Of a DNA stretch of 64,000 nucleotides, positions 1-64,000 are shown piece by piece. This stretch comes from Nageia nagi (taxonomy: Eukaryota; Plantae; Pinophyta). The notes under the pieces were generated by a model. That model did no database searches. It was given only the letters and a program-made list of their open reading frames with translations, and was not told the origin of the DNA. Location of the stretch: the NCBI GenBank assembly GCA_050084985.1, contig JBITNC010000002.1, forward strand, positions 3,224,001 to 3,288,000, written 5' to 3'. The stretch's first letter is position 1. Every line of letters starts with the position of its first letter. The position numbers were made by a program, and so were the translations under genes.

Positions 1-1809
1 TAAAGTCTTTGTGAATAACATCAACATTCTCTCTTTCCAAGATTCTAGAACGTGTTTTATACACATGTTTATCATCAAAGCAGGTTCAAAATCCACCAAA
101 GGAAAGAGTAGCTTAAGGGGAATGAGGTAAGATTGGGCCTTAGGAGGGGCGAATAATAGCAACAACTATATCAAATGAAGGACTAGATCAGAGGGAATCA
201 GAAAAAGACTATTGGTGTGGAACAAAAGGGGCAAAGGAAGCGACATGTAAGGTGGTTGGGGTGGGTGTAGGCACAAGGGGAGCATTGGAGGTAATGGGAT
301 GGCAGGTTGGAGGGTTATGGTTACATAACAAGAGTAACATATGGTTACATGGTAGCAGTAGCATTATTGATGATCAGCTGAGAGGAGGAACCATTTTCAA
401 GTTGATTTTGCAAATGATTTTTTCTATTAGGAACTATTTTCTAACCCTCCTAGTCTCCTGTTGGGAATAATTATTTCTATTAGGAACCATTAGCTAGAGA
501 TGGAGGACTAACAGAGGAACCTTGAGGTTGTTTAAACTTCCACTTCATTAATGGGCAATCTTTGATCATACAGACCATTAACTAACAACTATAACAAGTG
601 TTTGGCAAGTTGATATAAAGAAGCCTCTAATGCAAGGTGTGTTCATTAATTTTAACATCTAGTAAATTCTCCTGTAAATCCTTAGTGAGGTAACCTTGAT
701 ACAAACCCTTCTAATGGGATGAGCAAAAAAATATTTTTCCAGCTCCAAACAAACAAACATACTAAGAGACAAAACTCACTCCTATAAAAAACCCCAAAGA
801 GGGACAGGTAACCCATGGAACTCTACCCAAATTAGGACTTCTAAGCCAACTTAATCAGATGCTACCAAATCCCATGTGTAAGATTACATAATAAGCAAGT
901 AGTTTCAGATGGTCTATGGGCCCTTATTAAGGACCCTTTGCTCATGAGATGGTTTAGTGAAACAAATCAGAAAATACCCTTTAGTGAGGCTTTGAATATT
1001 TTAAACCTTAATACCATGAAGGCTCTAGACTTGTTGCACGCAAGTGTAGATAAGGGTGTCATTTGGGATTCTATCAAGAAAATAGCACACCAAGGTATGG
1101 CTTTCAAACCAGGAATAAGTAGAAATAGACTTCTCAAGCGGAATGCAAATTTCAGGAATGGAACCTTTTTTAGTCCCTAAATTGTGTAAATAATAATATA
1201 AACACAAAATAAGCATGAAGATGGTAGTTATTTAAATTTACTGATAAATAAATGAAAATTATGCACTTGATTATAATGAGGCAATCCTCAAGGTATGACA
1301 AGAGAATAAGGAGGATTGCATTGTTGGAATGTATAATGCCTTATTGTAAAGGTTTGTAGTAATACTCTTTGTAAATTCACTAATACTTAAGAGTATCATT
1401 AGATACCTTATGTATTTAAGTGAATATGATAATTTAACTTGTCCTACACTCCATGTCATGGGCAAACCCCTTGGGTGAAAGGGTGTTCCATGTCATGTCT
1501 TTGTGCTTAGGTAAAAAGGTGATCTAAATAGGGATTTTAGCTTATAAATAAAAGGCACCCTCTTTGTTATCATACACCAATTTTATGGAGTAAATTTATG
1601 GTATAGGATAGTGTTTAGAAAATTTGTAAGCATTCATATTTGTGAAGGAAGTAAGATCTTGTTAGTGGATGTACTCCTAGTTGGAGGAACCACTTTATCT
1701 CTTGTATCACTTTGTGAGATTGTTTACTATTTATATATGAGCTTGAGCTTTCATGAGATCTTGGTAGTTTAGGATTGTTTATGTTATATTTCAATCCTCA
1801 CATTTAGTA

Positions 1810-2075
1810 TCTTGAACATGCCTCAAAAGGTGTTTTACCCTAAATGGATTTTATGGGACACCTATTCAAGGTGTAAATAGTAGTGCTCATTGCTTCACCT
1901 CATAAGAAATTACGAAGATTACCTAACATGCATCTAGCCATCTCTATAATTATTCTATTTTTTCTTTCACAACACCATTCTATTGAGGAGTGTATGGAAT
2001 TGTAAACTGCCTCTTGATTCCATACTTAGCACAATAGACATTGAACTCATTGCTATTATATTCTCCCCCATTATT
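1810..2075 (-). pseudogene. Inverted Copia integrase catalytic-core segment
   Basis: The reverse complement reads [69 protein letters not shown]. Confidence 0.88.
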
Positions 2076-2079
2076 TCTA

Positions 2080-3970
2080 AGAAAAGAAAAAAGTTGGATA
2101 AAAGAGCTAAAAAATGCATCTTTATGGGTTACGATGGTTAGCATAGAGGCTACAAGCTCTACTCTCCATCCTACAAAGCAGTGTTTGTTTCAAGGGATGT
2201 AAAGTTCAATGACTTCCTAAAGAATCTACTTCTATTGAGGATGTTGATGATCCATATGACTTATCAGTTGCATCTAGCTAGTTGGATATTGATGTAGACA
2301 AGTTACCTCAGGAGCAAAATTCTCCAACTCAAAGGATAACAAGGAGCATGACCTTGAACAAATCCTTATATGCCAAAATTGACAACAAGAATGAGCCCTC
2401 ATCATTCAAATAAGCTTCAAATAAAGAGTGCTAGATGGAAGCTATGAAAGTGGAATATGAGGCGCTTATGAAAAATGAAACTTGAGACTTAGTTTCTTAT
2501 CCCAATGAGAAAAATGTGATTGACAATAAGTGGATCTACAAGGTCAAGTTTAAGTCAGTTGGGGATATTGAGAAATACAAGGCAAGGTTAGTAGTCAAAG
2601 GTTTTGCTCAGAAATACAATGTAGATTATGAGAAATCCTTTGCTCCAATAGCAAAGATGCCTACTATCAGAATTATCTTTGCTCTCTTTGCAAGTCAAAG
2701 ATGGAAAGTTTTTCAACTTGATGTCAAGAGTGCATTTCTCAATGGTCACTTAGATGTGGAAATCTACATGAATCAACTAGAAGGGTTTATTGTGGAAGGT
2801 AAAGAGTCCTTTGTGTGCAAGCTAAAGAAGTCATTGTATGAACTTACGCAAGCACTTAGAGCTTGGTACAAGAAGATTTTAAAATACTTTGTAGACATTA
2901 TATTCTTCAAATATTTTTCTAACTCTGATTTATATGTATTCAATGAAGGAAAATACGTGGTCTTAATTCTCCTTTATATGGAATATCTTTTTATTACTAG
3001 GAACAATGATGAAATCATCCAAGAGTGTATATCCAAGCTTAAAGCAACATTTGAAATTATTGGTCTTGATCTCTTGCACTAGTACCTTGGAATGCAAGTG
3101 TATCAATACAAGAATTGTAACTATTTTAGTCAATCGAAGTATATATCAAACATCTTGCAGAAGTTTAGACTGAAGAAGTGTAGATATATTGCAATCTGTT
3201 CATTTGGTATCAGAGCAAGGTTTCAATCTTAGGACTTGTTTCTTCTAGAACCACTATTTCTCTGAGTTCCAACTCTTAGTTGGCTGATGTTATAGCTTAT
3301 AGGTAATTAATTGGTAGTCTTTTGTATTTGACTATTTCCAAGCTAGATATTGCCTTTGCAATGAATTTGATAGTATGATTCATGCAGAAACCACATGTTG
3401 AGCACCTCAATGCTATTAAGCAAATTTTGAGATATGTTCCAGGGACTAAGGATCTTGCTCTCAAGTATTCTAAATTTCCTTCATTTATTCTCTCAAAATT
3501 TTTAGATTTTGACTACGGAGGGGATAGAGATAACAAGAAATTAACCTTTGCATATTTTTTAGCATTGGTTCAAGTGCTATCTCTTGGGCCTTCAAGAAGC
3601 AACCTATTATTTCTCTTTCCACCATAGAATTTGAATATCATGCTATGTTTGTTACAATCCAAGAAGCTATTTGGCTAAGGTATCTTCTAAAATAAATTGG
3701 GTATGAGCATGCTAGCTCATATTTGATTTTTCAAATAATTAGTTGGTAATTTCTTTGGCTAAGAATCTTGTGTTCCATAAGAGAACAAAACATGTGGAAA
3801 TTCAAACCCTTTTTATCAAGGAGAAGGTTCTTGATGGCATCATAAACCTAGGGTATTGTCCATCAACCTTGAACTTCATTGATTTGTTCACCAAGCCCCT
3901 TCTTGAAGCTTAGTTCTGTAAGCTTAGGAATGCTATTGGATTGATGAAGTTGCCCTCAAGGGAGAATGAA
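2080..3970 (+). pseudogene. Copia pol remnant (integrase C-terminus, RT, RNase H) with stops and frameshifts
   Basis: [17 protein letters not shown] at about 2082; ORFs 2516-3082 and 3382-3627; KRTKHVEI motif near 3780. Confidence 0.9.
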
Positions 3971-4647
3971 ATTTGAATTCTTGTGTTGAATTCATATTTG
4001 TGATGATAACTTCACCCCTAAGAGGATTTTATATTGTCTAATGTTGATTTTGTTGTACACCTTCATGGTAAGTTCGTTTGCATGAGGAACTTGTACAAAT
4101 TTTTAAAGCAAAAGATTGGCCAATCTAGCACTATTCAGTGTTCCATGTGTGAAGAACTTGTATGTGTCTTTTGGCACTATTCAGTTATCCATATGTGAGA
4201 AACTCATATGTGCATTTTGTTATGCTTTATTTTGTAATGTTAATCAACACATATTTTGTATATAGTAGATGATTATGAGTTTTGGCTTGGCATCTTCGTG
4301 ATGACTTATAGTGCACCATTGATCAGTTTATGATGGTATTTGTTTGATTCATCTATCTTTATTAATATGAATATATTGGATCTAACTAATCTTGTTATTT
4401 GAGCTACTTATGATTTGCAAGTTCCTTGAGATTGCAAGTTACTTACTTTGGATGTGCAAGCTCATAGAGACTCGTCATGATTTCCATTTGGATGATTACT
4501 TTATGTACATTAAAACCAGTTATGGTTAATGATTGTATTGTAAATCATTTGTTAAAATGGTAAAGTAATTAGTCTCAAACTAGATCTTTCTTACTTCACA
4601 AATATGTAAAATGTTCTTATCTTTGGTTATATTTGTTTAGAGGAGAA

Positions 4648-4653
4648 CTCTCT

Positions 4654-4693
<40 letters not shown>
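4648..4693. repeat. (CT)n microsatellite in the Copia 3' UTR
   Basis: CT dinucleotide run with one interruption. Confidence 0.95.
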
Positions 4694-7600
4694 ATGCTTT
4701 ATCCCAATATTGTATTAAGGGGAGTGTTGGAATGTATAATGCATTATTGTAAAGGTTTGTATTAATACTCTTTGTAAATTCACTAATACTTAAGAGTATC
4801 ATTAGATACCTTACATTTTTAAATGAATATAATAATGTAACTTGTCCTACACTCCATGTCATGAGCATGCCCCTTGGGTAAAAGGGTGTTGCATGTCATG
4901 CCTTTGTACATTGGGTAAAAAGGTGATTCAAAGAGGGATTTTAACTTATAAATAGAAGGCTTCCTATTTGTTATCATACACCAATTTTATGGAGTAAAGT
5001 TATACTATAGGATAGTGTTTAGGAGATTTGTAAGAGTTCATATTTGTGAATGAAGTAAGATCTAGTTAGTGGATGTACTTTGAGTTGGAGAAACTACTTT
5101 ATCTCTTGTGTCATTTTGTGAGATTATTTACTTTGAGTTATTTAGATGTGAGCTTGAGCTTTCATAACATCTTGGTAGTTTAGGATTGTTTATGTTATAT
5201 TTCAATCCCCACATGCATTGAATCAAATATGGATTTGATGATGATAATGAATTGTGCAAACTAGCATTCGTCACTACTTTAGTAGATTCTAATAGTGACT
5301 CATTGGCCACTACTTTAGTAGATACCAATATTAATATGTGGTCCACTATCTTGATGATGCCAATGGTGATTCATTGCTTTAGTAGATACTAGTGTTGACA
5401 TGGTGGGAAAGCTTATTGAAAGGAAGTAATCAAGAGCATAAGTTCTTGGAACCCAAAAAGAATAGAGCGAACGACTTTGATGTCATCCATAGCCTGCAAC
5501 AACAACATCCACACCCTTCTTTCTTGCAACAACAACACAATAACAAAACTTGTGAAACTCCCTAGTATAAGAAATGGAGTCACCCCCATCCATCAAGCGA
5601 GGAGAAGAGAGTTTATGTTTGCATTATGGGAAATGGTTGAAGAAATCCATCTTGGAGAGTAGAGCCAAAGGCATCATCAATCCTTCAAGATGAGAGTTTC
5701 TAGGGAATTCTTGGAGAAGCCTTAAAATATCATCTTCCCCCATCTTATTTTTGTCTTTATCACCCCATTCATGGAGCTTTCCTAAGGTAACCATGATCCG
5801 AAATGGATTTTTGGATGCATTGAAAAGGTGAAAAATAAAGTTCCTCTTTTTCTATCTTTATGTGCTCGATATCGAAGTCCTCTTCTCCAAGATCTCAATG
5901 CTTTGAATGATGAAGAAAACGGAGTTGTGGTTCATGAAATACTAATCCTTGAAGTTTTGAAAAAAAATAATTAAAGATTATTAGTTTTGAAATTAAAATA
6001 GTAAATATTTAAAATGTTGTTATATCATCATTTATTCCCATTGGTGGGACCCAACATCCAAGGTGGCATCCAAGTTGGTAGTTAACAAGTGGAAGTCCAT
6101 GAGGGAAAGTTAACTGGTGAGTTCATTGAACAATGAGGGCAACCACGATCGCCACATGGAGGTCCCTTATCCTTACCATGATCCCAAGGCATGTACGAAT
6201 TCATCTACATTCACCTAATATTAGTGATTAATTGATGATCAAAAGAGGTTAGCAATGTACGTAGTACAAGTTAATTGGTAGGTGGCAGAGATCAATGATG
6301 TGGTAGACCTTGTGTATAAGCTCATGTGGTATACGACAATGATGCCTATGTATAAAGGAAGTTAGGCGATGTTTATTAGTCAACATGATAATGGCACCAG
6401 CTAGTTGATTCTACCCATTATAGCATGCCTGTTGGATTATATGGAATTTGATAAGCCATTAGCTTGGAGAGGAAGATATTGTTGGTCAAAAGGGTTATTT
6501 GAATCCCCTTGGTTGGTGATTATTGTACCAAGTGGCACCTCCCTATTTAATTTGCTCACCATTCCATTCTGTTGGTTTTATAATAGTATTTAGGTTAATA
6601 TTTATTGGAGTTATCATTATATGGTATTAAAAATAGTTTTGTAGAATATTTCAATACTCACTATTGACCGATTTAATTGGAGAGCCCTAAAACCAAGGAG
6701 GAGAGTTGCTACGAGAAAACCAAAAGAAGGATAATTTTGTTAAGAGGATGAGCATTATTATAACAAGAGGGAAAATACCTATGTTGGTATTATTTGTTTT
6801 AACTACTCTTAATCTCATTTTTAAGCTCCTTAGTGTCATAAAAGGAGGCTTAGGGAGAGTAGAATAGTTAGCTAGAATTCAAGGAGAGAATTCTTCTGAG
6901 TAAAATTCCAAGAGTGGAATGGTGTTCCCATTTCTTAAAGGGATTTGGAAGAGATGTTATGCTAGTGAAAGCATAAGCAAATATTTGTAAAATTCCATGT
7001 TAACATAGCATAAAAATTATGTAAGAGAGTAGTGAGATTGTTGTGGCATTAGAAGGTAAAATCCATTTGGATATTGGAGGCTTCAATACAACGATGTTGT
7101 AGTCACTTTCCATTATAGATTTAGATATGCTAAATGTAGCCCCACATCAGGTGAACCAAGGTATATCGATATCGCATTTTGTGGTAAATGATTTCTCTCT
7201 TTTATTTATTTTGGCAATTATTTTATGTTATATAATTGTTTAAATATTAAAAATTTTGCAAACACTTGAAAATGGACAAGTGTGAGAATTCATAAGATGA
7301 CCTTAGAAATTCCATAGATAACTAGAGTTTACATATCAAACCAAGTCAAAAAGGGGCATACAAGGGCATCAAATCAGGAATGTTCAAGGGCGAATGGTTC
7401 AATTTTAGGCATGTATTTTTCTTATTTAATTCTTTGGATTATGCAGTTTCAATTCCTTTCATTACATATCCATAGAGGGGTAAAATGTAAATGCCTAACT
7501 ATGATTTTTAATAATTAAAAAATCATATTTATTGCATTAAATAATATTATTATAAAAAATGGTATAAATGCATCACAAGCAATGTAATGAGTAGATAACA

Positions 7601-8484
7601 ATGTAAAAAGTGTAGATCTCAAGAACAAATGCATCTATAAAAGAATATCAATGCAAGATATTCCATATGCAAGCAAGTCCAAGGAATGCATCACAACTGG
7701 AACGGTGTCTTTAGACACCACCAATCAACCTTGGATTTGTTATGCCCTAGTTGCAGTGATCATATTCCACTCTTTGCGTGAGGTCAAATTCTTCATAATT
7801 GAGAGCATCGACACCTTAAATTTGATTATTTTCATGGCATGGGCGCTCTAGTTCCTACATCTGGCAAAGAGGTAATTCGACTGCTTAGAGCTCATCGATG
7901 ATCAAAAGATAGGTGTGTGACCACTTGTTTCACATGTACTCGAAAAGATGTATTGTAAACATATTAATGAATTATTAATTTAATTCATTATTTATGATTT
8001 ACACCTTTACCTCATGGAATACTTTTGGAACAAACTTATGAGGATGTTTCCCAAGCACCATTTCTTCCTAAAATAAGCTCGGCATCAACTAAGCTAGTTG
8101 AATGGTTGGCGACCATTATTAAAGGAAACAACAACACCTAAGGCAATGTTATTGATATACATGCTAAAGCAATAATTATTTCCCTCTCTAGATCTGCAAG
8201 GAGTAGGTAGAGTAACATGCACTCAAGAGGGCCCTCAAGCTCAAAGATGGCAAAACTGGTATGATTAAAGCATGCAAAACCTAGCAAAGCTCAAATACAG
8301 AATTTATCAGTATCATTTTATTAACCTTTATACATTTCCTACCACTCAAAAAAAAAAAATTATCATAATTTATCTTAATTATTTTTCACAAAATACATAT
8401 CCAAAACAACTAAATAAAACATATAATCACAGCTCAAAACTCAAAAATATTATAAAAATAAATAAAAATAAAAACATTTGAAAC

Positions 8485-11400
8485 GCATGCAGTAATGGAT
8501 GTTGACTATTGGATAAAGTCGTTGAGACTTTCAATTATTGCTTGCCACCTGAAAGGAGGGAGATTCTGTTGAGTAAATCATGTTGACCATTGAGAAATTT
8601 ATGTTTTGTGTTTTCATAACTTTAGCAAGTAGTTAGGAAACGTCTCCACTAAGATGAATTTTGTGACTAGTGGAGGCGGGGAGATAAAGAGACAGAGCTA
8701 GGATGAAAAGGGGGTTTGTGTATTTTGAATGCAAATAATGTGTTGTAGGTGTTCTGAGGATTTCTGAGTGATTAGACTGATTTGTTATTTGGCCCCAAAA
8801 GATCTCTATTTTTAGTTCATAGTTTTGTATTCCTTATGTTTGTTTTTTTTGTCTTGGGTGTAGTTGCATTGCTATGATTGCAGGTTTATCAGAAGGTTGG
8901 TGTTGTCCTACTTCATTCGGGCCTACCCTGCATCAGTTTTGGTATCAGAGGAACTCATAAAATGGCTCAGAGAGGAGTCCAGGTGAACTGGAGAAGGAGG
9001 AATAGGAGGAACAATGGATTAAGACGTAATGATGGTGGAGAATTACTCAAAAGATTGGAAGCACTTGAGGCTAGGCTAAGGCATGATGAATCAAAAGATG
9101 AGCAAGAATATGAAGTTGTCCCTATTGCAATAGCAGACCCCATGGAAAGATTGATTGAGGCCATTTCAAAACAAGGGACTAAAACTAAGGTGGAAGTTTC
9201 AGAATTCAAAGGTGAGTTGAACCCTGATAAATATTTAGATTGGTTGCAAGAGTTAGAGAAGTATTTTGACATGGAAGCATAGAGGAAGAGGACCTAAGAA
9301 GGGTAAAATTTGCAGTTACAAGTCTGAAATCACATGCATCTTTGAGGTGGAATAATATTCAAAATACTCGAACAAGGCAAGGTAAAGATAAGATTAAACT
9401 CTAGCCAGAAATGCTAAAAGAGTTGAAGGCTAAGTTTTTATCCAATGACTATTCATAGAAGATCTTTAAACAATTCTAGAACTTGAACCAAAAAGATTTG
9501 TCTGTGTTGGAATATACAGAACATTTCATGAAGCTACAGATCCGTGCGAATGTGCCTAAAGACAATGAACAGTCTGCGACAAGATATGCCAATGGATTGA
9601 ATTTTCAAATACAAGATGAGACGGCCTCAATTAAGCTACACACCGTAGATGAAGCATATCAATATGCTTTTAGAGCTAAAGAGAAACTGCAACATGGTAA
9701 GAGTAAATCATCCAGCCAGAGAGGTGAGAAGAACTCAAGAAATGCCCAAGGTGAAAGACCTGGAGAAGGTTCAGGAGTGAAGCCAGATTCCATAGGGAAA
9801 AGGAGGTTTTTGAGGCAGAGGAAGGGGACAACCATTTGGTTACAGAAGACTGTTGAAGTGCTTCATATGTGGTGAGCCTCACAAAGCACTGGATTGTCCA
9901 CAAAACCCAAAAAGGGCATTAGTAACAGAGGAAGAGGAGTTTGAGCCAGAAAGAGTTGAAGCTGAGACTGGAGAGGATTTGATGCTACAAAGGACGTTAA
10001 CATCTGAAAATAAAGTGTGTATCGAAGCTTATTGGAGAAGAAAACATATTTTCAGAACGAAATGCAAATGCAAGGATAAAGTTTGCAAGGTAATCATAGA
10101 TGGAGCTTCCACTGATAACCTAGTAAGTGCAAAAATCGTACAAAAGCTACAACTTGTTTGTATTCCTAAAGCAAATCCATATAAGATTTATTGGCTAAAA
10201 ATGATCATATTGTACTGGTAAATCAATTTCACATGATTTCTTTTAACATTGGACCATATGAAGATAGAATATTATGTGATGTGGTGCCAATGGATGCATG
10301 TCACTTACTATTGGGGAGGCCCTGGCAATCTGATCGAGCAACACTTCATGATGGCAAAAAAAATACTTATGAGGTACAAGCTAGAAAGAAATACCTTCTA
10401 AAGCCTTGGAACGAAGGAGAAATATCTAAGATATCAGCATTATCTCTTGTGACAATGCAATATAAAAAGTTTTACAAAGAAGCCAGGGGAGATGTGTGTT
10501 ATGTGTTATGTCCGATTGAAGAAAAATAAGCAGAACATGGTGAATTGTCACCAACAATGAAGAAATTATTGGAAGAATATTCTGATGTAACTCCAACAGA
10601 GCTACCGGCTGGTTTACCCCCCTCATGTCCCATTACCCACCATATTTCATGGTTCCATGATGAAAACTTCCTAACCAAGTGCCTTATAGACTAAGCTCAC
10701 ATGAAAATGAAGAAATAAGAAGGCAAATATCAAAATTATTATCAAAAGGCTTTATAAGGAAGAGTATGAGTCCTTGTGCCACACCAGCTATAATCTCTCC
10801 TAAGAAAGAAGGCAAATGGACGATGTGTGTTGATTATCGAGCTATCAACAAGATCAAAGTAAAGTATCATTATCCATTACTCAGGATGAATGGCATTCTA
10901 GGCTGTCTAGTCGATGCCAAGATCCTCTCTAAATTTGACTTGAGGAGTAGGTATTATCAAGTATGAATTCAAGAAGGAGATGAATGGAAGACAAGGTTCA
11001 AAACAGAGGATGGTTTATATGAATGTCTCGTGATGCCATTTAGATTGTCTAATGCTCCAGCCACCTTTATGTGAACCATGGATGAGGTATTTAGATCCTA
11101 CATTGGAAAATGTGTGATTATTTACTTTGATGGTATTTTGATATTTGATAAAAATTTAGAAAAACATCTGGAGCATTTGAAATCAATATTTGATACATTG
11201 ACAACAAATAGATTATTTGTGAACCTTGAAAAGAGTGAGTTTTGTAGAGACAATAGTTTTTCTTGGAAATGTGATTTTAGCAAATGAAGTAAGTATCGAT
11301 CCAAAAAAGATTAGAACCATACTTGAATGGCCTACTCCTCAAAGCATCACCAAGGTAAGAAGTTTTCAGGGATTTGTGAATTTCTATAGGAGATTTATCG

Positions 11401-12930
11401 GAAATTACAATGGGGTGAGTGCTCCTTTGACTGAATGCACTAAAGGGAAGTCCTTCTCATGGACCAAGGCAGCTGAAAGAAGCTTTGAACATCTCAGAAA
11501 GAAAGTTACAGACGCTCCAATTCTAGCCTTACCAAACTTTGAAAAGATGTTTACTGTAGAATGTGATGCTTCAATTGTGGCCATTGGAGGAGTGTTCAGC
11601 CAAGAACAAGAAGGTAAGCCAGTTGCTTATTTCAGTGAAAACTTAAATGATGCTAAGAAAATGTATGGAACTTATGATAAAGAGTTATATGCTATTGTTC
11701 AATCATTGCAGCAATGGAGACATTGTCTTTTGCATAGAGTATTCATTTTGTTCACAAATAACCAAGCATTGAAATATATAAATTCTCAAGCCAAATTATC
11801 TCTTAAACATACCAAATGGGTTTCATATTTGAAGTTTCACCTTTGCAATTCAGCATATAAGTGGAAAAACTAATGTTGTGGCAGATGCTCTAAGTAGAAG
11901 GCATCGTCTACTTGTTAAAATGATAAATGAGGTTATTGGATTTGAAGAGATGAATAGAAGTTTGGGAAACTTACTACGAAGCCTAATGGGTGAGAGTCCA
12001 AGAAAATGGGATTTGGTCTTACCACAAGCTGAATTTGTCTTCAATTCTAGCATCAATAGGTCCATTCGAAAGTCCCCATTCCATATTGTTTATGGTGATA
12101 ATCCAAAGGGATAGTTGATCTAATTGAACTTCTAGAAGACAAGCGTGTGAGTCAAAATTCAGAGTATTTTGTAAAACATATGCATGATGTGCAACAAGTC
12201 AGACAAAAGTTACAAATTAGTAATGAAAAGTATAAAACAAGCACAAACTTGCATAGGAGGCAGAAATTGTATCAAGAAGGTAATCAAGTCATGATTTATC
12301 TTCGGAAGGAGAGGTTCCCTGCAAAAACTTATCATAAATTAAAACCTAAGAAGATTGGCCCATAAAAAGTGCTTAAGCAGTTAAATCAGAATGCATACTT
12401 AATAGTACGATGTTCAAGAGAAATGACGCCAACAGTTGCCACCAAAGAACAAGGAACGCATTGAAAAAGTAGTGGATACCAAGCTCACTACTACTAGATC
12501 CAACAGTAACAGAGTGTATTTAGTTAGATGGGAGGGTTTGCCAGATTCTAATAACAGTTGGATCACAGAAGCTGAACTAATAAAGTTTACTGAGTTATAT
12601 TCTTCTAAACCAGCAGGTTCAAAGATTTAAAAGAAGGGGAGAATGATGCAGTAATGGATGATGACTATTGGATAACGCTGTTGAGACTTTCAACTGTTGC
12701 TTGCCACCTGCCTTGCCACAAGGGAGATTCTGTTGAGTAAATCATGCTAACCATTGAGAAAATTATGTTTTGTGTTTCCATAATTTTAGCAAGTAGTTAG
12801 GAAACGTCTCCTCTAAGGGGATAATGAATTTTGTGACTAGTGGAGGCAGGGAGATGAAGAGCAAGAGCTAGGATGAAAAGGGGGCCAGTGTATTTTGAAG
12901 GCGGATAATGTGTTGTACTGCCCTGCATGA
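8485..12930 (+). mobile_element. Ty3/Gypsy chromovirus, CRM-like, degenerate (5' LTR about 8485-8935; 3' LTR 12644-12930, internally deleted)
   Basis: LTR pair sharing ATGCAGTAATGGATG..CCCTGCAT(C/G)A; iMet PBS TGGTATCAGAG 8940-8950; PPT AAAAGAAGGGGAGAA; gag with CFICGEPHKALDC knuckle, protease VIIDG / CDVVPMDACHLLLGRPWQ, RT, RNase H (ECDAS, YDKELYA), integrase end, chromodomain YLVRWEGLPDSNNSW. No clean TSD found. Confidence 0.92.
8962..12630 (+). pseudogene. gag-pol polyprotein pseudogene of the chromovirus
   Basis: A chain of ORF fragments (8878-12630) in gag-PR-RT-RH-INT-chromodomain order, with many stops and frameshifts. Confidence 0.9.
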
Positions 12931-14037
12931 TTTAACATCATATCAATTGTTCAAATTTTCCTTCTGTTATGATCCACACCCTATAACATTTTGAAGCATT
13001 TATCTAGTACAAGAATGGAATTTAAAGAACCATTTATAAAGCTTTAAAATGGATTTCCTCTCTAAGAAGCAGTGGTTTAGCATTCTATAAGGATGCATAT
13101 TCCAACAACATCAACACTATCTATTCCACAAGCATCCAAATGGCTACAAAGACATGTTCAGTCTGAGCTTTAGGTCATATACTATACTAAATTGCACATC
13201 ACAAACAGCATATTGTGTCCTGAATAATTTGTAGCCTTTCATAAATGTTGTGATGCACATTTTTTTCATGCACCTCAAAGAATCTTAGTGTTGCAAATAT
13301 ATATATCAAAACAAATATGTCATGATTGTGATAACTGAGCCTACTGAAAACAGATATAATGTATGTCAATATTAAATATGCCACTCACCAGTATCATGAG
13401 CTTTATATTGATTCTCTTTTGTAAGGAAAAAATATGCCATAGGCATGATAACAGAATCCTTATTTATCAAACTTCAATTTCTTCGAATAAAGAGAAGTAA
13501 TTTTCTTGATCACTGGGATCGAGAACTTCTTTTGCCATCAGTAGTTAATACGCAGTTGCACAATCCCTGCCAGTATCATCTGTATTTCTCTTTGTTGCCA
13601 ACAAAATCTATAAATCATATAGTACAACATTTGTGAATGAATCATCGACTGTTAGAAACTGAGCTTGGCAAACTGAATGCAAATCCAAAATAGCAATGAC
13701 CTTATATTTTAAGTATTGATGTGTGTGATTCACATAATGAATATGTGTAAACACAGGATTATAAACATGGCAAGCACGCTAGGAGTCTCCTTGGATAGAA
13801 CACCAAATGAGGCCCTACAGCACAGCACACAATAATGAAAATAATTGCAAACAGAACAAGGACAAAAAGCCTGCTGTTTTTTAATAATTACTGGAACAGA
13901 ACTGATAAATGTAATCAGTAACAAAAAGCTACAAGGAGAGAAATGAATACTCAATTGGCAACGGATGATACATTTTGATCCACAATGCTTGGATCTTATT
14001 TGTAACTCTTCCAGAAAGAAGGAAAAAGCCTAAATTA

Positions 14038-17000
14038 CTACCTTAGAGTTTCAGCTACTGTGGTCAATCCAAAACCCAGAGGAAACAAGGGATCATAGTG
14101 TTTGTCTCCAACGTTCATGGGCAACTGATCAACAGACTTGAACCATGTCCTTGACAACTTTCCTTGAAAACCATAATCTCCAAAAATGGCATCAGTCACA
14201 CCTTGGCCCTCAGTTCCAGGAAGCCAAGCTGCAACAAAGGCATCTATAACGGGCATGTATGGCTCAATAACCAATGGTCTGCCAGATATCAAGATCACAA
14301 CACATTTCAAAGAGCCACAAACATTTTTTATGGTGTCACCTCCATTTAAGGGAATTGTCAAATTCAAGTCATCTCCAAAACTTTCTGCATAAGGTGGCTC
14401 ACCCACCACCAAAATAGCATATGAAAAATCTTTTCCTTTGATATAGTTTGCATCTGGATTTTCCTCAAAAACAACCTCAGTAGAAGGACTAACAGTAGAT
14501 TTGACTGCTGTGAGTATTGTGGTTCCTGCATAACACAAGACAATACTAAGATGTTTGATTGCGCTAAACTGTTAATTTATAAAATGACAACCATTTGCAT
14601 TTAACGAATGGGCTTACCTACTGTACTGGTACCACTTAAACCTTGCCACGTAATCGTCCAACCACCACACTGGTATCCTAGATTGTCAGCATGAGAACCT
14701 GCAACAAGAACTTTGGCAGCCTTCTTATGAAGAGGAAGTACAGGTTTGTTCCCTGGCTTTCCATTCTTCAACAATACCAGACTCTTTCTAACAGCTTCTC
14801 TTGCCAAGTCCCTGTGTTCCTGTAATTGCAGAAGCAGCTGTTAGAAGACATGAAACCAGAGTATTCTGAAGCAAACTACACACTTCTTCCATCTCGTGAA
14901 TGAATACTACGGAATACAGTGAAGATGAAGACAAAGAAGTATTGAAAATGATTTTCACTTTCAGTGATTAGAAAATATATATACAAATACCATTGAGAAC
15001 CAATATTGAATAAAACAACATTAAAGACTAGATGCTTGTGGACTATTGGAGTAAACGTAAATCCTACCTACAGCTTTAAGGGAATGTAAAATACTCAAGG
15101 ACATCCATGCTATAATAGGTACACTTGAGAACATGAAAGCAGTTACTCAAAATCCTCAATCATTCATAAATTGTCAATGAATCAAAATTTATACACACCT
15201 TCTTGCCAACTTGGTTGGCTAGGCTCAAATCTGCCATAGGTTTCTCGAAGAGCCCCATTACGAACTTCACTCGCAAGATTCTTCGCACTGCATCATTTAT
15301 TCTATCCATAGGAATGAAACCTCCTTTGACTTGGTACGTCAGATTATTAATGAAGTCTGAGTAATTGTAGGGCACCATCACCTGTAAAACAAATTCGGAA
15401 AAAATAATTCAGATATATATTTTATAGGCGGTCATCATAATCGATACCCAGCCATAGATCAGCCCTGGTTATATCCAATGTCATGCCGGAAGGCACCTCA
15501 GCTCTCTCACAGATGCATCCTTGTGACTTAATGAAAAGAGAAAGCGTTCGAACAATATTACTGCCAATGATGCAAAAGAAAGGGTACAGTACCATGTCAA
15601 TGCCTGCACCTACACCTTCCAAGACTGACAAAGAATAGTTAGCACCAGGCGGGCTAGTTATCCTATCAATTCCCTGCCAATCTGAAATAACAAAGCCCTG
15701 CAACCCAGACAATGCAAAAATAAAAGGGATGACTCACAAAATTTGAAGTAAATGGTACATAACAGTATTGGTTGTCGGTAAAACAATCCTACCAATCATA
15801 AATACAACACCAGAAGTATTTCCGGTATGATTCTCAAAAATTGGATTTAATGCCAGATAACCACAAAGATAAGGAATACCAAAGTATCACGCAGGGTTGA
15901 TAAGGAACAAAAATTCCCTAAAATCACCTTGAAGCGAAGTGTCTTCTTGAGGATGTTGGAAACAAGGAAACGGTCAGCATGCATCTTCTCCCCATTCCAG
16001 CTGGAATAGGAAATCATGATGGTAGAGACCCCCTTGTATATGGCATCAAAATAAGGAGTCATGTGGATACGGACTAATCCTTTATAGCTAACGACAGTGT
16101 TGTTCTCATTGATACCGTCGGTTGTGCCCCCATCACCCACAAAGTGCTTGGCACAAGCAGCAACCTTGTCCCTGAATAACACATGCATTCCAGGCCTCAA
16201 AAACCGAAATGCAACAAACATTTGCAAACCCTCGTAGAATGCAACATTGCATAACTCATTAAAACTGAGAACTCCAAAAGCCCATTGAAATACATAGAAG
16301 AAAAGGTCAAGTAACTCACTGTCCCGCGACATAGGGAACTCCCTTTGAATAGTTGGCAGGAGGCTGCCCCTGAAGTCCATAGATAATCTCTGTCATAGAC
16401 TTCACAATCTTCGGATCCTCACTGTAGCTCTCATAGCACCGACCCCATCTAGGATCCCTGCAAACCTGCAAGAAAAAAGAAAATGCGATATAATCACCCT
16501 TATCCTAAAAGGGTGCTCAACAAGGAGTCCAGTAGAGCATTACAGCAACGCAAGGAGCAAATGTATATGGAATGCCGGTAGCTCGGACTTCAAGGGCCGT
16601 TGCAGCACCGATTCTCCTCACCAGATCAGGATCCCTGCATCGACTCAGAACATAAAATCCATCAGTTTTCAATAGGATATTATAATCGGTTTTCAAAACT
16701 AGCCTCAAAATGGGGTATTTCTTCAATTTTCTCACCTTGTTGCTCCAAGACCAACGTTGTGCGGAAAGATAGTGGCTCCGTACACATTGTTGTGGCCATG
16801 AACGGCATCGATGCCATATATCATGGGAATCTGGAGCCTAGTAGACATGGAGCCCTTCTGAAACTCATTCACCATGCTGACCCACATTGCAGGAGTTGAC
16901 TGGTTCCCCGGCGTGCTCCCTCCGCCACTCAGAACACTCCCTGTAACACACCAACAAAATCCATAACCATAAAAAAAAGCCCAATAAAAACAACTCTTTT

Positions 17001-17262
17001 TCACAAACCAAAAATGTTGCATACCAATGTAGTATTTCTTCATGACATCAGCAGAAGCCACTGAACGCTCGATCTGGGTCATCTGCCCGATCTTCTCCTC
17101 CAACGTCATCCGCTTCAGCAGATCCTCCACCCTAAAGTTTATAGGCTGAGATGGATCCTTATACAAAGCAGATCTTCCCTCCGCATATCCACATGCAATA
17201 CAAGCAACAAAAAGCAGCAGCAGCATCAACTCCTGCAATCTACACTCCATCTTCCCCACCAT
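14038..17262 (-). CDS. Glycoside hydrolase family 3 beta-D-glucan exohydrolase / beta-glucosidase (barley ExoI-like), secreted, 633 aa; exons 17262-17025, 16940-16736, 16634-16544, 16465-16320, 16171-15928, 15697-15593, 15381-15199, 14819-14618, 14525-14038
   Basis: All 8 introns are GT-AG and phase-compatible (1902 nt, open frame). Hydrophobic signal peptide; motifs [51 protein letters not shown], nucleophile VISDW, acid/base [16 protein letters not shown]. Confidence 0.97.
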
Positions 17263-17302
17263 TGCCCAGGCTTTCAATACCAAAGAACAGTCTTTTAGTT
17301 TC

Positions 17303-17402
17303 CTGTTACCCGGTGAGGCAATGAAAGTAAATATAGAGGGAACGTATGTTCCTTCCAATATCAACACGACACCTCTGATTCGTTTCCCAAGTCGTTACTT
17401 AC
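17303..17402 (-). other. Probable 5' UTR intron of the GH3 gene
   Basis: Minus-strand GTAAGT donor at 17402 and CAG acceptor at 17303, 40 nt upstream of the ATG. Confidence 0.5.
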
Positions 17403-19149
17403 CCAAATGAAAATACTGCACATTTTCAAATTTGAAATCCACAGATTTACTAATCACCATAAATGTCTGGTTTCAACGTCTAATGATGCTCATTCATGAT
17501 AGCCATTCTCCTTGTGGAATCTCATCTCATCTGTTTTACATGTTCCCATGAATTTCTTGGACAGTAGGACTTAACATGTGAGAAGTGGGGTTGTGGACTC
17601 GACTCCATGTCAGCATATCTTGACATAGGAAAGAGAATTTCGAGTTTGGCCACATTCATCGTTTTCTGTTTAATGTTCTTTGTTCTTATCTGGTAACGGG
17701 TCTTTGCTGACAAGGACGTGGAAAATCGACATGGACAGTTTTTAAGTTGATTCTAACACATGGACTGAATACCTCGGTGTCGAGAGGGACGGGCTGAAAG
17801 ATTTGAAAAGTATTTGCAAGCCCACAAGGCTGTAGATATCCGTATTTGGATCCACATAGGCCAAAGTAGCGTAGTTGATGAAATTTTCAATAGTTTTATC
17901 CTCAAACAAAATGATGGATAATGTGAACTGCGAAGATGCTCTGCTCTGAAAGTAACGGCCAAACGAGCGTTCCTCTCTGGTAGGGGATCTGCATCGAATT
18001 GGGCCCTCAATGTTTGATCAAAGCGTGTCGATTAAGTCACCGTCAACCATATAGAAATATTTTAAATATTGATCTAGATTTCGTCTAAGATGAAAACTTG
18101 ACTTCAAATTATTTTATTATAGAAACTCCTAAATTCACAAAGAAAAAGTTTATATCATGAAGAACCCCAAAAAAATTAAAATTTTAAAAAAACTTTTCCC
18201 CATCATTTCTTTTTGTCATTGTAAAAATTCAAAATAAAAATATATATTAAATTCCTTTCTTATACACCACCTTATATTGTTTTTTATCTCCTGCTCGACT
18301 TACTAAAAAAATAATTACCACATATTAAAATTTTAAAAAGTGAATTTTTTAATCCATGTTCCAATTCCAAATCAGGCATGTTGTAGAACGTGGGCGACAC
18401 TAACGTGTTTTTAAGATGTCACCTAATTGACGGCGTACACGACACCCACATCGAACCCGCTTGCGTACAACAAGGCATATGGCAAATTCCGAAATTAAAG
18501 CGAATCTTTTTGAAATTATAAGAAACGTGGTGGGGCCTGATTCGAACAAATCTGAGACTAACAAGAGGGAAAGTGATTTAATTAATTTTATTCATTTTAT
18601 GGAGAAAATGTATATTCCACATTCTTGGGGTAAAGAGGTTAAATGCTCGTGCATTTTGCTGTTGAATTAGGGTTAAATTGTTTATATTTTCTTAGAAAGT
18701 AGATTAAATAATTTTATAATAAATTTGTATCTAATGGATTCTATCAAATAATTTTCAAAAAAAAAACATAAGTATATCATATCTTCAAAATAGATTTACT
18801 CAATACATTATATGTTTAGTATTTTTTTTTGGTTGTAAATAAGTATTATATTAAAATATATGTTTAGGTATGCATACATGTAGATCCATGGTTTTCTTTA
18901 TTTAACATTATCATTTTACATATTTCCTTTAGATTTTGTGGGGTATTTTAATTTGTTGGCATAAATTAGCATTTACTTGGCCAAAGTTGATGGTGTATCA
19001 CCTTTATAAAGACAATCATTCAAACAATAGTTGCAACATACATTGCAGTTGCCAAAGTTTGGAATGGTACAATTGAAACATCCTTGCAAGTTCATTCCAA
19101 AGGTGTTCACAAGGTAATAGTTCTAATCATGATGTTATTATCTTATTAT

Positions 19150-19800
19150 CTGAGCTTAATTCTGTTGATCAATGGTTAGAACATATTTTGATAAGTTATT
19201 TTCTTGGTCATATTCCCAATGATATGTTGATCTATGGTTAGATTCAACAAGCCTAACATCCCTATAGAATAAAGCTAAAGGGTGTCCAAAACCTTATCAA
19301 GGGTTTCTTTTTTTTCATTTTACTAAGCCTTCACATGCATAACAAGTCTTTGGAAAAAAGGTTCTTGGTATATTTATAATTCTTTATTGATTTTTCAATA
19401 GTGTATGCATGAATTTATTGTTAGTGATTGAAAGTCTTTGTCTAGGTTGAATGTCTTGCTTTATCTGTGTTCATTTAGCCCTTTCTTGATAACTTGGTCA
19501 CTCTCTTAGGGAAGTATGTTCACATGGAATAAAACAAGTTTTATAATGTTCATCCTAACATAAGGGTTTATGTTGAAATTGACTTATCCAAAGATCTTAA
19601 AGACCATGTTGAGTTGCAATTTGGTGATACTATTATTAAGCAAAGGATGGTTTACATTAACTTGACTAATAAGTGTTATTGTTACTAGTCGATGGAGCAC
19701 AAGATCAAATATTATCCTTTGATCACTAAAAACTTTAAACCTTGTCTTTTTGTAGTTGTGTCGAAGTCAGCTCCAATAGTACCTATAACTAGAAATAAAG
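19150..19800 (+). mobile_element. Degenerate L1-type LINE ORF1 remnant (DUF4283 / zinc knuckle region)
   Basis: Translation RVYVEIDLSKDLKDHVELQFGD..KQRMVYINLTNKCY..MEHKIKYYP. Confidence 0.7.
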
Positions 19801-20149
19801 GTAATCAAGATGAATCAATTATGGTAGTTGTTGATACCTAATTTAGCACCCTTTTTTACCAAATTAGTTGTCACATGATCCTCACTATGTTATGATCAAT
19901 CTAACATTATATCATGTGTTATTTATCAATTATGAACCAATACTTAAGCTATATCTTATGCATGGTTCTCTTATTTTATGCAAGGAATGGCCAGCATCAA
20001 CCACGCATCAGCACAAGTGTGCAATGGTGCATTCAAGTAATTCTCTTAATCCTTCAACCTGGCTATATAAAAATCATAAATATATCACACATGTTAGTTA
20101 TATGAGATAAATGCATATCTATGTTTGGAAAGTTAACAATTTGTAGGAA

Positions 20150-21450
20150 GATTATTGAAGATACTTACTAAGCTTAATAGCATGGCTTATTGGAGTAGTG
20201 AGTGGGATATCTACCATTATTTATGCACCTTCTACATCCTCCATGGATGCACATATGAGATCTACATTAGGGGCATCCTCCTTCCCATCTTGGTCATCAT
20301 CATCCACCTCCATATCCTCTTATCCTCTACCCTCCATGTCACCCTCATCATCCTCTTCTTCATCATCTACCTTTGTAGCTACCTCTAACTCCTCCTCAGC
20401 ATATGTACTAAGTGGAAGCGATTGATATATATCCCACCATGCCATATACATATTTTTATGCTCTATCACAATAGCATCTTCATCATTGCCATCTCTCGAT
20501 CCATCATCACGTGGAAGGTGCCACATAATGATCCACCTAGGCATTACCTCATAAACACATGGCTTCATGATCCCACATCTCACTATTGTATAGATCACAT
20601 GATGACATGAAGTAGGAATACCCTAGCCATGATTAAAGTGCAACAAAATATGGTTGGGCCTATATGTCTTAACAAATATCTTCCTTATTTAGAGATAAAT
20701 TATTATCAATGATCTTTGATCATTGATTTACGGTACTATGCACATGAGATACTCTTTATATGATTTCCTATTACCACCAATTAGGAAGTGTATCATCCTC
20801 AACATCTATAGGAATATTTGAAGGCTAAATTATTGCAGTATGCTCATATGCCCAACACTGCAATATATAAATGTGAGCTACTCATCTATCATTCCTCATC
20901 ATTAAAACAAAGTGATGCAGATCATGGAATTCTTCACTACATGCACTATTTCTAAAGGAAATACTTAATGATTCTTATTTGAGTACAAGATGCAATCAAT
21001 GTGTGAAACCATAATCAATCTCGTATACCTCATGGATGATGGCCTCCCTTGAATTGCCTTATAAATAAAGGCTTCCTTCTTACCGATATGGTACTCCTTA
21101 AAACTAATCAACCACTTGGAATTCTTAGCCATACTTATCACCATGATATTGTCTTTCATATGTATCAATGCTTCCTTCATAAGAACCCTTAATATCTGAT
21201 GCACATCCTCCAATGTAACAGTAATTTTACCAGTGGGAAGGTGAAATGTATTGGTTCTCTCATACAAATGCTTAGATAATATCATCAAAATATGCTTATC
21301 TACCCTCACATATGGTACCTCAAACAAATATCCTACTCTTGGACTCCTGAGTATCATCAACTCATCTTGGCCTAATTGATCAAACCAGGTCCTAGCAATC
21401 CTCTAACTCTTGCTATGTGACTCCATAATAACAATACGAGAATGAGAATA
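20150..21450 (-). pseudogene. Old degenerate plant mobile domain (PMD, aminotransferase-like) gene
   Basis: ORF 20965-21360 contains ERTNTFHLPTGKITVTLEDVHQILRV; a downstream acidic tract DDEEEDDEGD as in the copy at 29463-31734. Confidence 0.8.
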
Positions 21451-22574
21451 CCAAAAAATAAAAATAATCAAGTAAGTATGTATGTATTTTAATTTACAAT
21501 TTTTTTTGCATGTTTACCTAAATAAATGCAAGTAATAAATGATCATTAATGTACATTCAAGATGAAATTATTGTTATCATACAATGCCAACATTAGGAAG
21601 CGATGCATCCCAACATTAGAGTTGGGTATCTTTGAGAATAAGAAGAAAAAATTTATCGTGCACTTCAAACACATCAAATCCCAAGTGAAAAATGAATTTC
21701 AACCCAAACAAAAATATTAACATGCTAAAATGTTAATGCCCTGCATTTTCAAACAAAATTAACACTTACAAATCGTTCAATCCATGAAATTTCAAATAAA
21801 TTCAATTTTAACTATAAAAACATTTATCCTAACCATTATTAGGACCTTGAATTCAATCAAATGAGATGAATTTGAATTTGATTGAACAACATAGGCCCAA
21901 TGATCATATTTCTTAGTAATTCTTACCTTCATGATTTAAAATCAATTCAATGCAAGACAAATGCAAAGATATCTCATCAAATATCCCAAACAAGGCTTGA
22001 AACTCGCACAACCTTAGATCTCTTCAAACCAAGGTAGCAAATAATGAAAATGCCAAATAAAATAATGTTGAACTTATTTAAAATCAAATAGGACACACTT
22101 ACTAATACAATTGTATCCTTTTAAGATAAATAAATGTCATTTCCTTCAAGATCACTCCTTTGACCAATGCATGATAAATCGATCGACATAAAATTCAAGC
22201 AAATACTTAATAATCACTAGCACTAGTAGGTAAATATCCATGACTAATTATCTTTCAAGATTCCTAATATAAATCACAAGAAATACTCAAAATTCATATT
22301 CTGATAATCAACAAATAAATACATATCAAATGAAGGTGCCAAGGTTGCAAAGATTTTGGTGCTAATGTTGGGAGCAACATAAAGATAAAAGTAGCATTTT
22401 CACAAGAAAATACTTGGAGGCATATCATCATGCATCTTAAAGGGAGTTCTCTCATCCTATCTATTGCTTTCAAGTACATTGCTATGATTTCAAATATTTT
22501 TTAAGCTCTCATTAAAGGATACAAAGTTGTTCTTTATATTCATCCAAGATCACCTTGGATGGAATCCTACTGTT

Positions 22575-23633
22575 CTATAACTCAAGTAATCAATCACACA
22601 TAAGAGGTAACATAAAATATATAGCGGTTCCTCTCAAACTTGAGAGTACTCCACTCTAATTCTAAACTTAATTATTTCTCAAAAACTCACAAGAACCCTC
22701 TTACAAAGATCTCTCTTCCTATCTCACTACAAGCTTATAGCATTTTTATGCTTCTACAAAAGTTGAGAATACATAAGAGGAACCCTCTATTTACAGGAAG
22801 AGAACCTAGATATATGGGATGTGTATCCTCATGCCCATGAGGTTGAGTGTAGAACCATCACTCTATTTTTTATTCACCAAATACTTAAAAGGTATTTGAA
22901 TAAACTTTTAAGTATTTAAGTTTATTATTTAGAGAGTAACCTAAGAAGAATAGATATTCTTTAGATACCTTATAAATAATAATCGATACAATAGTGCATT
23001 ATTTAATCTAACATTCCCCCTTAATGCAATATTGGGGTAGAGAGAATAGAATATAGAAAGAGAGTGTAAGAGAGTTCTCCTCCATAAGAATACAATTGGA
23101 GATGAAAACTTGAAATATTGAGAAGTAATAAAGTTTAGAAAAGGCTCAACTACATAAACATTTGAAAAAATTATTTACAATACAATAATCATAAACCATA
23201 AATGGTTAAGTAGTATTATTTCAACAATATGTTGACGTAATGAGCCTCCATGAGCTTGCATACTCGAAATAAGTAACTTGCAATCTACAGAAGAAACCTA
23301 CAAGTTACAACCAACTCATAACAATATCAATCAAATATATATATATGTATTAGATAAATGAATCAAGTAATTCCATCTATAAACTGATCATCAAATGGTG
23401 CAATATAAGTCATCAAAAAATGTCAAGCAAACATATAATCATATGTATAAATAAAACATGTGTTGATCAACATCAATAGAACATATAAAATATGCACATA
23501 CTAGTTCCTTATACATGGATAATTAAACAATGCCATAAGATCATATATTCTAAACAAGTCACTCACATATGGATAACTCCAACTAATTCCTCACACATGG
23601 ATTATAAGAGCACACACATAAAGATCAACACTA
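22575..23633 (-). mobile_element. Copia 3' LTR fragment (5' end at 23013) plus 3' UTR, related to the element at 1322
   Basis: Minus-strand PPT TAAGGGGGAA followed by TGTTAG at 23013; the LTR and UTR resemble 4000-5150. The lower boundary is uncertain. Confidence 0.7.
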
Positions 23634-26076
23634 TATTGAAGGAACTAACACATACACTTAATTCCTAAATGCTCAAGATTATATGAAAGGTCTCTCATAC
23701 AACAATATTCTAAAGCATAAATAATCTCATAAAGTAACTCAAGATATAAAATCCTTCCTCCAACAAGGAGTACATCCACTAACAAAATCTTACTTCATTC
23801 ACAAAAACAACTCTCTTACAATCCTCCTTACTTCATCTCCTAAACAATATCCTAAAGCATAACTTTGCTTCATAAATTGGTGAGTAATCTCAAAGAGGGG
23901 GCCTTCTATTTATATGCAAAAATCCCCTTTTGGATCACTCTTTTAACTATTGTACAAAAGCACGGCATGCTACTTCCTTTTACCTAAGGGGCATGCTTAT
24001 GAGATGGAGTTTAAGACAAGTTACATTATCATATTCACTTAAATAATTAAGGTATTTAGTGATATCATTTAGTATTAGTGAATTTACAAAGAGGGACATT
24101 ACAAAATATTTCAATAATGCATTATGCATTCCAACACTCCCCCTTAACGCAATATTAGGATGGAGTGAAGAAGAGAGAAGAAAGAGAGAGTAAGAGAGTT
24201 TTCCTTCAAACAGATATAATCGAAGATGAGAACTTTTTACATCTTTGTGAAGAAAGCAAGATCTTTGTTTGAGACTCACTACTTTACCATTTTAATAAAT
24301 GGTTTACAATACAATCATTAACAATAATCAATTTTAATGTACATAAAGTAGTCATCCAACTGAAAGTCATGGTGAGTCTCTATGAGCCTTCACACTTGAA
24401 GTAAGTAACCTGCAATCTCAAAAAAACTTGTAAGTTACAAGCAACTTAAATAACAAGATTAGTTAAATGCAACACATTCACATCAATAAGGATAGATGAA
24501 TCAAATAATGTCATCATAGACTGATTAATGGTGCTTTATATGTCATCATGAAGATGCCAAGCCAATACTCATAGTCACCTATTGTATACAAAAAATATGT
24601 GTTGATTATCATTAAAAAATATAGCATAACAAAATGCACATATGAGTTCCTCACACATGGATAACTGAATAGTGCTAGATTGGCCAATCATTTGCTCAAA
24701 AATTATACAATAAGTTTTTCACATAGAGTGAACTTACCATGAAGGTGTACAAAAAAATCAACACTATACAATATAAAATCCTCCTAAGGTTGAAGTTGTC
24801 ATCACAAACATGAATTCAACACAAGAATTTAAACTTCACTTCCCCTTAAGAGAAACTTCACAAACCTGATAGCATCCCTAAGCTTACTAAATTGAGTTTT
24901 AAAGAGGGGTTTGGTGAATAAATCAACTAAGTTCAAGGTTGATGAATAATACTACAAGTGTATGACACCATCAAGAACTTTTTTTCTGATGAAATAGACT
25001 TGAATTTCCACATGTTTTATTCTTTGATGGAACACATGATTCTTAGCCAAAGAAATAGCCTATTGGTTGTTTGAAAAAATTAGAGATGGGCCAACTTGTT
25101 GATACCTAATTATTTCAAAATATGCCTAAGCTAAATAGCTTCCTGGGTTGCAATAACCATGGCTTGGTATTCAACTTCTATGGTGAAAAGAGAAATAGTA
25201 GACTCCTTCTTGGAGGCCCAAGGATAGCACCTGAACCAATGCTAAAAACATACGTAAAGGTTGATTTTCTATCATCTTTATCTCCCTTATAATCAGAATT
25301 AGAGAACCTCGAGAGAAAAAAAGAAGGCAACTTGAAATACTTAAGAGCAAGATCCTTCATCCTTGTAATATACCTTAAGATTTTTTTAATAGCATTGAGG
25401 TGCTCAACATAATCTTTTTGCATGAACCAAGCCATTATATTTATTGCAAAGGCAATATCTAGTTTGAAAATAATCAAATATAGAAGACTACTAATTAATT
25501 TTTTATAAGCTATAGCATCTACCAACTAAGAGTTGGAGCAAAGGGACACAATGATTCCAAAAGAGATTGAGATTGCAACATGTTTACACTCTTCTATTCC
25601 AAACTTTTGTAATATGTATGATATATAATTTGATTAACTAAAATAAGTACAATCTTTGTATTGGTACACTTACATTCTAAGGTAGTAGTGCAAGAGATCA
25701 AGATCAATCATTTCAAATGTTGCCTTAAGTTTGAATATGCACTCTTGAATGATTTCATCATTATTCTTAATTATCAAAAGATCATATACATAAAGGAGAA
25801 TCAAAACCACATCTTTTCCTGATTGAACACATATAGATCAGAAACAAAAAAGCACTTAGAGAATCTAATGTTTATAAAGTACCCTAAAATCTTCTTGTAC
25901 TACACTTTAGGTGCTTGTTTAAGTCCATACAAAGACTTCTTTAGCTTGTACACAAATGACTCTTTTTCTTTCATAATAAACCATTCTAGTTGATTCATGT
26001 ATATTTTCACATCTAAGTCACCATTGAGAAATGCACTCTTTACGTTAAGTTGAAAAAATTTCCATCCTTGAGTTGC
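23634..26076 (-). mobile_element. 5'-truncated Copia (LTR about 23634-24136, 3' UTR, RNase H/RT), same family as 1322-5213
   Basis: PPT TAAGGGGGAG + TGTTGGAATG at 24136; ORF 25178-25525 (DDRKST); RT QLNVKSAFLNG near 26040; colinear with 2700-4724. Confidence 0.88.
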
Positions 26077-27775
26077 TGAAAGTGGTCAATCACAAATTCT
26101 ATATGCAATCACAAATGAATTATAAGATGAAGAGGAATTTAAATGGAAAGGTGGTCAATCACATAGGGCTTAGAGATGATTCCTTATTTTGGATTCAATA
26201 TTATCGTACTTAGTGGAGCATCATAAGTTGGGGTGGCGATCATTTGACTAAATGTACCAAGTTCTATGACTATCACGATGCAACATGCATCATGCTCCAT
26301 ATCCATAAATGATGTTGGTAACAAGTGAGAAAATAAAGAATGAGCAAAGCTTATAGACCAAGACCTATACATAAAATGAGATATTCATTTTGTTCCAAGG
26401 AAAGTGCCAAGTCAAGGCAATTTTGATGCTTTGTCTTAGGCAAGCATAGGTAGGGGTTTGATTTAGGTCAAACCCATTGACTATTTTGCTTAGAAAAGGG
26501 ATAAATCATTATGGAACACTTTATGCTCGAGGGTTTGCAATAGTTCTTAGAAAGTTTCAAAAGCCATGATGTCTTAATCTCCTAGGATGTCCTCAAGACT
26601 TGGTATAGAGGGAGGGTCAATTTAGGTGGGCATAAGTTTGAAATTTATGAATAATCTATAAAGGTATCTAGCTACAAGATTGTCTATTGTAGGTTGACGA
26701 ATTAATAAGGAAGCGAAACATAAAAAGCTTTATATGGAAAAAATATTTTCCATATATGGAACCCTAAAATGCCTTGGAGAAGGATATGATAAATCTAGTT
26801 TATCCAAATCTTGGTCTACATTGCATGATGTTTTGATTCATTAAATTTAAAATCCCTAAATATTCTCCTTTCATAAATTAGCCAAGAAAATGCAAAATCA
26901 ATATTAAATGATGTTCCTAAGTGTTAACACGTAAAAATGAATTTATGTTTTTAAATCAATAAATTAATGAAAACATGCTTGGTCTAAATATATGTCTTGA
27001 ATGTCTTAATGTGATAATATCAATGTTTGTCTTGAATGTGAATTTTATAATGATTATCTTGAATATTGCATGGATTATCTTGAATATTGCATGAATTATC
27101 TTGTTTATTGGTGTGGTTATCTTGAATGTTGTGAATTAGCCTTGTTTATGTAGATGCATGCCGACCCATGGGTTGTATTATCTATTATCTATATAAATAA
27201 GGGATATAATAGTAAGTCCACATATCAAGGATACACACGATCCCACGTATGGTCTTGTAGTGGCAACCCCTTAAGGTATCTCTTGGTACCGCCTACAAGG
27301 CTGTGGTTTGTGTACTTCCTTTCGCGAGCTATCCTGACATCTACAATCTATTCTGATATCACACTGCTATCTGAGACATCCGTATTGAAGTTCTGGACTT
27401 GATTGAGAGGTCAAAAATCATCAAACGAAGGTCACCGGTGCTCCTTTATGAACCAAGAACACCGCCGACGCTCTATTATCTCTGAAATGGACCGCCCGCG
27501 GTCCTCTTTTTGCATCTTCACAGGTCACTACATTTTTGGAGGGGCAGTTCATCATCAGTACATCGCCAACATCTTCATCTTTCGTTGTCAAGTACATTCC
27601 GTGAGGTAAGTATACAAATTACAGTCTTGTTTGGTACAATTACATTTCTGAATCGGTTATCTTGTTCATTGCTATTGAGAATAAATTACTATCCGTAGCT
27701 CAAATACAGATATATTGGGTTTGTAGATATTTACCTATTTATTTATTTGCACGCTCAATTTTATTTGTAAACATT

Positions 27776-27793
27776 TGGTGAACCCGACGTGAA
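27776..27793 (+). other. Primer-binding site complementary to tRNA-Trp
   Basis: TGGTGAACCCGACGTGAA is the reverse complement of the plant cytosolic tRNA-Trp 3' end as I recall it (TTCACGTCGGGTTCACCA). Confidence 0.85.
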
Positions 27794-27864
27794 GTTCACA
27801 TCATTGTACTAAAACCCTAAGGGTTTTAGTTAGGACTAATATCTATTTTGTGAGTGTTTTAGTT

Positions 27865-29082
27865 ATGGATCAGCTTAAATTATTCTTACGTAGTCTTTCA
27901 AAAAGAGATCTGGATGAATTATTGGGGGAAATCAGACATGATGATCCAGAGGGATCCGGAGGAATGCAAAATAGTGCTGAGGGCGATAATAGTAACTTTC
28001 AAGCTACTATAGAGGGTATGCAAAGGCAAATAGATAGATTGGCAAGGGGATCAGCTTCGCCTAATGATTCTTTTGAATTTGGTAGTCCCCTATGCGATGA
28101 GATTCGTAGGCACATGCCACCATCTGATTATAAAGAGCCAAAATTCTGCAAGTTTAATGGTGAAGGAGATCCGAGGAGACATCTACAAGGATTCAAGGAT
28201 GAGTGTGAACTCAAAATCGGTACAGATCAGAGATTACAAGCCAAATTTTTTCCCCATAGCTTGGAGGGAGAGGCTCGAGAATGGTTTTATGCCCTACCTG
28301 AAGGGTCCATCACATCATTCAGAGAATTCAGTAGTTTATTCCTTGAGCAATACAAGCATAACATCAGGTAGGAGGTTATGGTATCAGATTTATGCGCTAT
28401 AAAGCAAGGCAGTGATGAGAAGCTGGACAAATTTGTTGTGAGGTTTAAGAAGACATGGTAGCAAGTGAAGACTAGATTGACAGAAAAAGAGGTAAACAAT
28501 ATTTTTAAAGAAGTTGTTATCTTATCCTTGCAATCACATGTTATCGATTATACACATCTTGCATTTTCGGATATGACGTATAAATTGTTAGAGAAAGAGA
28601 AAGTCCTTGTGAAGCTAGGGCTTGTGAAGTATGGTAGTGATGATAAGACTAAAGTAAAGGATAAGAGATCACAATCACCAAAGAAGGAGAAAACTATCCA
28701 TGTGGCCAAGAAGACAAGTGAGCCGAAAGAGAGGAAATTTGTGAAATTTCCCATACCTCCGAGGTATATCCTAAAAGACCTTGTGGTGAAAGGGTTGTTA
28801 CAACCCTTACCTAAGCGTGAAGAAGATCCTACAGCAGAAAGACCCGCTTGGTATAAAGAAGATAGGTATTGCGAGTATCATCAGACTAAGGGCCATGCTA
28901 CTAATGGGTGTGGAAGCCTTAGGGACAGAATACAGAAGCTCATAGAAGATGGATTCTATGTGTGTCCGGTAAAGGTCGAAGGTGCAGAGGAAGAGCCACA
29001 TGTCAATGTGATTTTCCATGAAGATGTTTGCGAGGCTAGCACCAGTGGGAGCTTTAGGCTCTCTGGGGGTATCATTTGGTAG
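27865..29082 (+). pseudogene. Gag (retrotrans_gag plus CX2HX4HX4C knuckle), single frame with two internal TAG codons (28369, 28459)
   Basis: KFNGEGDPRRHL, FPHSLEGEAREWFYALPEGSITSF, YCEYHQTKGHATNGC; ends without protease or pol. Confidence 0.9.
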
Positions 29083-29462
29083 ATCGATATGAAAAAAAAA
29101 AGAGAGAGAAGCTAACAGTCAGTCCAGGTCACTAACAAACGTCATGGTGAAGAGATTGGGAGCTTCATGATGTCATAATAGGAATGTCGATGTTATATTT
29201 CATGTTAATAGGACCGCCGGTGGTCCTCTTTTAGTGGAAAATAGGAGAAAGTTAAAAGGTTCCAATTCCCCCCGCAACGTGAGAAGTCAGAATTGCAGGT
29301 TGTGTCGTTGACGTTCATTTTCAAGAATCATAGAACATCAATTTCATCCATCATAAGCACATATACAAGAGCAATCAGGTACCAAAATTTGTGTTTCATA
29401 TATATATCATGAAAAAAATGTTTGTGTTTACAATACAACTGGATGAGATCACATAGAATGAC

Positions 29463-31734
29463 CTAAAATATCCTACTAGAGCCCCCTCCCGCTACACTAG
29501 AGCTAGTAGCCCTGCTAGATGTGCCACCCCCGCACCGTGCCTTGTACTTCTCTACACGTGCCTTCTCCTCACCGATCTGTCTCTCGGCCTGGCGAAGCTG
29601 CTCGTAAAGGGCTTTGATCTCTTTGTTGGCTGCTTGTAGGTCCTGATAGATGCCAGTGTAATCCCCTCCTCTAAACTGTAGACGACCCTATAGCTCTCTG
29701 ATCTCCGCATCCTTCTGGCCGATTTGACCGCGTAGCCTAACCATCTCAACCTCAGGATCCTGGTCATCTGTGACATAGCATAGATATATCATGTTAGTCT
29801 TTTGCATATCATGAAAGTAGAAAATCAAAGGAAAGCAAAAGAGAAAATAAGCTACCGTCATCATCCTCGTCATAGTCTTCCTCCTCCGCATCTGTATCTG
29901 TCTCATACTCAGGTTCATATTCATCCTGGTCTGGATCGGTCTCCTCATTGTCATCATGACCTGCATCTAGAGACGTGTCACGGGCATATGTCGGGCTACT
30001 CTCTCCTCCCCACCCTCCCGCCGTGAAGGGAGCATCCCATCTGGTCTCTATGTCCCCTGTGTCTTCATCCTCTCCCGCATTGTCACCCGAGTCGGTATCA
30101 TGAATACCTATGTGGTGAGGACGACGTTCCCTCCACCAGTCTAGGTAGTCCTCCGTATGGTCAGGTCCATCTATGTCATCATCGGCCCCATAGTCGAAGT
30201 CCTCGCTAGGGGACTCCCAATCTGAGTCCCAGTCAAGTACTGGCTCGTAGTCCTCTGGGAGGTGCCTACTGCGATAGTAGCGCATCACTATCCTACAATC
30301 ACCCGGTATACCCTGCTGGAGGTCGAACTGATGGAGTACCCGCTCTAGCCTGTACGGCTCCACTAGTGCCCTACGTGCCTGTATGTATGTTGGGTGTCTC
30401 ACCCATGCCATCTCTTGTATGTCCTCCTCCCACTCTGGTACACCCCCACGATAGGGATGCCAATATATCTGTGTCTCCCGCAGTAGGTCAAGTCACACAC
30501 GCCATCCCTCTAGGTCCACGTTAGGGAAGCCTGGTCCCTCTGTCATCGCCCACCGTTGCCAGGTGGGTACATCATCTGGCTGGTCTAGGGGCAAGGTCGT
30601 CGGTCTAGAAATGACGATGTGATCATATGCCCACACCTGCAATATCATGGAGTGTGCTACCTGTCTCCCCCCTCTCTCTACCTCTACGAATCCGTGGAGG
30701 TCATGATAGAGTTATGCCAGTATCGCGGGGCACCACACATATCGCTGCCTATGTGTCACCATGTCCTGTATGATAGGAACCATGCCCACGGGGAAGGTCT
30801 CACTACTCTTGTCCGGGTAGACAATAGCATCCAAAAGGTAGGCAATGAGGAGCCTCATCCGTAGGTCACCCCGTGCTGGAGGATACTCTGGCACATGTCT
30901 CATTAGGGACACACCCCTTTTCCTATGATTTACTTCATCTGACCCTGTTAGCCATGTAGCCCATACCTCTGCCTATTCCAGGCTGGGAATAGGAACCATG
31001 TTCACTAGCCTCCCCCTGATAGGAAGTCTAGTGATCCTGTAGATGTCCTCTAGCGTCACTGTGATCTCACCAGTCGGAAGGTGAAAGGTGTTAGAGTTTG
31101 GATCCCACCTTTCCATCAGGGCTATCAGCATATCATGATTGTGAAACACATAATCAGCAAATGCTAGGTAACTGAATGAAATGTCCTCCAAGATACTCCG
31201 GGCCTCGTCAGTTTGTGGCCACTGTTGGGCAATGGTAAAAGCAGCACTCTTGCCGGATGGTCGCATAAGATACGAATGATTCTGCAAGAAAAGAGTGATA
31301 GAGAGCAAGTTAGTATCAGATATGAAATAAAAATAGCAAAACAGTACAGGTAAAGAAGATCGGCCACGGTCTAAACTAGGTAAAGAAGACCGCCCATGGT
31401 CTGAACTAGGGCAAAAAGGATCGCCAGCAGTCCTATTTCTGTACATAGGGGTCAACAAAATTTGAGGTACAAGTTCGTACGGATGAGCGTGGTACAGCCA
31501 TAAAACCAAAATTTCAAAAAATGGGATAAAAAAGTAAAAATGATTGGCTGAGGTATTCAACAGGTAAACCCTAGGGGCAACTCGGAAAATCAGTGTGCAA
31601 GGCAGCTAAAATCTGAAAGCAAGTAAAAACATAGCAAGAAAAAGGTATGAAATGCAACATACCTGATGACCGGTAAGAGAATTGGCCACTAAGGTAGCTC
31701 TATGTCCATCTCGACGTGTGATTGGCAGGGCCAT
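29463..31734 (-). pseudogene. Antisense 3-exon PMD-domain gene (exons 31734-31663, 31281-29856, 29767-29463; 600 codons) with acidic tract and C-terminal coiled coil
   Basis: Phase-compatible GT-AG introns; PMD motifs ALMERWDPNSNTFHLPTGEITVTLED, LQVWAYDH, YRLERVLHQF; four internal stops (30973, 30712, 30493, 29688), each one C>T away from a sense codon, and no frameshift. Confidence 0.9.
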
Positions 31735-31870
31735 AATGCATAGCATAGCAGCGCAGGAAATATCACCTAGTGACAGCGGTAAAATCACCAACTAGAACTC
31801 TTCGACTCAGGCTTCCAAGCTCTAAGATACTCTCAGCGCTGAAAATGACAATGTGACCAAATGAGGAAGG

Positions 31871-31887
31871 GTGGGGCCCCTTTTATA
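31871..31887 (-). promoter_or_regulatory. TATA box (TATAAAA) with adjacent GGGCCCCAC TCP-like site for the antisense PMD gene
   Basis: Minus strand CTATAAAAGGGGCCCCAC, about 150 nt upstream of the ATG at 31734. Confidence 0.6.
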
Positions 31888-32184
31888 GAAATATTAGGGG
31901 CACACACTTTAAGATAGTTTCAATTTGGGCATTCAGTGTGCATGGGCAGGTAACCAGGTATCAATTTGGAATCCAAGGGCGATTCATCGTGGCCTGATCT
32001 TCACGGTTTTCGATGAATCCTCAAGAAAAGGACCACCTACGATCTCAGTTTAAGACCACCTGTGTTCTAAATCTTACGGAAAGGACCGCCTGCGTTCCTT
32101 TTTCCAGTCAATCAGCTCATCCAAGTATCACAGGTACATCACAGGTGCTTGATCAATGTTATATCCAGGATAATATTGCTTTGA

Positions 32185-32720
32185 ATCAGCTTATCATGCC
32201 TCTTGGTGGAGTTTCAGCTCCCATTTATCAGCTTATCATGCCTCTTGGTGAATTTTTAGCTCCCATTTATCAGCTTATCATGCCTCTTGGCAGAGTTTTA
32301 GCTCCGATTTATCAGCTTATCATGCCTCTTGGCGGAGTTTCAGCTCCCATTTGTCTTGCGGAGTTCGGTTCTTATGCAACTGCAGCATACCTCTTGGTGT
32401 GAAGTTTCAGCTTCCATTGCAGTTGTGTGGAACTTAGCTCTCCCCTATGTGTGGTCATGTGTATGGTCATGGTTATCATGTCTTGTCTTGTGATGTGGTC
32501 TTGTCGAGTTGTTGTCATGCCTCTTGGCGCAGTTTCAGCTCCCATATATCTTGCGGAGTTCGATTCTTATGCAACTGCAGCATACCTCTTGGTGCGAAGT
32601 CTCAGCTTCCATTACAGTTGTGTGGAACTTAGCTCTCCCCTATGTGTGGTCATGTGTGGTCATGTGTGTTGTCATGGTTATCATGTCTCGTCTTGTGATG
32701 TGGTCTTGTCAAGTTGTCGT
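32185..32720. repeat. Tandem repeats in the 3' region of the element: 4 x 42 bp (32185-32352) merging into 2 x about 196 bp
   Basis: Unit ATCAGCTTATCATGCCTCTTGGYGGAGTTTCAGCTCCCATTT; long unit repeated at about 32320 and 32516. Confidence 0.92.
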
Positions 32721-35700
32721 CAGGTCATCATGTGTGGTTAGGTCGTCTGTCAGGTCATCGTCATGTGTATGTGTGTTGTCGGGTTTTGTTGTCATGAGTC
32801 ATCAGTGTTGCGGCAAGGTTATCAGACTATCAGATATATCAGGCTATCACCTTCTATGGCATTCGTATATCAGAAAAAAGATGCAAGAGGCAAGCATGCC
32901 CAAGGTAATATCAAAGGGAGTTTTCTCAACCCATATCTAGTATTAACAAGCTTTGTCATGATTTTTGCTTGAATTTGGAATGGTTAGTGTTTATCATTGC
33001 TTGTCAATTTTTTTGCTATGATATTGTGTTTTTACTTTGAATGCAAAATCTCAATTCACCTCATGTTGCTTTCGATTTCACATCCAAAGTGGGGCATCTG
33101 TTAACACATAAAAATGAATTTATGTTTTTAAATCAATAAATTAATGAAAACATGCTTGGTCTAAATATATGTCTTGAATGTCTTAATGTGATAATATCAA
33201 TGTTTATCTTGAATGTGAATTTTATAATGATTATCTTGAATATTGCATGGATTATCTTGAATATTGCATGAATTATCTTGTTTATTGGTGTGGTTATCTT
33301 GAATGTTGTGAATTAGCCTTGTTTATGTAGATGCATGCCGACCCATGGGTTGTATTATCTATTATCTATATAAATAAGGGATCTAATAGTAAGTCCACAT
33401 ATCAAGGATATACACGATCCCGCATATGGTCTTGTAGTGGCAACCCCTTAAGGTATCTCTTGGTACCGCCTACAAGGCTGTGGTTTGTGTACTTCCTTTC
33501 GTGAGCTATCCTGACATCTACAATCTATTCTGATATCACACTGCTATCTGACACATTCGTATTGAAGTTCTGGACTTGATTGAGAGGTCAAAAATCATCA
33601 AACGAAGGTCATCGGCGCTCCTTTATGAACCAAGAACACCGTCGATGCTCTATTATCTCTGAAACGGACCACCCGCGGTCCTCTTTTTGCATCTTCACAG
33701 GTCACTACATTTTTGGAGGGGCAGTTCATCATCAGTACATCGCCAACATCTTCATCTTTCGTTGTCAGGTACGTTCCGTGAGGTAAGTATACAAATTACA
33801 GTCTTGTTTGGTACAATTACATTTCTGAATCGATTATCTTGTTCATTGCTATTGAGAATAAATTGCTATCCGTAGCTCAAATATAGATATATTGGGTTTG
33901 TAGATATTTACCTGTTTATTTATTTGCACGCTCAATTTTATTTGTAAACACTAAGCATGTTGCGAACTGATCTAGGGCATCAAATAGGTCACGGTACATG
34001 CCAAAAATTCCAAAGATGCACTATTTAAGCAAAATATCACCTCTACAAGCCAACGTCACATCCAGGAACACATTAATCAAACACAACACCTCAATAATAG
34101 TCTAGAAATGCCAACGACTCACTTATACAAGCATGATTACACTAAATTGCTCAACGTTGCATATATGAAAGCATGAACAAGTTAGACACATCAAATAATG
34201 AGATAATAAATGAGATCCAAGTATGCCATGACTCAATTGATGATAGAATGATGAGTACAATATAAACCAGGCTCAAGAGGGCTCAACATTGGCCTCCAAG
34301 GAGCCACCTTTTGTATACAACTATGTAGAGATAGATTTTGTTGTCAAAATTGTTGTAGAACAATCACACTCTACTAGATCCATGGATTCCACACTGAAAG
34401 GCTTCCTCATAGGCTAACTCTCAACAAAGAGAACAAATGTAATTTTGGAATGCCACCAAATGGGTTCAAAGGTGTATACATGTTGTGGACCCCTTAGGGT
34501 AGGGAAACCTCATAGCATTATCACCTCAACCACTAGTCAGAAGGTGTTCCAAGCCTCCTAGACTCTCCTTGTGCACTACACTCAAGGGTACTTAACACCG
34601 CCAAGTCTTGAATAGTAAGAGGGGTTTCAATATCGAAATAAATTCCATCTTTGCAACGAGACTCCTTTGCCTTTATAACATTTCTATGGATTTGGATCTC
34701 ACCTAGGAGTCATCCCCAACCTCCCCAATCACAACGTTAGCTCTTGGAGGCCCAAGATATCCAACGTGGGTGCTTAGGGATCAAGCATGCCCAACATGGG
34801 TACCAAGAGGCCATAAATGCCAACATGGGAGTCCAAGGTACCATGCATTCCAACATGGGAGTTCAAGGAACCACGTAGGTATAGGAGCCATGCATGGGTG
34901 CTAGGGTGTCATCATGGGCCAACGTGGGGGTCTAGAAGCCTCCCCAAAGTTGGTGCAAGTGCTCAAGCCCATCGCTGGGTTCTAGGTGTCCATTATGTTA
35001 TTTTTGATGTTACATGAGGCTTGGGATTCCCACAATCATCTTAGGATCTCTAATTGCATTAATGATAAATTAAAAAACACATTCTAGCTTGGGAGGAAAA
35101 TGTCCCTCGTGGGGCTCACAATATGGGTCCAATGGCCATTATATTTCTATCCCAAGTAACTAACAACAAATACATGAATAAATAAAAATATTTACAAAAG
35201 GGAATCCTTAGGATTTCAAATTTATTTATTTTTCAGAAAAAGGGGATCTTACACTATATGATGTTAGAATGACATTACTTAATAGTATTAGCTTTCCATT
35301 TCCCTCTCATGTTGCATTTTTAGCTTAAAGCATAGGGAATACTCTCTCAACTTCTCATTTTTTTATTTCATTCTTTAGAGGGATCTATCACGAGAGCAAA
35401 GAAGAAGCACAAAGATGTTCCATTGCATCAAGGTTTGCTATTTATGTTTTATAAACATACACTCATCCAGGAACCCACTCTAGATACTACCCAATTAGAC
35501 CTTGAGCCCACCCCACATTGGTATACCTTTAAGTTAGATGAATACCTTAAGGATCATATCCTACTTGCCAAGCATATGAAAAAAGGTAAAGGTAAGAGCA
35601 CAACTAAGAGCAACTAAGTGTTAAGCACAAAAATAAACAAGTCTTTCAATCAACCGATGTCCTCGTCCACTACACTTGTAGATGATCCATTATCCTCAAC

Positions 35701-37206
35701 TATAGATACTCTTCTCATACTTAAATAAGGTACACCATAAACTACATATATGATAATCTCCAAAAGAAGAACCCCAATGAAGAAGTGTATGAAGAATAGT
35801 TTTAGCCCAAAATCAGGAGAAAGAAATAATAGTATTGGAAGATGAGATTAATGACCCCAATTATATTGTTAATAGCAACTAGAGAAAGCCTATCAAACCA
35901 CTAAAGAAATATATGACCAAAGCTGAAATGAAGCACGCCCATGTGATACTAAAGACTACACTAAATTTTGAAGACAATAACCATCCCAAACAAAATAGAG
36001 GCAGTAAAGGAGGACCTTATACAATAGATTAAGGCATTGGTACAAGTATGTTGCTAGTGTCACTTACATCCTATATAACATTTTTGATAAATCATAAAAA
36101 CTAAATCTTCCTCCCTATTTTTTCTTATGTAACATGACAAATAGCCTTTTTTCTTATGTAATCCCTCTATCATATATCAATTGTATATATGCACTGTTAT
36201 AAGTTTTTTATTTTATGTAAAGCATAATTGATAAATCTTATAAATTGTTTAAGGAATAAACCAAAAATCCCTAAGCAATTTAAACTCAATTTGCCGACCA
36301 AACAAAAAAGAGAAATATTGTTATATAATATCAAATGGAGAATAACTCGTAATAATTGAATCGAGAATATAAGTCTAAAGATAATTTTTTCCCCCACTTC
36401 AAGGAGTTAAGCTTCAACCATTTTGAGAGGACAATCTTAAAAATATTATGAGTGAGCAATGAAGACATTATCTTATGATAATGATAATAAGTATTACTTT
36501 TGCTCATATTTATATGATTATTTTTTATAACAAATGATATTTTTTTTTACTTTTTTATAATGTAGTAGTATGATGCCATCATGACGGTTAAGAAAATCTT
36601 ATGATCCTACGGTTAGGTAGTCACTACTAATATGTTATAAGATTACTGCACCACAGATGACACAATACTTCAAATATATAACTGACATGAATCGAACTCA
36701 AAAAACAAATAAAACTAAAATCTATGCTTTTCATAACATACCAATTCTTAACCTAAATATATCATAAATGTAAATAAAACAAATACCTACACACCACATA
36801 CTATATATACTTATATAACTCTTAACATCATTAACCTAATAGACCCTTATTAAGCGAAAGCATTGTAGTCATCTTGATTATAGACTAATAAATAATGATA
36901 AATACTAAACACCACCTTTAGCAATTTAGGCATCTACTTTTCATGTAGCTGATGTCAATCATTTAGCCATCCCCTACAAATCATATTAACATATCCTCAT
37001 GACCTATAATCAAGAAGTGGACCTACATCATCCTTTGCATCATGGTGCCACTGAAAACGTATCCTAAATCTATTAAAAAACTACTAAAAAAACTACCAGC
37101 CACCGGAAAACGTTATTGTCTCAAATCAAATAACGTTAAAAGGTATTATAAAATCCAGACACCTTTGAACAAAAGTACAACAGTATCGGAAGCCCGAGAA
37201 TGATAT

Positions 37207-37255
37207 GCCACGTAAGCAATTTTTCTATCCGAGTCCGTGTTAGGCCACGTAAGCA
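37207..37255 (+). promoter_or_regulatory. Duplicated ACGT-core (ABRE/G-box-like) elements GCCACGTAAGCA upstream of AMY3
   Basis: Identical 12-mers at 37207 and 37244, each followed by TTTCTATC; an additional TGACGT at about 37278. Confidence 0.55.
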
Positions 37256-37602
37256 GTTTCTATCTATCTGAATTACTTGACGTATGCTGTTGAGGACCTA
37301 AGTAACCCAGCTTTCAAATAACTGAAGCTTTCACGCTGTTTACCATACCAAATCTGTCTTTAATGGCCTCCAAACACAATAATATTCCGCCATTTCTTTC
37401 CATTTCCGCGGAAGTTCACCGTCGTGTAGCGAATATCGCTCAGAGACAACAATTTACGCAAAATATCCGAGCAAGCCGAGGATATATTCAGACGAAGATC
37501 AACACTGTGCGGCAGGGCTTCAAAGCAATCCCATCACACAATTTTTGTCGGCTCACACCACATAAAAAACTCAGCGCATAGAATTTTCTGACACGTTAAA
37601 TC

Positions 37603-37942
37603 TATTCAAGTTCAGGAAGCTCAATCGCAGGCTGAGATTTCAAATATTTTGTAAAATAATTCCATTTATGCAGATCTGTTCTGTATTATTTATAGCGGTT
37701 AAATCTCCTCCGAAATATCATCACTATCATTTAAATTATCATTTTTTATGTTTCTAGTTTAAATATTTATAGCGGTTAAATTATTATCTCGCCGAGCCGT
37801 ATTCAAATTCCGCAAGCTCAATCGCGTGCGGAGATTTGAAATATTTGGCGAAATTGATTCCGTTTATGTAGATCTACGCAAAATTATTTATAGCTATTAA
37901 ATCTCCTCCAAAATATCATTATTATCATTTAAATTATTATTT
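37603..37942. repeat. About 143-bp diverged direct duplication immediately upstream of the AMY3 ATG
   Basis: TATTCAA..AAGCTCAATCGC..GAGATTT..AAATCTCCTCC..TATCATTTAAATTAT at 37603-37745 and 37800-37942. Confidence 0.85.
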
Positions 37943-37963
37943 ATTCTCTCTATTTCGAGAGGT

Positions 37964-40900
37964 ATGGCTATGTTATACAACTACGTCCGGACCCCTGCTC
38001 CTGCAGATTGCGGGGTCTCATCGGGGTCTCTCAGCGCGGAGAGGAGAACGCTGCTAAATTTAGTGAAAGTTGGCAAGCGCGCTAAAATTTTAAGCAGAAA
38101 TCGGGGCTTTGGATCGAGATTGTTTTTTGGAGATTTTGACTGTAAATTAGCCTTCAAAGATTCCACCAGACCGGATCGATCTATAGCCGCGGCTTTGACA
38201 GAACAATTTATCCCTGGTAAAAGCTCTGATTCTTCGGCTACGTCATTTACCACAACTTTTCCTCTGAAAAGGACCGTAAAGGTAGGCTTTGCTTTCTGAA
38301 ATTTACGGCAAGCAGATAAAATTAACCTTTTTCTTCACTTTTGGTGAGCTTAAAGGCGTTCTGAATTATTTAATTTTAAAATTTGTCCGTCTATTTAACA
38401 GGTAGATGGAAAAATTGCGGCAAAGGTGGATTCTGTCAAGAAAGACGGCAAATCGCGGCTCGTTCTGGAATGTCACATTCCGGGACGCTGGGTGCTGCAC
38501 TGGGGGGTTACTTATTGCGAGGATCCAGACAGGTTTTATCTTCTGTTTATGAATTTATTTATATTATGTCTATTGGACCCTGTCAATAATATAATTTTCT
38601 TTTTATCGATGAAGCCTAATCCTAGCCAGTAGAAGGAGGACTGAACTGAACTTTATAACATCACTAATATGGGGAGTTTTGAACCTAGATACACGTTGGA
38701 GAGTTTTAAACCTAGACACTTAACCTAGACATCATATACCTTCTTTATATATTCAAGGGCATGAACCCATAAGTGATACTTATAATAGTTTTGAACCTAA
38801 TACATGTTGAAGAGTTTTGAACCTAGGTTTCTTGAGAGTTTTTACACCTTAAAATCTTAATACACTCTTCACATACCTTTTTTAAATATTCACGGGCCCA
38901 AACCGATAAGTAATACTTATAGTTTGAGAAAAGGTCCAATGGATAGATACATATAAACATCAGCCTATACATATGCATAAATCATATAAACTGTAGAAAC
39001 CTTGATAGAATTCAGTAATTAAGTCTTGTCTTAGTTTCCCTAAAATATTTTGGCTAGATTTCCCTCCTTTGCGTCTGAGACATCGCTAGATCATGTACCT
39101 TCTTATTCCTAGAAGAAGAAATTGTCTAGTTCTTAAAGAAACACTAAGGATCTTTACGTATTTCGAACATTCTTCTTTTCTCATTATGTGAGGGCTAACA
39201 GGTTTAAGTACTCTTACTTTACAAGCTCTAGTTCGTGAAATCTTGAACAGCTGCACTCCAACGAGCTATAATATAACCATAAATCTCATAAGGCCAGGGC
39301 TAGTATGCGAGGGTTTGAATGATCTAGGTCCAAATCTAAAGGGCAGAGCTTGGATTTATGTTGTGTATTGTGTATAAACTATGAACTTACCATAGACAAT
39401 TTGTAATCTTTAACCGGTATCTAAGAAAAATCAGGTTTTGAGATCTTAAAAACAACAATCCTCTTATTCAACAAAGGATTCACAGTAGCCGTGTCATCAC
39501 CAGTTAAGGATCTGTATAAGATATTCCTAATTTGTATTACACCATATGTTCTTTTACAATTATAAATTTGGAATTATTGACCTGGGCATTGAGTTAAACC
39601 CCAAATCATATAGAAAGCTTTTTGAGGTGCACAAAATGTGAGACTATTGAGATTAGAGGGTTGGGTTGATCCAGCCTACACTTGGCCATAAGCCTTGGGT
39701 CATTAAGATTGCCTACCTTTGGTGACCTGTGAATTCCTTGCTGGAGATTTCTTCACAGCTGAACTTTGGACTCGGGCACCTTAATAAAGTATGGATTAGC
39801 ATTTGAATCCTAAGCCCCATCAGCTCAAAGTCAAAATTAACTTCTATTCTTTTTAAACTCTAATATTAATTTGTGCAGTTGTTATTGAGTACATCATAAA
39901 CTATAATTAATATCTGTTCATGGTATATATTCAACAAATGGATAAACCCAGCCTGATATGGTATCCTAGGGCATAGTGTCGCATCTTGCAGCTCTAACTT
40001 GGAGATACATGAAGAGAATATGACTGAACATTGCACAAGTTTTCTTTGATTTTATATTCATGAATGATAGAAAACTTCTTGGTTTCTTATTACCAATCTT
40101 CATTAAAATACAAAACTCATATACATACATTGAAACAAGAATTGGTGAGGTGGTTTCTGGGGTATTGTGGACCAGGGGATGACAAAATTCATATACATAA
40201 TTCTTCATATTTGAATCCTATAATTACTGGTAGATTTTTGTCAAATTAGTAAATCTGCATATGTATTTAGCTCTTTGTATAATTCAAGAAGCGAAGGCAT
40301 ATTGTCGTGATAACCTTATGGATATTAAAACTAAAACACTATTTTATGAGTATGCAAATGTTCTTGCAGAGTCCTAAGGGTTTCCTCTTTTATAGCAATC
40401 CAAAATTCAATAAAATTGGAACCGATGGTGCATTTGCCCAATCTGCTCTCTTATTGCAATGGGCCAATTAAAAGTGTAGCAATTGAATGCTAGATGAAGT
40501 ACTTTGAACAATCTGCTCTCTTATTGCAATGGTCCAATTAAAAATGTAGCATTTGAATGCTAGATGAAGTACTTTAATGAAGGCATAATTCAGAGGAAAG
40601 ATGAGAGGTGATTGTGCATTGATAACCCTGGACTCAATAAGATCACAGTGAAACCACTATCTTTCATAATGTTTTCCTTAATCATCTTCAAGGTGCCAAG
40701 TTCTTCACAAAAATGGATTTGATGGCTAGATGTTACTGAATTCACATGGAGTCTTGTTTTATCTTGAAGATAACATCCAAGACAAAGTTCAGGCTCTACA
40801 AATGGCTGTTTATGCCATTTGGACTCATTAATGTAGCTACTACTTTTATGTGCTTCATCAATGATGTTGTTCTATCGTGTTTGGGTAAGTTTGGTAAGTT

Positions 40901-43900
40901 TTTTGTTGTATTTTTTGATGATATTTTGATTTTTAGTAGGCCATGGCTAGAGCATTTGACACATGTCAAGATTCTTTTGGAGCTTATTTGTTAGCATAAG
41001 CAGTCAAAGATGAAGTCATCATTTGAACAACAATCAGCTAAGGACTTCTGTTCCTCACAATGGAGTTGGGATCCAGGTAGATCCAGATAAAGTTGGAGCC
41101 CTCGAAGACTACCACAACTTAGCACCATTCTTCAATGAAAGAGTTTTCTTGTATGTATGGGCTTGTAAAAGAAGTAAATTTTCATATTAACGATTCCCTT
41201 CATTAACTTACCAACAGAAAGGCTCTTACTTGGCCTCAAGCTGATCATATTTTCCAATGCCTCAAAGATGGTTTATGCTTATCATTTGTTCTTTCATTTC
41301 CTGATTTCCAATAGCCATATGGAATTGAACCTAACAATTTGCTATAGGCACAGTTCTTAAGCATTGAGGACATCTAATGGCCTGTCAGGCTAAAAATTAT
41401 CCTAAGCGAAGCTTAAATACAACACTGGTGGCAAAATATTCTTTGTATTGATCTAAATACTTAAGCAACTAAGTCACTTTCTCCTTGGGAAAGAAGTAAG
41501 CTTGCACATAGATCACCAATCCCTTGAGTTCATGAATTCTCAATAAAAACTTCAAAAACATTGACACATCAAGTGAGCATTTTTTAGTCAACAATTTCAT
41601 CCGGTCATCAAGTGGAAGGAGGGTTCCTCAAACAATGTAGTAGATCTCTTGCAACCTCCTCTAAGCTTTTTTACCGTTTTAAACAGTCATTGTGCAGCTC
41701 AAGAAGACTGCAAAGATCTATACTCCTTTGATCCATGTTATGAATCTATAGTTGCAGCATAGAACCAACTGGCAATGGTTAAATAGGCTCTTTTCTTGAT
41801 CACTATTTTGAAGAAGCCTTTTTATATCACACTAATCGGTTGTGTTTCAGTGGGATGAATCTGCAACAGTCTACTAAGAGGAACCTGTTGGGGGTTTTTC
41901 TTTCCTACCTTGCTGATGGTCAAATGCATGCAAGGCTTGTGGGAAAACTCCGACACCTGAGTTGTAGGGCGTTACCCCTACCCGCTATGAGGACTTTACC
42001 TCAAAGGTTTGGAAATGGAGGGTACAAGGGTTCACTCAGGCGAAAGGGTGGAGATGTTTAAAGCTGTAGCCAACACAAAATATAATTTTGTTAATCAAGG
42101 ACTTGAAGGTTTTCCAATCCAAGTACAACCGTTTCTAAAAAAAAAAAGGGAAAATAAAACAAAGAATCTGTTGCGAAAGCCGTGCAAAGAAAACGAAAAA
42201 GAAAGAAAAGATGTGAAAAGACAGTGATATATGAGTTGGGCTCTCAAGCTAAGTTTTCACCGATTAATACGATTTTGTGAATAGAACTTGTGCGAGTTTG
42301 ATTTAAGTTCCACGCACCCCGATTCTGGCTCGAAAGGCGATGACACGAACGTTTTGACGAGAGGAGCTTGGTGCTAAGGCAATGAAAGAAAGGTGAGGCA
42401 TGGGTAAGACTCAATCCTGGGGTGAAGTTCTTATGCTAAATGACATACACAAGTCATCTTACAAACAAATTAATCCTGAGTGCAAACTATGAAACATCAC
42501 AATGAAACATTTCTTGAACTATTTCCAAAAGATATGCAAGCATTCTTTTATCCACCCATTAGGTTTATAAAATGATCCAAATATTCAAGATAGCATTCAC
42601 ATGTAATACTCATTCACATTCATAGTCTCAAATGAAAACCAACTCACTTCAATTACTTGAGATAAATCACAATTGCGAAAAGGGAAAACTCGTAAGTTTT
42701 AGAGTATTATTTTAAGTAGTCCCAGTTGCAAAAAATGTTTGATCTTTACAAATGAGCCCAAATGGGCTATATATAGTTTTTGAGCAACCCAAAGTGTTGC
42801 CCTAACCCTAATTATGATTTCCAAGAAAATCAAATATGGTCCAACAAAAACATGCCACATGGCATCATAAGATATCCTCCAAGTTTGTGGGAGCAAATTC
42901 TCATCCATCACAAAATTGGGAATTTATTAACAATAAATTAAAGTCTCCAAAAATAACCATGAAATAAATAGTAAATAAAAGACAACAAATGTTGTGACTA
43001 GGCAGTTGGTGGGTCCAACGCCTCCACACGTCTCTCAAAGTCATCATCCAAGAATGTGGCCGTGAGCTCCAATCCATGTAACATTTTTGACAGCTTCGGC
43101 CCATTCTTCATCACACTGCGCTCTACCTTGTTGATGATCCTTATCATGTCCTCCCATGCGTGGGCTTTGAGCAAATGCTCCAAGTGACTACCTGTTTGGA
43201 AAGTATTAATATCCTCGATCATGATGAGACTGTGAAGGAAATGTCTCACTTCCGCCACTACAAGTTCTTGTTAGAATTTGTAATGAAATATTGTGAATAT
43301 CTAAACTCCTTGTAAATTCAATTAATCACTTAAAGGATATGTAGATACCTTAAGGGATTAATTGAATTCTTTATTATGTGTGGACTTTGACCTAACCATG
43401 GGGTTAGTTGGTAGGTTGAAGTTAGATCACACATTTATTGTAACCCTAACCTTACCCTTGGGTTAAAGGGAGGTTAGGGAGGTACTCTAAAACTATAAAT
43501 AGAGGGCCTCTCCTCTTGTAATTCACATCTTAGATTTGGAGTAACATTACTCTACTAGTTTAGGAGAGAGGAAGAAAGAATTGTTGTAAGAGAGGCATAG
43601 TTGAGAATAGAGAGCTAGTTGTGGATGTACTCCCAAGGAGGGAGGAACCACATTACATTGTGTCATATTGTGTGAATGGTGTTAGTAGCTTATTAGATGT
43701 TGAATGATGAATGATTTAGCTTCCTAGTCTTAGGTCCTTGAGAATTAGATCTAGGCTAATTCCAACAGTTCTTTGTCACGGATGCCTGCATCGTCATCAA
43801 TGAACTTCACCTGAAACTCCATCTAATCAAGAAAAGTGTTTGCCTTGTCATTGAGCTTTTGAAACTCCTTTTGCATCTCCTGGAATAGGGTGGTTATGTG

Positions 43901-46900
43901 GTTAACTACCCCCAATTAGAACCAATATACCTCACAAAACTTTATATCTTCTAGTCTCCGATTTCGTATCATCTCGAACTGCATGATCATGGGCCGCCTA
44001 GAATCCAGGATCCGAAGGAAACTAGTTCTCTCCATGATGACGTCCTTGAGCTTTTTTTTTCGAATGCTATCCTCTCTAGTGCTTCAATGGATTGTTGCAC
44101 TGCCACCAAGACCTCATCTATATGCTTATTCTTTACTGCAATCATACCCTCCTTTAGCGGTTTGATCTTTTGGTGCTCTTTAGTGGGTACCTTAGCTGAT
44201 TCCAATTCCTTGGTCAATATCCTTTGTGTGGCTAGCTCCTTCTTGAGGCCTTCGATCTCCTTATCTTTCATCATACCATCTTTGGTGATGGCCTCAACGT
44301 TGGAGATGATTGCATGTTTCTGACCAGCCAGACCAATCGGACCTGTATTGATGATTTGGTTAATTTGTTGGAGGTCTTCGGGACATTGTGGATTCTCCTT
44401 ATCAGCTATAATGGTCTTGATGTGTATAGCGTTCTTAGCTAAATGCACATATGTCTGGGTTTTCCCTGGACGGGTGGACCTTTCTTCAACCTAGTTGTTT
44501 TTCTCTTCCGCCCTAAATTCTCCTTCGACATCCATATTAAACACATCTAAACATTCTTCCATATTGACACACCTGTCATTCGTGGGTGATGGCTGATAAG
44601 TGTCCACAATTGCCTTTGGAATAGTAACAACGTTCTTCTTTACTCTTCTTGAGGGTCTCTCTTCTCCTTGCTCAGCATGCTCACTTGAGGCTCTTGTAGC
44701 TTGTGATTGTGGGGTTCTCTTTAATCGGGTCCTCTTTTGCACTGTCTTGGATATTGGCTCCTTGTGCTTCTCAATAGATGGCTTTGTCGCTGATGCCTTA
44801 TGGGTTTCTGCCAATATCTCTACAGATTCATCTTGTTTCTGTGCATCTGGCATTTCCTCATCTTGGGTTGCATTCTCTTTTTGTTCTTCTTCTGATGCTC
44901 CAATCTCCCCTTCCTCTTGATTTTCATCAGGCTTATATGAGGGGTTGGAGGGTGATGATCCGGATGGTGGAACAACTGGTGACCTCCCGATTGTCGTGTT
45001 CCTAGGTGGTCTTGGAGATGGAGAAGGATCTTTGTGTCTGTTTCTCACGCATCTCACCACCTTGTTTGTAGATACTCGCTCTAGTTCCCTTGCATCATGC
45101 TCATCCATGGTGGCTTGCACTTGTTGCACAACTTGTTTGATTGGCCTTTAGCCTCGCATGGGCACATATTGTCCAACTGGTGTTTCAACAACTAGAGGGA
45201 ACTGTGTGACTCTGGAAGTAGACTCCTGAGGTTTTCTTCGCTTGTGCTGCGAGAGTCTTTTACTGATAGTAGCTTCAACACGATGTTGCTAGTCATTTGC
45301 ATCCTTGTGTACCCTTTCCCTTATCTTCTTCATCTCTATCTCATTGTTGATATTCTAGAAAGGCTCCTCGTCTACGAGTGACTTATGCTTATAAGGTTTC
45401 TTCCTTTCCTTCATGAAGAATGAGTGCATTCTATGATCCAGATCATAATGGTTGGCAATAGGCATCTTCTTGAAATTGAATTTGGCCAACTCTTCTTTCA
45501 TGGTTTCCACATCCGTACAAAACTTGCACTGATATTCTCCTACAGCAATCGGCAAATTGGAGGTAGCCGATTTCTTCTGCCATACCTGCTTGTTTAGAAA
45601 GGCCAACTGCCTCATCATCTCCATTAATAGCATCCTGTTACTCACGAATCTTGGCAATTATTAGGGCTGGATGGCTGATTCGTGTATACGAATGTACGAA
45701 TAGTGTTGGTGATGGAAGAAGAGGTCCCCATGTTTCTTCAAAGCATCTTGGGCTGAATTGGAGATCCTAGCAACTGTGATCTCTCCCTTAAGTTCTTTGT
45801 ATATTTCATACTCCCATCCATCATTTATCATTACAAAACTATCCCATCTCCTTTCCAACTTCCATTTGGGGTAGCATTTCCAAATGGAATATGTCCTTTT
45901 TTCTATCCAAGCCGTCTCACCCTGAGCTGTATCTCTATACTTGTCATGAAGCAACATGTACATGAGGTATGAATTGAGGTAGAATTTACGAGTGGTACCC
46001 AAGGATGACAATTGATTAGCTATGGAGTTGCTTAACACGTTGCTCCATTTAATTCTCCTCCCTTTGGTGATCTCTAGGATGAACCCAACGAACTCTTTCC
46101 TAAACTTTGAGGCGTCTTCCTTCCCAAGGATTCTAGACAACAAGAGAATAATCAACTCCATTGCAGAATAGAAGTTGGAGTGAGGAGCATTGATAAGTGC
46201 ATTTCCCTTCAATCCGTGATGCTCCTCCAACATCCAACTCTTGACAACGACGGCTGCTTTGGGGTCTCTTGGTAACAAGCTAATGATCTAGCCTCGCTAT
46301 ACTCGACTTCTCCTTCAGCAGTCCACTGAAATGCTGTTTTGATGGCATCCGGGCTGAAATCCATTATGATGTCTCCTTTGATACCTCGAAGGACTCTCTC
46401 CCCTTTTTGCCAAGAGTGGCCAACCTCCATGCATAATTCAGGAAATGGAGCTGTGAATGGGACTAATGTACAAGTGGAGAGTCCGGAGAAGAAGACGATA
46501 TCTTTCTCCAAGTCAGTGATAGGAAGACCATGAGTGCCTTCTCTCATCTGCGTAGGATCAACATTTTGCCAATCTGCATCTTCGATGGTTGCAAAACCGT
46601 TTCTCAAGAGTTTAGCCCTTGGGGAAGGGCTTGTTGTCTCTCACGAATGGAGATGACACAATCCTGTTTCAATTGCTCGAGATCCCTATCGAAGTCTGAA
46701 GCTGAATTACCCTTAGAAGTCATGATGTTTTTACTAGCAGCGAGGCTCCTCAAGAGTGCTGTGTGGGTTTCCAGGTAAAGATGACATCCAAATTGGAGGT
46801 TCTTGCCTTCCAAATGCTTGCGCAAGCCCTAAGGTGGATAAATGATGATGTTTGAGCACACAAATTTGCAATTTGTTGTTGTCCTAGTGCAAAAGTAGAA

Positions 46901-49900
46901 GAGGAGCAAGTTTTGAGTTTGAGAAAATGAGGTCGTGAAGCTTGTATTTATAGCCCATTTGGCTTCCAGCTTGCCCTAGTCTACTAGGGTTACTAACATA
47001 ACTCATCATAGCCCTCCACCTGGCCGACCTTGAGATGTGTGCCGACCCAAAAACTCGTACCAAGCTGCCTGTGCCCGAACGTTTGGGTTTTAATATTCAA
47101 CTTGGCTTGGCGCATGGGAAAAAAAGACAAAAAAGTGACTTTTTGAACCATGCGCCAACCTTGGGAGCTTGTATGCTTCCAACGTTGGGTATCTTGCCTT
47201 CATGTTTGCTTGCCTTGATCGCCTAACTCACCCAGTAACCTGATTTTTCCTGATTCCTGGTCTTTTAGTCGGCTGGACTTGTCAATTTTGGCGTTTCATA
47301 ACTTGTGGACTTGACTCATGGTTCAAAAAGTCAAGTTTGTGACTTTTTGAGGTATGTGCCAGCCTTGCCTCTCCATCTAGCCTGGTCGCATCGTTCAAAA
47401 AGACAAGTTTTTGTCTTTTTGAAGCATGCGCCAGCCTCCAATTGGCCTATTTTTCCAAATTTGATTTTCAAGTGCTCATGCTTTAGCCAAATTTTCATGT
47501 TTCTTGAATCTTGGAGGCTCCATGGGCTTGGCACATGTCTCAAAAAGTCAAGATTTTGTCTTTTGAGACCATGTGCCAGCCCCTCTGGGTATACTTGAAT
47601 TAGTTTTGAGTTTCGGGGTTCGGGACTTGTCAAATTTTCACCTTTGCTCAAACTGGCAACCTTCCTAGGCTTGGTGCATGGTCCAAAAAAGTAAGATTTT
47701 GTCTTTTTGAAGCATGCGCCAGCCTCCTGGGTGGTTCATGATCATTTTCCAACTCTCATACTTGCTCAACTTGTCTTCTTGACCAAATCGCATGGTTCAA
47801 AAAGACAAGATTTTGTCTTTTCAAACCATGCGCCAACCTTGTAGTGCCTTTGACTTAGATTTTTCATGTTCACTTTTGCTCCACTCTACTCCCCGTGTTT
47901 GGCGCATGCCCAGGAAAGACAAGATTTTGTCTCTTGGAGGCATGCGTTGGGCTTGCAAGTGCCCAAATTCCATCCTTGAGCTTTTCCTTCATGAAGAATG
48001 ACCCCCAAGCCCAATCGCATGGTTCAAGAAGACAAGTTTTTGTCTTTTCAAACCATACGCCAGCCCTTGGAGAGGCCCAGTTCGCTTTGATCGGGCTATG
48101 ACTCTTCCTAGACTCCCTAGTTCACCTAAGATCGACTTTTACCCTTCTCAAACTTAGCCCCTTTTAAAGATTTTGGAAATCCTATCTTGACATGACTAAC
48201 CCTAGACGAAGGAAGAGGCTTGAACTATAAGTTGTCCATGAATCTGGGTCTTTGAGACGCAACTTGGGTGGAATTGATGATGACAAAACAAAGTATATAC
48301 ATTGACGCATTGAGGGTCCCCAAAATTGCAGGATTTTGGGGAATGTTGTGTTTCAGTCACAACAGAACCCATTCACCATTTCTTCTTGCATCTTTGTTTG
48401 GTGTGCTATTTCTTTGAAATGGGTATCTCATTCTTTGCCTCTAAAAACGAGATTTGTTTTTTAAGCTTTTTTGGAGTCACTTTGGTTTGCAATTATTATC
48501 ATCTCTGATTGTGAATTCCTCTATTCTTGATTAATATTTTACAATCTATATGGAATTTACCTATATGTCACTTATATTTCTCCACAACCTATCTTTTGCA
48601 AATTCACCCTGACTGAGATTATCAGTTACACCTTAATCCATGCTCGGCATTTATCATCAGTAAAACAAATATTGGAATGATTATCTACACATTCTAAACC
48701 ACAGTAATAATTGTTAAAGTATGCTATTCATGATTTGGTCTGTAATCATAGCCACCTAAAATGAATTGGAACAATAAATTCACAATTACAACAAATTGCT
48801 GAAATACTCTTTAAACAAGTTTGCTTTTGTAAGAAAAATAGAACCATAAATTCTGACTTTATTCAAATTTACACTCAATTAGTGTGGCCTTGTTTGTTTT
48901 GTTACAAAAGTGGGAAGCAATCATAAGAAAATGCATGAGAGGGGGCACTCCTTAGTTAATCATTCAGTTAGAATGCAAAACTAATCATGAACTGAGCTCT
49001 AGCTTGTCGTGGACTGAACTGATCTACAAACCAGAAGTGAGACTAACTAAAAATGCTCCTATACATGGTCATGCATGGTCTTCTTTGGAATTAACACAAC
49101 TCCTAAAACATGCTGACGGTCCTTAGGTGACTAAGAATTCAGCTGAACTGAGAATGAAGTACATGTGAACTGTTCACAACTAAACGAGAACTGAAATTAC
49201 AAAGTTAGCTTATTAGGTGCCAACTAAGTCAGCTGGATCTCTCATTAAGTGGCACATGATAGGAGAATTCAGACTCTGATCCAACTTGGTGTCCACAACG
49301 TGTTCCCAAGCACATTTTCTTGCCACAGCTTGCTGTGCTGGAGCAACACAAGGCAGCTTTTGAACTGTCTATGATTGAAGGCTGTTGCTGTTGGTCTTTA
49401 AGTCATAGATGCCATTAATCAGTCAGAAAAATCCAATTCCTTTAGGTGGAATTGCATTGATGACAAGCTTTCATGTAAAATTCAGAAAGTCAGATTCTTT
49501 TGAAATCAGAAAGAAACATAACTTCTAGTATAATACTTTCGTGAATATGGTTACATCTCTTGTAAGAATCTGAGTAAATTTTATTATTGCAGTGAATGGG
49601 ACAAGCCACCATCTGACATGCTACCTCCAGGCTCAGTATCAGTGAAGGTACATTTTAACATATTTTTTCTTATGGAGTTAAAATGATTGTTTAGTTTTCT
49701 CTGATCATTTGAAATTCTTTACAAAAAAACATATTAGTCATTTGTGTGCAATTGAACTAAAATTTTATCTTCACTGTCGACATAGGATTATGCAGTACAA
49801 ACTCCATTGCTGCAGCAAACATTACCAGCAGGTCAAAGAATAAGTTATGTGCAATTTGACATCAATGATACTGATTCTATTGCAACAATTCAATTTGTTT

Positions 49901-50152
49901 TAAAGGTCAAAATACCTTATTTGTTTATCATGTTTCTGTTTTTTTAATGTCAAAATTCAATTATTTTAGCCATGCTTGAGTTCATGTCATATGGTTTGTC
50001 TAATTATTTTGTTTTGTTTATTATGTTATAGGATGAGGACACAGGAAATTGGTACAAAGATGATGGGAAAAACTTCAGGGTTATTCTTGATCAAGCCATA
50101 CAAAATGATTTGTACAGACTCAACAACCATAAGGATTTAAGTATGTGGCCAG
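37964..50152 (+). CDS. AMY3: Chloroplastic alpha-amylase 3, N-terminal part (transit peptide + first CBM45); exons 37964-38281, 38402-38532, 49593-49647, 49786-49905, 50032-50140/50152; the gene continues beyond the window
   Basis: Spliced translation FPLKRTVK|VDGKI..CHIPGRWVLHWGVTY..S|EWDKPPSDMLPPGSVSVK|DYAVQTPL..IQFVLK|DEDTGNWY..NFRV matches the plant AMY3 N-terminus; GT-AG junctions in phase. Confidence 0.92.
40330..41885 (+). mobile_element. Highly degenerate Ty3/Gypsy pol fragment (RT, RNase H) in AMY3 intron 2
   Basis: ORF 40746-40994 contains YKWLFMPFGLINVATTFM..VVFFDDILIFS; RNase H remnants follow; a tandem duplication with about 70-bp period at 40440-40576. Confidence 0.8.
42998..46723 (-). 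pseudogene. LTR-embedded ORF of about 1070 codons, unknown function (N-terminal globular region, low-complexity linker, C-terminal coiled coil)
   Basis: ORFs 45661-46278, 45355-45657, 44491-45129 and 43987-44448 are all in one frame; about three frameshifts; the frame is restored (RDK-ELVVAEV) on removing the nested solo LTR; TATAAATA at 46945-46952. Confidence 0.8.
43269..43767 (+). mobile_element. Solo LTR (499 bp, Copia-like) nested in the LTR-embedded gene; TSD GTTCT
   Basis: TGTTAG..CCAACA flanked by GTTCT; CTATAAATAG; shares GTGGATGTACTCC..GGAGGAACCAC with the LTR at 1322. Confidence 0.92.
47109..48061. repeat. Array of eight 48-bp imperfect palindromes separated by unrelated-looking spacers
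   Basis: Consensus GGCGCATGGTTCAAAAAGACAAGATTTTGTCTTTTTGAACCATGCGCC; starts at 47109, 47313, 47385, 47530, 47673, 47787, 47901, 48014. Confidence 0.92.
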
Positions 50153-51532
50153 GCCAGATTTTAGCTTTCTATCATATTGCAAATGTTAATTTAGTTTGCT
50201 AAGTTTCCATGAATGTTTCAGAAAAAAAATTATTAGTGCTGGAAGAAGAATATACATCAAATTAAAAAAAAAAGGTTAGAAGGAATTTTGAATTCTGCAA
50301 AGGCATGAACGATGTTTTCAGATCAATCACCCATGCCTAGCTTAGAAGAACCGGTGGGGATGAAGGAAGTTAGGTCAGAAGAGCTTGGTTGTCTTCATAA
50401 GTGGCTCATGGAGAATGTTTCAGGTCAGCATGTACCTCTCATGGAAGTTCCTCAGCAGAGGGAAAGTGGTGTGTCATTGGTCTGTCAGGGAAATAGGGGT
50501 CATCATGTCCAGTTCACTTAGAGTTAAAGATCTGTAGGAGAGTCGCTGAACTTGAAAAGTCAAGTAGCAAGAGGTAATGCATATGACCCCCTCAAAAGTG
50601 CCTGTGGATCTAGGGGGTGTGCTAAAGGATTCAACTAAATAAGTCTCTACTCAAGATGTCCCAGATTCGAGAGAGAAGAATTTGGGTTGGGTGGATCATG
50701 TGAAGGGTAGTAAGTCTCCAATAGCAGAAGGAAGGGAGATTAAAATTTTCATCTCTACGAAACAAATGAAGAAGGGATTGTTCTATGAATTTTATAAGAT
50801 TCTAGACAGGGCCTAGAGCATAATGGGTAATAGTTTGATTGGAGAATTCACTAGTGCTGGACCATCCATAGATCAGATTAAGAAATGGGCAAGCTACAAT
50901 TGGAGAATCAAGGGACATATGTAGTTCTCAGCTCTCTCTAGAGGCTTTTCTTACAGTCTAAAAATATAAAGGTAGCTTCTATTTGGGTAAAACTTATGTT
51001 GTGCCTGCATAACACACAGGCAATGAGGTGCATTGCTTTGAGATTGGCTTTTGGTAATGGATAGTTCATTTTGAAGAGTGCAAACATGATATCAGGGAGC
51101 GATTCAAGGAGATCTTGCGACGAAGATCCTAAAGAGTATCAGAGTATTCCGTCACCAATTTTGCAGCCAAGGAGCCAGGATTTGAGAGACAACATCAAAG
51201 CACGAACTTTTGGGTCTAGAGTGCAGACAATGCACATCGGGTAGGTTTTGCAAAGTTTGAGCTCACAAATGTCAAGTATGACAAAAAGGCGTGTTTTTGC
51301 AGGATTTGAGCACAAAGGTGCCTAGGTGAAAAAAGACGAGCGTTTTTGTCAAGTTGGAGTCCGAGTACAGTGAATATGGCTAAGATGACAAAAATAAGTG
51401 TTTTTGTCAATTTTGACCCTGGAAAGCCGGAAAGAGCAAATGTGATAGAAAATATGCATTTTTGTCAATTTTGAGCTCGGAAGTGGTCATTAAGGCAAGA
51501 ATGTGCATTTTTGCATAGCTTGGACCCAGAAA

Positions 51533-51660
51533 GCTCGAAAATGGTCAAAAATGCAAAGTTGAGCCCAAAATGCTCGAAAATGGTCAAAAATACAAAGTTG
51601 AGCCCAGAATGCTCGGAAATGGTCAAAAATGCAAAGTTGAGCCTAGAATGCTCGGAAATG
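51533..51660. repeat. 39-bp tandem repeat (about 3.3 well-conserved copies, degenerate copies nearby)
   Basis: GCTCGRAAATGGTCAAAAATRCAAAGTTGAGCCYARAAT. Confidence 0.9.
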
Positions 51661-51999
51661 CTTGGAAAGTGCAGTTTTGGCAGGGAATGCACATAAATGT
51701 TCGGTTTTGATCAGAAATGGTCGGAAATGTAGAGTTTGAGCTCTAAAGTGCCAAAAATGCCGAAAATTATTGTTTTTCAGAGATTGAGCTCGGTGTTGAC
51801 CATAAATTTCGGAAATGACCATTCTTCAAAGTTTAAGCTCGGAAATGGTGGATAGCGGTCCGAAATGCACAAGTTGTGTCCAAGAGCATAGTTTGAGGAT
51901 TTTGGTGATATCAAAGCTCGGGTTTTGACACATAGCTCCCAGGAATGGCAAAATATGAAAATTTTTCAAGAGACAAATGCAAATGTTATCGAAAATCAA

Positions 52000-53800
52000 G
52001 TCTAAGAGCATCCTTGGAGAGATAAGGTTATTTCTAACACAATTAGGACTTGAAATTTTTGATTTTGACCAAGTTTTGAGCCCTCCAAGCCTGGGCATAG
52101 TTTTTCAAGCCAATGGAAATCCATTGAGGTGTATTTTGGCGCCTAGCTACCAAAGGGAAAATGAAATTTGTCTCGAAAATCAAGGGAGATGGTTTGATTG
52201 CATGTAAAATCCCATTCTAAGGCACTTTAGGTCTACAAATTTTTGATTTTGACCAATGGAGGTGCCCTAAAATCCTAGGCGCAAGTTTCCAAGTGATTGG
52301 AAATCCATAGACTTGCATTTTGGCGCCTAACTTGAAGGAGAGAAATAGATTTTGACCAAAAGACCAAACCAAAGGCACAAATTGATGGAAAAAGGGGTTT
52401 CAAGCACATTTAGGTCTTCAATTTTCCAAATTTGAGCAAGTTTTCAGGCTCAAAAAGCTAGGCGCATGTTTTCAGATGTATGGAAATCCAATGGAGTGAT
52501 TTTTGGCTCCTAACTTGGAGAGATAATTGCAAAACTCAACGAAAATAAATCCTAAGGTGCTTATTGGGTCAAAAATGGCATTTCTAGCACATTTAAACTT
52601 GCAAATTTTCAATTTTGAGCAAGTTTGATGGCTCAAATTCCTAGCCACAGTTTCCCATATTTTTCTAAATCCAATGGAGTGATTTTTGGCGCTTAACTTG
52701 GAGAGATAAGTGCCAAACTCAACAAAAATAAATCCTAAGGTGCTCATTGGGTCAAAAATGGCATTTCTAGCACATTTAAACTTGCAAATTTTCAATTTTG
52801 AGCAAGTTTTATGGCTCAAATTCCTAGGCATAGTTTCCCATATTTTTCCAAATGCAATGGAGTGACAAATGGCGTCTAAAATGAAAATTTGAGAAATTTT
52901 CATCAAAAATCAAGTTTGGGGTGTCCATTAGTTGAAATTGAGCATTTTGAACACATTTGGGTCTTGGAAAAATCAATTTTGAGCACTTCTAAGCACCCTA
53001 AAGGCTAGGCGCAGGTTTTCAAGGCTATGAAAATCCAAAAAAATGAAAAATGGTGCCTAGGATAAAACAATTTCACAAATTTTGGTCAAAACACAAGTTT
53101 GATGGGTCAATTGGGTGCAAAATGTGATTTTGAGCACATATAAACTTGCAAATTTTAAATTTTGAGCAAGTTTGATGGCCCAAATTTCCTAGGTGCAGGT
53201 TTGGGGCTGATTAAAGATCCATAGGACTGAATTTTGGCACCTAGGTTGGAAAACATTGATAGATTTCACTCAAAAATGAAGTTTGACCCCTTCATTGCAT
53301 AGAAAAAGGCATTTCTAGCACATTTAACACTTGGAATTTTTGATTTTGAGCCATGGAAACCCCTCAAAAAGGAAGGCGCAGATTTTCATGCCATTGGGAA
53401 TCCATAGACCTGAAAATTGGTGGCTAACATGGAAGAATGTGAAGATTTTGCTTAAAACTCAAGTTTTTTGACATATTTGTATGGAAAATGCCATTTTGAA
53501 CACATTTAATACTTCAAATTTTCAATTTTGCACAACTTAAAGGCACCAAAAAGCTAGGCGCAGTTTTGCATGTGTATGGAATTCCAATGAGGTGAAAACT
53601 AGCGCCTAACTTGAGGAGGATTGACAAATTTTGCTCAAAATTCGAAAATTTTGCCTTCATTGCATATAAAATGACATTTTAAGCAACTTTAAACTTTGAA
53701 ATTTTTGAATTTGAGCAAGGTAAAGGGCTCAAAAATCTAGGAGGCATTTTTCATCCCTATGGAAATTTCACTTTTTTCTATCAAATGAAATCCATAGACA
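52000..53800. repeat. About 183-bp tandem array (about 10 diverged units) inside the solo LTR
   Basis: AAATCCA-type anchor recurs at about 52117, 52301, 52484, 52667, 52850, 53032, 53215, 53399, 53580, 53762. Confidence 0.85.
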
Positions 53801-55799
53801 TGAAAATGGAAAAAATTGCCAAAATCTCAAATCCTTCATAAAACCTCCTAAAAAGTTCACAAACCTCTCAAAATTTGCCAAGTACCTTGTAATTCCATCC
53901 TTCATCCATCCATAAACTCAAATCCACTTTTTAATTTTTTTTTTCTAAATTTTAGACCTCCACTATTTTTTTCAAAAAATAGACCAAAAAATCCACTTTT
54001 TTGAAAAACTCTCTTAGAATCCTTTGAAAATTTGCCACAATGATCACACCATGGGCAAATCGAGATTCAAAGAAGGAAGGAGCTCAAAAGACTGTTAGAA
54101 GGATCTAAAATGAGGATTTGAAGCTCCAATTTTTGACAAATTGATGCAAAATGCCTCGAAATGCATGCTAGAGGGCATCAATTTTTGTAAATATTTTATT
54201 TGTAGCATATTTTAATGGGATGAGATTGTTCTCCCACTAAAACGATATTGTAATCTCAATTTAGCATTCAAATTAACATTTTAAAGCTTTTTTATGGATT
54301 AGGGCAACACCATCAAATTTTGACCTAAAAAGTCTATAAATAGACCATAGGGGGTCACATTTTGAGGTAGAATGTTGTAGTCCAAATTTTTTGTAATTGG
54401 GGAGCAAATTGATGTACTCATGCAAAACTCTTTTACAAACATAATACAAATGGCTACAAGTTGATTCAAAATGTGTTTTCATCTATGCTAGTGGTGGATT
54501 GATTTTTTAGAACGTTTTCTATAATTGAAACATTTTCGTGCCTTCTCTTTGAAAACTCACGAGTTTTAGGAGAATTTGTTGCAAAGTTTTCAAAAATATT
54601 TGAATTGTTGCTAATTCATCACTTGCTTGTTAAATGCTTAGTATTCTGAATTGACTTTCTCTTAAGACATCTTCCTAGATCTTTTGTTCAAAACTATCCA
54701 CCTTCACTCATGCTTAGTCCACTTGGTTGCATTGGCCTTGTTCATAGAGTATCGATAATTAGTTCCACTTCTCGTTCATCTTTGGAATGATTGGAAAATA
54801 GTCATTCATTTCAAAGACTTGATTGAATTGAACAAGATTTCTTACCTGATCCGAGAGAGAGAATGTTTAAACAATGCTGCATTGTGATTACCTCTTTGAA
54901 GTCTAGCCAGTATTTGGCCTCATTCTTGCTTTTTCTTTTCTTTATTTTACACTTTCTTTAAAACTTATGGCAAATTTCGAACTATTGTAATATAACACAC
55001 CTCAATCCTTACAAAAAACGTGAGTTGACAGTTATTACCTCTACTACACCACTCAGCTGATTCCCAAACAAGACCTACAAATTTAAAGCTCATATTAACA
55101 ACACGAGTTTTCCGATAGAAACCTTGGGGTATCAGTCCTTACAAGAGGAGTTCAGTAACGCGTTCTCACCCACATGCTGGGTTGCTTTCCCGTCTTGATC
55201 GTATGGGCGATCATCGAGTAAGAGGAAAGGTTTCCTTCCCAACAACTTCATGCACTACCTTTGGAGTTTTGGGCAAATAAAATCTTTGAAACTATGGGCA
55301 ACAATATAGGAATTTTTCTTTCGCTGGATTATGCTACTAAGGAGAGGAAGAATATGTTCTTCGCTAGGTTGTGTTCGATTGGACACGATTCTCTTCTTGG
55401 AAAAATGGTTTGAAAATAACTTAACATTTAATTTTGAAACCGTTGCCAAGAATAGGTTTTGATTACAACCCTCTACTTTTTTGGTGCAGTTTGCAGGATA
55501 AATAGTTTTATTTGCCTTTCAGATTTGAATTTATGTGGTTGCACCACTCAAGTATATTTAAAGAAATGGAAAAATGGTGGAGTTTATCAACCCAAGGAAC
55601 TAAAATACAAATCCTATCTAACAATTTAAAAACAATAAAGAAAGAATTTGAGAAATGGAACATGGTTGTCTTTGGTAACATCTTTCAGAAGAAGAATTCT
55701 ATTTGGTTGGAATTGGATAAAATAGAGGAAGAAGTCAGTAAGATAGGTATGAATCAAAGTCAATATATGAAAAAAGGAGCTAAATGCCAAATTACATAC

Positions 55800-56669
55800 C
55801 AAAGTTATTAGAATCCGAATAGGATCATAATATTTTGGTTGGAGGATTCAGATTAATTGGGAATCAAATCAGAATCAATAAATAAGAAACATTAAGGAAT
55901 TTTTCCAATTTGACATTGAAAGTTTGAAACAAATCATTTTTAACTATGTCTCAACATTGCATATCAAATATGACAACATTCCATATCAAATATGACAATA
56001 TTCCATATCAAATAACACATTACACAAGTGAAAACATAATGTAACATTGGAAATTGTAGAGTTTTATATTAAATATCGAATGTCCAAGGACCAAAATGCA
56101 TCAAAGATTTCCAATTTGAAAAAACAAAATCTGAACCAAAACATTTATCCATATTGTCTTTGTTTTCCCTTTTTCTTTCTCTCTTTTGCAACTCTAGCCC
56201 TGGTTCTTCTTTTACTTCTTCTTGGGTATATGATGGATCCCCTACTTGTGGTTGTGACTCTAATCCTGATACTCTTGTCCTTTCCTCTTCCTCTGCCATT
56301 GCAATAGCTTCTTCTTCAAACCTTTCAAGCTTTAGAAACCTACTTGGATTTGTTGTAAGCTTGGTGAAATCGTGGAAAATGTTGTTTCTCCTAGATCCTC
56401 TTAGCTTGTGGTTGGAAGAAAATGTGAAAAATAAACAAGATTTTATGTTTTTAAACCTCATTTCCCCCTTGTAAGAGAATTGCTGATTTTTCCATCGTGA
56501 ATTAGGATTAAATCACGATTTAAAAACAAATTGAACTCGGGATTTTGGTCAAAAAATTGCCATGCCAGCAAAATAAGAAAAATCGGAATCAATTAAAAGA
56601 AATTGTTTGGCTAGAGGATTCAAATTAATCGGCAAAAAATTGAATTGGATATGGATTATGATAATACTA
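55800..56669. mobile_element. Possible non-autonomous hAT-like DNA transposon remnant inserted in LINE ORF2
   Basis: Interrupts ORF2; imperfect terminal inverted similarity (..TTATTAGAATCC / GGATTATGATAA..); 8-bp flanks TTACATAC / TTGCATAT with 2 mismatches. Confidence 0.4.
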
Positions 56670-57618
56670 TTGCATATTATACTGTTTAGAGAGGAAACCT
56701 TTTGGAGGCAAAAGTCCAGAATCCAATGTTAAAGATGAGAGATTAGAACACCAAGTTCTTCCATGTTTTCCACTATTAAACATAAGAGTTCAGACCAAAT
56801 AGAAGAAAGTATGAAGGAAGATGGTTAAGATATAACAAAGAGCAAGGAAATTGAGCTCTTGGAAATGGACTTGTTCCAAAAGCTTTTGATTGAAGATGTG
56901 GAGGGGGATGTTGAAGCGGTTGAAGAGATCTTGAATTTCATCCCATAATCAATTTCAAGGGATATTAATGACCAACTTTTAAAGGATATTAAGGAAGAAG
57001 AGGTTAGGGAAGCTACCTTCACCTTGGGAAGAGATAAAGCTCCAGGCTTGGATGGGTTTCAAGTAGGTTTTTTCCAGACCTTTCAGCATAGAGTTAAGTA
57101 TGATGTTATTGAAACAATTGAGGAATCTCTAAGGGCATAACAAATTCTAAAGGAACTCAACAACAATTTTTTTGTTCTGATCCCCAAGAAGAAAGGGTTG
57201 AAAAAATTCAAAGATTTCAGGTTTATTAGCCTATTTAATGTTGTATATAAAATAATTTCTAAAGTCATTGCACTAAGATCGAAACTTATCTTCACTACGA
57301 TTATCTTTGAAAAGTAAGAAGGTTTTTTCAAGGGTAGATATGTCCTAGATAGGATTATCTTCCTCCATGAAACTATGCATTCGTTAAAGCTAGTGATAGA
57401 TATGCTCCTCAAGCTAGATATGAGCAAGGGTTATTATAGAATCTCATGGAGGTTTTTTCGATGAGGTGTTGGCTGCCTTTGTTTTTAGTAGGCAATGGAG
57501 AAGATGGATTGGGTGCTGCTACAAAATTGGTAAGTTCTCAGTTCTTATCAATAATAGACCAATAAACTTCTTTAACAACAATAGAGGTTTGTGGTAACAA
57601 GACCCTTTGTCTCCTTGT

Positions 57619-59550
57619 TGTTGGAAACCTAATCCTTAGGGATTAAGGTTGAATGTAAATAATTAGATTTAGGTGTTATAAGTGTATGTGTGAGAAAATA
57701 TTTTATATATATGTATTTTTGGATTTGTGTTTTGGAGGAATTCCAAAGGTCATAGTAAGATGAAGTTGTAGAGTCTTTAGGCAGTTAAAGAGTCTCTTGA
57801 GGAAGGTGAAGTGATAAGCCACTTTTTCCTCTATCTATGAATGTTGTATTGATGTAATACATGAATTTTGGAGTTAATAGAATTTGGATTTGCAAACCTA
57901 AGAGTGGGCCTTATAGTGGTATTAGAGCTTGGCTGTGCCTAACAAAGGACTAACAACCTTTGCTAGACCATGCTAAGATCTTACATGGGGAATTTATTGG
58001 TTCTCCATGTGAGTTTTTCTTGCAAATTTGAGTAGACTCCAATTTTTCATTTTTGTGCATAACTTTTAATATGTTTATCTGTTTTCCATTTTGTGAAAAG
58101 TTCTTGATACCCATTTCCATTAAATTTGTAGTGTTAAGTTTTTAGGAGCTTCCACATTTTGTATCTTCTGCTGTTCATGGGGTTTTTCTCTTCCTTCTTC
58201 ATGGGTGAAACTACTATTATTCTTCCTACTATATGGCTTTTTTGGTGGTGAATGTTGGGTTGTTTTATGGCTAGTGTTCTGATAGCAATGCCATCTCAAC
58301 CCAAGTTGCAAATTTGCCTCTTTTTCATGCACTAGAGTGGTTGTTTCGTGCCAGATTGTGAAGAAGCACAAGAAAAATTTGTGTTGTTGGAGGTGGAAGA
58401 TATTTGTGATAACTATATTTGTTTGTTTGATTGTACGTTCCTAAAATATTTCCTTGCTGGTGGCTGGTTTATAAATCCGTTTTTGGTACATGTTGTGGAG
58501 GCCAATGCCAAAGTATTGCAGCTCGTTCTTGTGAACTTCGTGATGGTGGATGTGAAGCGACTATGTGACTTGCGTATAGATTTTTGGTGTTTTGCTTGTT
58601 CATGGTCGTCATTTCGTATTCCACATCCTTTCTGACCATTGACCGTGCGGATCGTTTGGATCTTGTGGAGAGTGGAGACTTGTGTACATTTCTTGTTTGG
58701 AGCCCCAACTACCCCACCATTTAGCTATGTACCTAATGGGCAACGTGAATACTGGTTTACGTGTCATCCCCACCGTGACCAGTTCGTGCCAACTCATTGT
58801 CCACATTGATCAATTTGGGCGCCCTAAATTTTATCGCCAGCCACTTTAATTTTTGAATAATTTGGTATTTTTTATAATATTTAAATATTATGGTTTTAAT
58901 ATTTAAATTTTATTATATTTAAATATTTAAAACTATTAATATTTAAATTATTACTTTTATGCCAAATTATTAAATATTTAAATTTTTTTTGGAGGACATC
59001 ATTTCTATTGCCTTTATCAAGGTGTCCATTTTAATGATGTCCTTTGTAAAAAGATTTATGTTGCAATATTTTCACCCCTTTGGATTAAGGGGGAAACTTG
59101 GGCTTAATCCTTGAGGTGGACCTTTTGAAGGGATTGCTTATTTTTTTTGTTGGGGAAAAATGTTCTACACACCTTGAGACACATCTTTATATTTATTTTT
59201 TAATCCCTTTTGGACTAAGGGGGGCTGTTGGAAACCTAATTCTTAGGGATTAAGGTTGAATGTAAATAATTAGATTTAGGTGTTATAAGTGTGTAGGTGT
59301 GAGAAAGTATTTTATATATATGTATTTTCGGATTTGTGTGTTGTTGGAATTCCAAAGGTCATAGTAAGATGAAGTTGTAGAGTCTGATAGTAAGATGAAG
59401 TTGTAGAGTCTTTAGGCAGTTAAAGAGTCTCTTGAGGAAGGTGAGGTGATAAGCCACTTTTTCCTTTATTTATGAATGTTGTATTGATGTAATACATGAA
59501 TTTTGGAGTCAATAGAATTTGGATTTGCAAACCTGAGAGTGGGCCTTACA
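57619..59550 (+). mobile_element. Non-coding TRIM/LARD-like LTR element (LTRs 57619-57915, 59226-59550), TSD CTTGT
   Basis: LTR pair TGTTGGAAACC..GGGCCTTA(C/T)A; iMet-type PBS TGGTATTAGAGC 57917-57928; PPT AAGGGGGG; the 1.3-kb interior has no retroelement ORF. Confidence 0.93.
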
Positions 59551-59749
59551 CTTGTCATTTCATTATTATGTGTGAGGCCTTAGGTAGATGCATCATTGTA
59601 GACTAGGCTAGAGGGAGTTTAGGGGGCCTTAAACCCTCACAAAATCTAGAAGTTATTATCTAAAAATTGTTGATGATACCATCCTACTTGAAAAACCTTT
59701 AGTGAGAGGTAAGATAGTTTAAAAGGATTCTAGAGGCAAAGCTCCTTTG

Positions 59750-61316
59750 AATGCTCTTTAAGACCTGGTTTGTTTCAATCTTCTTCTCAGGTGCAATCAC
59801 AAGGTTTGGAAGATAATTTGTAAGATTGGGGAGCACTGACTTGTATTTATAGTTTTTTTTTTTGGCAAGAGTAAATTGGCTATTGGGAGTGAGGTCGGCC
59901 CAATTGGATGTGCTTAAAATTTTGAAAATGGTTCAAAGGGGTCTAGGTGCAAGTGAAAGACCTGTTGGAATTTCAAGGCCCTAAAAGGATGTGCCCTTGA
60001 ACCAGGCTTCTCAAATTTTGAATTCGATGCAATTTGGCCAAATATCATGCTTATCACACCTTGAATTGGGTACAAATGGGCCAAGCTCACCTAAAATTTA
60101 TCTTGGAATTGCAATATTTTGAAATGATGCGCCCTTGGACCAAACATCCTATTTCTTGGATTAGATGCAATATGAGGGGTTAGAGAAATTATGCGTTAAT
60201 GAATCGCTTGTCAATTACTTCTTGCAAACTCAAGAGCCTCATTTGGTGTGCCCAGGATATGCGATGTTTGAAGTGCAAATGAAGCGTTTTAGGCCAACAT
60301 TTAAAGTTGAACTTTGGGATATCTATCACCCTCCATTATTTATCAATTTGATTCAATAGGATTAATTCTCAAGCTTGAAAGGAGTGCCCTCAAGCTAGGA
60401 AAACCTCCAATTAGCCTTGAAATTTCAAGATCTTGAAATGGGGCACCCAATTTATCCTTGGAGAATGTTATGCAAATGAGACTTGTACCAATATTTATAG
60501 TTTTTGCTGTGATAGGTGTCAATTCATTATTTACCAAAATTTGGTCAAATGCATGCATTTAAAACTTTGGATGTGATGCAAGAAAGCTAGGTGCATCTCT
60601 TCTCAATCTTAGGATTTCAAGCACTTCAAATAATGTGCTCCTGAGTTGGACATCCCAATATTGGAGTTAAGTGCAACACAAGATCTTGTAAAATGATGTG
60701 CAAATGGGCCACTTGATCTTGTATTTAAAGCTTTTCCTAGGACATGTTCACTTTCCCATTGGTTAAGGAATAAGTTAGATTGTTATTGCTTCATGTTTTG
60801 AATTTGGTGCAATAAGCTATGCACACCTTTGGCTTGTCTTGAAATTTCAAGACCGTGACTCATTTTAGACATGTCTTGCATTTTCAAGAACTCAAATAGG
60901 TGCACCCCAACATCTTGATGCGTTTAAGACCCTCAAACAATGTGAAAATGATGGAAACTCAGATTTTTGAGGGAATCTTGATCCAAACCTTGGTATTTTC
61001 CATTTTTTGAATCTCCACCTCCTCGAAATGTCGAAATTCATCGCCTTCGGTTTCTCGAAACTTGTCTTCTTGTTGCCTTAGTCAAAATTGGGTTGTCAAA
61101 ATTTGCAAAACTTGGGGCGTGTTGTGCGGGTACAAGTCCTAAGTTGGCTTTCTATGTTGAGAGCATTTTCTACAAATTGTTAATGGTCTCATCATCATGG
61201 CCACCTACCTTCAACACCATTAGTCTCATGGCCTGAGGATCCCCCTCTAACAACTACGAGTTTGCTGACATCAACTCCAAGTCGAGACAAACTACCATAT
61301 TCCTAAGCCAGATAGG
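59750..61316. mobile_element. Fragment of another long-LTR-type repetitive region
   Basis: Degenerate sub-repeats resembling those in 50997-55244; boundaries unclear. Confidence 0.45.
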
Positions 61317-64000
61317 TGTTGGTATGTTTTTCTTTCCTCGCCCAAAACATGCACAAGACTTGGAGGAAGCAACGTTACTTGTTTTCGCCTGAAAGGACTA
61401 GTTACCCCTAGCGATCACATGGAATATGGTCTAGGGCACAGTGGTCAGAGATGCATGTTGTTAATCGTATACAAGGGAAATACACCGTCGGGATTCGTTT
61501 TCCACAAAAGAGGAAAGACTGCAAATGTGAACGAAAGCAAAGAAAGATCACAAATGCAAGGATAAATGCATAGGAATGTGAATAATGAACTTATGAAGAT
61601 ATCACCAATGATGCAGTGTCTCAGCATGTCATCTCCAGATTCATTAAAAAAATGTTTCACTTATCAAGTCGGGCAATAAATAGCAAAAAGTTCAAGTTAC
61701 TACCGGACAAGACGAGAGCAAGAAGCTGTAGGGTCTTGATGGAAGACTGGATGGAATAGGATGAAGGGAAATGACCAACATGTGAATACATAATCTAACC
61801 GAATGACATAGAGATTAGCTATATGCCCTAGAATACATTCACTTATGTGCAAACCATGCAATGAATAATTTAAACCACTTCGAAAGATATTCAATCAGCT
61901 TTTCTTAAAACTCGTAGTTTGCAAAGAATATGAACTTAAGCAATAAAAATCATTCAAACTAGCAAGAGAATCTTACAGGGTAGGATGCATGTCCCACAAA
62001 TGATAATCTTCACAGCATTTGCTTTACAGAACCATTCCAGAAAGAAATCAACTTTCAATGATATTCAATAATGTAAACAAAAGCATTCCTTTCTTGATTG
62101 CAGTACTCTCAGTATGATATTTAAAATGAAAAAGAGATATGACAATATGCATCCATGATATGCAAAGAATCCCTTATGTAGCAAATCCTTATGCAATTCA
62201 ATAGTATGCAGAAAATATCATACATACAATCATATGCCAAAAATCCCCTTCTAAATAGCTCGAATCGAGTATAAATACGCCACTAGAAGTGTTGCCCTAA
62301 AGGCATCAAATCTGATATGGTGTGCACACATACAACACACATACTGATCCAAAATATGATTGTTCACACAAAATGATGCAAGTGGTATTTAAAGCTGACA
62401 AAATATAAATGCCACAACTATAATACATTTATTTATCTCTAACCTATGCAAAAGAAAATCAAATATGCAATAAATGTTTGGATTCTGAACCGACAGGAGC
62501 AAAAACCTCATCCCTGCACCGGTTAGAACCATTAATAAGTTTGACAGATTTGATTTGGTGGGAGCAAAACTTCATCCCTACACCAGTCAAATCAAGTAAA
62601 TAAAGTCTGAGTACAACACCAACCACCATCAATATGCATTAATTAAAGAAAGATTATTGCAAACAAAATCTGCAAGTGGATCAGATCTAGGCCAAATCTG
62701 ACCCGGTACCGGCGGAGTTCCACTCCTTGTTGGTGAGACCGTACGACTCAATGGTTTCTTCCAAGAACGCTATGGTCTTATGTACTCTGGAAACCATGCT
62801 GCCGTTTTGCTAGAAATAGTCCCCAATCTATTTGGACGTAGCCTACATTTGGAATATCTAGATGACCATCTGCCTTTCATGGATGATAGGATGCCTTAAC
62901 TTTAACAAATTGAAATCTTCGACATCTAGATGCTCTTGGATCAGGTTTTGGGCCTCTGCCAATACTGCTTTCTTGCGCACACTGTTATCCTCCCTTGAAA
63001 TCTGAGTTGGTATACATATCCTCTCATTTGCTCCTCTACTTTTCTCAAAGTGTTCTGACTTTCAGAACAACATTGCACTTCTCGAGTGCATGCTTCAGCC
63101 AGTCGTGCTGATACATAAACTCATGGCAGTAGACCAATTTTTCGGGTTTGTTAGCAGAGATTTGCTATAAATGGGTGACATTTGGGGAGATAACCATCCA
63201 ACTTCTCAAGGTTTGCCGTTATCTAGGACTTTAGTTCCTAGATTCCAACACCTTCCTCAAAGAGGCTATATATTTGAGAAGATAACTTCTCAATGGTCTC
63301 CATCATCTCCTTCAGTTGGTCCTTCATCAGCTCCCATCCTTCATAAAACGAGGCTTGTTTCTTCAGGTTGACAAGGGTAGTGCTAGTGGTCTAGAACTCC
63401 TTAATAATTTTCCTGCTAGCCGTGAGTTCCCTTTTTAGCCTCTTCACATCCTTCTTAGCTTCGTAGCGTTCCTGTTCCATAACAACGACATTTTGGGTCA
63501 CAATGTGCTTACGGGCTGTCAGTCCCAACTTGATGGGCACATTAAATTTCTCAATCATGTAGTCGTTGGGCCTCTGAGGATGTTTCTCCTTGGAGTAACA
63601 ATGATTGATGGAGATCTCTTTTCGAGTAGTAGAAACAAAAGTGTCAACAAATCTAACCTACTCACCATCGGAAAGGTCCTCTTCTTCATCCTCAGATCTC
63701 AAGTCCTGATCTATTTCTTCATCATGAGCCATACTCATGCCCAGGGCTCTTAGGCAAGCATTTAAGTCAAGATTCGGATGTTCGGTTGTTGGCTTAGGAG
63801 GGAGCCTCTGCACCAACACTCGTCCTTTGTTGATCTTCTTGACTTCTTTGGTAGGAGTGGTTGAACGAGGGCAATTTCCCTACCCTGGTGCTTGTCCTGC
63901 TTTCTCTTCTTTTGTTTTTCTGTCTCCTCTTCATCTTCTTCATCTCCGCCACTGCCACTAATAGATATGCCTTTCTTTCTTGGCTGAGGGGATCTTTAAT
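61317..64000 (-). mobile_element. Second gene-containing giant LTR, truncated by the window end
   Basis: Starts TGTTGGTATGTTTTTCTTTCCT, like TGTTGGGGGTTTTTCTTTCCT at 41886; no PBS follows on the minus strand; contains a homolog of the 42998-46723 ORF. Confidence 0.75.
62690..64000 (-). pseudogene. C-terminal part of an LTR-embedded ORF homologous to 42998-46723
   Basis: EKHPQRPND..GLTARKHIVTQNV..KRLKRELTASRKIIKE aligns with KENPQCPED..GLAGQKHAIISNV..EGLKKELATQRILTKE; VRKKAVLAEA..VEDFN aligns with IRDKELVVAEV..IEDIN. Confidence 0.78.

Follow-up and report, generated by a model that had tools for sequence, protein, structure and literature searches.

A decayed pol-less Tat-like retrotransposon of Nageia nagi carrying gag and an antisense PMD gene with a predicted VANC21-like fold

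The stretch of DNA analysed here, hereafter the window, comprises 64 kb of contig JBITNC010000002.1 of Nageia nagi, and holds at 26922-33950 a 7.0-kb element whose features are collected in Table 1. Paired LTRs with TG..CA ends, a TSD (CTAAG on both flanks), a PBS and a PPT identify it as an LTR retrotransposon; the first-pass annotation had described these parts as intact, and all of them were found. The two LTRs differ at 21 positions (19 transitions and 2 transversions, with no indels; K2P 0.025). The PBS may correspond to the 3' end of tRNA-Trp, which it resembles, and its start is identical, by exact pattern, in 11 of the 21 loci of relatives; a tRNA search of the window found none, and the PBS string was not found in the literature searched. 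The 42-bp tandem unit is common to pol-bearing relatives. The predicted sense intron of the 5' UTR has a clear donor in 15 of 17 relatives and an acceptor AG in 15 of 17, and its RNA joint, searched in the run contigs, was found in none of those listed. If the gag mRNA is spliced at this intron, the PBS would be absent from it.

Table 1. Features of the element and their positions in the window
Feature	Positions	Strand	Remarks
Left TSD CTAAG	26917..26921	.	identical to right TSD
5' LTR, 852 bp, TG..CA	26922..27773	+	TATA-like box 27190; motif sites 27427, 27487
Predicted 5' UTR intron, sense	27606..27862	+	from LTR across PBS to 2 nt upstream of gag ATG
PBS	27776..27793	+	begins 2 nt past 5' LTR
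gag: capsid and zinc knuckle, 405 codons, 2 stops	27865..29082	+	Gag-protease frame cut at ~29030
Junction and spacer	29034..29462	.	motif site 29209
PMD gene exon 3, coiled-coil-like, 1 stop	29463..29767	-	weak coiled-coil family matches, all below cut-off
PMD intron 2, 88 nt, phase 1, 31% GC	29768..29855	-	homology end and one X19 contig
PMD exon 2: PMD domain (~aa 6-384 of exon) and acidic tract; 3 stops	29856..31281	-	
Predicted PMD intron 1, 381 nt	31282..31662	-	from sequence; motif sites 31355, 31385, 31416, ~30 nt spacing
Predicted PMD exon 1	31663..31746	-	from sequence alone; ATG 31746 or 31734
Predicted PMD promoter	31881..32150	-	TATAAAA 31887-31881; motif sites 32028, 32051, 32081
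Tandem arrays, 42-bp x4 and 195-bp x2	32185..32722	+	
PPT region	33086..33098	+	common to relatives
3' LTR, 852 bp	33099..33950	+	motif site 33664
Right TSD CTAAG	33951..33955	.	

Convergent to gag, on the minus strand, lies a gene of 600-604 codons, depending on the choice of ATG, with two GT-AG introns, each with its AG preceded at 30-32 nt by a CTAAC branch motif, and with a single TATAAAA. Its product matches Pfam PMD (PF10536) with E 5e-47 (161 bits against a cut-off of 34.9), and the proposal of a three-exon PMD gene of about 600 codons with its own TATA box is thus confirmed at the level of the sequence. Three stops interrupt exon 2, in which the other two frames hold 31 and 42, and one interrupts exon 3. 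As for the splicing that had been proposed, for intron 2 there is support from seven homologous fragments and from one contig that is probably RNA, while intron 1 is predicted from the sequence. All seven fragments extending to the exon-2 end lose the match there and enter an L/F-rich read-through. In run X19, which we guess to be RNA, record 11 (a single contig, depth 6) matches exon 3 as far as the acceptor, and the 30 letters at its end fit, by eye, a P0060-type exon-2 end and not the intron; the intron-2 joint was seen in none of the contigs listed for the two DNA runs. The spliced joints suggested as a check (31663/31281 and 29856/29767) were called by the tool for neither intron among the contigs listed, and X19 record 14 and X20 record 24 contain unspliced intron DNA.

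That a deleted element recently captured a PMD gene from the host or from a MULE, promoter and introns included, would agree with the normal promoter and intron layout and with the existence of MULE-borne PMDs (PMC5418596, in the part available). We consider it highly improbable in view of the 63 related PMD fragments, 62 of them at 60-89% identity, of the mere 28-31% identity of the protein to the two named matches, of the transposase and inverted repeats sought and not found beside the gene, and of the motif of the retrotransposon family, described below, that lies in the PMD intron and promoter. Thirteen of the fragments are mutually 61-98% identical (median 71%). A weak third-position bias was observed among the listed differences of the PMD sequences (21 of 44, P 0.03, a selected list), and a PMD tree of 18 rows, built without named PMD-A/B/C references, has long branches. 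Viral contigs, scanned with a PMD fragment, and genome contigs, scanned with the N-terminal part, gave no PMD relative, nor did a scan of the viral contig collection give one for gag. Elsewhere in the window, the ORF 45661-46287 was considered as a PMD and rejected, having no detectable PMD similarity.

The gag frame, interrupted by stops at codons 169 and 199 and free of frameshifts, matches Pfam Retrotrans_gag (E 6e-15). It had been said to end cleanly, which proved wrong: the relatives continue in frame toward a protease, whereas the last ~16 codons here are unrelated, and in the alignment the likeness ends at about nt 29030. A protease-region match stands behind gag in 18 of the 21 loci of relatives, the protease being called by eye from its D-G motif, as Pfam gave no match. 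Judged from these alignments, gag is a Gag-protease frame that breaks off just past the zinc knuckle, where post-integrase-like DNA follows. The lost segment comprises everything between these two points, and capsid and zinc knuckle are whole. A permissive tblastn with the pol domains of a relative found no pol remnant (best E 0.19). Positions 29134-29270 resemble the non-coding stretch past the integrase stop of the relatives (z of at least 4.6 in 8 of 10, best 11.8), and 32041-32180 likewise resemble their post-integrase stretch; since such DNA lies on both sides of the PMD gene, the reading that PMD simply replaced pol has to be softened. When gag was compared pairwise with the 10 relatives that give a single long alignment, pN/pS was 0.16-0.22, and this comparison shows past selection, not assignable to the pol-less phase; third positions account for 7 of the 14 listed gag differences (P 0.15, again a selected list).

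Relatives with ~70-80% identical Gag carry RT-RH-aRH-INT, which in four of the 21 loci runs through to the 3' LTR. Candidates for the autonomous partner that was to be looked for have thus been found through Gag, the Gag-protease relatives occurring in the same samples, and the description of the element as Tat-like and pol-less holds. Since it has no pol, its probable membership in Tat is by the kinship of Gag, LTR, PBS and PPT, the aRH trait of Tat being read in the relatives, where RH is followed by an RVT_3/RNase_H domain and then by INT. Of the traits of Ogre, or lineage V, the relatives show the aRH between RH and INT and the protease fused to Gag, and the element itself shows the antisense 3' eORF with PMD and coiled coil and the 5-bp TSD; the coiled coil was called from weak family matches and from the sequence pattern. 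TatIII was rejected, as it needs an aRH after INT and that of the relatives precedes it, and so was TatI, which needs a 4-bp TSD and an aRH before RT, against a 5-bp TSD and another domain order here.

The element had also been taken to represent a non-autonomous family that dropped pol and kept Gag and PMD, and copies of the gag-PMD junction were to be counted. At position 29054, just past the break, at least 55 contigs in run X1 and at least 47 in run X4 differ from the window. Moreover, multi-contig loose ends depart from the sequence of the window behind 29027-29030 (at least 6 in X1; at least 17 and at least 16 in X4), and none among those listed for both DNA runs enters there from other DNA. 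By these counts, both flanks of the break consist of multi-copy DNA. On the other hand, among the contigs listed none bridges the junction by 31 nt per side, and the gag-PMD layout occurs in 0 of the 21 loci of relatives, none of which is closer than 84% (DNA, gag). This lineage, as its sequences indicate, is one that produces deletion families, eight copies in seven loci sharing one RT-RH deletion. Taken together, the element probably belongs to a multi-copy non-autonomous family, as had been claimed.

The alternative is that a single autonomous gag-pol-PMD copy with the layout of Tat lineage V suffered one protease-to-integrase deletion, before or after insertion, and has no family of its own. 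The PMD gene does stand in the usual slot between pol and the 3' LTR, with post-integrase-like DNA on its left, and in a distant family (L020) integrase is followed by an antisense PMD. Run X19 holds a Gag ~93% identical to that of the window which continues in the protease-type way, and the diversity of the PMD copies (median as given above) far exceeds this split from the nearest protease-type Gag, so that PMD would be older than the junction. The lack of a bridging contig among those listed points the same way, as does one X19 contig that joins 29032 onward to at least 255 unlike letters and could come from a pol-bearing parent or from another derivative. However, multi-copy DNA follows the break, and among the multi-contig loose ends listed for the two DNA runs none enters it from other DNA; the deletion spares capsid and zinc knuckle and removes all enzymes; and PMD occurs in 0 of the 12 pol-bearing close relatives that were read from integrase to 3' LTR. 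We therefore regard such a single deletion as unlikely.

The six stops bear on the age of the two genes. It had been argued that all of them are single C>T changes from sense codons and that both genes were therefore intact at insertion. However, every stop codon is one C>T from some sense codon, so that the argument is uninformative by itself, and the proper test lies in the residues held by related copies. For five of the six stops most related copies hold the residue one deamination away: in gag at codon 199 (19 of 22 relatives), in exon 2 at its three stops (22/31, 7/7 and 5/7 copies), and in exon 3, where the transition partner is present in 33 and 46 DNA contigs. At gag codon 169 this residue is held by just 2 of 21 relatives, which are ~66-78% identical. 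Deamination calibrated on the LTRs would give about 3 new stops (6.4 at the upper rate limits), against six observed (P ~0.08). Intact genes at insertion are thus compatible with the data but unproven, six stops being high for this expectation.

The structural model of the PMD protein (pLDDT 82.9, pTM 0.86) found in the PDB, by Foldseek, VANC21 as the sole match at E ≤0.001 (7.2e-4, TM 0.40). VIA-align gave Z 14.2 for the same pair, with rmsd 4.0 over 281 aligned residues, the next best Z being 3.9. The protein is thus predicted to fold like VANC21 (PDB 9lnj/9lnk). As the alignment behind the model consists mostly of ~25%-identical PMDs, the likeness to VANC is to be read as a property of the PMD family, and a common fold by itself shows no function. 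A first model, built on an alignment of 25 rows, could not be used (pLDDT 43). Searches of PDB sequences with the PMD exon and with a PMD profile gave nothing real, and the comparison of the model with viral models gave no match.

With a palindrome profile trained on PMD-less relatives only, 10 sites are found within the 7.0 kb of the element, every one in non-coding sequence, and none in the other 57 kb of the window; shuffled sequence gives 0.65 ± 0.82 sites. The ten sites form 4-5 independent clusters, located in the LTRs, the spacer, PMD intron 1 and the PMD promoter. The palindrome is equally present in PMD-less relatives, which ruled out that it is specific to PMD-bearing elements, and it may then serve a host factor or RNA packaging. 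The earlier guess of an anti-silencing role remains a proposal, for which two independent lines now speak, both known from VANC-type systems: the predicted VANC21/DUF1985-like fold and a family motif clustered in non-coding parts. PMD may be a DNA-binding anti-silencing factor for this palindrome, to which we give a chance close to even or slightly below.

In the same family PMD might instead have no anti-silencing role at the motif: it could be a passenger, or a factor that handles RNA or is self-limiting, or regulation of the element could come from the antisense RNA, the palindrome being an RNA hairpin or a host-factor site. Besides the PMD-less relatives, this agrees with the release of TE silencing on loss of MAIN/MAIL1 (PMC5418596), with the proposal of antisense RNA as a regulator (PMC7264820), and with the description of direct PMD-DNA binding as not yet shown (10.1101/2024.09.27.615353), as far as the available text of these sources goes. 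Against it, palindrome clusters sit inside the intron and the promoter of the PMD gene, four clusters folded as RNA show nothing remarkable (z -1.1, -2.0, 0.7 and -1.3), and the predicted fold matches a DNA-bound anti-silencing protein. We hold this alternative to be well short of even, though less improbable than the single deletion.

The reading that we prefer, whose truth and failure as a whole appear to us about equally probable, is that of a decayed Tat-clade element of a family likely copied by partners, with a spliced antisense VANC21-like PMD that likely binds palindromes against silencing. The element, devoid of protease, RT, RNase H and integrase, would be copied by the enzymes of its relatives: the unspliced genomic RNA would be packaged with Gag of its own or of the partner, and the Pol of the partner would copy it. 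The PMD mRNA would arise from its own promoter, with intron 2 apparently spliced in a related copy. The antisense introns would survive since the copied strand does not present them as introns, as follows from the way LTR elements are copied. The PMD protein would bind the palindrome in LTRs, spacer, its own intron and promoter, lowering silencing there, and would act also in trans, on motif-bearing relatives without PMD. This could amount to a division of labour, in which the pol-less element gives Gag and a VANC-like anti-silencing protein and the PMD-less pol-bearing relatives with the same palindrome clusters give the enzymes; we think this improbable, slightly less so than the single deletion. 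If true, PMD would be a VANC-type anti-silencing system borne by a retrotransposon, whose target motif would then be known, and the pol-less element would be more than a parasite, since it would help its partner.

Among the extra domains of plant Gypsy elements PMD is the most frequent (PMC9289625), and a 2020 review calls for a search for antisense and spliced transcripts (PMC7264820); these sources, like those cited below apart from PMC11963269, are quoted from the parts available. The element offers a candidate answer on the role of PMD, through the predicted VANC21-like fold, the candidate motif and the natural pairing of PMD-bearing with PMD-less elements, and would make the role of extra retrotransposon genes directly testable. 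If the proposal is true, host MAIN/MAIL1, MULE VANC and retrotransposon PMD would be one kind of motif-guided anti-silencing, which may help to explain how Tat elements swell large plant genomes. For annotation, ORF-only and RT-based surveys would miss such an element and cut its PMD gene at the introns.

In VANDAL21, the short motifs to which VANC21 binds form arrays in introns and in the intergenic and terminal non-coding parts (PMC5735166). The PMD protein is like VANC21 in its predicted fold (by the Z given above), in being transposon-encoded and in the short motif clustered in non-coding parts; it differs in that VANC belongs to a DNA transposon, shares 12-15% identity and has a non-palindromic motif, and in that binding and demethylation have been shown for VANC, whereas binding by the present PMD is a prediction. 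It was in silencing that host PMD-C proteins were originally described (PMC5418596); MAIN, MAIL1 and MAIL2, of PMD-C, are reported to act via DNA motifs against Polycomb silencing and to resemble VANC DUF1985 (10.1101/2024.09.27.615353). They share the PMD domain with the present protein but are host genes of clade C. The same source raises anti-silencing by TE-encoded PMD-C as a hypothesis and, in its available text, gives no function for retrotransposon PMD-A.

Antisense 3' PMD eORFs are known from Tat lineage V (Ogre in REXdb) and from gymnosperm Tat lineage III (PMC4408406; PMC6317226). The present element shares with both the antisense PMD at the 3' end, and with lineage V also PMD plus coiled coil, the 5-bp TSD and, in the relatives, the Gag-protease fusion and the RH-aRH-INT order, whereas lineage III has the aRH after INT. 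Both lineages are described as pol-bearing and, in the parts of these sources available, introns are not mentioned for their eORF. Lineage V is described from angiosperms and the present host is a conifer; the PBS of Ogre and TatIII is mostly of tRNA-Arg type (89% of Ogre in REXdb), against the presumed tRNA-Trp type here. Maize Grande gene23, with its own promoter and a nuclear product, and Botrytis Boty brtn are likewise antisense genes, placed between pol and 3' LTR (PMC7264820; PMC8365987), but their proteins are unrelated and their elements pol-bearing.

TR-GAG elements combine LTRs, PBS and PPT with a gag frame and lack the enzymes (PMC13570524), and a gag frame without PR, RT, RH and INT is what we found; they differ from the present 7-kb element, which has in addition a spliced antisense gene of 2.3 kb with a promoter of its own. 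The non-autonomous Retand clusters of Alopecurus myosuroides, 2 and 3b, carry an antisense TRP28 ORF (PMC11963269, Table 1) and are similar in that they are defective copies of the Tat clade which have been amplified and retain tandem arrays and an additional antisense ORF; however, they keep protease and RT, by which they were found, and carry TRP28, not PMD. The word "intron" does not occur in that text. The literature searched contained no description of a pol-less element with gag and a spliced PMD gene, an earlier mention of PMD introns or of the PMD-A/VANC likeness being possible. Gag-only derivatives are known, and so is antisense PMD in Tat elements; it is their combination that is new.

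The element is bounded by two LTRs of 852 bp each, starting with TG and ending with CA, and the 5-bp TSD CTAAG is found at both flanks, which confirmed the first-pass annotation in this respect; its PBS is, we assume, tRNA-Trp-like. The LTR pair shows 21 differences and no indels (K2P 0.025). At a conifer rate of about 2e-9 substitutions per site and year, the insertion would date back no more than about 6 million years. Of these differences, 16 fall at CG or CHG positions, so this copy has been methylated. We searched the element for a pol remnant and none was detectable, in agreement with its description as pol-less. Six stops interrupt the two genes, against about 3 new ones expected from the LTR clock (upper value 6.4), so it is possible that both genes were intact at insertion. 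The earlier argument for this, that all six stops are C>T changes, is empty as stated, because any stop codon is one C>T away from a sense codon; comparison with related copies, instead, showed five of the six to be consistent with deamination, whereas the first gag stop is at odds with the residue held by distant relatives.

Coordinates and main characteristics of the annotated features
Feature	Position	Strand	Remarks
Element	26922-33950		LTRs and TSD
gag	27865-29082	+	two stops, no frameshift, Retrotrans_gag match
PMD gene	29463-31746	-	introns 31282-31662 (381 nt) and 29768-29855 (88 nt), GT-AG, CTAAC branch motifs
Predicted intron, LTR across PBS to gag ATG	27606-27862	+	donor in 15/17, acceptor in 15/17 relatives
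Copia-like LTR-like copies, old	1322-5214 and 22971-26076		opposite orientation
Gypsy-like LTR-like copy	8487-12917		RT at 10670-11444
Small LTR-like pair	57619-59555		1.6 kb apart
Presumed host gene	14038-17394	-	family 3 glycoside hydrolase-like by eye

A Gag alignment, run once against metagenomes, recovered 21 loci whose best segments have 58-81% identity. A protease-region match follows gag in 18 of them, while the remaining three (L008, L011 and L012) pass from gag to RT-RH-aRH-INT without a protease match, a defective layout. RT-RH-aRH-INT, an order of the Ogre/Retand type (PMC6317226, in part), reaches the 3' LTR in four loci (L002, L007, L008 and L011). The likeness of the window gag to these relatives stops at about nt 29030, directly past the zinc knuckle, and their frame runs on towards protease; thus, the gag end is not natural, contrary to the claim that it ends cleanly. 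On either side, the PMD gene is flanked by DNA that resembles the non-coding sequence found past integrase in the relatives (z up to 11.8 and 9.4); gag is thus joined to DNA of this kind, with PMD in the usual slot of antisense extra genes. The predicted intron upstream of gag would part gag mRNA from copyable genomic RNA.

A separate deletion is shared by 8 copies in seven loci (L003, L005 with two copies, L006, L009, L016, L018 and L020), in which the RT to the integrase start is gone and Gag-protease is joined to the integrase core; L010 carries a further deletion, of most of RT to aRH. PMD is missing from all 12 relatives that can be read from integrase as far as the 3' LTR, a stretch that measures about 0.8-1.5 kb and has a tandem unit and PPT in common with the window element, and the window's gag-PMD layout occurs in 0 of the 21 loci. 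At its start, L013 has the end of an LTR with 94% likeness to that of the element; the nearest Gag (L001; pN 0.087, pS 0.45) is on a contig that stops inside protease. The boldest reading, in which pol-less and PMD-less halves of the family would share the work, seems to us unlikely. At 12432-16409 of L020 lies a distant Tat-like family in which an antisense PMD gene, 28% like that of the element, comes after integrase; further PMD relics lie at L020 812-1281 and L005 14103-14375.

To look for further copies, contigs of five public runs, out of 24 listed, were compared with the window; X1, a DNA run, by itself gave 25,777 contigs over 5.3 kb. X1 has at least 55 contigs over position 29054, just beyond the break, and X4, a second DNA run, at least 47. 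Loose ends depart from the window sequence behind 29027-29030 in at least 6 contigs of X1, 17 and 16 of X4 and one of X19 (RNA by the tool's guess), and by eye look like a protease-type continuation. Conversely, no loose end entering at about 29030 was present among those listed for the two DNA runs (24 of 399); one X19 contig enters at 29032, where the onward sequence adjoins a stretch of at least 255 letters that does not resemble the window. The PMD family is large, with 63 fragments, 61-98% identical among the 13 compared. A multi-copy pol-less family is probable; as for the same gag-PMD junction in other copies, the DNA past the break is multi-copy, but no listed contig spans the gag join with 31 nt to either side.

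The PMD gene has exons of 49-53% GC and introns of 39% (381 nt) and 31% (88 nt), and a single TATAAAA about 140 nt upstream. Exon 2 matched Pfam PMD with 161 bits, and the best named match was a Cryptomeria japonica protein (31%). Together with air metagenomes among the public runs listed, this match suggests a plant host, probably a conifer. All seven homologous fragments reaching the end of exon 2 lose likeness at the same acidic-then-Gly point and pass into an L/F-rich read-through, as would be expected at a conserved donor. In X19, record 11 fits exon 3 as far as the acceptor; by eye, the 30 letters at its end match the end of exon 2 in one PMD fragment type (P0060), in frame, and not the intron, whereas no joint at this place is among those listed for either DNA run. 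Splicing, as first annotated, is thus supported for intron 2, although automatic calling on the run contigs returned no splice joint; intron 1 is predicted from sequence. Unspliced contigs over the introns are also present, as genomic RNA or DNA would give.

The PMD domain was modelled from a 104-sequence alignment with X at stop positions (pLDDT 82.9, pTM 0.86). Among 350,542 PDB chains, Foldseek returned DNA-bound VANC21 as the only match at E 0.001 or better, and VIA-align gave Z 14.2 (rmsd 4.0, 281 residues), the next best being 3.9. The likeness of PMD-C to VANC has already been remarked (10.1101/2024.09.27.615353, in part); judging from the model, it holds also for a retrotransposon-borne PMD.

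An imperfect palindrome of the GGACC-N6-GGTCC type, often spaced by 23-31 nt, was profiled from 20 training sites, all from PMD-less relatives. The profile found 10 sites in the element, of which the LTRs contain 3, the spacer 1, and PMD intron 1 and the PMD promoter 3 each; its coding parts and the other 57 kb of the window have none, and shuffled controls gave 0.65 ± 0.82. In seven relatives, the elements contain 4-10 sites apiece, mostly with two training sites among them, against 2 sites in 55 kb of their flanks; thus, the motif is family-wide and not PMD-specific. This fits a candidate binding target for PMD acting in trans, and fits as well a motif that is read by a host factor or serves as an RNA signal; the RNA folding of four motif clusters was not strong. 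On balance, we give about even chances to a pol-less Tat-clade non-autonomous element whose antisense PMD, with a predicted VANC21-like fold, would bind its own palindromes against silencing.

Elsewhere in the window, a second, far more decayed PMD gene (19950-21600, minus strand) is about 27-30% identical to that of the element; it begins to match where exon 2 does, and behind its acidic tract lies a stretch that resembles an intron and shares the branch motif. LTRs and the family motif were looked for around it and not found. On the minus strand at 43987-46287, three long stretches free of stops, with a helical domain and acidic and basic tracts, have the look of another element's accessory gene; they gave no Pfam match and no BLASTP likeness to PMD. 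Beside them, 47097-48099 and 51520-53766 contain palindromic repeats, dispersed at intervals of about 70-280 nt, and a 183-bp tandem array.

Spliced antisense genes may occur in fungal Gypsy elements. The lineage of our element matched none of the REXdb subclades in all features (5-bp TSD, RH-aRH-INT, presumably Trp-like PBS). In the literature searched, we found no pol-less element with gag and a spliced PMD, while its separate parts are already known. Antisense 3' PMD genes have been described for Tat lineage III of gymnosperms and also, together with a coiled coil, for lineage V (PMC4408406), TR-GAG are gag-only derivatives (PMC13570524), defective Retand clusters retain an antisense ORF (PMC11963269), and a 2020 review urges that spliced antisense transcripts be sought (PMC7264820). 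The first-pass interpretation is partly supported, without its C>T argument and clean gag end, and is extended by what is new here, the predicted VANC-like fold with a candidate target motif, which makes the function of retrotransposon PMD testable. The short motif bound by VANC21 is arrayed, within the VANC21 element, in introns, in intergenic DNA and in the terminal non-coding parts (PMC5735166, in part), and our element follows the same pattern, with its motif arrayed in non-coding parts.

Follow-up and report, generated by a model that had tools for sequence, protein, structure and literature searches.

We analysed 64,000 nucleotides of Nageia nagi DNA (the window), in which a TG..CA unit encloses a long, broken gene. 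The locus raises the question of whether a plant LTR can carry a gene of about 1,070 codons within itself, and what such a gene would do there. We lean slightly towards reading the unit as the solo LTR of a giant-LTR element of Athila/Tat type, with the gene encoding an anti-silencing DNA binder aimed at the palindrome array beside it. Relatives came from one scan of metagenome contigs, which gave 8 loci (L001 to L008) among 581 pattern matches. The unit comprises these features:

41886..48364, minus strand (the promoter box and distant relatives suggest this direction): whole TG..CA unit, 6,479 bp, likely a solo LTR
41881..41885, no strand: target-site duplication GAACC, left copy, from the sequence
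48365..48369, no strand: target-site duplication GAACC, right copy, from the sequence
48300..48364, minus strand: conserved 5' terminal motif, common to L001, L003 and the short L007 copy
47110..48060, no strand: 8 imperfect palindromes of ~46 bp, likely binding sites of a dimeric protein (candidate)
46945..46952, minus strand: TATAAATA box, likely the promoter of the ORF (putative)
42998..46723, minus strand: broken ORF of ~1,072 codons, with 8 stops and 3 frameshifts
43269..43767, no strand: nested solo LTR of another family, 499 bp, with a GTTCT duplication, breaking the ORF
42767..42805, minus strand: TTAGGGCAACAC box and TATA-like box, 890 bp from the end; likely the main LTR promoter, possibly two-directional
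41886..42000, minus strand: conserved 3' terminal region; 8 copies from at least three families finish with GGAAAG..CCCAACA

The unit runs from TGTTG at 41886 to CAACA at 48364 with GAACC immediately outside each end, confirming the unit and perfect 5-bp duplication described in the first-pass annotation. Alone, this duplication is weak evidence: two random 5-mers match with p=0.0014 per pair, and 14 TG..CA pairs across the whole window carry a 5-bp duplication. Other data establish the ends: contig depth drops at both in 4/4 runs, the L001 and L003 alignments begin at unit base 1, and L004 and L005 terminate on the terminal motif of the unit. All four runs covered all 30 unit bins, and depth left of 41886 was zero in three of the four runs and near zero in the fourth. 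The absence of a second LTR and of gag/pol was also borne out: neither end recurs within the window, and neither gag/pol nor a second LTR was found inside the unit. A decayed gypsy RT/RNase H (39500-41885, plus strand) directly precedes the unit, so an older element was probably its insertion site. L004 (103-107) and the window (41881-41885), two different insertions, show identical bases right after the end, GGTTC on the element strand, by chance or through target preference.

The position of the gene inside the unit, as first annotated, proved to be a family trait. L001 (69% over 3.2 kb) and L003 (61-63% over 3.5 kb) align from base 1 through the array and promoter into the ORF. From the ORF, L005 continues via the second promoter to the CAACA end, as does L004 to its own CAACA end once two exact overlaps are taken as misassembly. 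L006 and L007, whose proteins are 47% and 35% identical to ours across the query domain, keep the feature order of the unit, as does a second copy in the window. The order common to the family is terminus, array, promoter, ORF, promoter box, about 0.9-1.0 kb, terminus. The window holds two relatives:

61317..64000, minus strand: another relative with the ORF (family B), truncated where the window stops; shows the C-terminal part of the ORF, a promoter box and a CCAACA end
50997..55244, plus strand: ORF-less distant relative; 39-bp and 183-bp arrays, promoter box, 4/5 duplication

The first of these matches the L006 protein (tblastn E 9e-20) and is 76% identical to L003 154-2817. Across five copies, the stop lies 175-404 bp from the TATA-like box (stop positions used for two copies being off by a few bases) and the box 873-1,030 bp from the end, and in 5/5 no TGTTGTG start or long purine run separates stop and box. 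Short LTRs with an internal ORF, the unit then being a double-deletion product, therefore do not fit.

For 50997-55244, proposed earlier as a non-coding relative, only the terminal motifs and the TTAGGGCAACAC plus TATA box are shared; the unit gives no blastn alignment to it, and only 4/5 of the duplication matches. An alignment (62%) was obtained with the distant L007 family. On L007 itself (1-1688, minus strand), a ~1.7-kb ORF-less family-A copy is inserted in the ORF of a family-C copy; it begins as family A does and has a short array plus the 3' part. We read both ORF-less copies as putative deletion derivatives, and both keep arrays. In L003 (2817-2849), 31 bp separate the end of a family-B copy from the start of a family-A copy, both pointing the same way.

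Whether the unit is an LTR depends on pairing. The expected direct pair around gag-pol with PBS and PPT did not appear: on these short contigs, 0/13 termini adjoin either site, with no PBS after the 3' end at 8 ends and no PPT before the 5' start at 5 (by eye, 30-40 flanking bases). No parental gag-pol was found beside family members at 8 loci and no pol linked to the family among the loci examined, and each of the two complete units is a single one flanked by a TSD. A solo-only pattern like this has a likelihood of 0.04 if the solo:intact ratio is 2.8, the value taken from a Cupressus preprint (10.64898/2026.07.23.736688), 0.13 at 5 and 0.32 at 10. Longer LTRs go with more solos in angiosperms but not in spruce (PMC5751070, PMC7251063). 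One of four terminal loose-end rows (3 contigs, agreement 0.76) is PBS-like, 5 nt after CA, with 10/13 letters of the Athila Asp/Asn PBS core and a 2-nt gap. Random window DNA scores this high in 0.00046 of draws, or 0.002-0.005 once the ends are counted, for a loose end that is a mixed consensus and was noticed after the fact. It is a lead that would favour the LTR reading. The spacer after the Athila LTR is described as 3-6 bp, which 5 nt fits (10.64898/2026.03.20.713144), and PBS types are Asp/Asn for Athila and TatII and Arg/His for TatIII. Altogether, we consider it probable that the full element had two such LTRs and that recombination left one.

The promoter boxes bear on the reading direction. 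The second TATA-like box, annotated at ~42770 and ~885 bp from the 3' end, was found at 42767-42776, 890 bp before the unit end. In family A, reading the second box the other way works as well or better. For L004, L005, window 61317 and the short L007 copy, this box is TATTTATA in the assumed direction, and so TATAAATA when read the other way. The homologous box in L006, L007 (family C) and window 50997-55244 is CTATAA(A/G)TA toward the near end, and we infer the unit direction from these families together with the TTAGGGCAACAC box. Of the annotated placement in U3, the ORF does lie upstream of the second box inside the unit; the box is two-way in family A, and only the TATA-like boxes would assign the gene to U3. 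The TATA regions at 42757-42776 and 46945-46962 are 18-bp inverted twins; therefore, twin promoters facing across the ORF could give antisense RNA.

These data also bear on three other accounts of the unit. It may be a self-contained TG..CA element moved by a borrowed integrase or transposase, its single gene being accessory. The termini bare of PBS and PPT, the TSD-flanked singles and the lack of parental gag-pol at all 8 loci speak for this account, which we find rather improbable. Far less credible is a real LTR of ~1.7 kb with an internal ORF, which would make the unit a deletion derivative. It is modelled on the short L007 copy (1688-1), more simply taken as the deleted one, and is largely refuted by contiguity from start to ORF (L001, L003) and from ORF to end (L004, L005, L006, L007, window 61317-64000), which holds across families with saturated silent sites, and by all five copies lacking a PPT or LTR start from the stop to the promoter. 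Just as poorly placed is an LTR read the other way, with a ~0.9-kb U3 from 41886 and the gene antisense in a very long R/U5: the reversed TATAAATA of the four copies named above and the inverted twin of the ORF promoter agree with it, whereas the CTATAA(A/G)TA boxes point against it and the other terminus also has no PBS.

Regarding the solo LTR we prefer, the ORF lies in five pieces on the minus strand (46723-42998), with 8 internal stops and frameshifts at about 46610, 46290 and 44050. Without the nested insert it measures 1,072 codons, which agrees with the decayed ORF of ~1070 aa with its own TATA annotated earlier, here TATAAATA at 46945-46952. Span and decay were thus correctly described; the nested 499-bp solo LTR, which contigs of 3/4 runs skip, went unmentioned. 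The product has a folded N-terminal domain (~450 aa), an acidic low-complexity middle and a C-terminus that is likely helical. dN/dS, suggested earlier as a check, was 0.05-0.24 for the N-terminal domain where dS was finite (8 of 36 pairs, the other 28 being saturated at silent sites), and 0.13 and 0.38 for the C-terminal part, where only 2 of 10 pairs were finite. Thus, all finite pairs (<=0.38) indicate purifying selection. Every copy (9/9) carries 2-6 stops in the region compared. Low dN/dS and universal stops together suggest a gene under selection as long as the elements were active, with decay setting in after insertion.

A profile search gave 353 relatives at E<=0.001, mostly fragments; among 10 looked up, 2 were named 'hypothetical protein' and the remaining 8 were unnamed. 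The ORF protein has no Pfam match at gathering score to PMD, Transposase_32 or ATHILA ORF-1; remote comparison gave weak Atlas leads (0.80-0.83). The PMD fold, a candidate in the first-pass annotation, found no significant sequence or profile match (hhalign against one PMD sequence, E 0.24, not significant). DUF1985/DUF287 was absent from the 25 of 45 families listed for 128 members and from the other domain scans. No transmembrane helix, as in an env-like ORF, was seen, the top 19-residue hydropathy being 1.51 for the pieces in the window and 1.79 for one piece of a homolog. The N-terminal domain gave a weak fold match to VANC21 (PDB 9lnk), and is weakly predicted to have the fold of VANC-type transposon proteins.

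The palindrome array lies upstream of the TATA of the gene. It contains 15 half-site hits versus a shuffle mean of 0.035 (max 1); the pattern was derived from the unit itself, so this excess is partly by construction, and the conservation in L001 and L003 is not. L001 has 7 palindrome copies, L003 has 6 and L002 has 1 near the contig start. The pattern was absent from L004-L008, of which L004-L006 lack most or all of the region, and a variant palindrome was seen by eye in the short L007 copy. The array is no less CG-depleted than the ORF (0.40 vs 0.43), with no relief in this dead copy. VANC proteins bind short motifs dense in the tandem arrays of their own elements, causing methylation loss (PMC5735166). 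Here, VANC-like fold and palindrome array together offer a possible lead on function.

In the rest of the window, the DNA is rich in plant repeats, with copia, chromovirus-like and Tat-like elements. At 14038-17394 (minus strand) lie pieces of what we take to be a host gene resembling family 3 glycoside hydrolase. The stretches 1322-5214, 22971-26076 and 8487-12917 hold copia elements that face opposite ways and are 77% alike, and a gypsy element whose LTRs measure ~270 bp. A Tat/Ogre-like element at 26922-33950 has 852-bp LTRs (97.5%), a PBS-like site and gag, with no pol seen; it also bears a 42-bp array and, at about 29800-31150, a PMD ORF in antisense, and is likely a non-autonomous gag+PMD element. 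A further PMD fragment lies at 20965-21402. A short repeat pair 1.6 kb apart (57619-59548) flanks a 138-bp AT-rich palindrome and adjoins another degenerate array with a TATA box (59900-61300).

Coding sequence within an LTR is known from retroviral U3 genes, MMTV sag and the HIV nef overlap. These share with our unit a coding sequence inside the LTR; however, they are short and unrelated in sequence, whereas the gene here has ~1,070 codons and its own promoter. Closer to plants, the 5-bp TSD, very long LTRs, tandem arrays and conserved accessory ORF resemble the Athila/Tat (OTA) lineages of Ty3/gypsy, whose LTRs can be up to about 5 kb long (PMC6317226). In its termini, TSD length, arrays and size the unit would fit OTA elements; its ORF gave no Pfam hit and weak Atlas leads to Transposase_32 and ATHILA ORF-1. 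However, the extra OTA ORFs are internal, 5' or 3' of the polyprotein (REXdb; PMC6317226), and here the ORF is inside the 6.5-kb unit.

Grande gene23 and Retand TRP28 also combine an accessory gene, its own promoter and adjoining tandem arrays, and DNA binding was suggested for TRP28; theirs lie antisense in the stretch from pol to the 3' LTR, and ours inside the unit in presumed sense (PMC7264820, PMC11963269). VANDAL21 differs as a DNA transposon with its own transposase, and its VANC21 motifs form 8-9 bp direct arrays rather than ~46-bp palindromes, here candidate targets (PMC5735166). VANC21 itself shares 6% identity with the ORF protein, which has no DUF1985/DUF287 hit. PMD proteins (MAIN/MAIL1/MAIL2, Gypsy PMD-A) form a retrotransposon-linked domain family, with members encoded by Gypsy elements (PMC5418596), and host members bind DNA motifs and oppose Polycomb silencing (10.1101/2024.09.27.615353); the ORF protein differs in matching none significantly. 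According to the reviews and surveys consulted, accessory ORFs of plant elements lie internally (PMC7264820, PMC11963269). Our literature search, which did not extend to one key survey, found no LTR-internal accessory ORF in plants, and the accessible parts of PMC13477047 and PMC11539532 describe no such units.

At the mechanistic level, an integrase would insert a full element carrying two giant LTRs, and LTR-LTR recombination would leave the single unit 41886-48364. Because the accessory gene, with its own promoter, would sit beside the palindromes and upstream of the main LTR promoter (U3), both LTRs and every solo LTR would keep it. The N-terminal domain would bind the palindromes as a dimer, and the protein would prevent methylation of the LTR promoters, in trans those of ORF-less copies too. 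We regard this activity of a VANC-type domain –dimeric palindrome binding and methylation-free promoters, in trans too– as tentative, at somewhat below even chance. It is more doubtful still that anti-silencing gene and target palindromes moved into the LTR together, making each LTR, solo ones included, a self-protecting module; equally speculative are its corollaries, that ORF-less relatives are kept unmethylated and that the VANC fold is shared with plant retrotransposon accessory ORFs. The LTR may instead carry a gene whose protein does other work (targeting, particle chaperoning or RNA handling), the palindromes serving host factors or RNA structure. The weak VANC match, the array as CG-depleted as the ORF and the open question of what plant accessory ORFs do (PMC7264820) leave room for this account, which we nevertheless judge unlikely.

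For the anti-silencing reading, the locus places a candidate protein and a candidate target side by side, in a field where the function of plant accessory ORFs is an open question (PMC7264820). One gymnosperm pipeline demands LTR pairs within 15 kb (PMC13477047), so that elements with 6.5-kb LTRs would probably escape it and their gene would then be called a host gene or an unknown repeat. If the gene is inside the LTR, every transposition would double it, and it would outlast the recombination by which elements normally lose their coding capacity.

Follow-up and report, generated by a model that had tools for sequence, protein, structure and literature searches.

A decayed gene of a conserved plant family behind a high-copy repeat terminus in Nageia nagi, probably carried within a giant LTR

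The 64,000-nt stretch of Nageia nagi DNA analysed here (hereafter the window) ends in a repeat element that opens at position 61317 and holds a broken reading frame on the minus strand; a related and complete element lies further to the left. This locus raises the question of whether 61317 is the real end of a mobile element, whether the gene behind it lies inside a long terminal repeat (LTR) or beside one, and what such a gene could do there. The element at the window edge is called copy 2 and the complete one copy 1. The features that bear on the terminus are the following:

61317..64000, minus strand (probable sense strand): terminal 2.7 kb of copy 2, which continues past the window edge
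61312..61316, plus strand: ATAGG, candidate 5-bp target duplication by sequence, one side of which lies in the window
61317..61362, minus strand: conserved terminal signature ..AGGAAAG..CCAACA, common to 41886 and 55244
62496..62590, plus strand: two copies of the motif GGAGCAAA..TCATCC, which is single in copy 1 (at 42890)

Copy 2 opens with TGTTGG..TTTTTCTTTCCT, as does copy 1 at 41886, and a gapped pattern built from both openings was found at exactly these two places of the 64-kb window (0/100 shuffles), in agreement with the preliminary description, which had reported the same terminal signature at both. Contigs of public sequencing runs were compared with the window sequence at 80% likeness, and parts of the stretch were found in runs of several organisms, with shares of 0.05-0.13 (nine of 11 matches listed). 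In all four runs compared in this way at the terminus, the summed contig depth rose from 9-91 (bin 61121-61227) to 3,000-24,000 (bin 61335-61441), a step of about 100-fold at 61317. In three of these four runs, 17, 83 and 87 contigs continue leftwards off 61317 with a consensus agreement of 0.38-0.43, which indicates many different flanks and no common continuation. Furthermore, an independent 1.3-kb metagenome contig (L001), 80.5% identical to copy 2 over 1,136 columns, starts at the copy 2 terminus and has a different flank. The depth step, the differing flanks and L001 show that 61317 is a true high-copy repeat terminus, the real end of a mobile family facing host DNA. The far end of copy 2 is projected to lie near 67,500 from the protein alignment with copy 1 described below.

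The part of the gene that falls within the window is the following:

62687..63999, minus strand: decayed C-terminal half of the embedded gene of copy 2, with a charged linker, a conserved block, a coiled-coil-like stretch and a C-terminal block

Within 323 codons this frame is interrupted by at least 10 stops, and it is shifted near 63030-63060; the two remaining minus frames have 21 and 23 stops, respectively, and one plus frame likewise has only 10. As read from these letters, the copy 2 gene is dead. Before alignment, X was put at each stop, frameshift and insertion of the copy 2 translation (63999-62690). The Smith-Waterman score against the C-terminal half of copy 1 was 156, compared with 42.6 ± 6.1 for shuffles, none of which was as good (0/1000, also with 10- and 20-residue window shuffles), and 39 for a reversed control. 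The match comprises 93 identical residues in 350 aligned pairs (27%) and takes in non-coiled blocks too. The preliminary description had claimed that the coiled-coil and C-terminal blocks align between the copies; this stands for the 350-residue match as a whole, and the lack of a significant protein alignment, which it had named as fatal to its reading, did not occur, but the C-terminal block by itself is weak (score 37, reached by 25 of 1000 shuffles). It had also called the DNA of the two copies highly diverged and placed the stop about 1.4 kb from the end in copy 2 and about 1.1 kb in copy 1, and both statements proved accurate. Raw DNA comparison of the copies gave nothing significant (best E 0.015 in blastn and 0.42 in tblastx), nucleotide identity was 43, 59 and 30% at codon positions 1, 2 and 3, the first two being partly built in by the protein-guided alignment, and four-fold sites of identical residues matched at 8 of 34, that is, at saturation, so that the likeness of the two copies persists at the protein level only. 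The measured stop-to-terminus distances are 1,371 nt and 1,113 nt, respectively, and the extra GGAGCAAA..TCATCC copy explains part of the difference. All these data show, at the level of the translated sequences, that the copy 2 gene is homologous to the copy 1 gene.

Copy 1 lies complete within the window and contains the following features:

41886..48364, minus strand: copy 1, complete unit TGTTG..CAACA, 6,479 nt (5,975 nt minus a nested insertion)
42998..46723, minus strand: embedded gene of copy 1, about 1,070 codons net, interrupted by stops, frameshifts and the nested LTR
45115..46622, minus strand: folded domain at the N-terminal end of the copy 1 product, matched by the family profile (E 9e-111 and 2e-33)
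43269..43767, plus strand: unrelated nested solo LTR in the copy 1 gene, 499 nt, target duplication GTTCT
46945..46952, minus strand: TATAAATA, a probable promoter of the gene itself, some 220 nt upstream of its start codon in copy 1
47106..48066, no strand assigned: eight dispersed imperfect palindromes of about 56 nt just upstream of the copy 1 gene, candidate sites for the encoded protein

The unit is flanked on both sides by the target duplication GAACC, of exactly 5 bp, and its perfect inverted ends measure only 5 bp. The empty site was found in another organism, where a contig of run X5 joins 41758-41880 straight to 48365-48798; in addition, every one of the 28 bins touching the unit is covered in run X1, but the two bins outside it are not. 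The whole copy 1 unit, gene included, is a single TG..CA insertion with a 5-bp duplication. No terminal direct repeats were found within it, and nine frame pieces gave no Pfam match to gag, pol or transposase. Copy 1 ends in TG..CA, is flanked by a 5-bp duplication and contains no PBS, PPT, gag or pol. This is how a 6.0-kb solo LTR is built, and by its termini and duplication copy 1 likely is one; we consider it probable that the gene lies inside an LTR. LTR sizes of Ogre-type elements reach 5-6.5 kb (PMC6317226, PMC6431247), and the 5,975-nt unit with its eight palindromic repeats has both the very long LTR and the repeat arrays of the Ogre/Tat group. On the best reading the unit would be the LTR of an Ogre/Tat-like retrotransposon. 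Two side observations concern copy 1: the nested 499-nt LTR has a purine tract immediately before it in one contig, and run X4 covers copy 1 end to end in a DNA-like manner, the RNA nature of X4 being a guess.

A promoter-like block recurs near the same end of both copies and of a third relative:

62270..62300, minus strand: exact 12-mer TTAGGGCAACAC and then a TATA-like box in copy 2, a probable LTR promoter at 983 nt from the terminus
42768..42805, minus strand: the same 12-mer TTAGGGCAACAC with TATATATA in copy 1, 919 nt from the terminus
50997..55244, plus strand: third relative, 4,248 nt, gene absent, both ends as in copy 1, with the 12-mer and the canonical TATAAATA 945 nt from its CCAACA end

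The 12-mer occurs three times in 64 kb, each time 919-983 nt from an AGGAAAG..CCAACA end and with a TATA-like box after it. Both ends of the third relative are homologous to those of copy 1 (0/100 shuffles; z 4.7-6.6, compared with 0.7 and 2.1 for reverse-complement controls); it has a 4-of-5 target duplication and tandem repeats of another unit. Between 50997 and 55244 there is no trace of the gene, and no remnant of the gene promoter was detected (59 of 200 shuffles were as good). The third relative shows that some members can do without the gene in cis. The TATAAATA of the third relative is directed to its CCAACA end, and in all three elements the final 0.9 kb is rich in T (35-38%) on the CCAACA-directed strand. 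These two observations suggest that the CCAACA end corresponds to R-U5, which would place the gene in U3 in sense. The box itself is palindromic in copy 1 and canonical on the opposite strand in copy 2 and L001, and given this disagreement among the two copies, L001 and the third relative the orientation of the LTR is tentative.

The preliminary description had proposed that the LTR-borne gene is an old family feature kept by selection, and the protein family speaks for it. A 200-residue piece of copy 1 retrieved 15 relatives at 63-78% identity among 21 candidates, and 19 aligned close relatives (median identity 69%), which are called ORFs with broken copies excluded, show two one-residue internal gaps and one N-terminal artefact in 3,569 residues; as far as such ORFs tell, the in-frame length of the family is clearly conserved. 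Of 1.84 billion sequences, 178 representatives (50% identity) matched a family profile at E <= 0.001. In the Atlas, the closest clusters come from Streptophyta, and of 19 clusters just one bears an informative name, that of a Cryptomeria gene model into which a piece of the family has been merged. An intact member of 1,010 aa has the layout of copy 1, with a folded N-terminal half, a charged linker, a coiled-coil-like region and a C-terminal block. Along the copy 1 gene, contig depth in the more distant runs X5 and X9, a crude measure, reaches its maximum at the folded domain and falls to zero at the low-complexity linker. None of 169 relatives matched the copy 2 C-terminal half in blastp, and the intact member P0105 aligned weakly with the C-terminal halves (5 of 300 shuffles as good for copy 2, and 28 of 300 for copy 1). 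For 135 members no Pfam family reached the cut-off over the family's own domain, and neither DUF1985 (PF09331) nor PMD (PF10536) matched, among the 25 of 36 families listed; true PMD pieces elsewhere in the window, unlike the gene family, did match Pfam PMD, and a profile comparison of the family with two such pieces gave a probability of 0.5%, with collinear order. Searches with a copy 1 piece found no homologues among longer proteins, and sequence searches of the PDB found none. The comparisons show a large, conserved and unnamed plant gene family. Together with the saturated sites, the 178 representatives and the near-gapless relatives argue for an old feature under protein-level constraint, and since copy 2 is decayed, this constraint applies to the family and not to copy 2 itself.

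The fold of the N-terminal domain was predicted from an AlphaFold2 model of the relative P0032, itself about 25% identical to close homologues, built from 135 family sequences (pLDDT 88, pTM 0.83); a model from a shallow alignment was poor (pLDDT 46). The idea of a VANC protein had been raised before the fold results were in. A structural aligner placed VANC21 first of 48,161 chains (Z 8.1, rmsd 4.4, 232 aligned residues, 5% identity; next row Z 2.4), a Z that at this identity is borderline, at a level where, according to the tool, a common arrangement may suffice, and the match spans model residues 29-302 only. Of 86 Foldseek chains, VANC21 alone exceeded Z 2 (Z 7.8). Foldseek itself gave nothing significant, with DNA-bound VANC21 at TM-score 0.23/0.29 and E 3.1, about twice the score of the other rows listed. 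In the Atlas, the first named cluster for P0105 was DUF1985, at a score of 0.85 that is below the tool's bar and hence a lead only; P0006 gave no usable match there, and a viral fold library gave nothing at E <= 0.001. As VANC21 lies so far ahead of the next row in Z and two routes point the same way, the fold link is likely. PMD has the same fold as DUF1985, and VANC21 dimers are predicted to form through a coiled coil (bioRxiv 2024.09.27.615353, 2024.04.02.587720). Judged from the model, the N-terminal domain of the family likely has the VANC21/DUF1985/PMD fold, and that of copy 2, which lies beyond the window, would have a VANC-like fold by way of its homology to copy 1.

These results suggest a mechanism in which the LTR would read on the minus strand, with the gene in U3 under its own TATA box and upstream of an LTR promoter about 0.95 kb from the end. 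Placed in U3, the gene would be duplicated with each LTR and retained when recombination leaves a solo LTR. It would be transcribed from its own promoter up to the LTR polyadenylation site; the encoded protein, perhaps dimeric, would bind the family-specific palindromic repeats in U3 and keep the chromatin of the element open, which would help it to escape from host silencing, and solo LTRs could supply the protein until they decay. VANC proteins bind short motifs that have accumulated as tandem repeats in their own elements, where methylation is then lost (PMC5735166). Granted a gene in the LTR and a VANC-like fold, this analogy makes an anti-silencing role somewhat the likelier one, and for the complete proposal, that copy 2 is an anciently diverged member of a family whose giant LTR bears a VANC-fold, DNA-binding and anti-silencing gene, we regard the case as evenly balanced. 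More tentatively, a widespread conifer retrotransposon lineage may have moved a VANC-type sequence-specific anti-silencing gene together with its palindromic targets into the LTR, which would make each solo LTR, the product of the chief pathway by which the host removes elements, a self-contained anti-silencing cassette with an effect in trans on the family.

The protein of such a giant LTR could instead have the VANC/PMD fold and another role, such as transactivation of the LTR promoter or steering of integration. The anatomy and fold evidence is identical for both roles, extra ORFs of Retand and Grande have been proposed to be general regulators (PMC7264820, PMC11963269), and host PMD proteins silence transposons and oppose Polycomb (PMC5418596, bioRxiv 2024.09.27.615353, 2024.04.02.587720). 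The sole solved structure that was matched, however, shows an anti-silencing protein in complex with its target DNA, and the dispersed palindromes adjoin the copy 1 gene as VANC targets do in VANDAL elements (PMC5735166), and we consider another role unlikely. A shared fold in itself shows no function, as host PMD proteins act in several directions (PMC5418596).

Even less probable is that the 6-kb unit is a whole non-autonomous element with one gene, moved in trans by an integrase-type enzyme. In its favour, only stand-alone units were found (copy 1, the third relative and the many unlike flanks at 61317), and the loose ends contain no PBS-like consensus. The scans of the collections found no full-length parent, PBS, PPT or gag-pol junction; the viral contigs and prokaryote genomes scanned had no relatives of the unit, and the metagenome scan gave only the 1.3-kb L001. 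Four loci from a viral-contig scan were discarded as chance matches. However, TG..CA ends, a 5-bp duplication and an inverted repeat of only 5 bp are hallmarks of LTRs, the constant spacing between one end and the promoter-like block agrees with a U3-R-U5 layout, and Ogre-type elements are known to have LTRs of 5-6.5 kb (PMC6431247, PMC6317226). In addition, the junction with an internal region would be represented by a few contigs among 80 and be invisible in a majority consensus.

It is quite improbable that copy 2 has a short LTR (<1.4 kb) and that the gene is a normal extra ORF of the internal region, with its boundary lost by decay. Extra ORFs beside the LTR are common in Ogre, Tat and Athila (PMC7264820, PMC6317226), copy 2 depth is highest in the first 350 nt from 61317, and copy 1 has a CAACA-AA-TGTTG palindrome right behind its stop codon, near 42982-42993. 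Against this reading, a motif scan from 61317 to the copy 2 stop found no PBS-like or PPT-like boundary; a PPT/LTR boundary there was the other outcome named in advance as fatal to a gene within the LTR, and it did not appear. No second loose end with low agreement was seen in copy 2 among 24 of 2,175 rows listed, a weak test, nor any in copy 1; the copy 1 palindrome was rejected as an internal boundary, as no loose end lies there (24 of 3,664 rows listed) and copy 2 does not have it. The copy 1 gene also lies within one pair of ends that are not direct repeats, with one target duplication and an empty site. Lastly, an env-like membrane protein, whose sense-strand position on the 3' side of the parent would match the env-like ORFs of Athila and SIRE (PMC7264820), is hardly credible and already largely refuted, as no transmembrane-grade segment was found in six of six sequences, including the intact 1,010-aa member (best 19-residue hydropathy 0.82-1.51), and the fold match is a nuclear DNA-binding protein.

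The gene can be compared with its closest counterparts. VANDAL elements are Mutator-like, with a longer target duplication of about 9 bp and a transposase gene. Like VANC (DUF1985) of Arabidopsis VANDAL (PDB 9lnk/9lnj), the gene is transposon-encoded, with a similar predicted fold (Z 8.1, 232 residues), a coiled coil, and short-motif repeats in non-coding parts of the same element. It differs from VANC in its host element, which has TG..CA ends and a 5-bp duplication, is not of Mutator type and gave no transposase match, in its 5% sequence identity and lack of a DUF1985 Pfam match, and in that DNA binding and demethylation are only predicted here. Among the domains found in Ogre extra ORFs, PMD is the most frequent (PMC6317226), and extra ORFs, many with PMD, lie 5' or 3' of gag-pol in the internal region of Ogre, Retand and Athila (PMC6317226, PMC7264820, PMC11963269, PMC3485330). 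With the PMD (PF10536) extra ORFs of Ogre/Ty3/Gypsy elements (PMD-A) the gene shares its nature as an accessory gene of an LTR retrotransposon and a predicted fold of the PMD/DUF1985 group, and with Ogre the very long LTR and repeat arrays; it has no PF10536 match, and theirs lie between the LTRs whereas this gene lies inside the terminal unit. In its proposed mode of action the gene resembles a VANC or PMD accessory gene, but by its sequence it belongs to neither family, and it is not on a VANDAL element. The antisense ORFs of Retand and Grande (TRP28, SMC-like coiled coils) and ORF0 of Retrosat2 are similar as conserved accessory genes with their own promoter, a coiled-coil region and nearby tandem repeats, but are in the internal region, and TRP28 had no match here; Retand LTRs measure 315-1,194 bp (PMC11963269). 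A further likeness is to retroviral genes encoded in the LTR, which are protein genes in U3 copied with each LTR. In this regard, MMTV sag and the accessory genes of foamy virus and HIV reach into the U3 of retroviral LTRs; these proteins are unrelated, their LTRs are much shorter and they belong to infectious animal viruses.

Plant LTR retrotransposons often carry extra genes, most of them unexplained, and in the cases described these sit between the LTRs. In a literature search that excluded most subscription journals and Repbase, we found no paper describing a gene inside the LTR of a plant element or a VANC-fold protein of a conifer retrotransposon, and the available portions of PMC13468544 and PMC11539532 contain nothing on an LTR-internal gene. 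The family described here, of at least 178 sequence clusters, is unannotated and has been missed by Pfam and by standard repeat classifiers; the protein and its candidate target repeats are both named and testable. A gene of about 1,000 residues inside an LTR would be copied twice per element and would outlive the LTR-LTR recombination that normally disarms elements. If the protein does act like VANC, the best-studied anti-silencing system of plants would have a counterpart among retrotransposons, and this in giant genomes, where the persistence of retrotransposons is the question to be answered.

The two elements, namely copy 1 (a likely solo LTR with an embedded gene) and copy 2 (a distant member cut by the window end), share their ends and promoter block with a third relative that lacks the gene. 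This relative and two further features of the window are as follows:

50997-55244, plus strand: gene-less relative of copy 1 and copy 2, with ends and promoter block in common
20965-21402, minus strand: further decayed fragment of PMD (PF10536, an extra-ORF domain of Ogre and other Ty3/Gypsy elements), Pfam E 1e-6, under cut-off
14038-17394, minus strand: spliced host gene, from its translation

The gene-less relative contains tandem repeats (51525-53766) and is flanked by a target duplication, ACTTA/ACTTC. Within copy 1, a palindrome, CAACA-AA-TGTTG (42982-42998), lies immediately behind the stop codon, its right half giving a 10-bp match to the far terminus in inverted orientation; it is not present in copy 2. 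The copy 1 gene also carries a nested, very high-copy solo LTR of 499 nt (43269-43767), which is preceded by a purine tract in one contig.

Other LTR-bounded elements were also found in the window. Two of them, at 57619-59548 and 8487-12917, have terminal repeats of about 300 bp that are 86-88% identical; the former is short, with PBS-like and PPT-like motifs, and the latter encloses decayed gag-pol frames. Additionally, a young element at 26922-33950 (852-bp LTRs, 97.5% identical), whose flanks end and start with CTAAG, carries a gag piece on the plus strand and a PMD gene on the minus strand, and no pol frame of at least 100 aa was seen in it.

Regarding host genes, the translation of the one at 14038-17394 resembles a family-3 glycoside hydrolase. 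Lastly, a Cryptomeria mannosyltransferase gene model (P0128/P0170 in the set of family sequences) starts with a piece of the copy 1-type retrotransposon protein family, which could reflect either exonisation or an annotation artefact.
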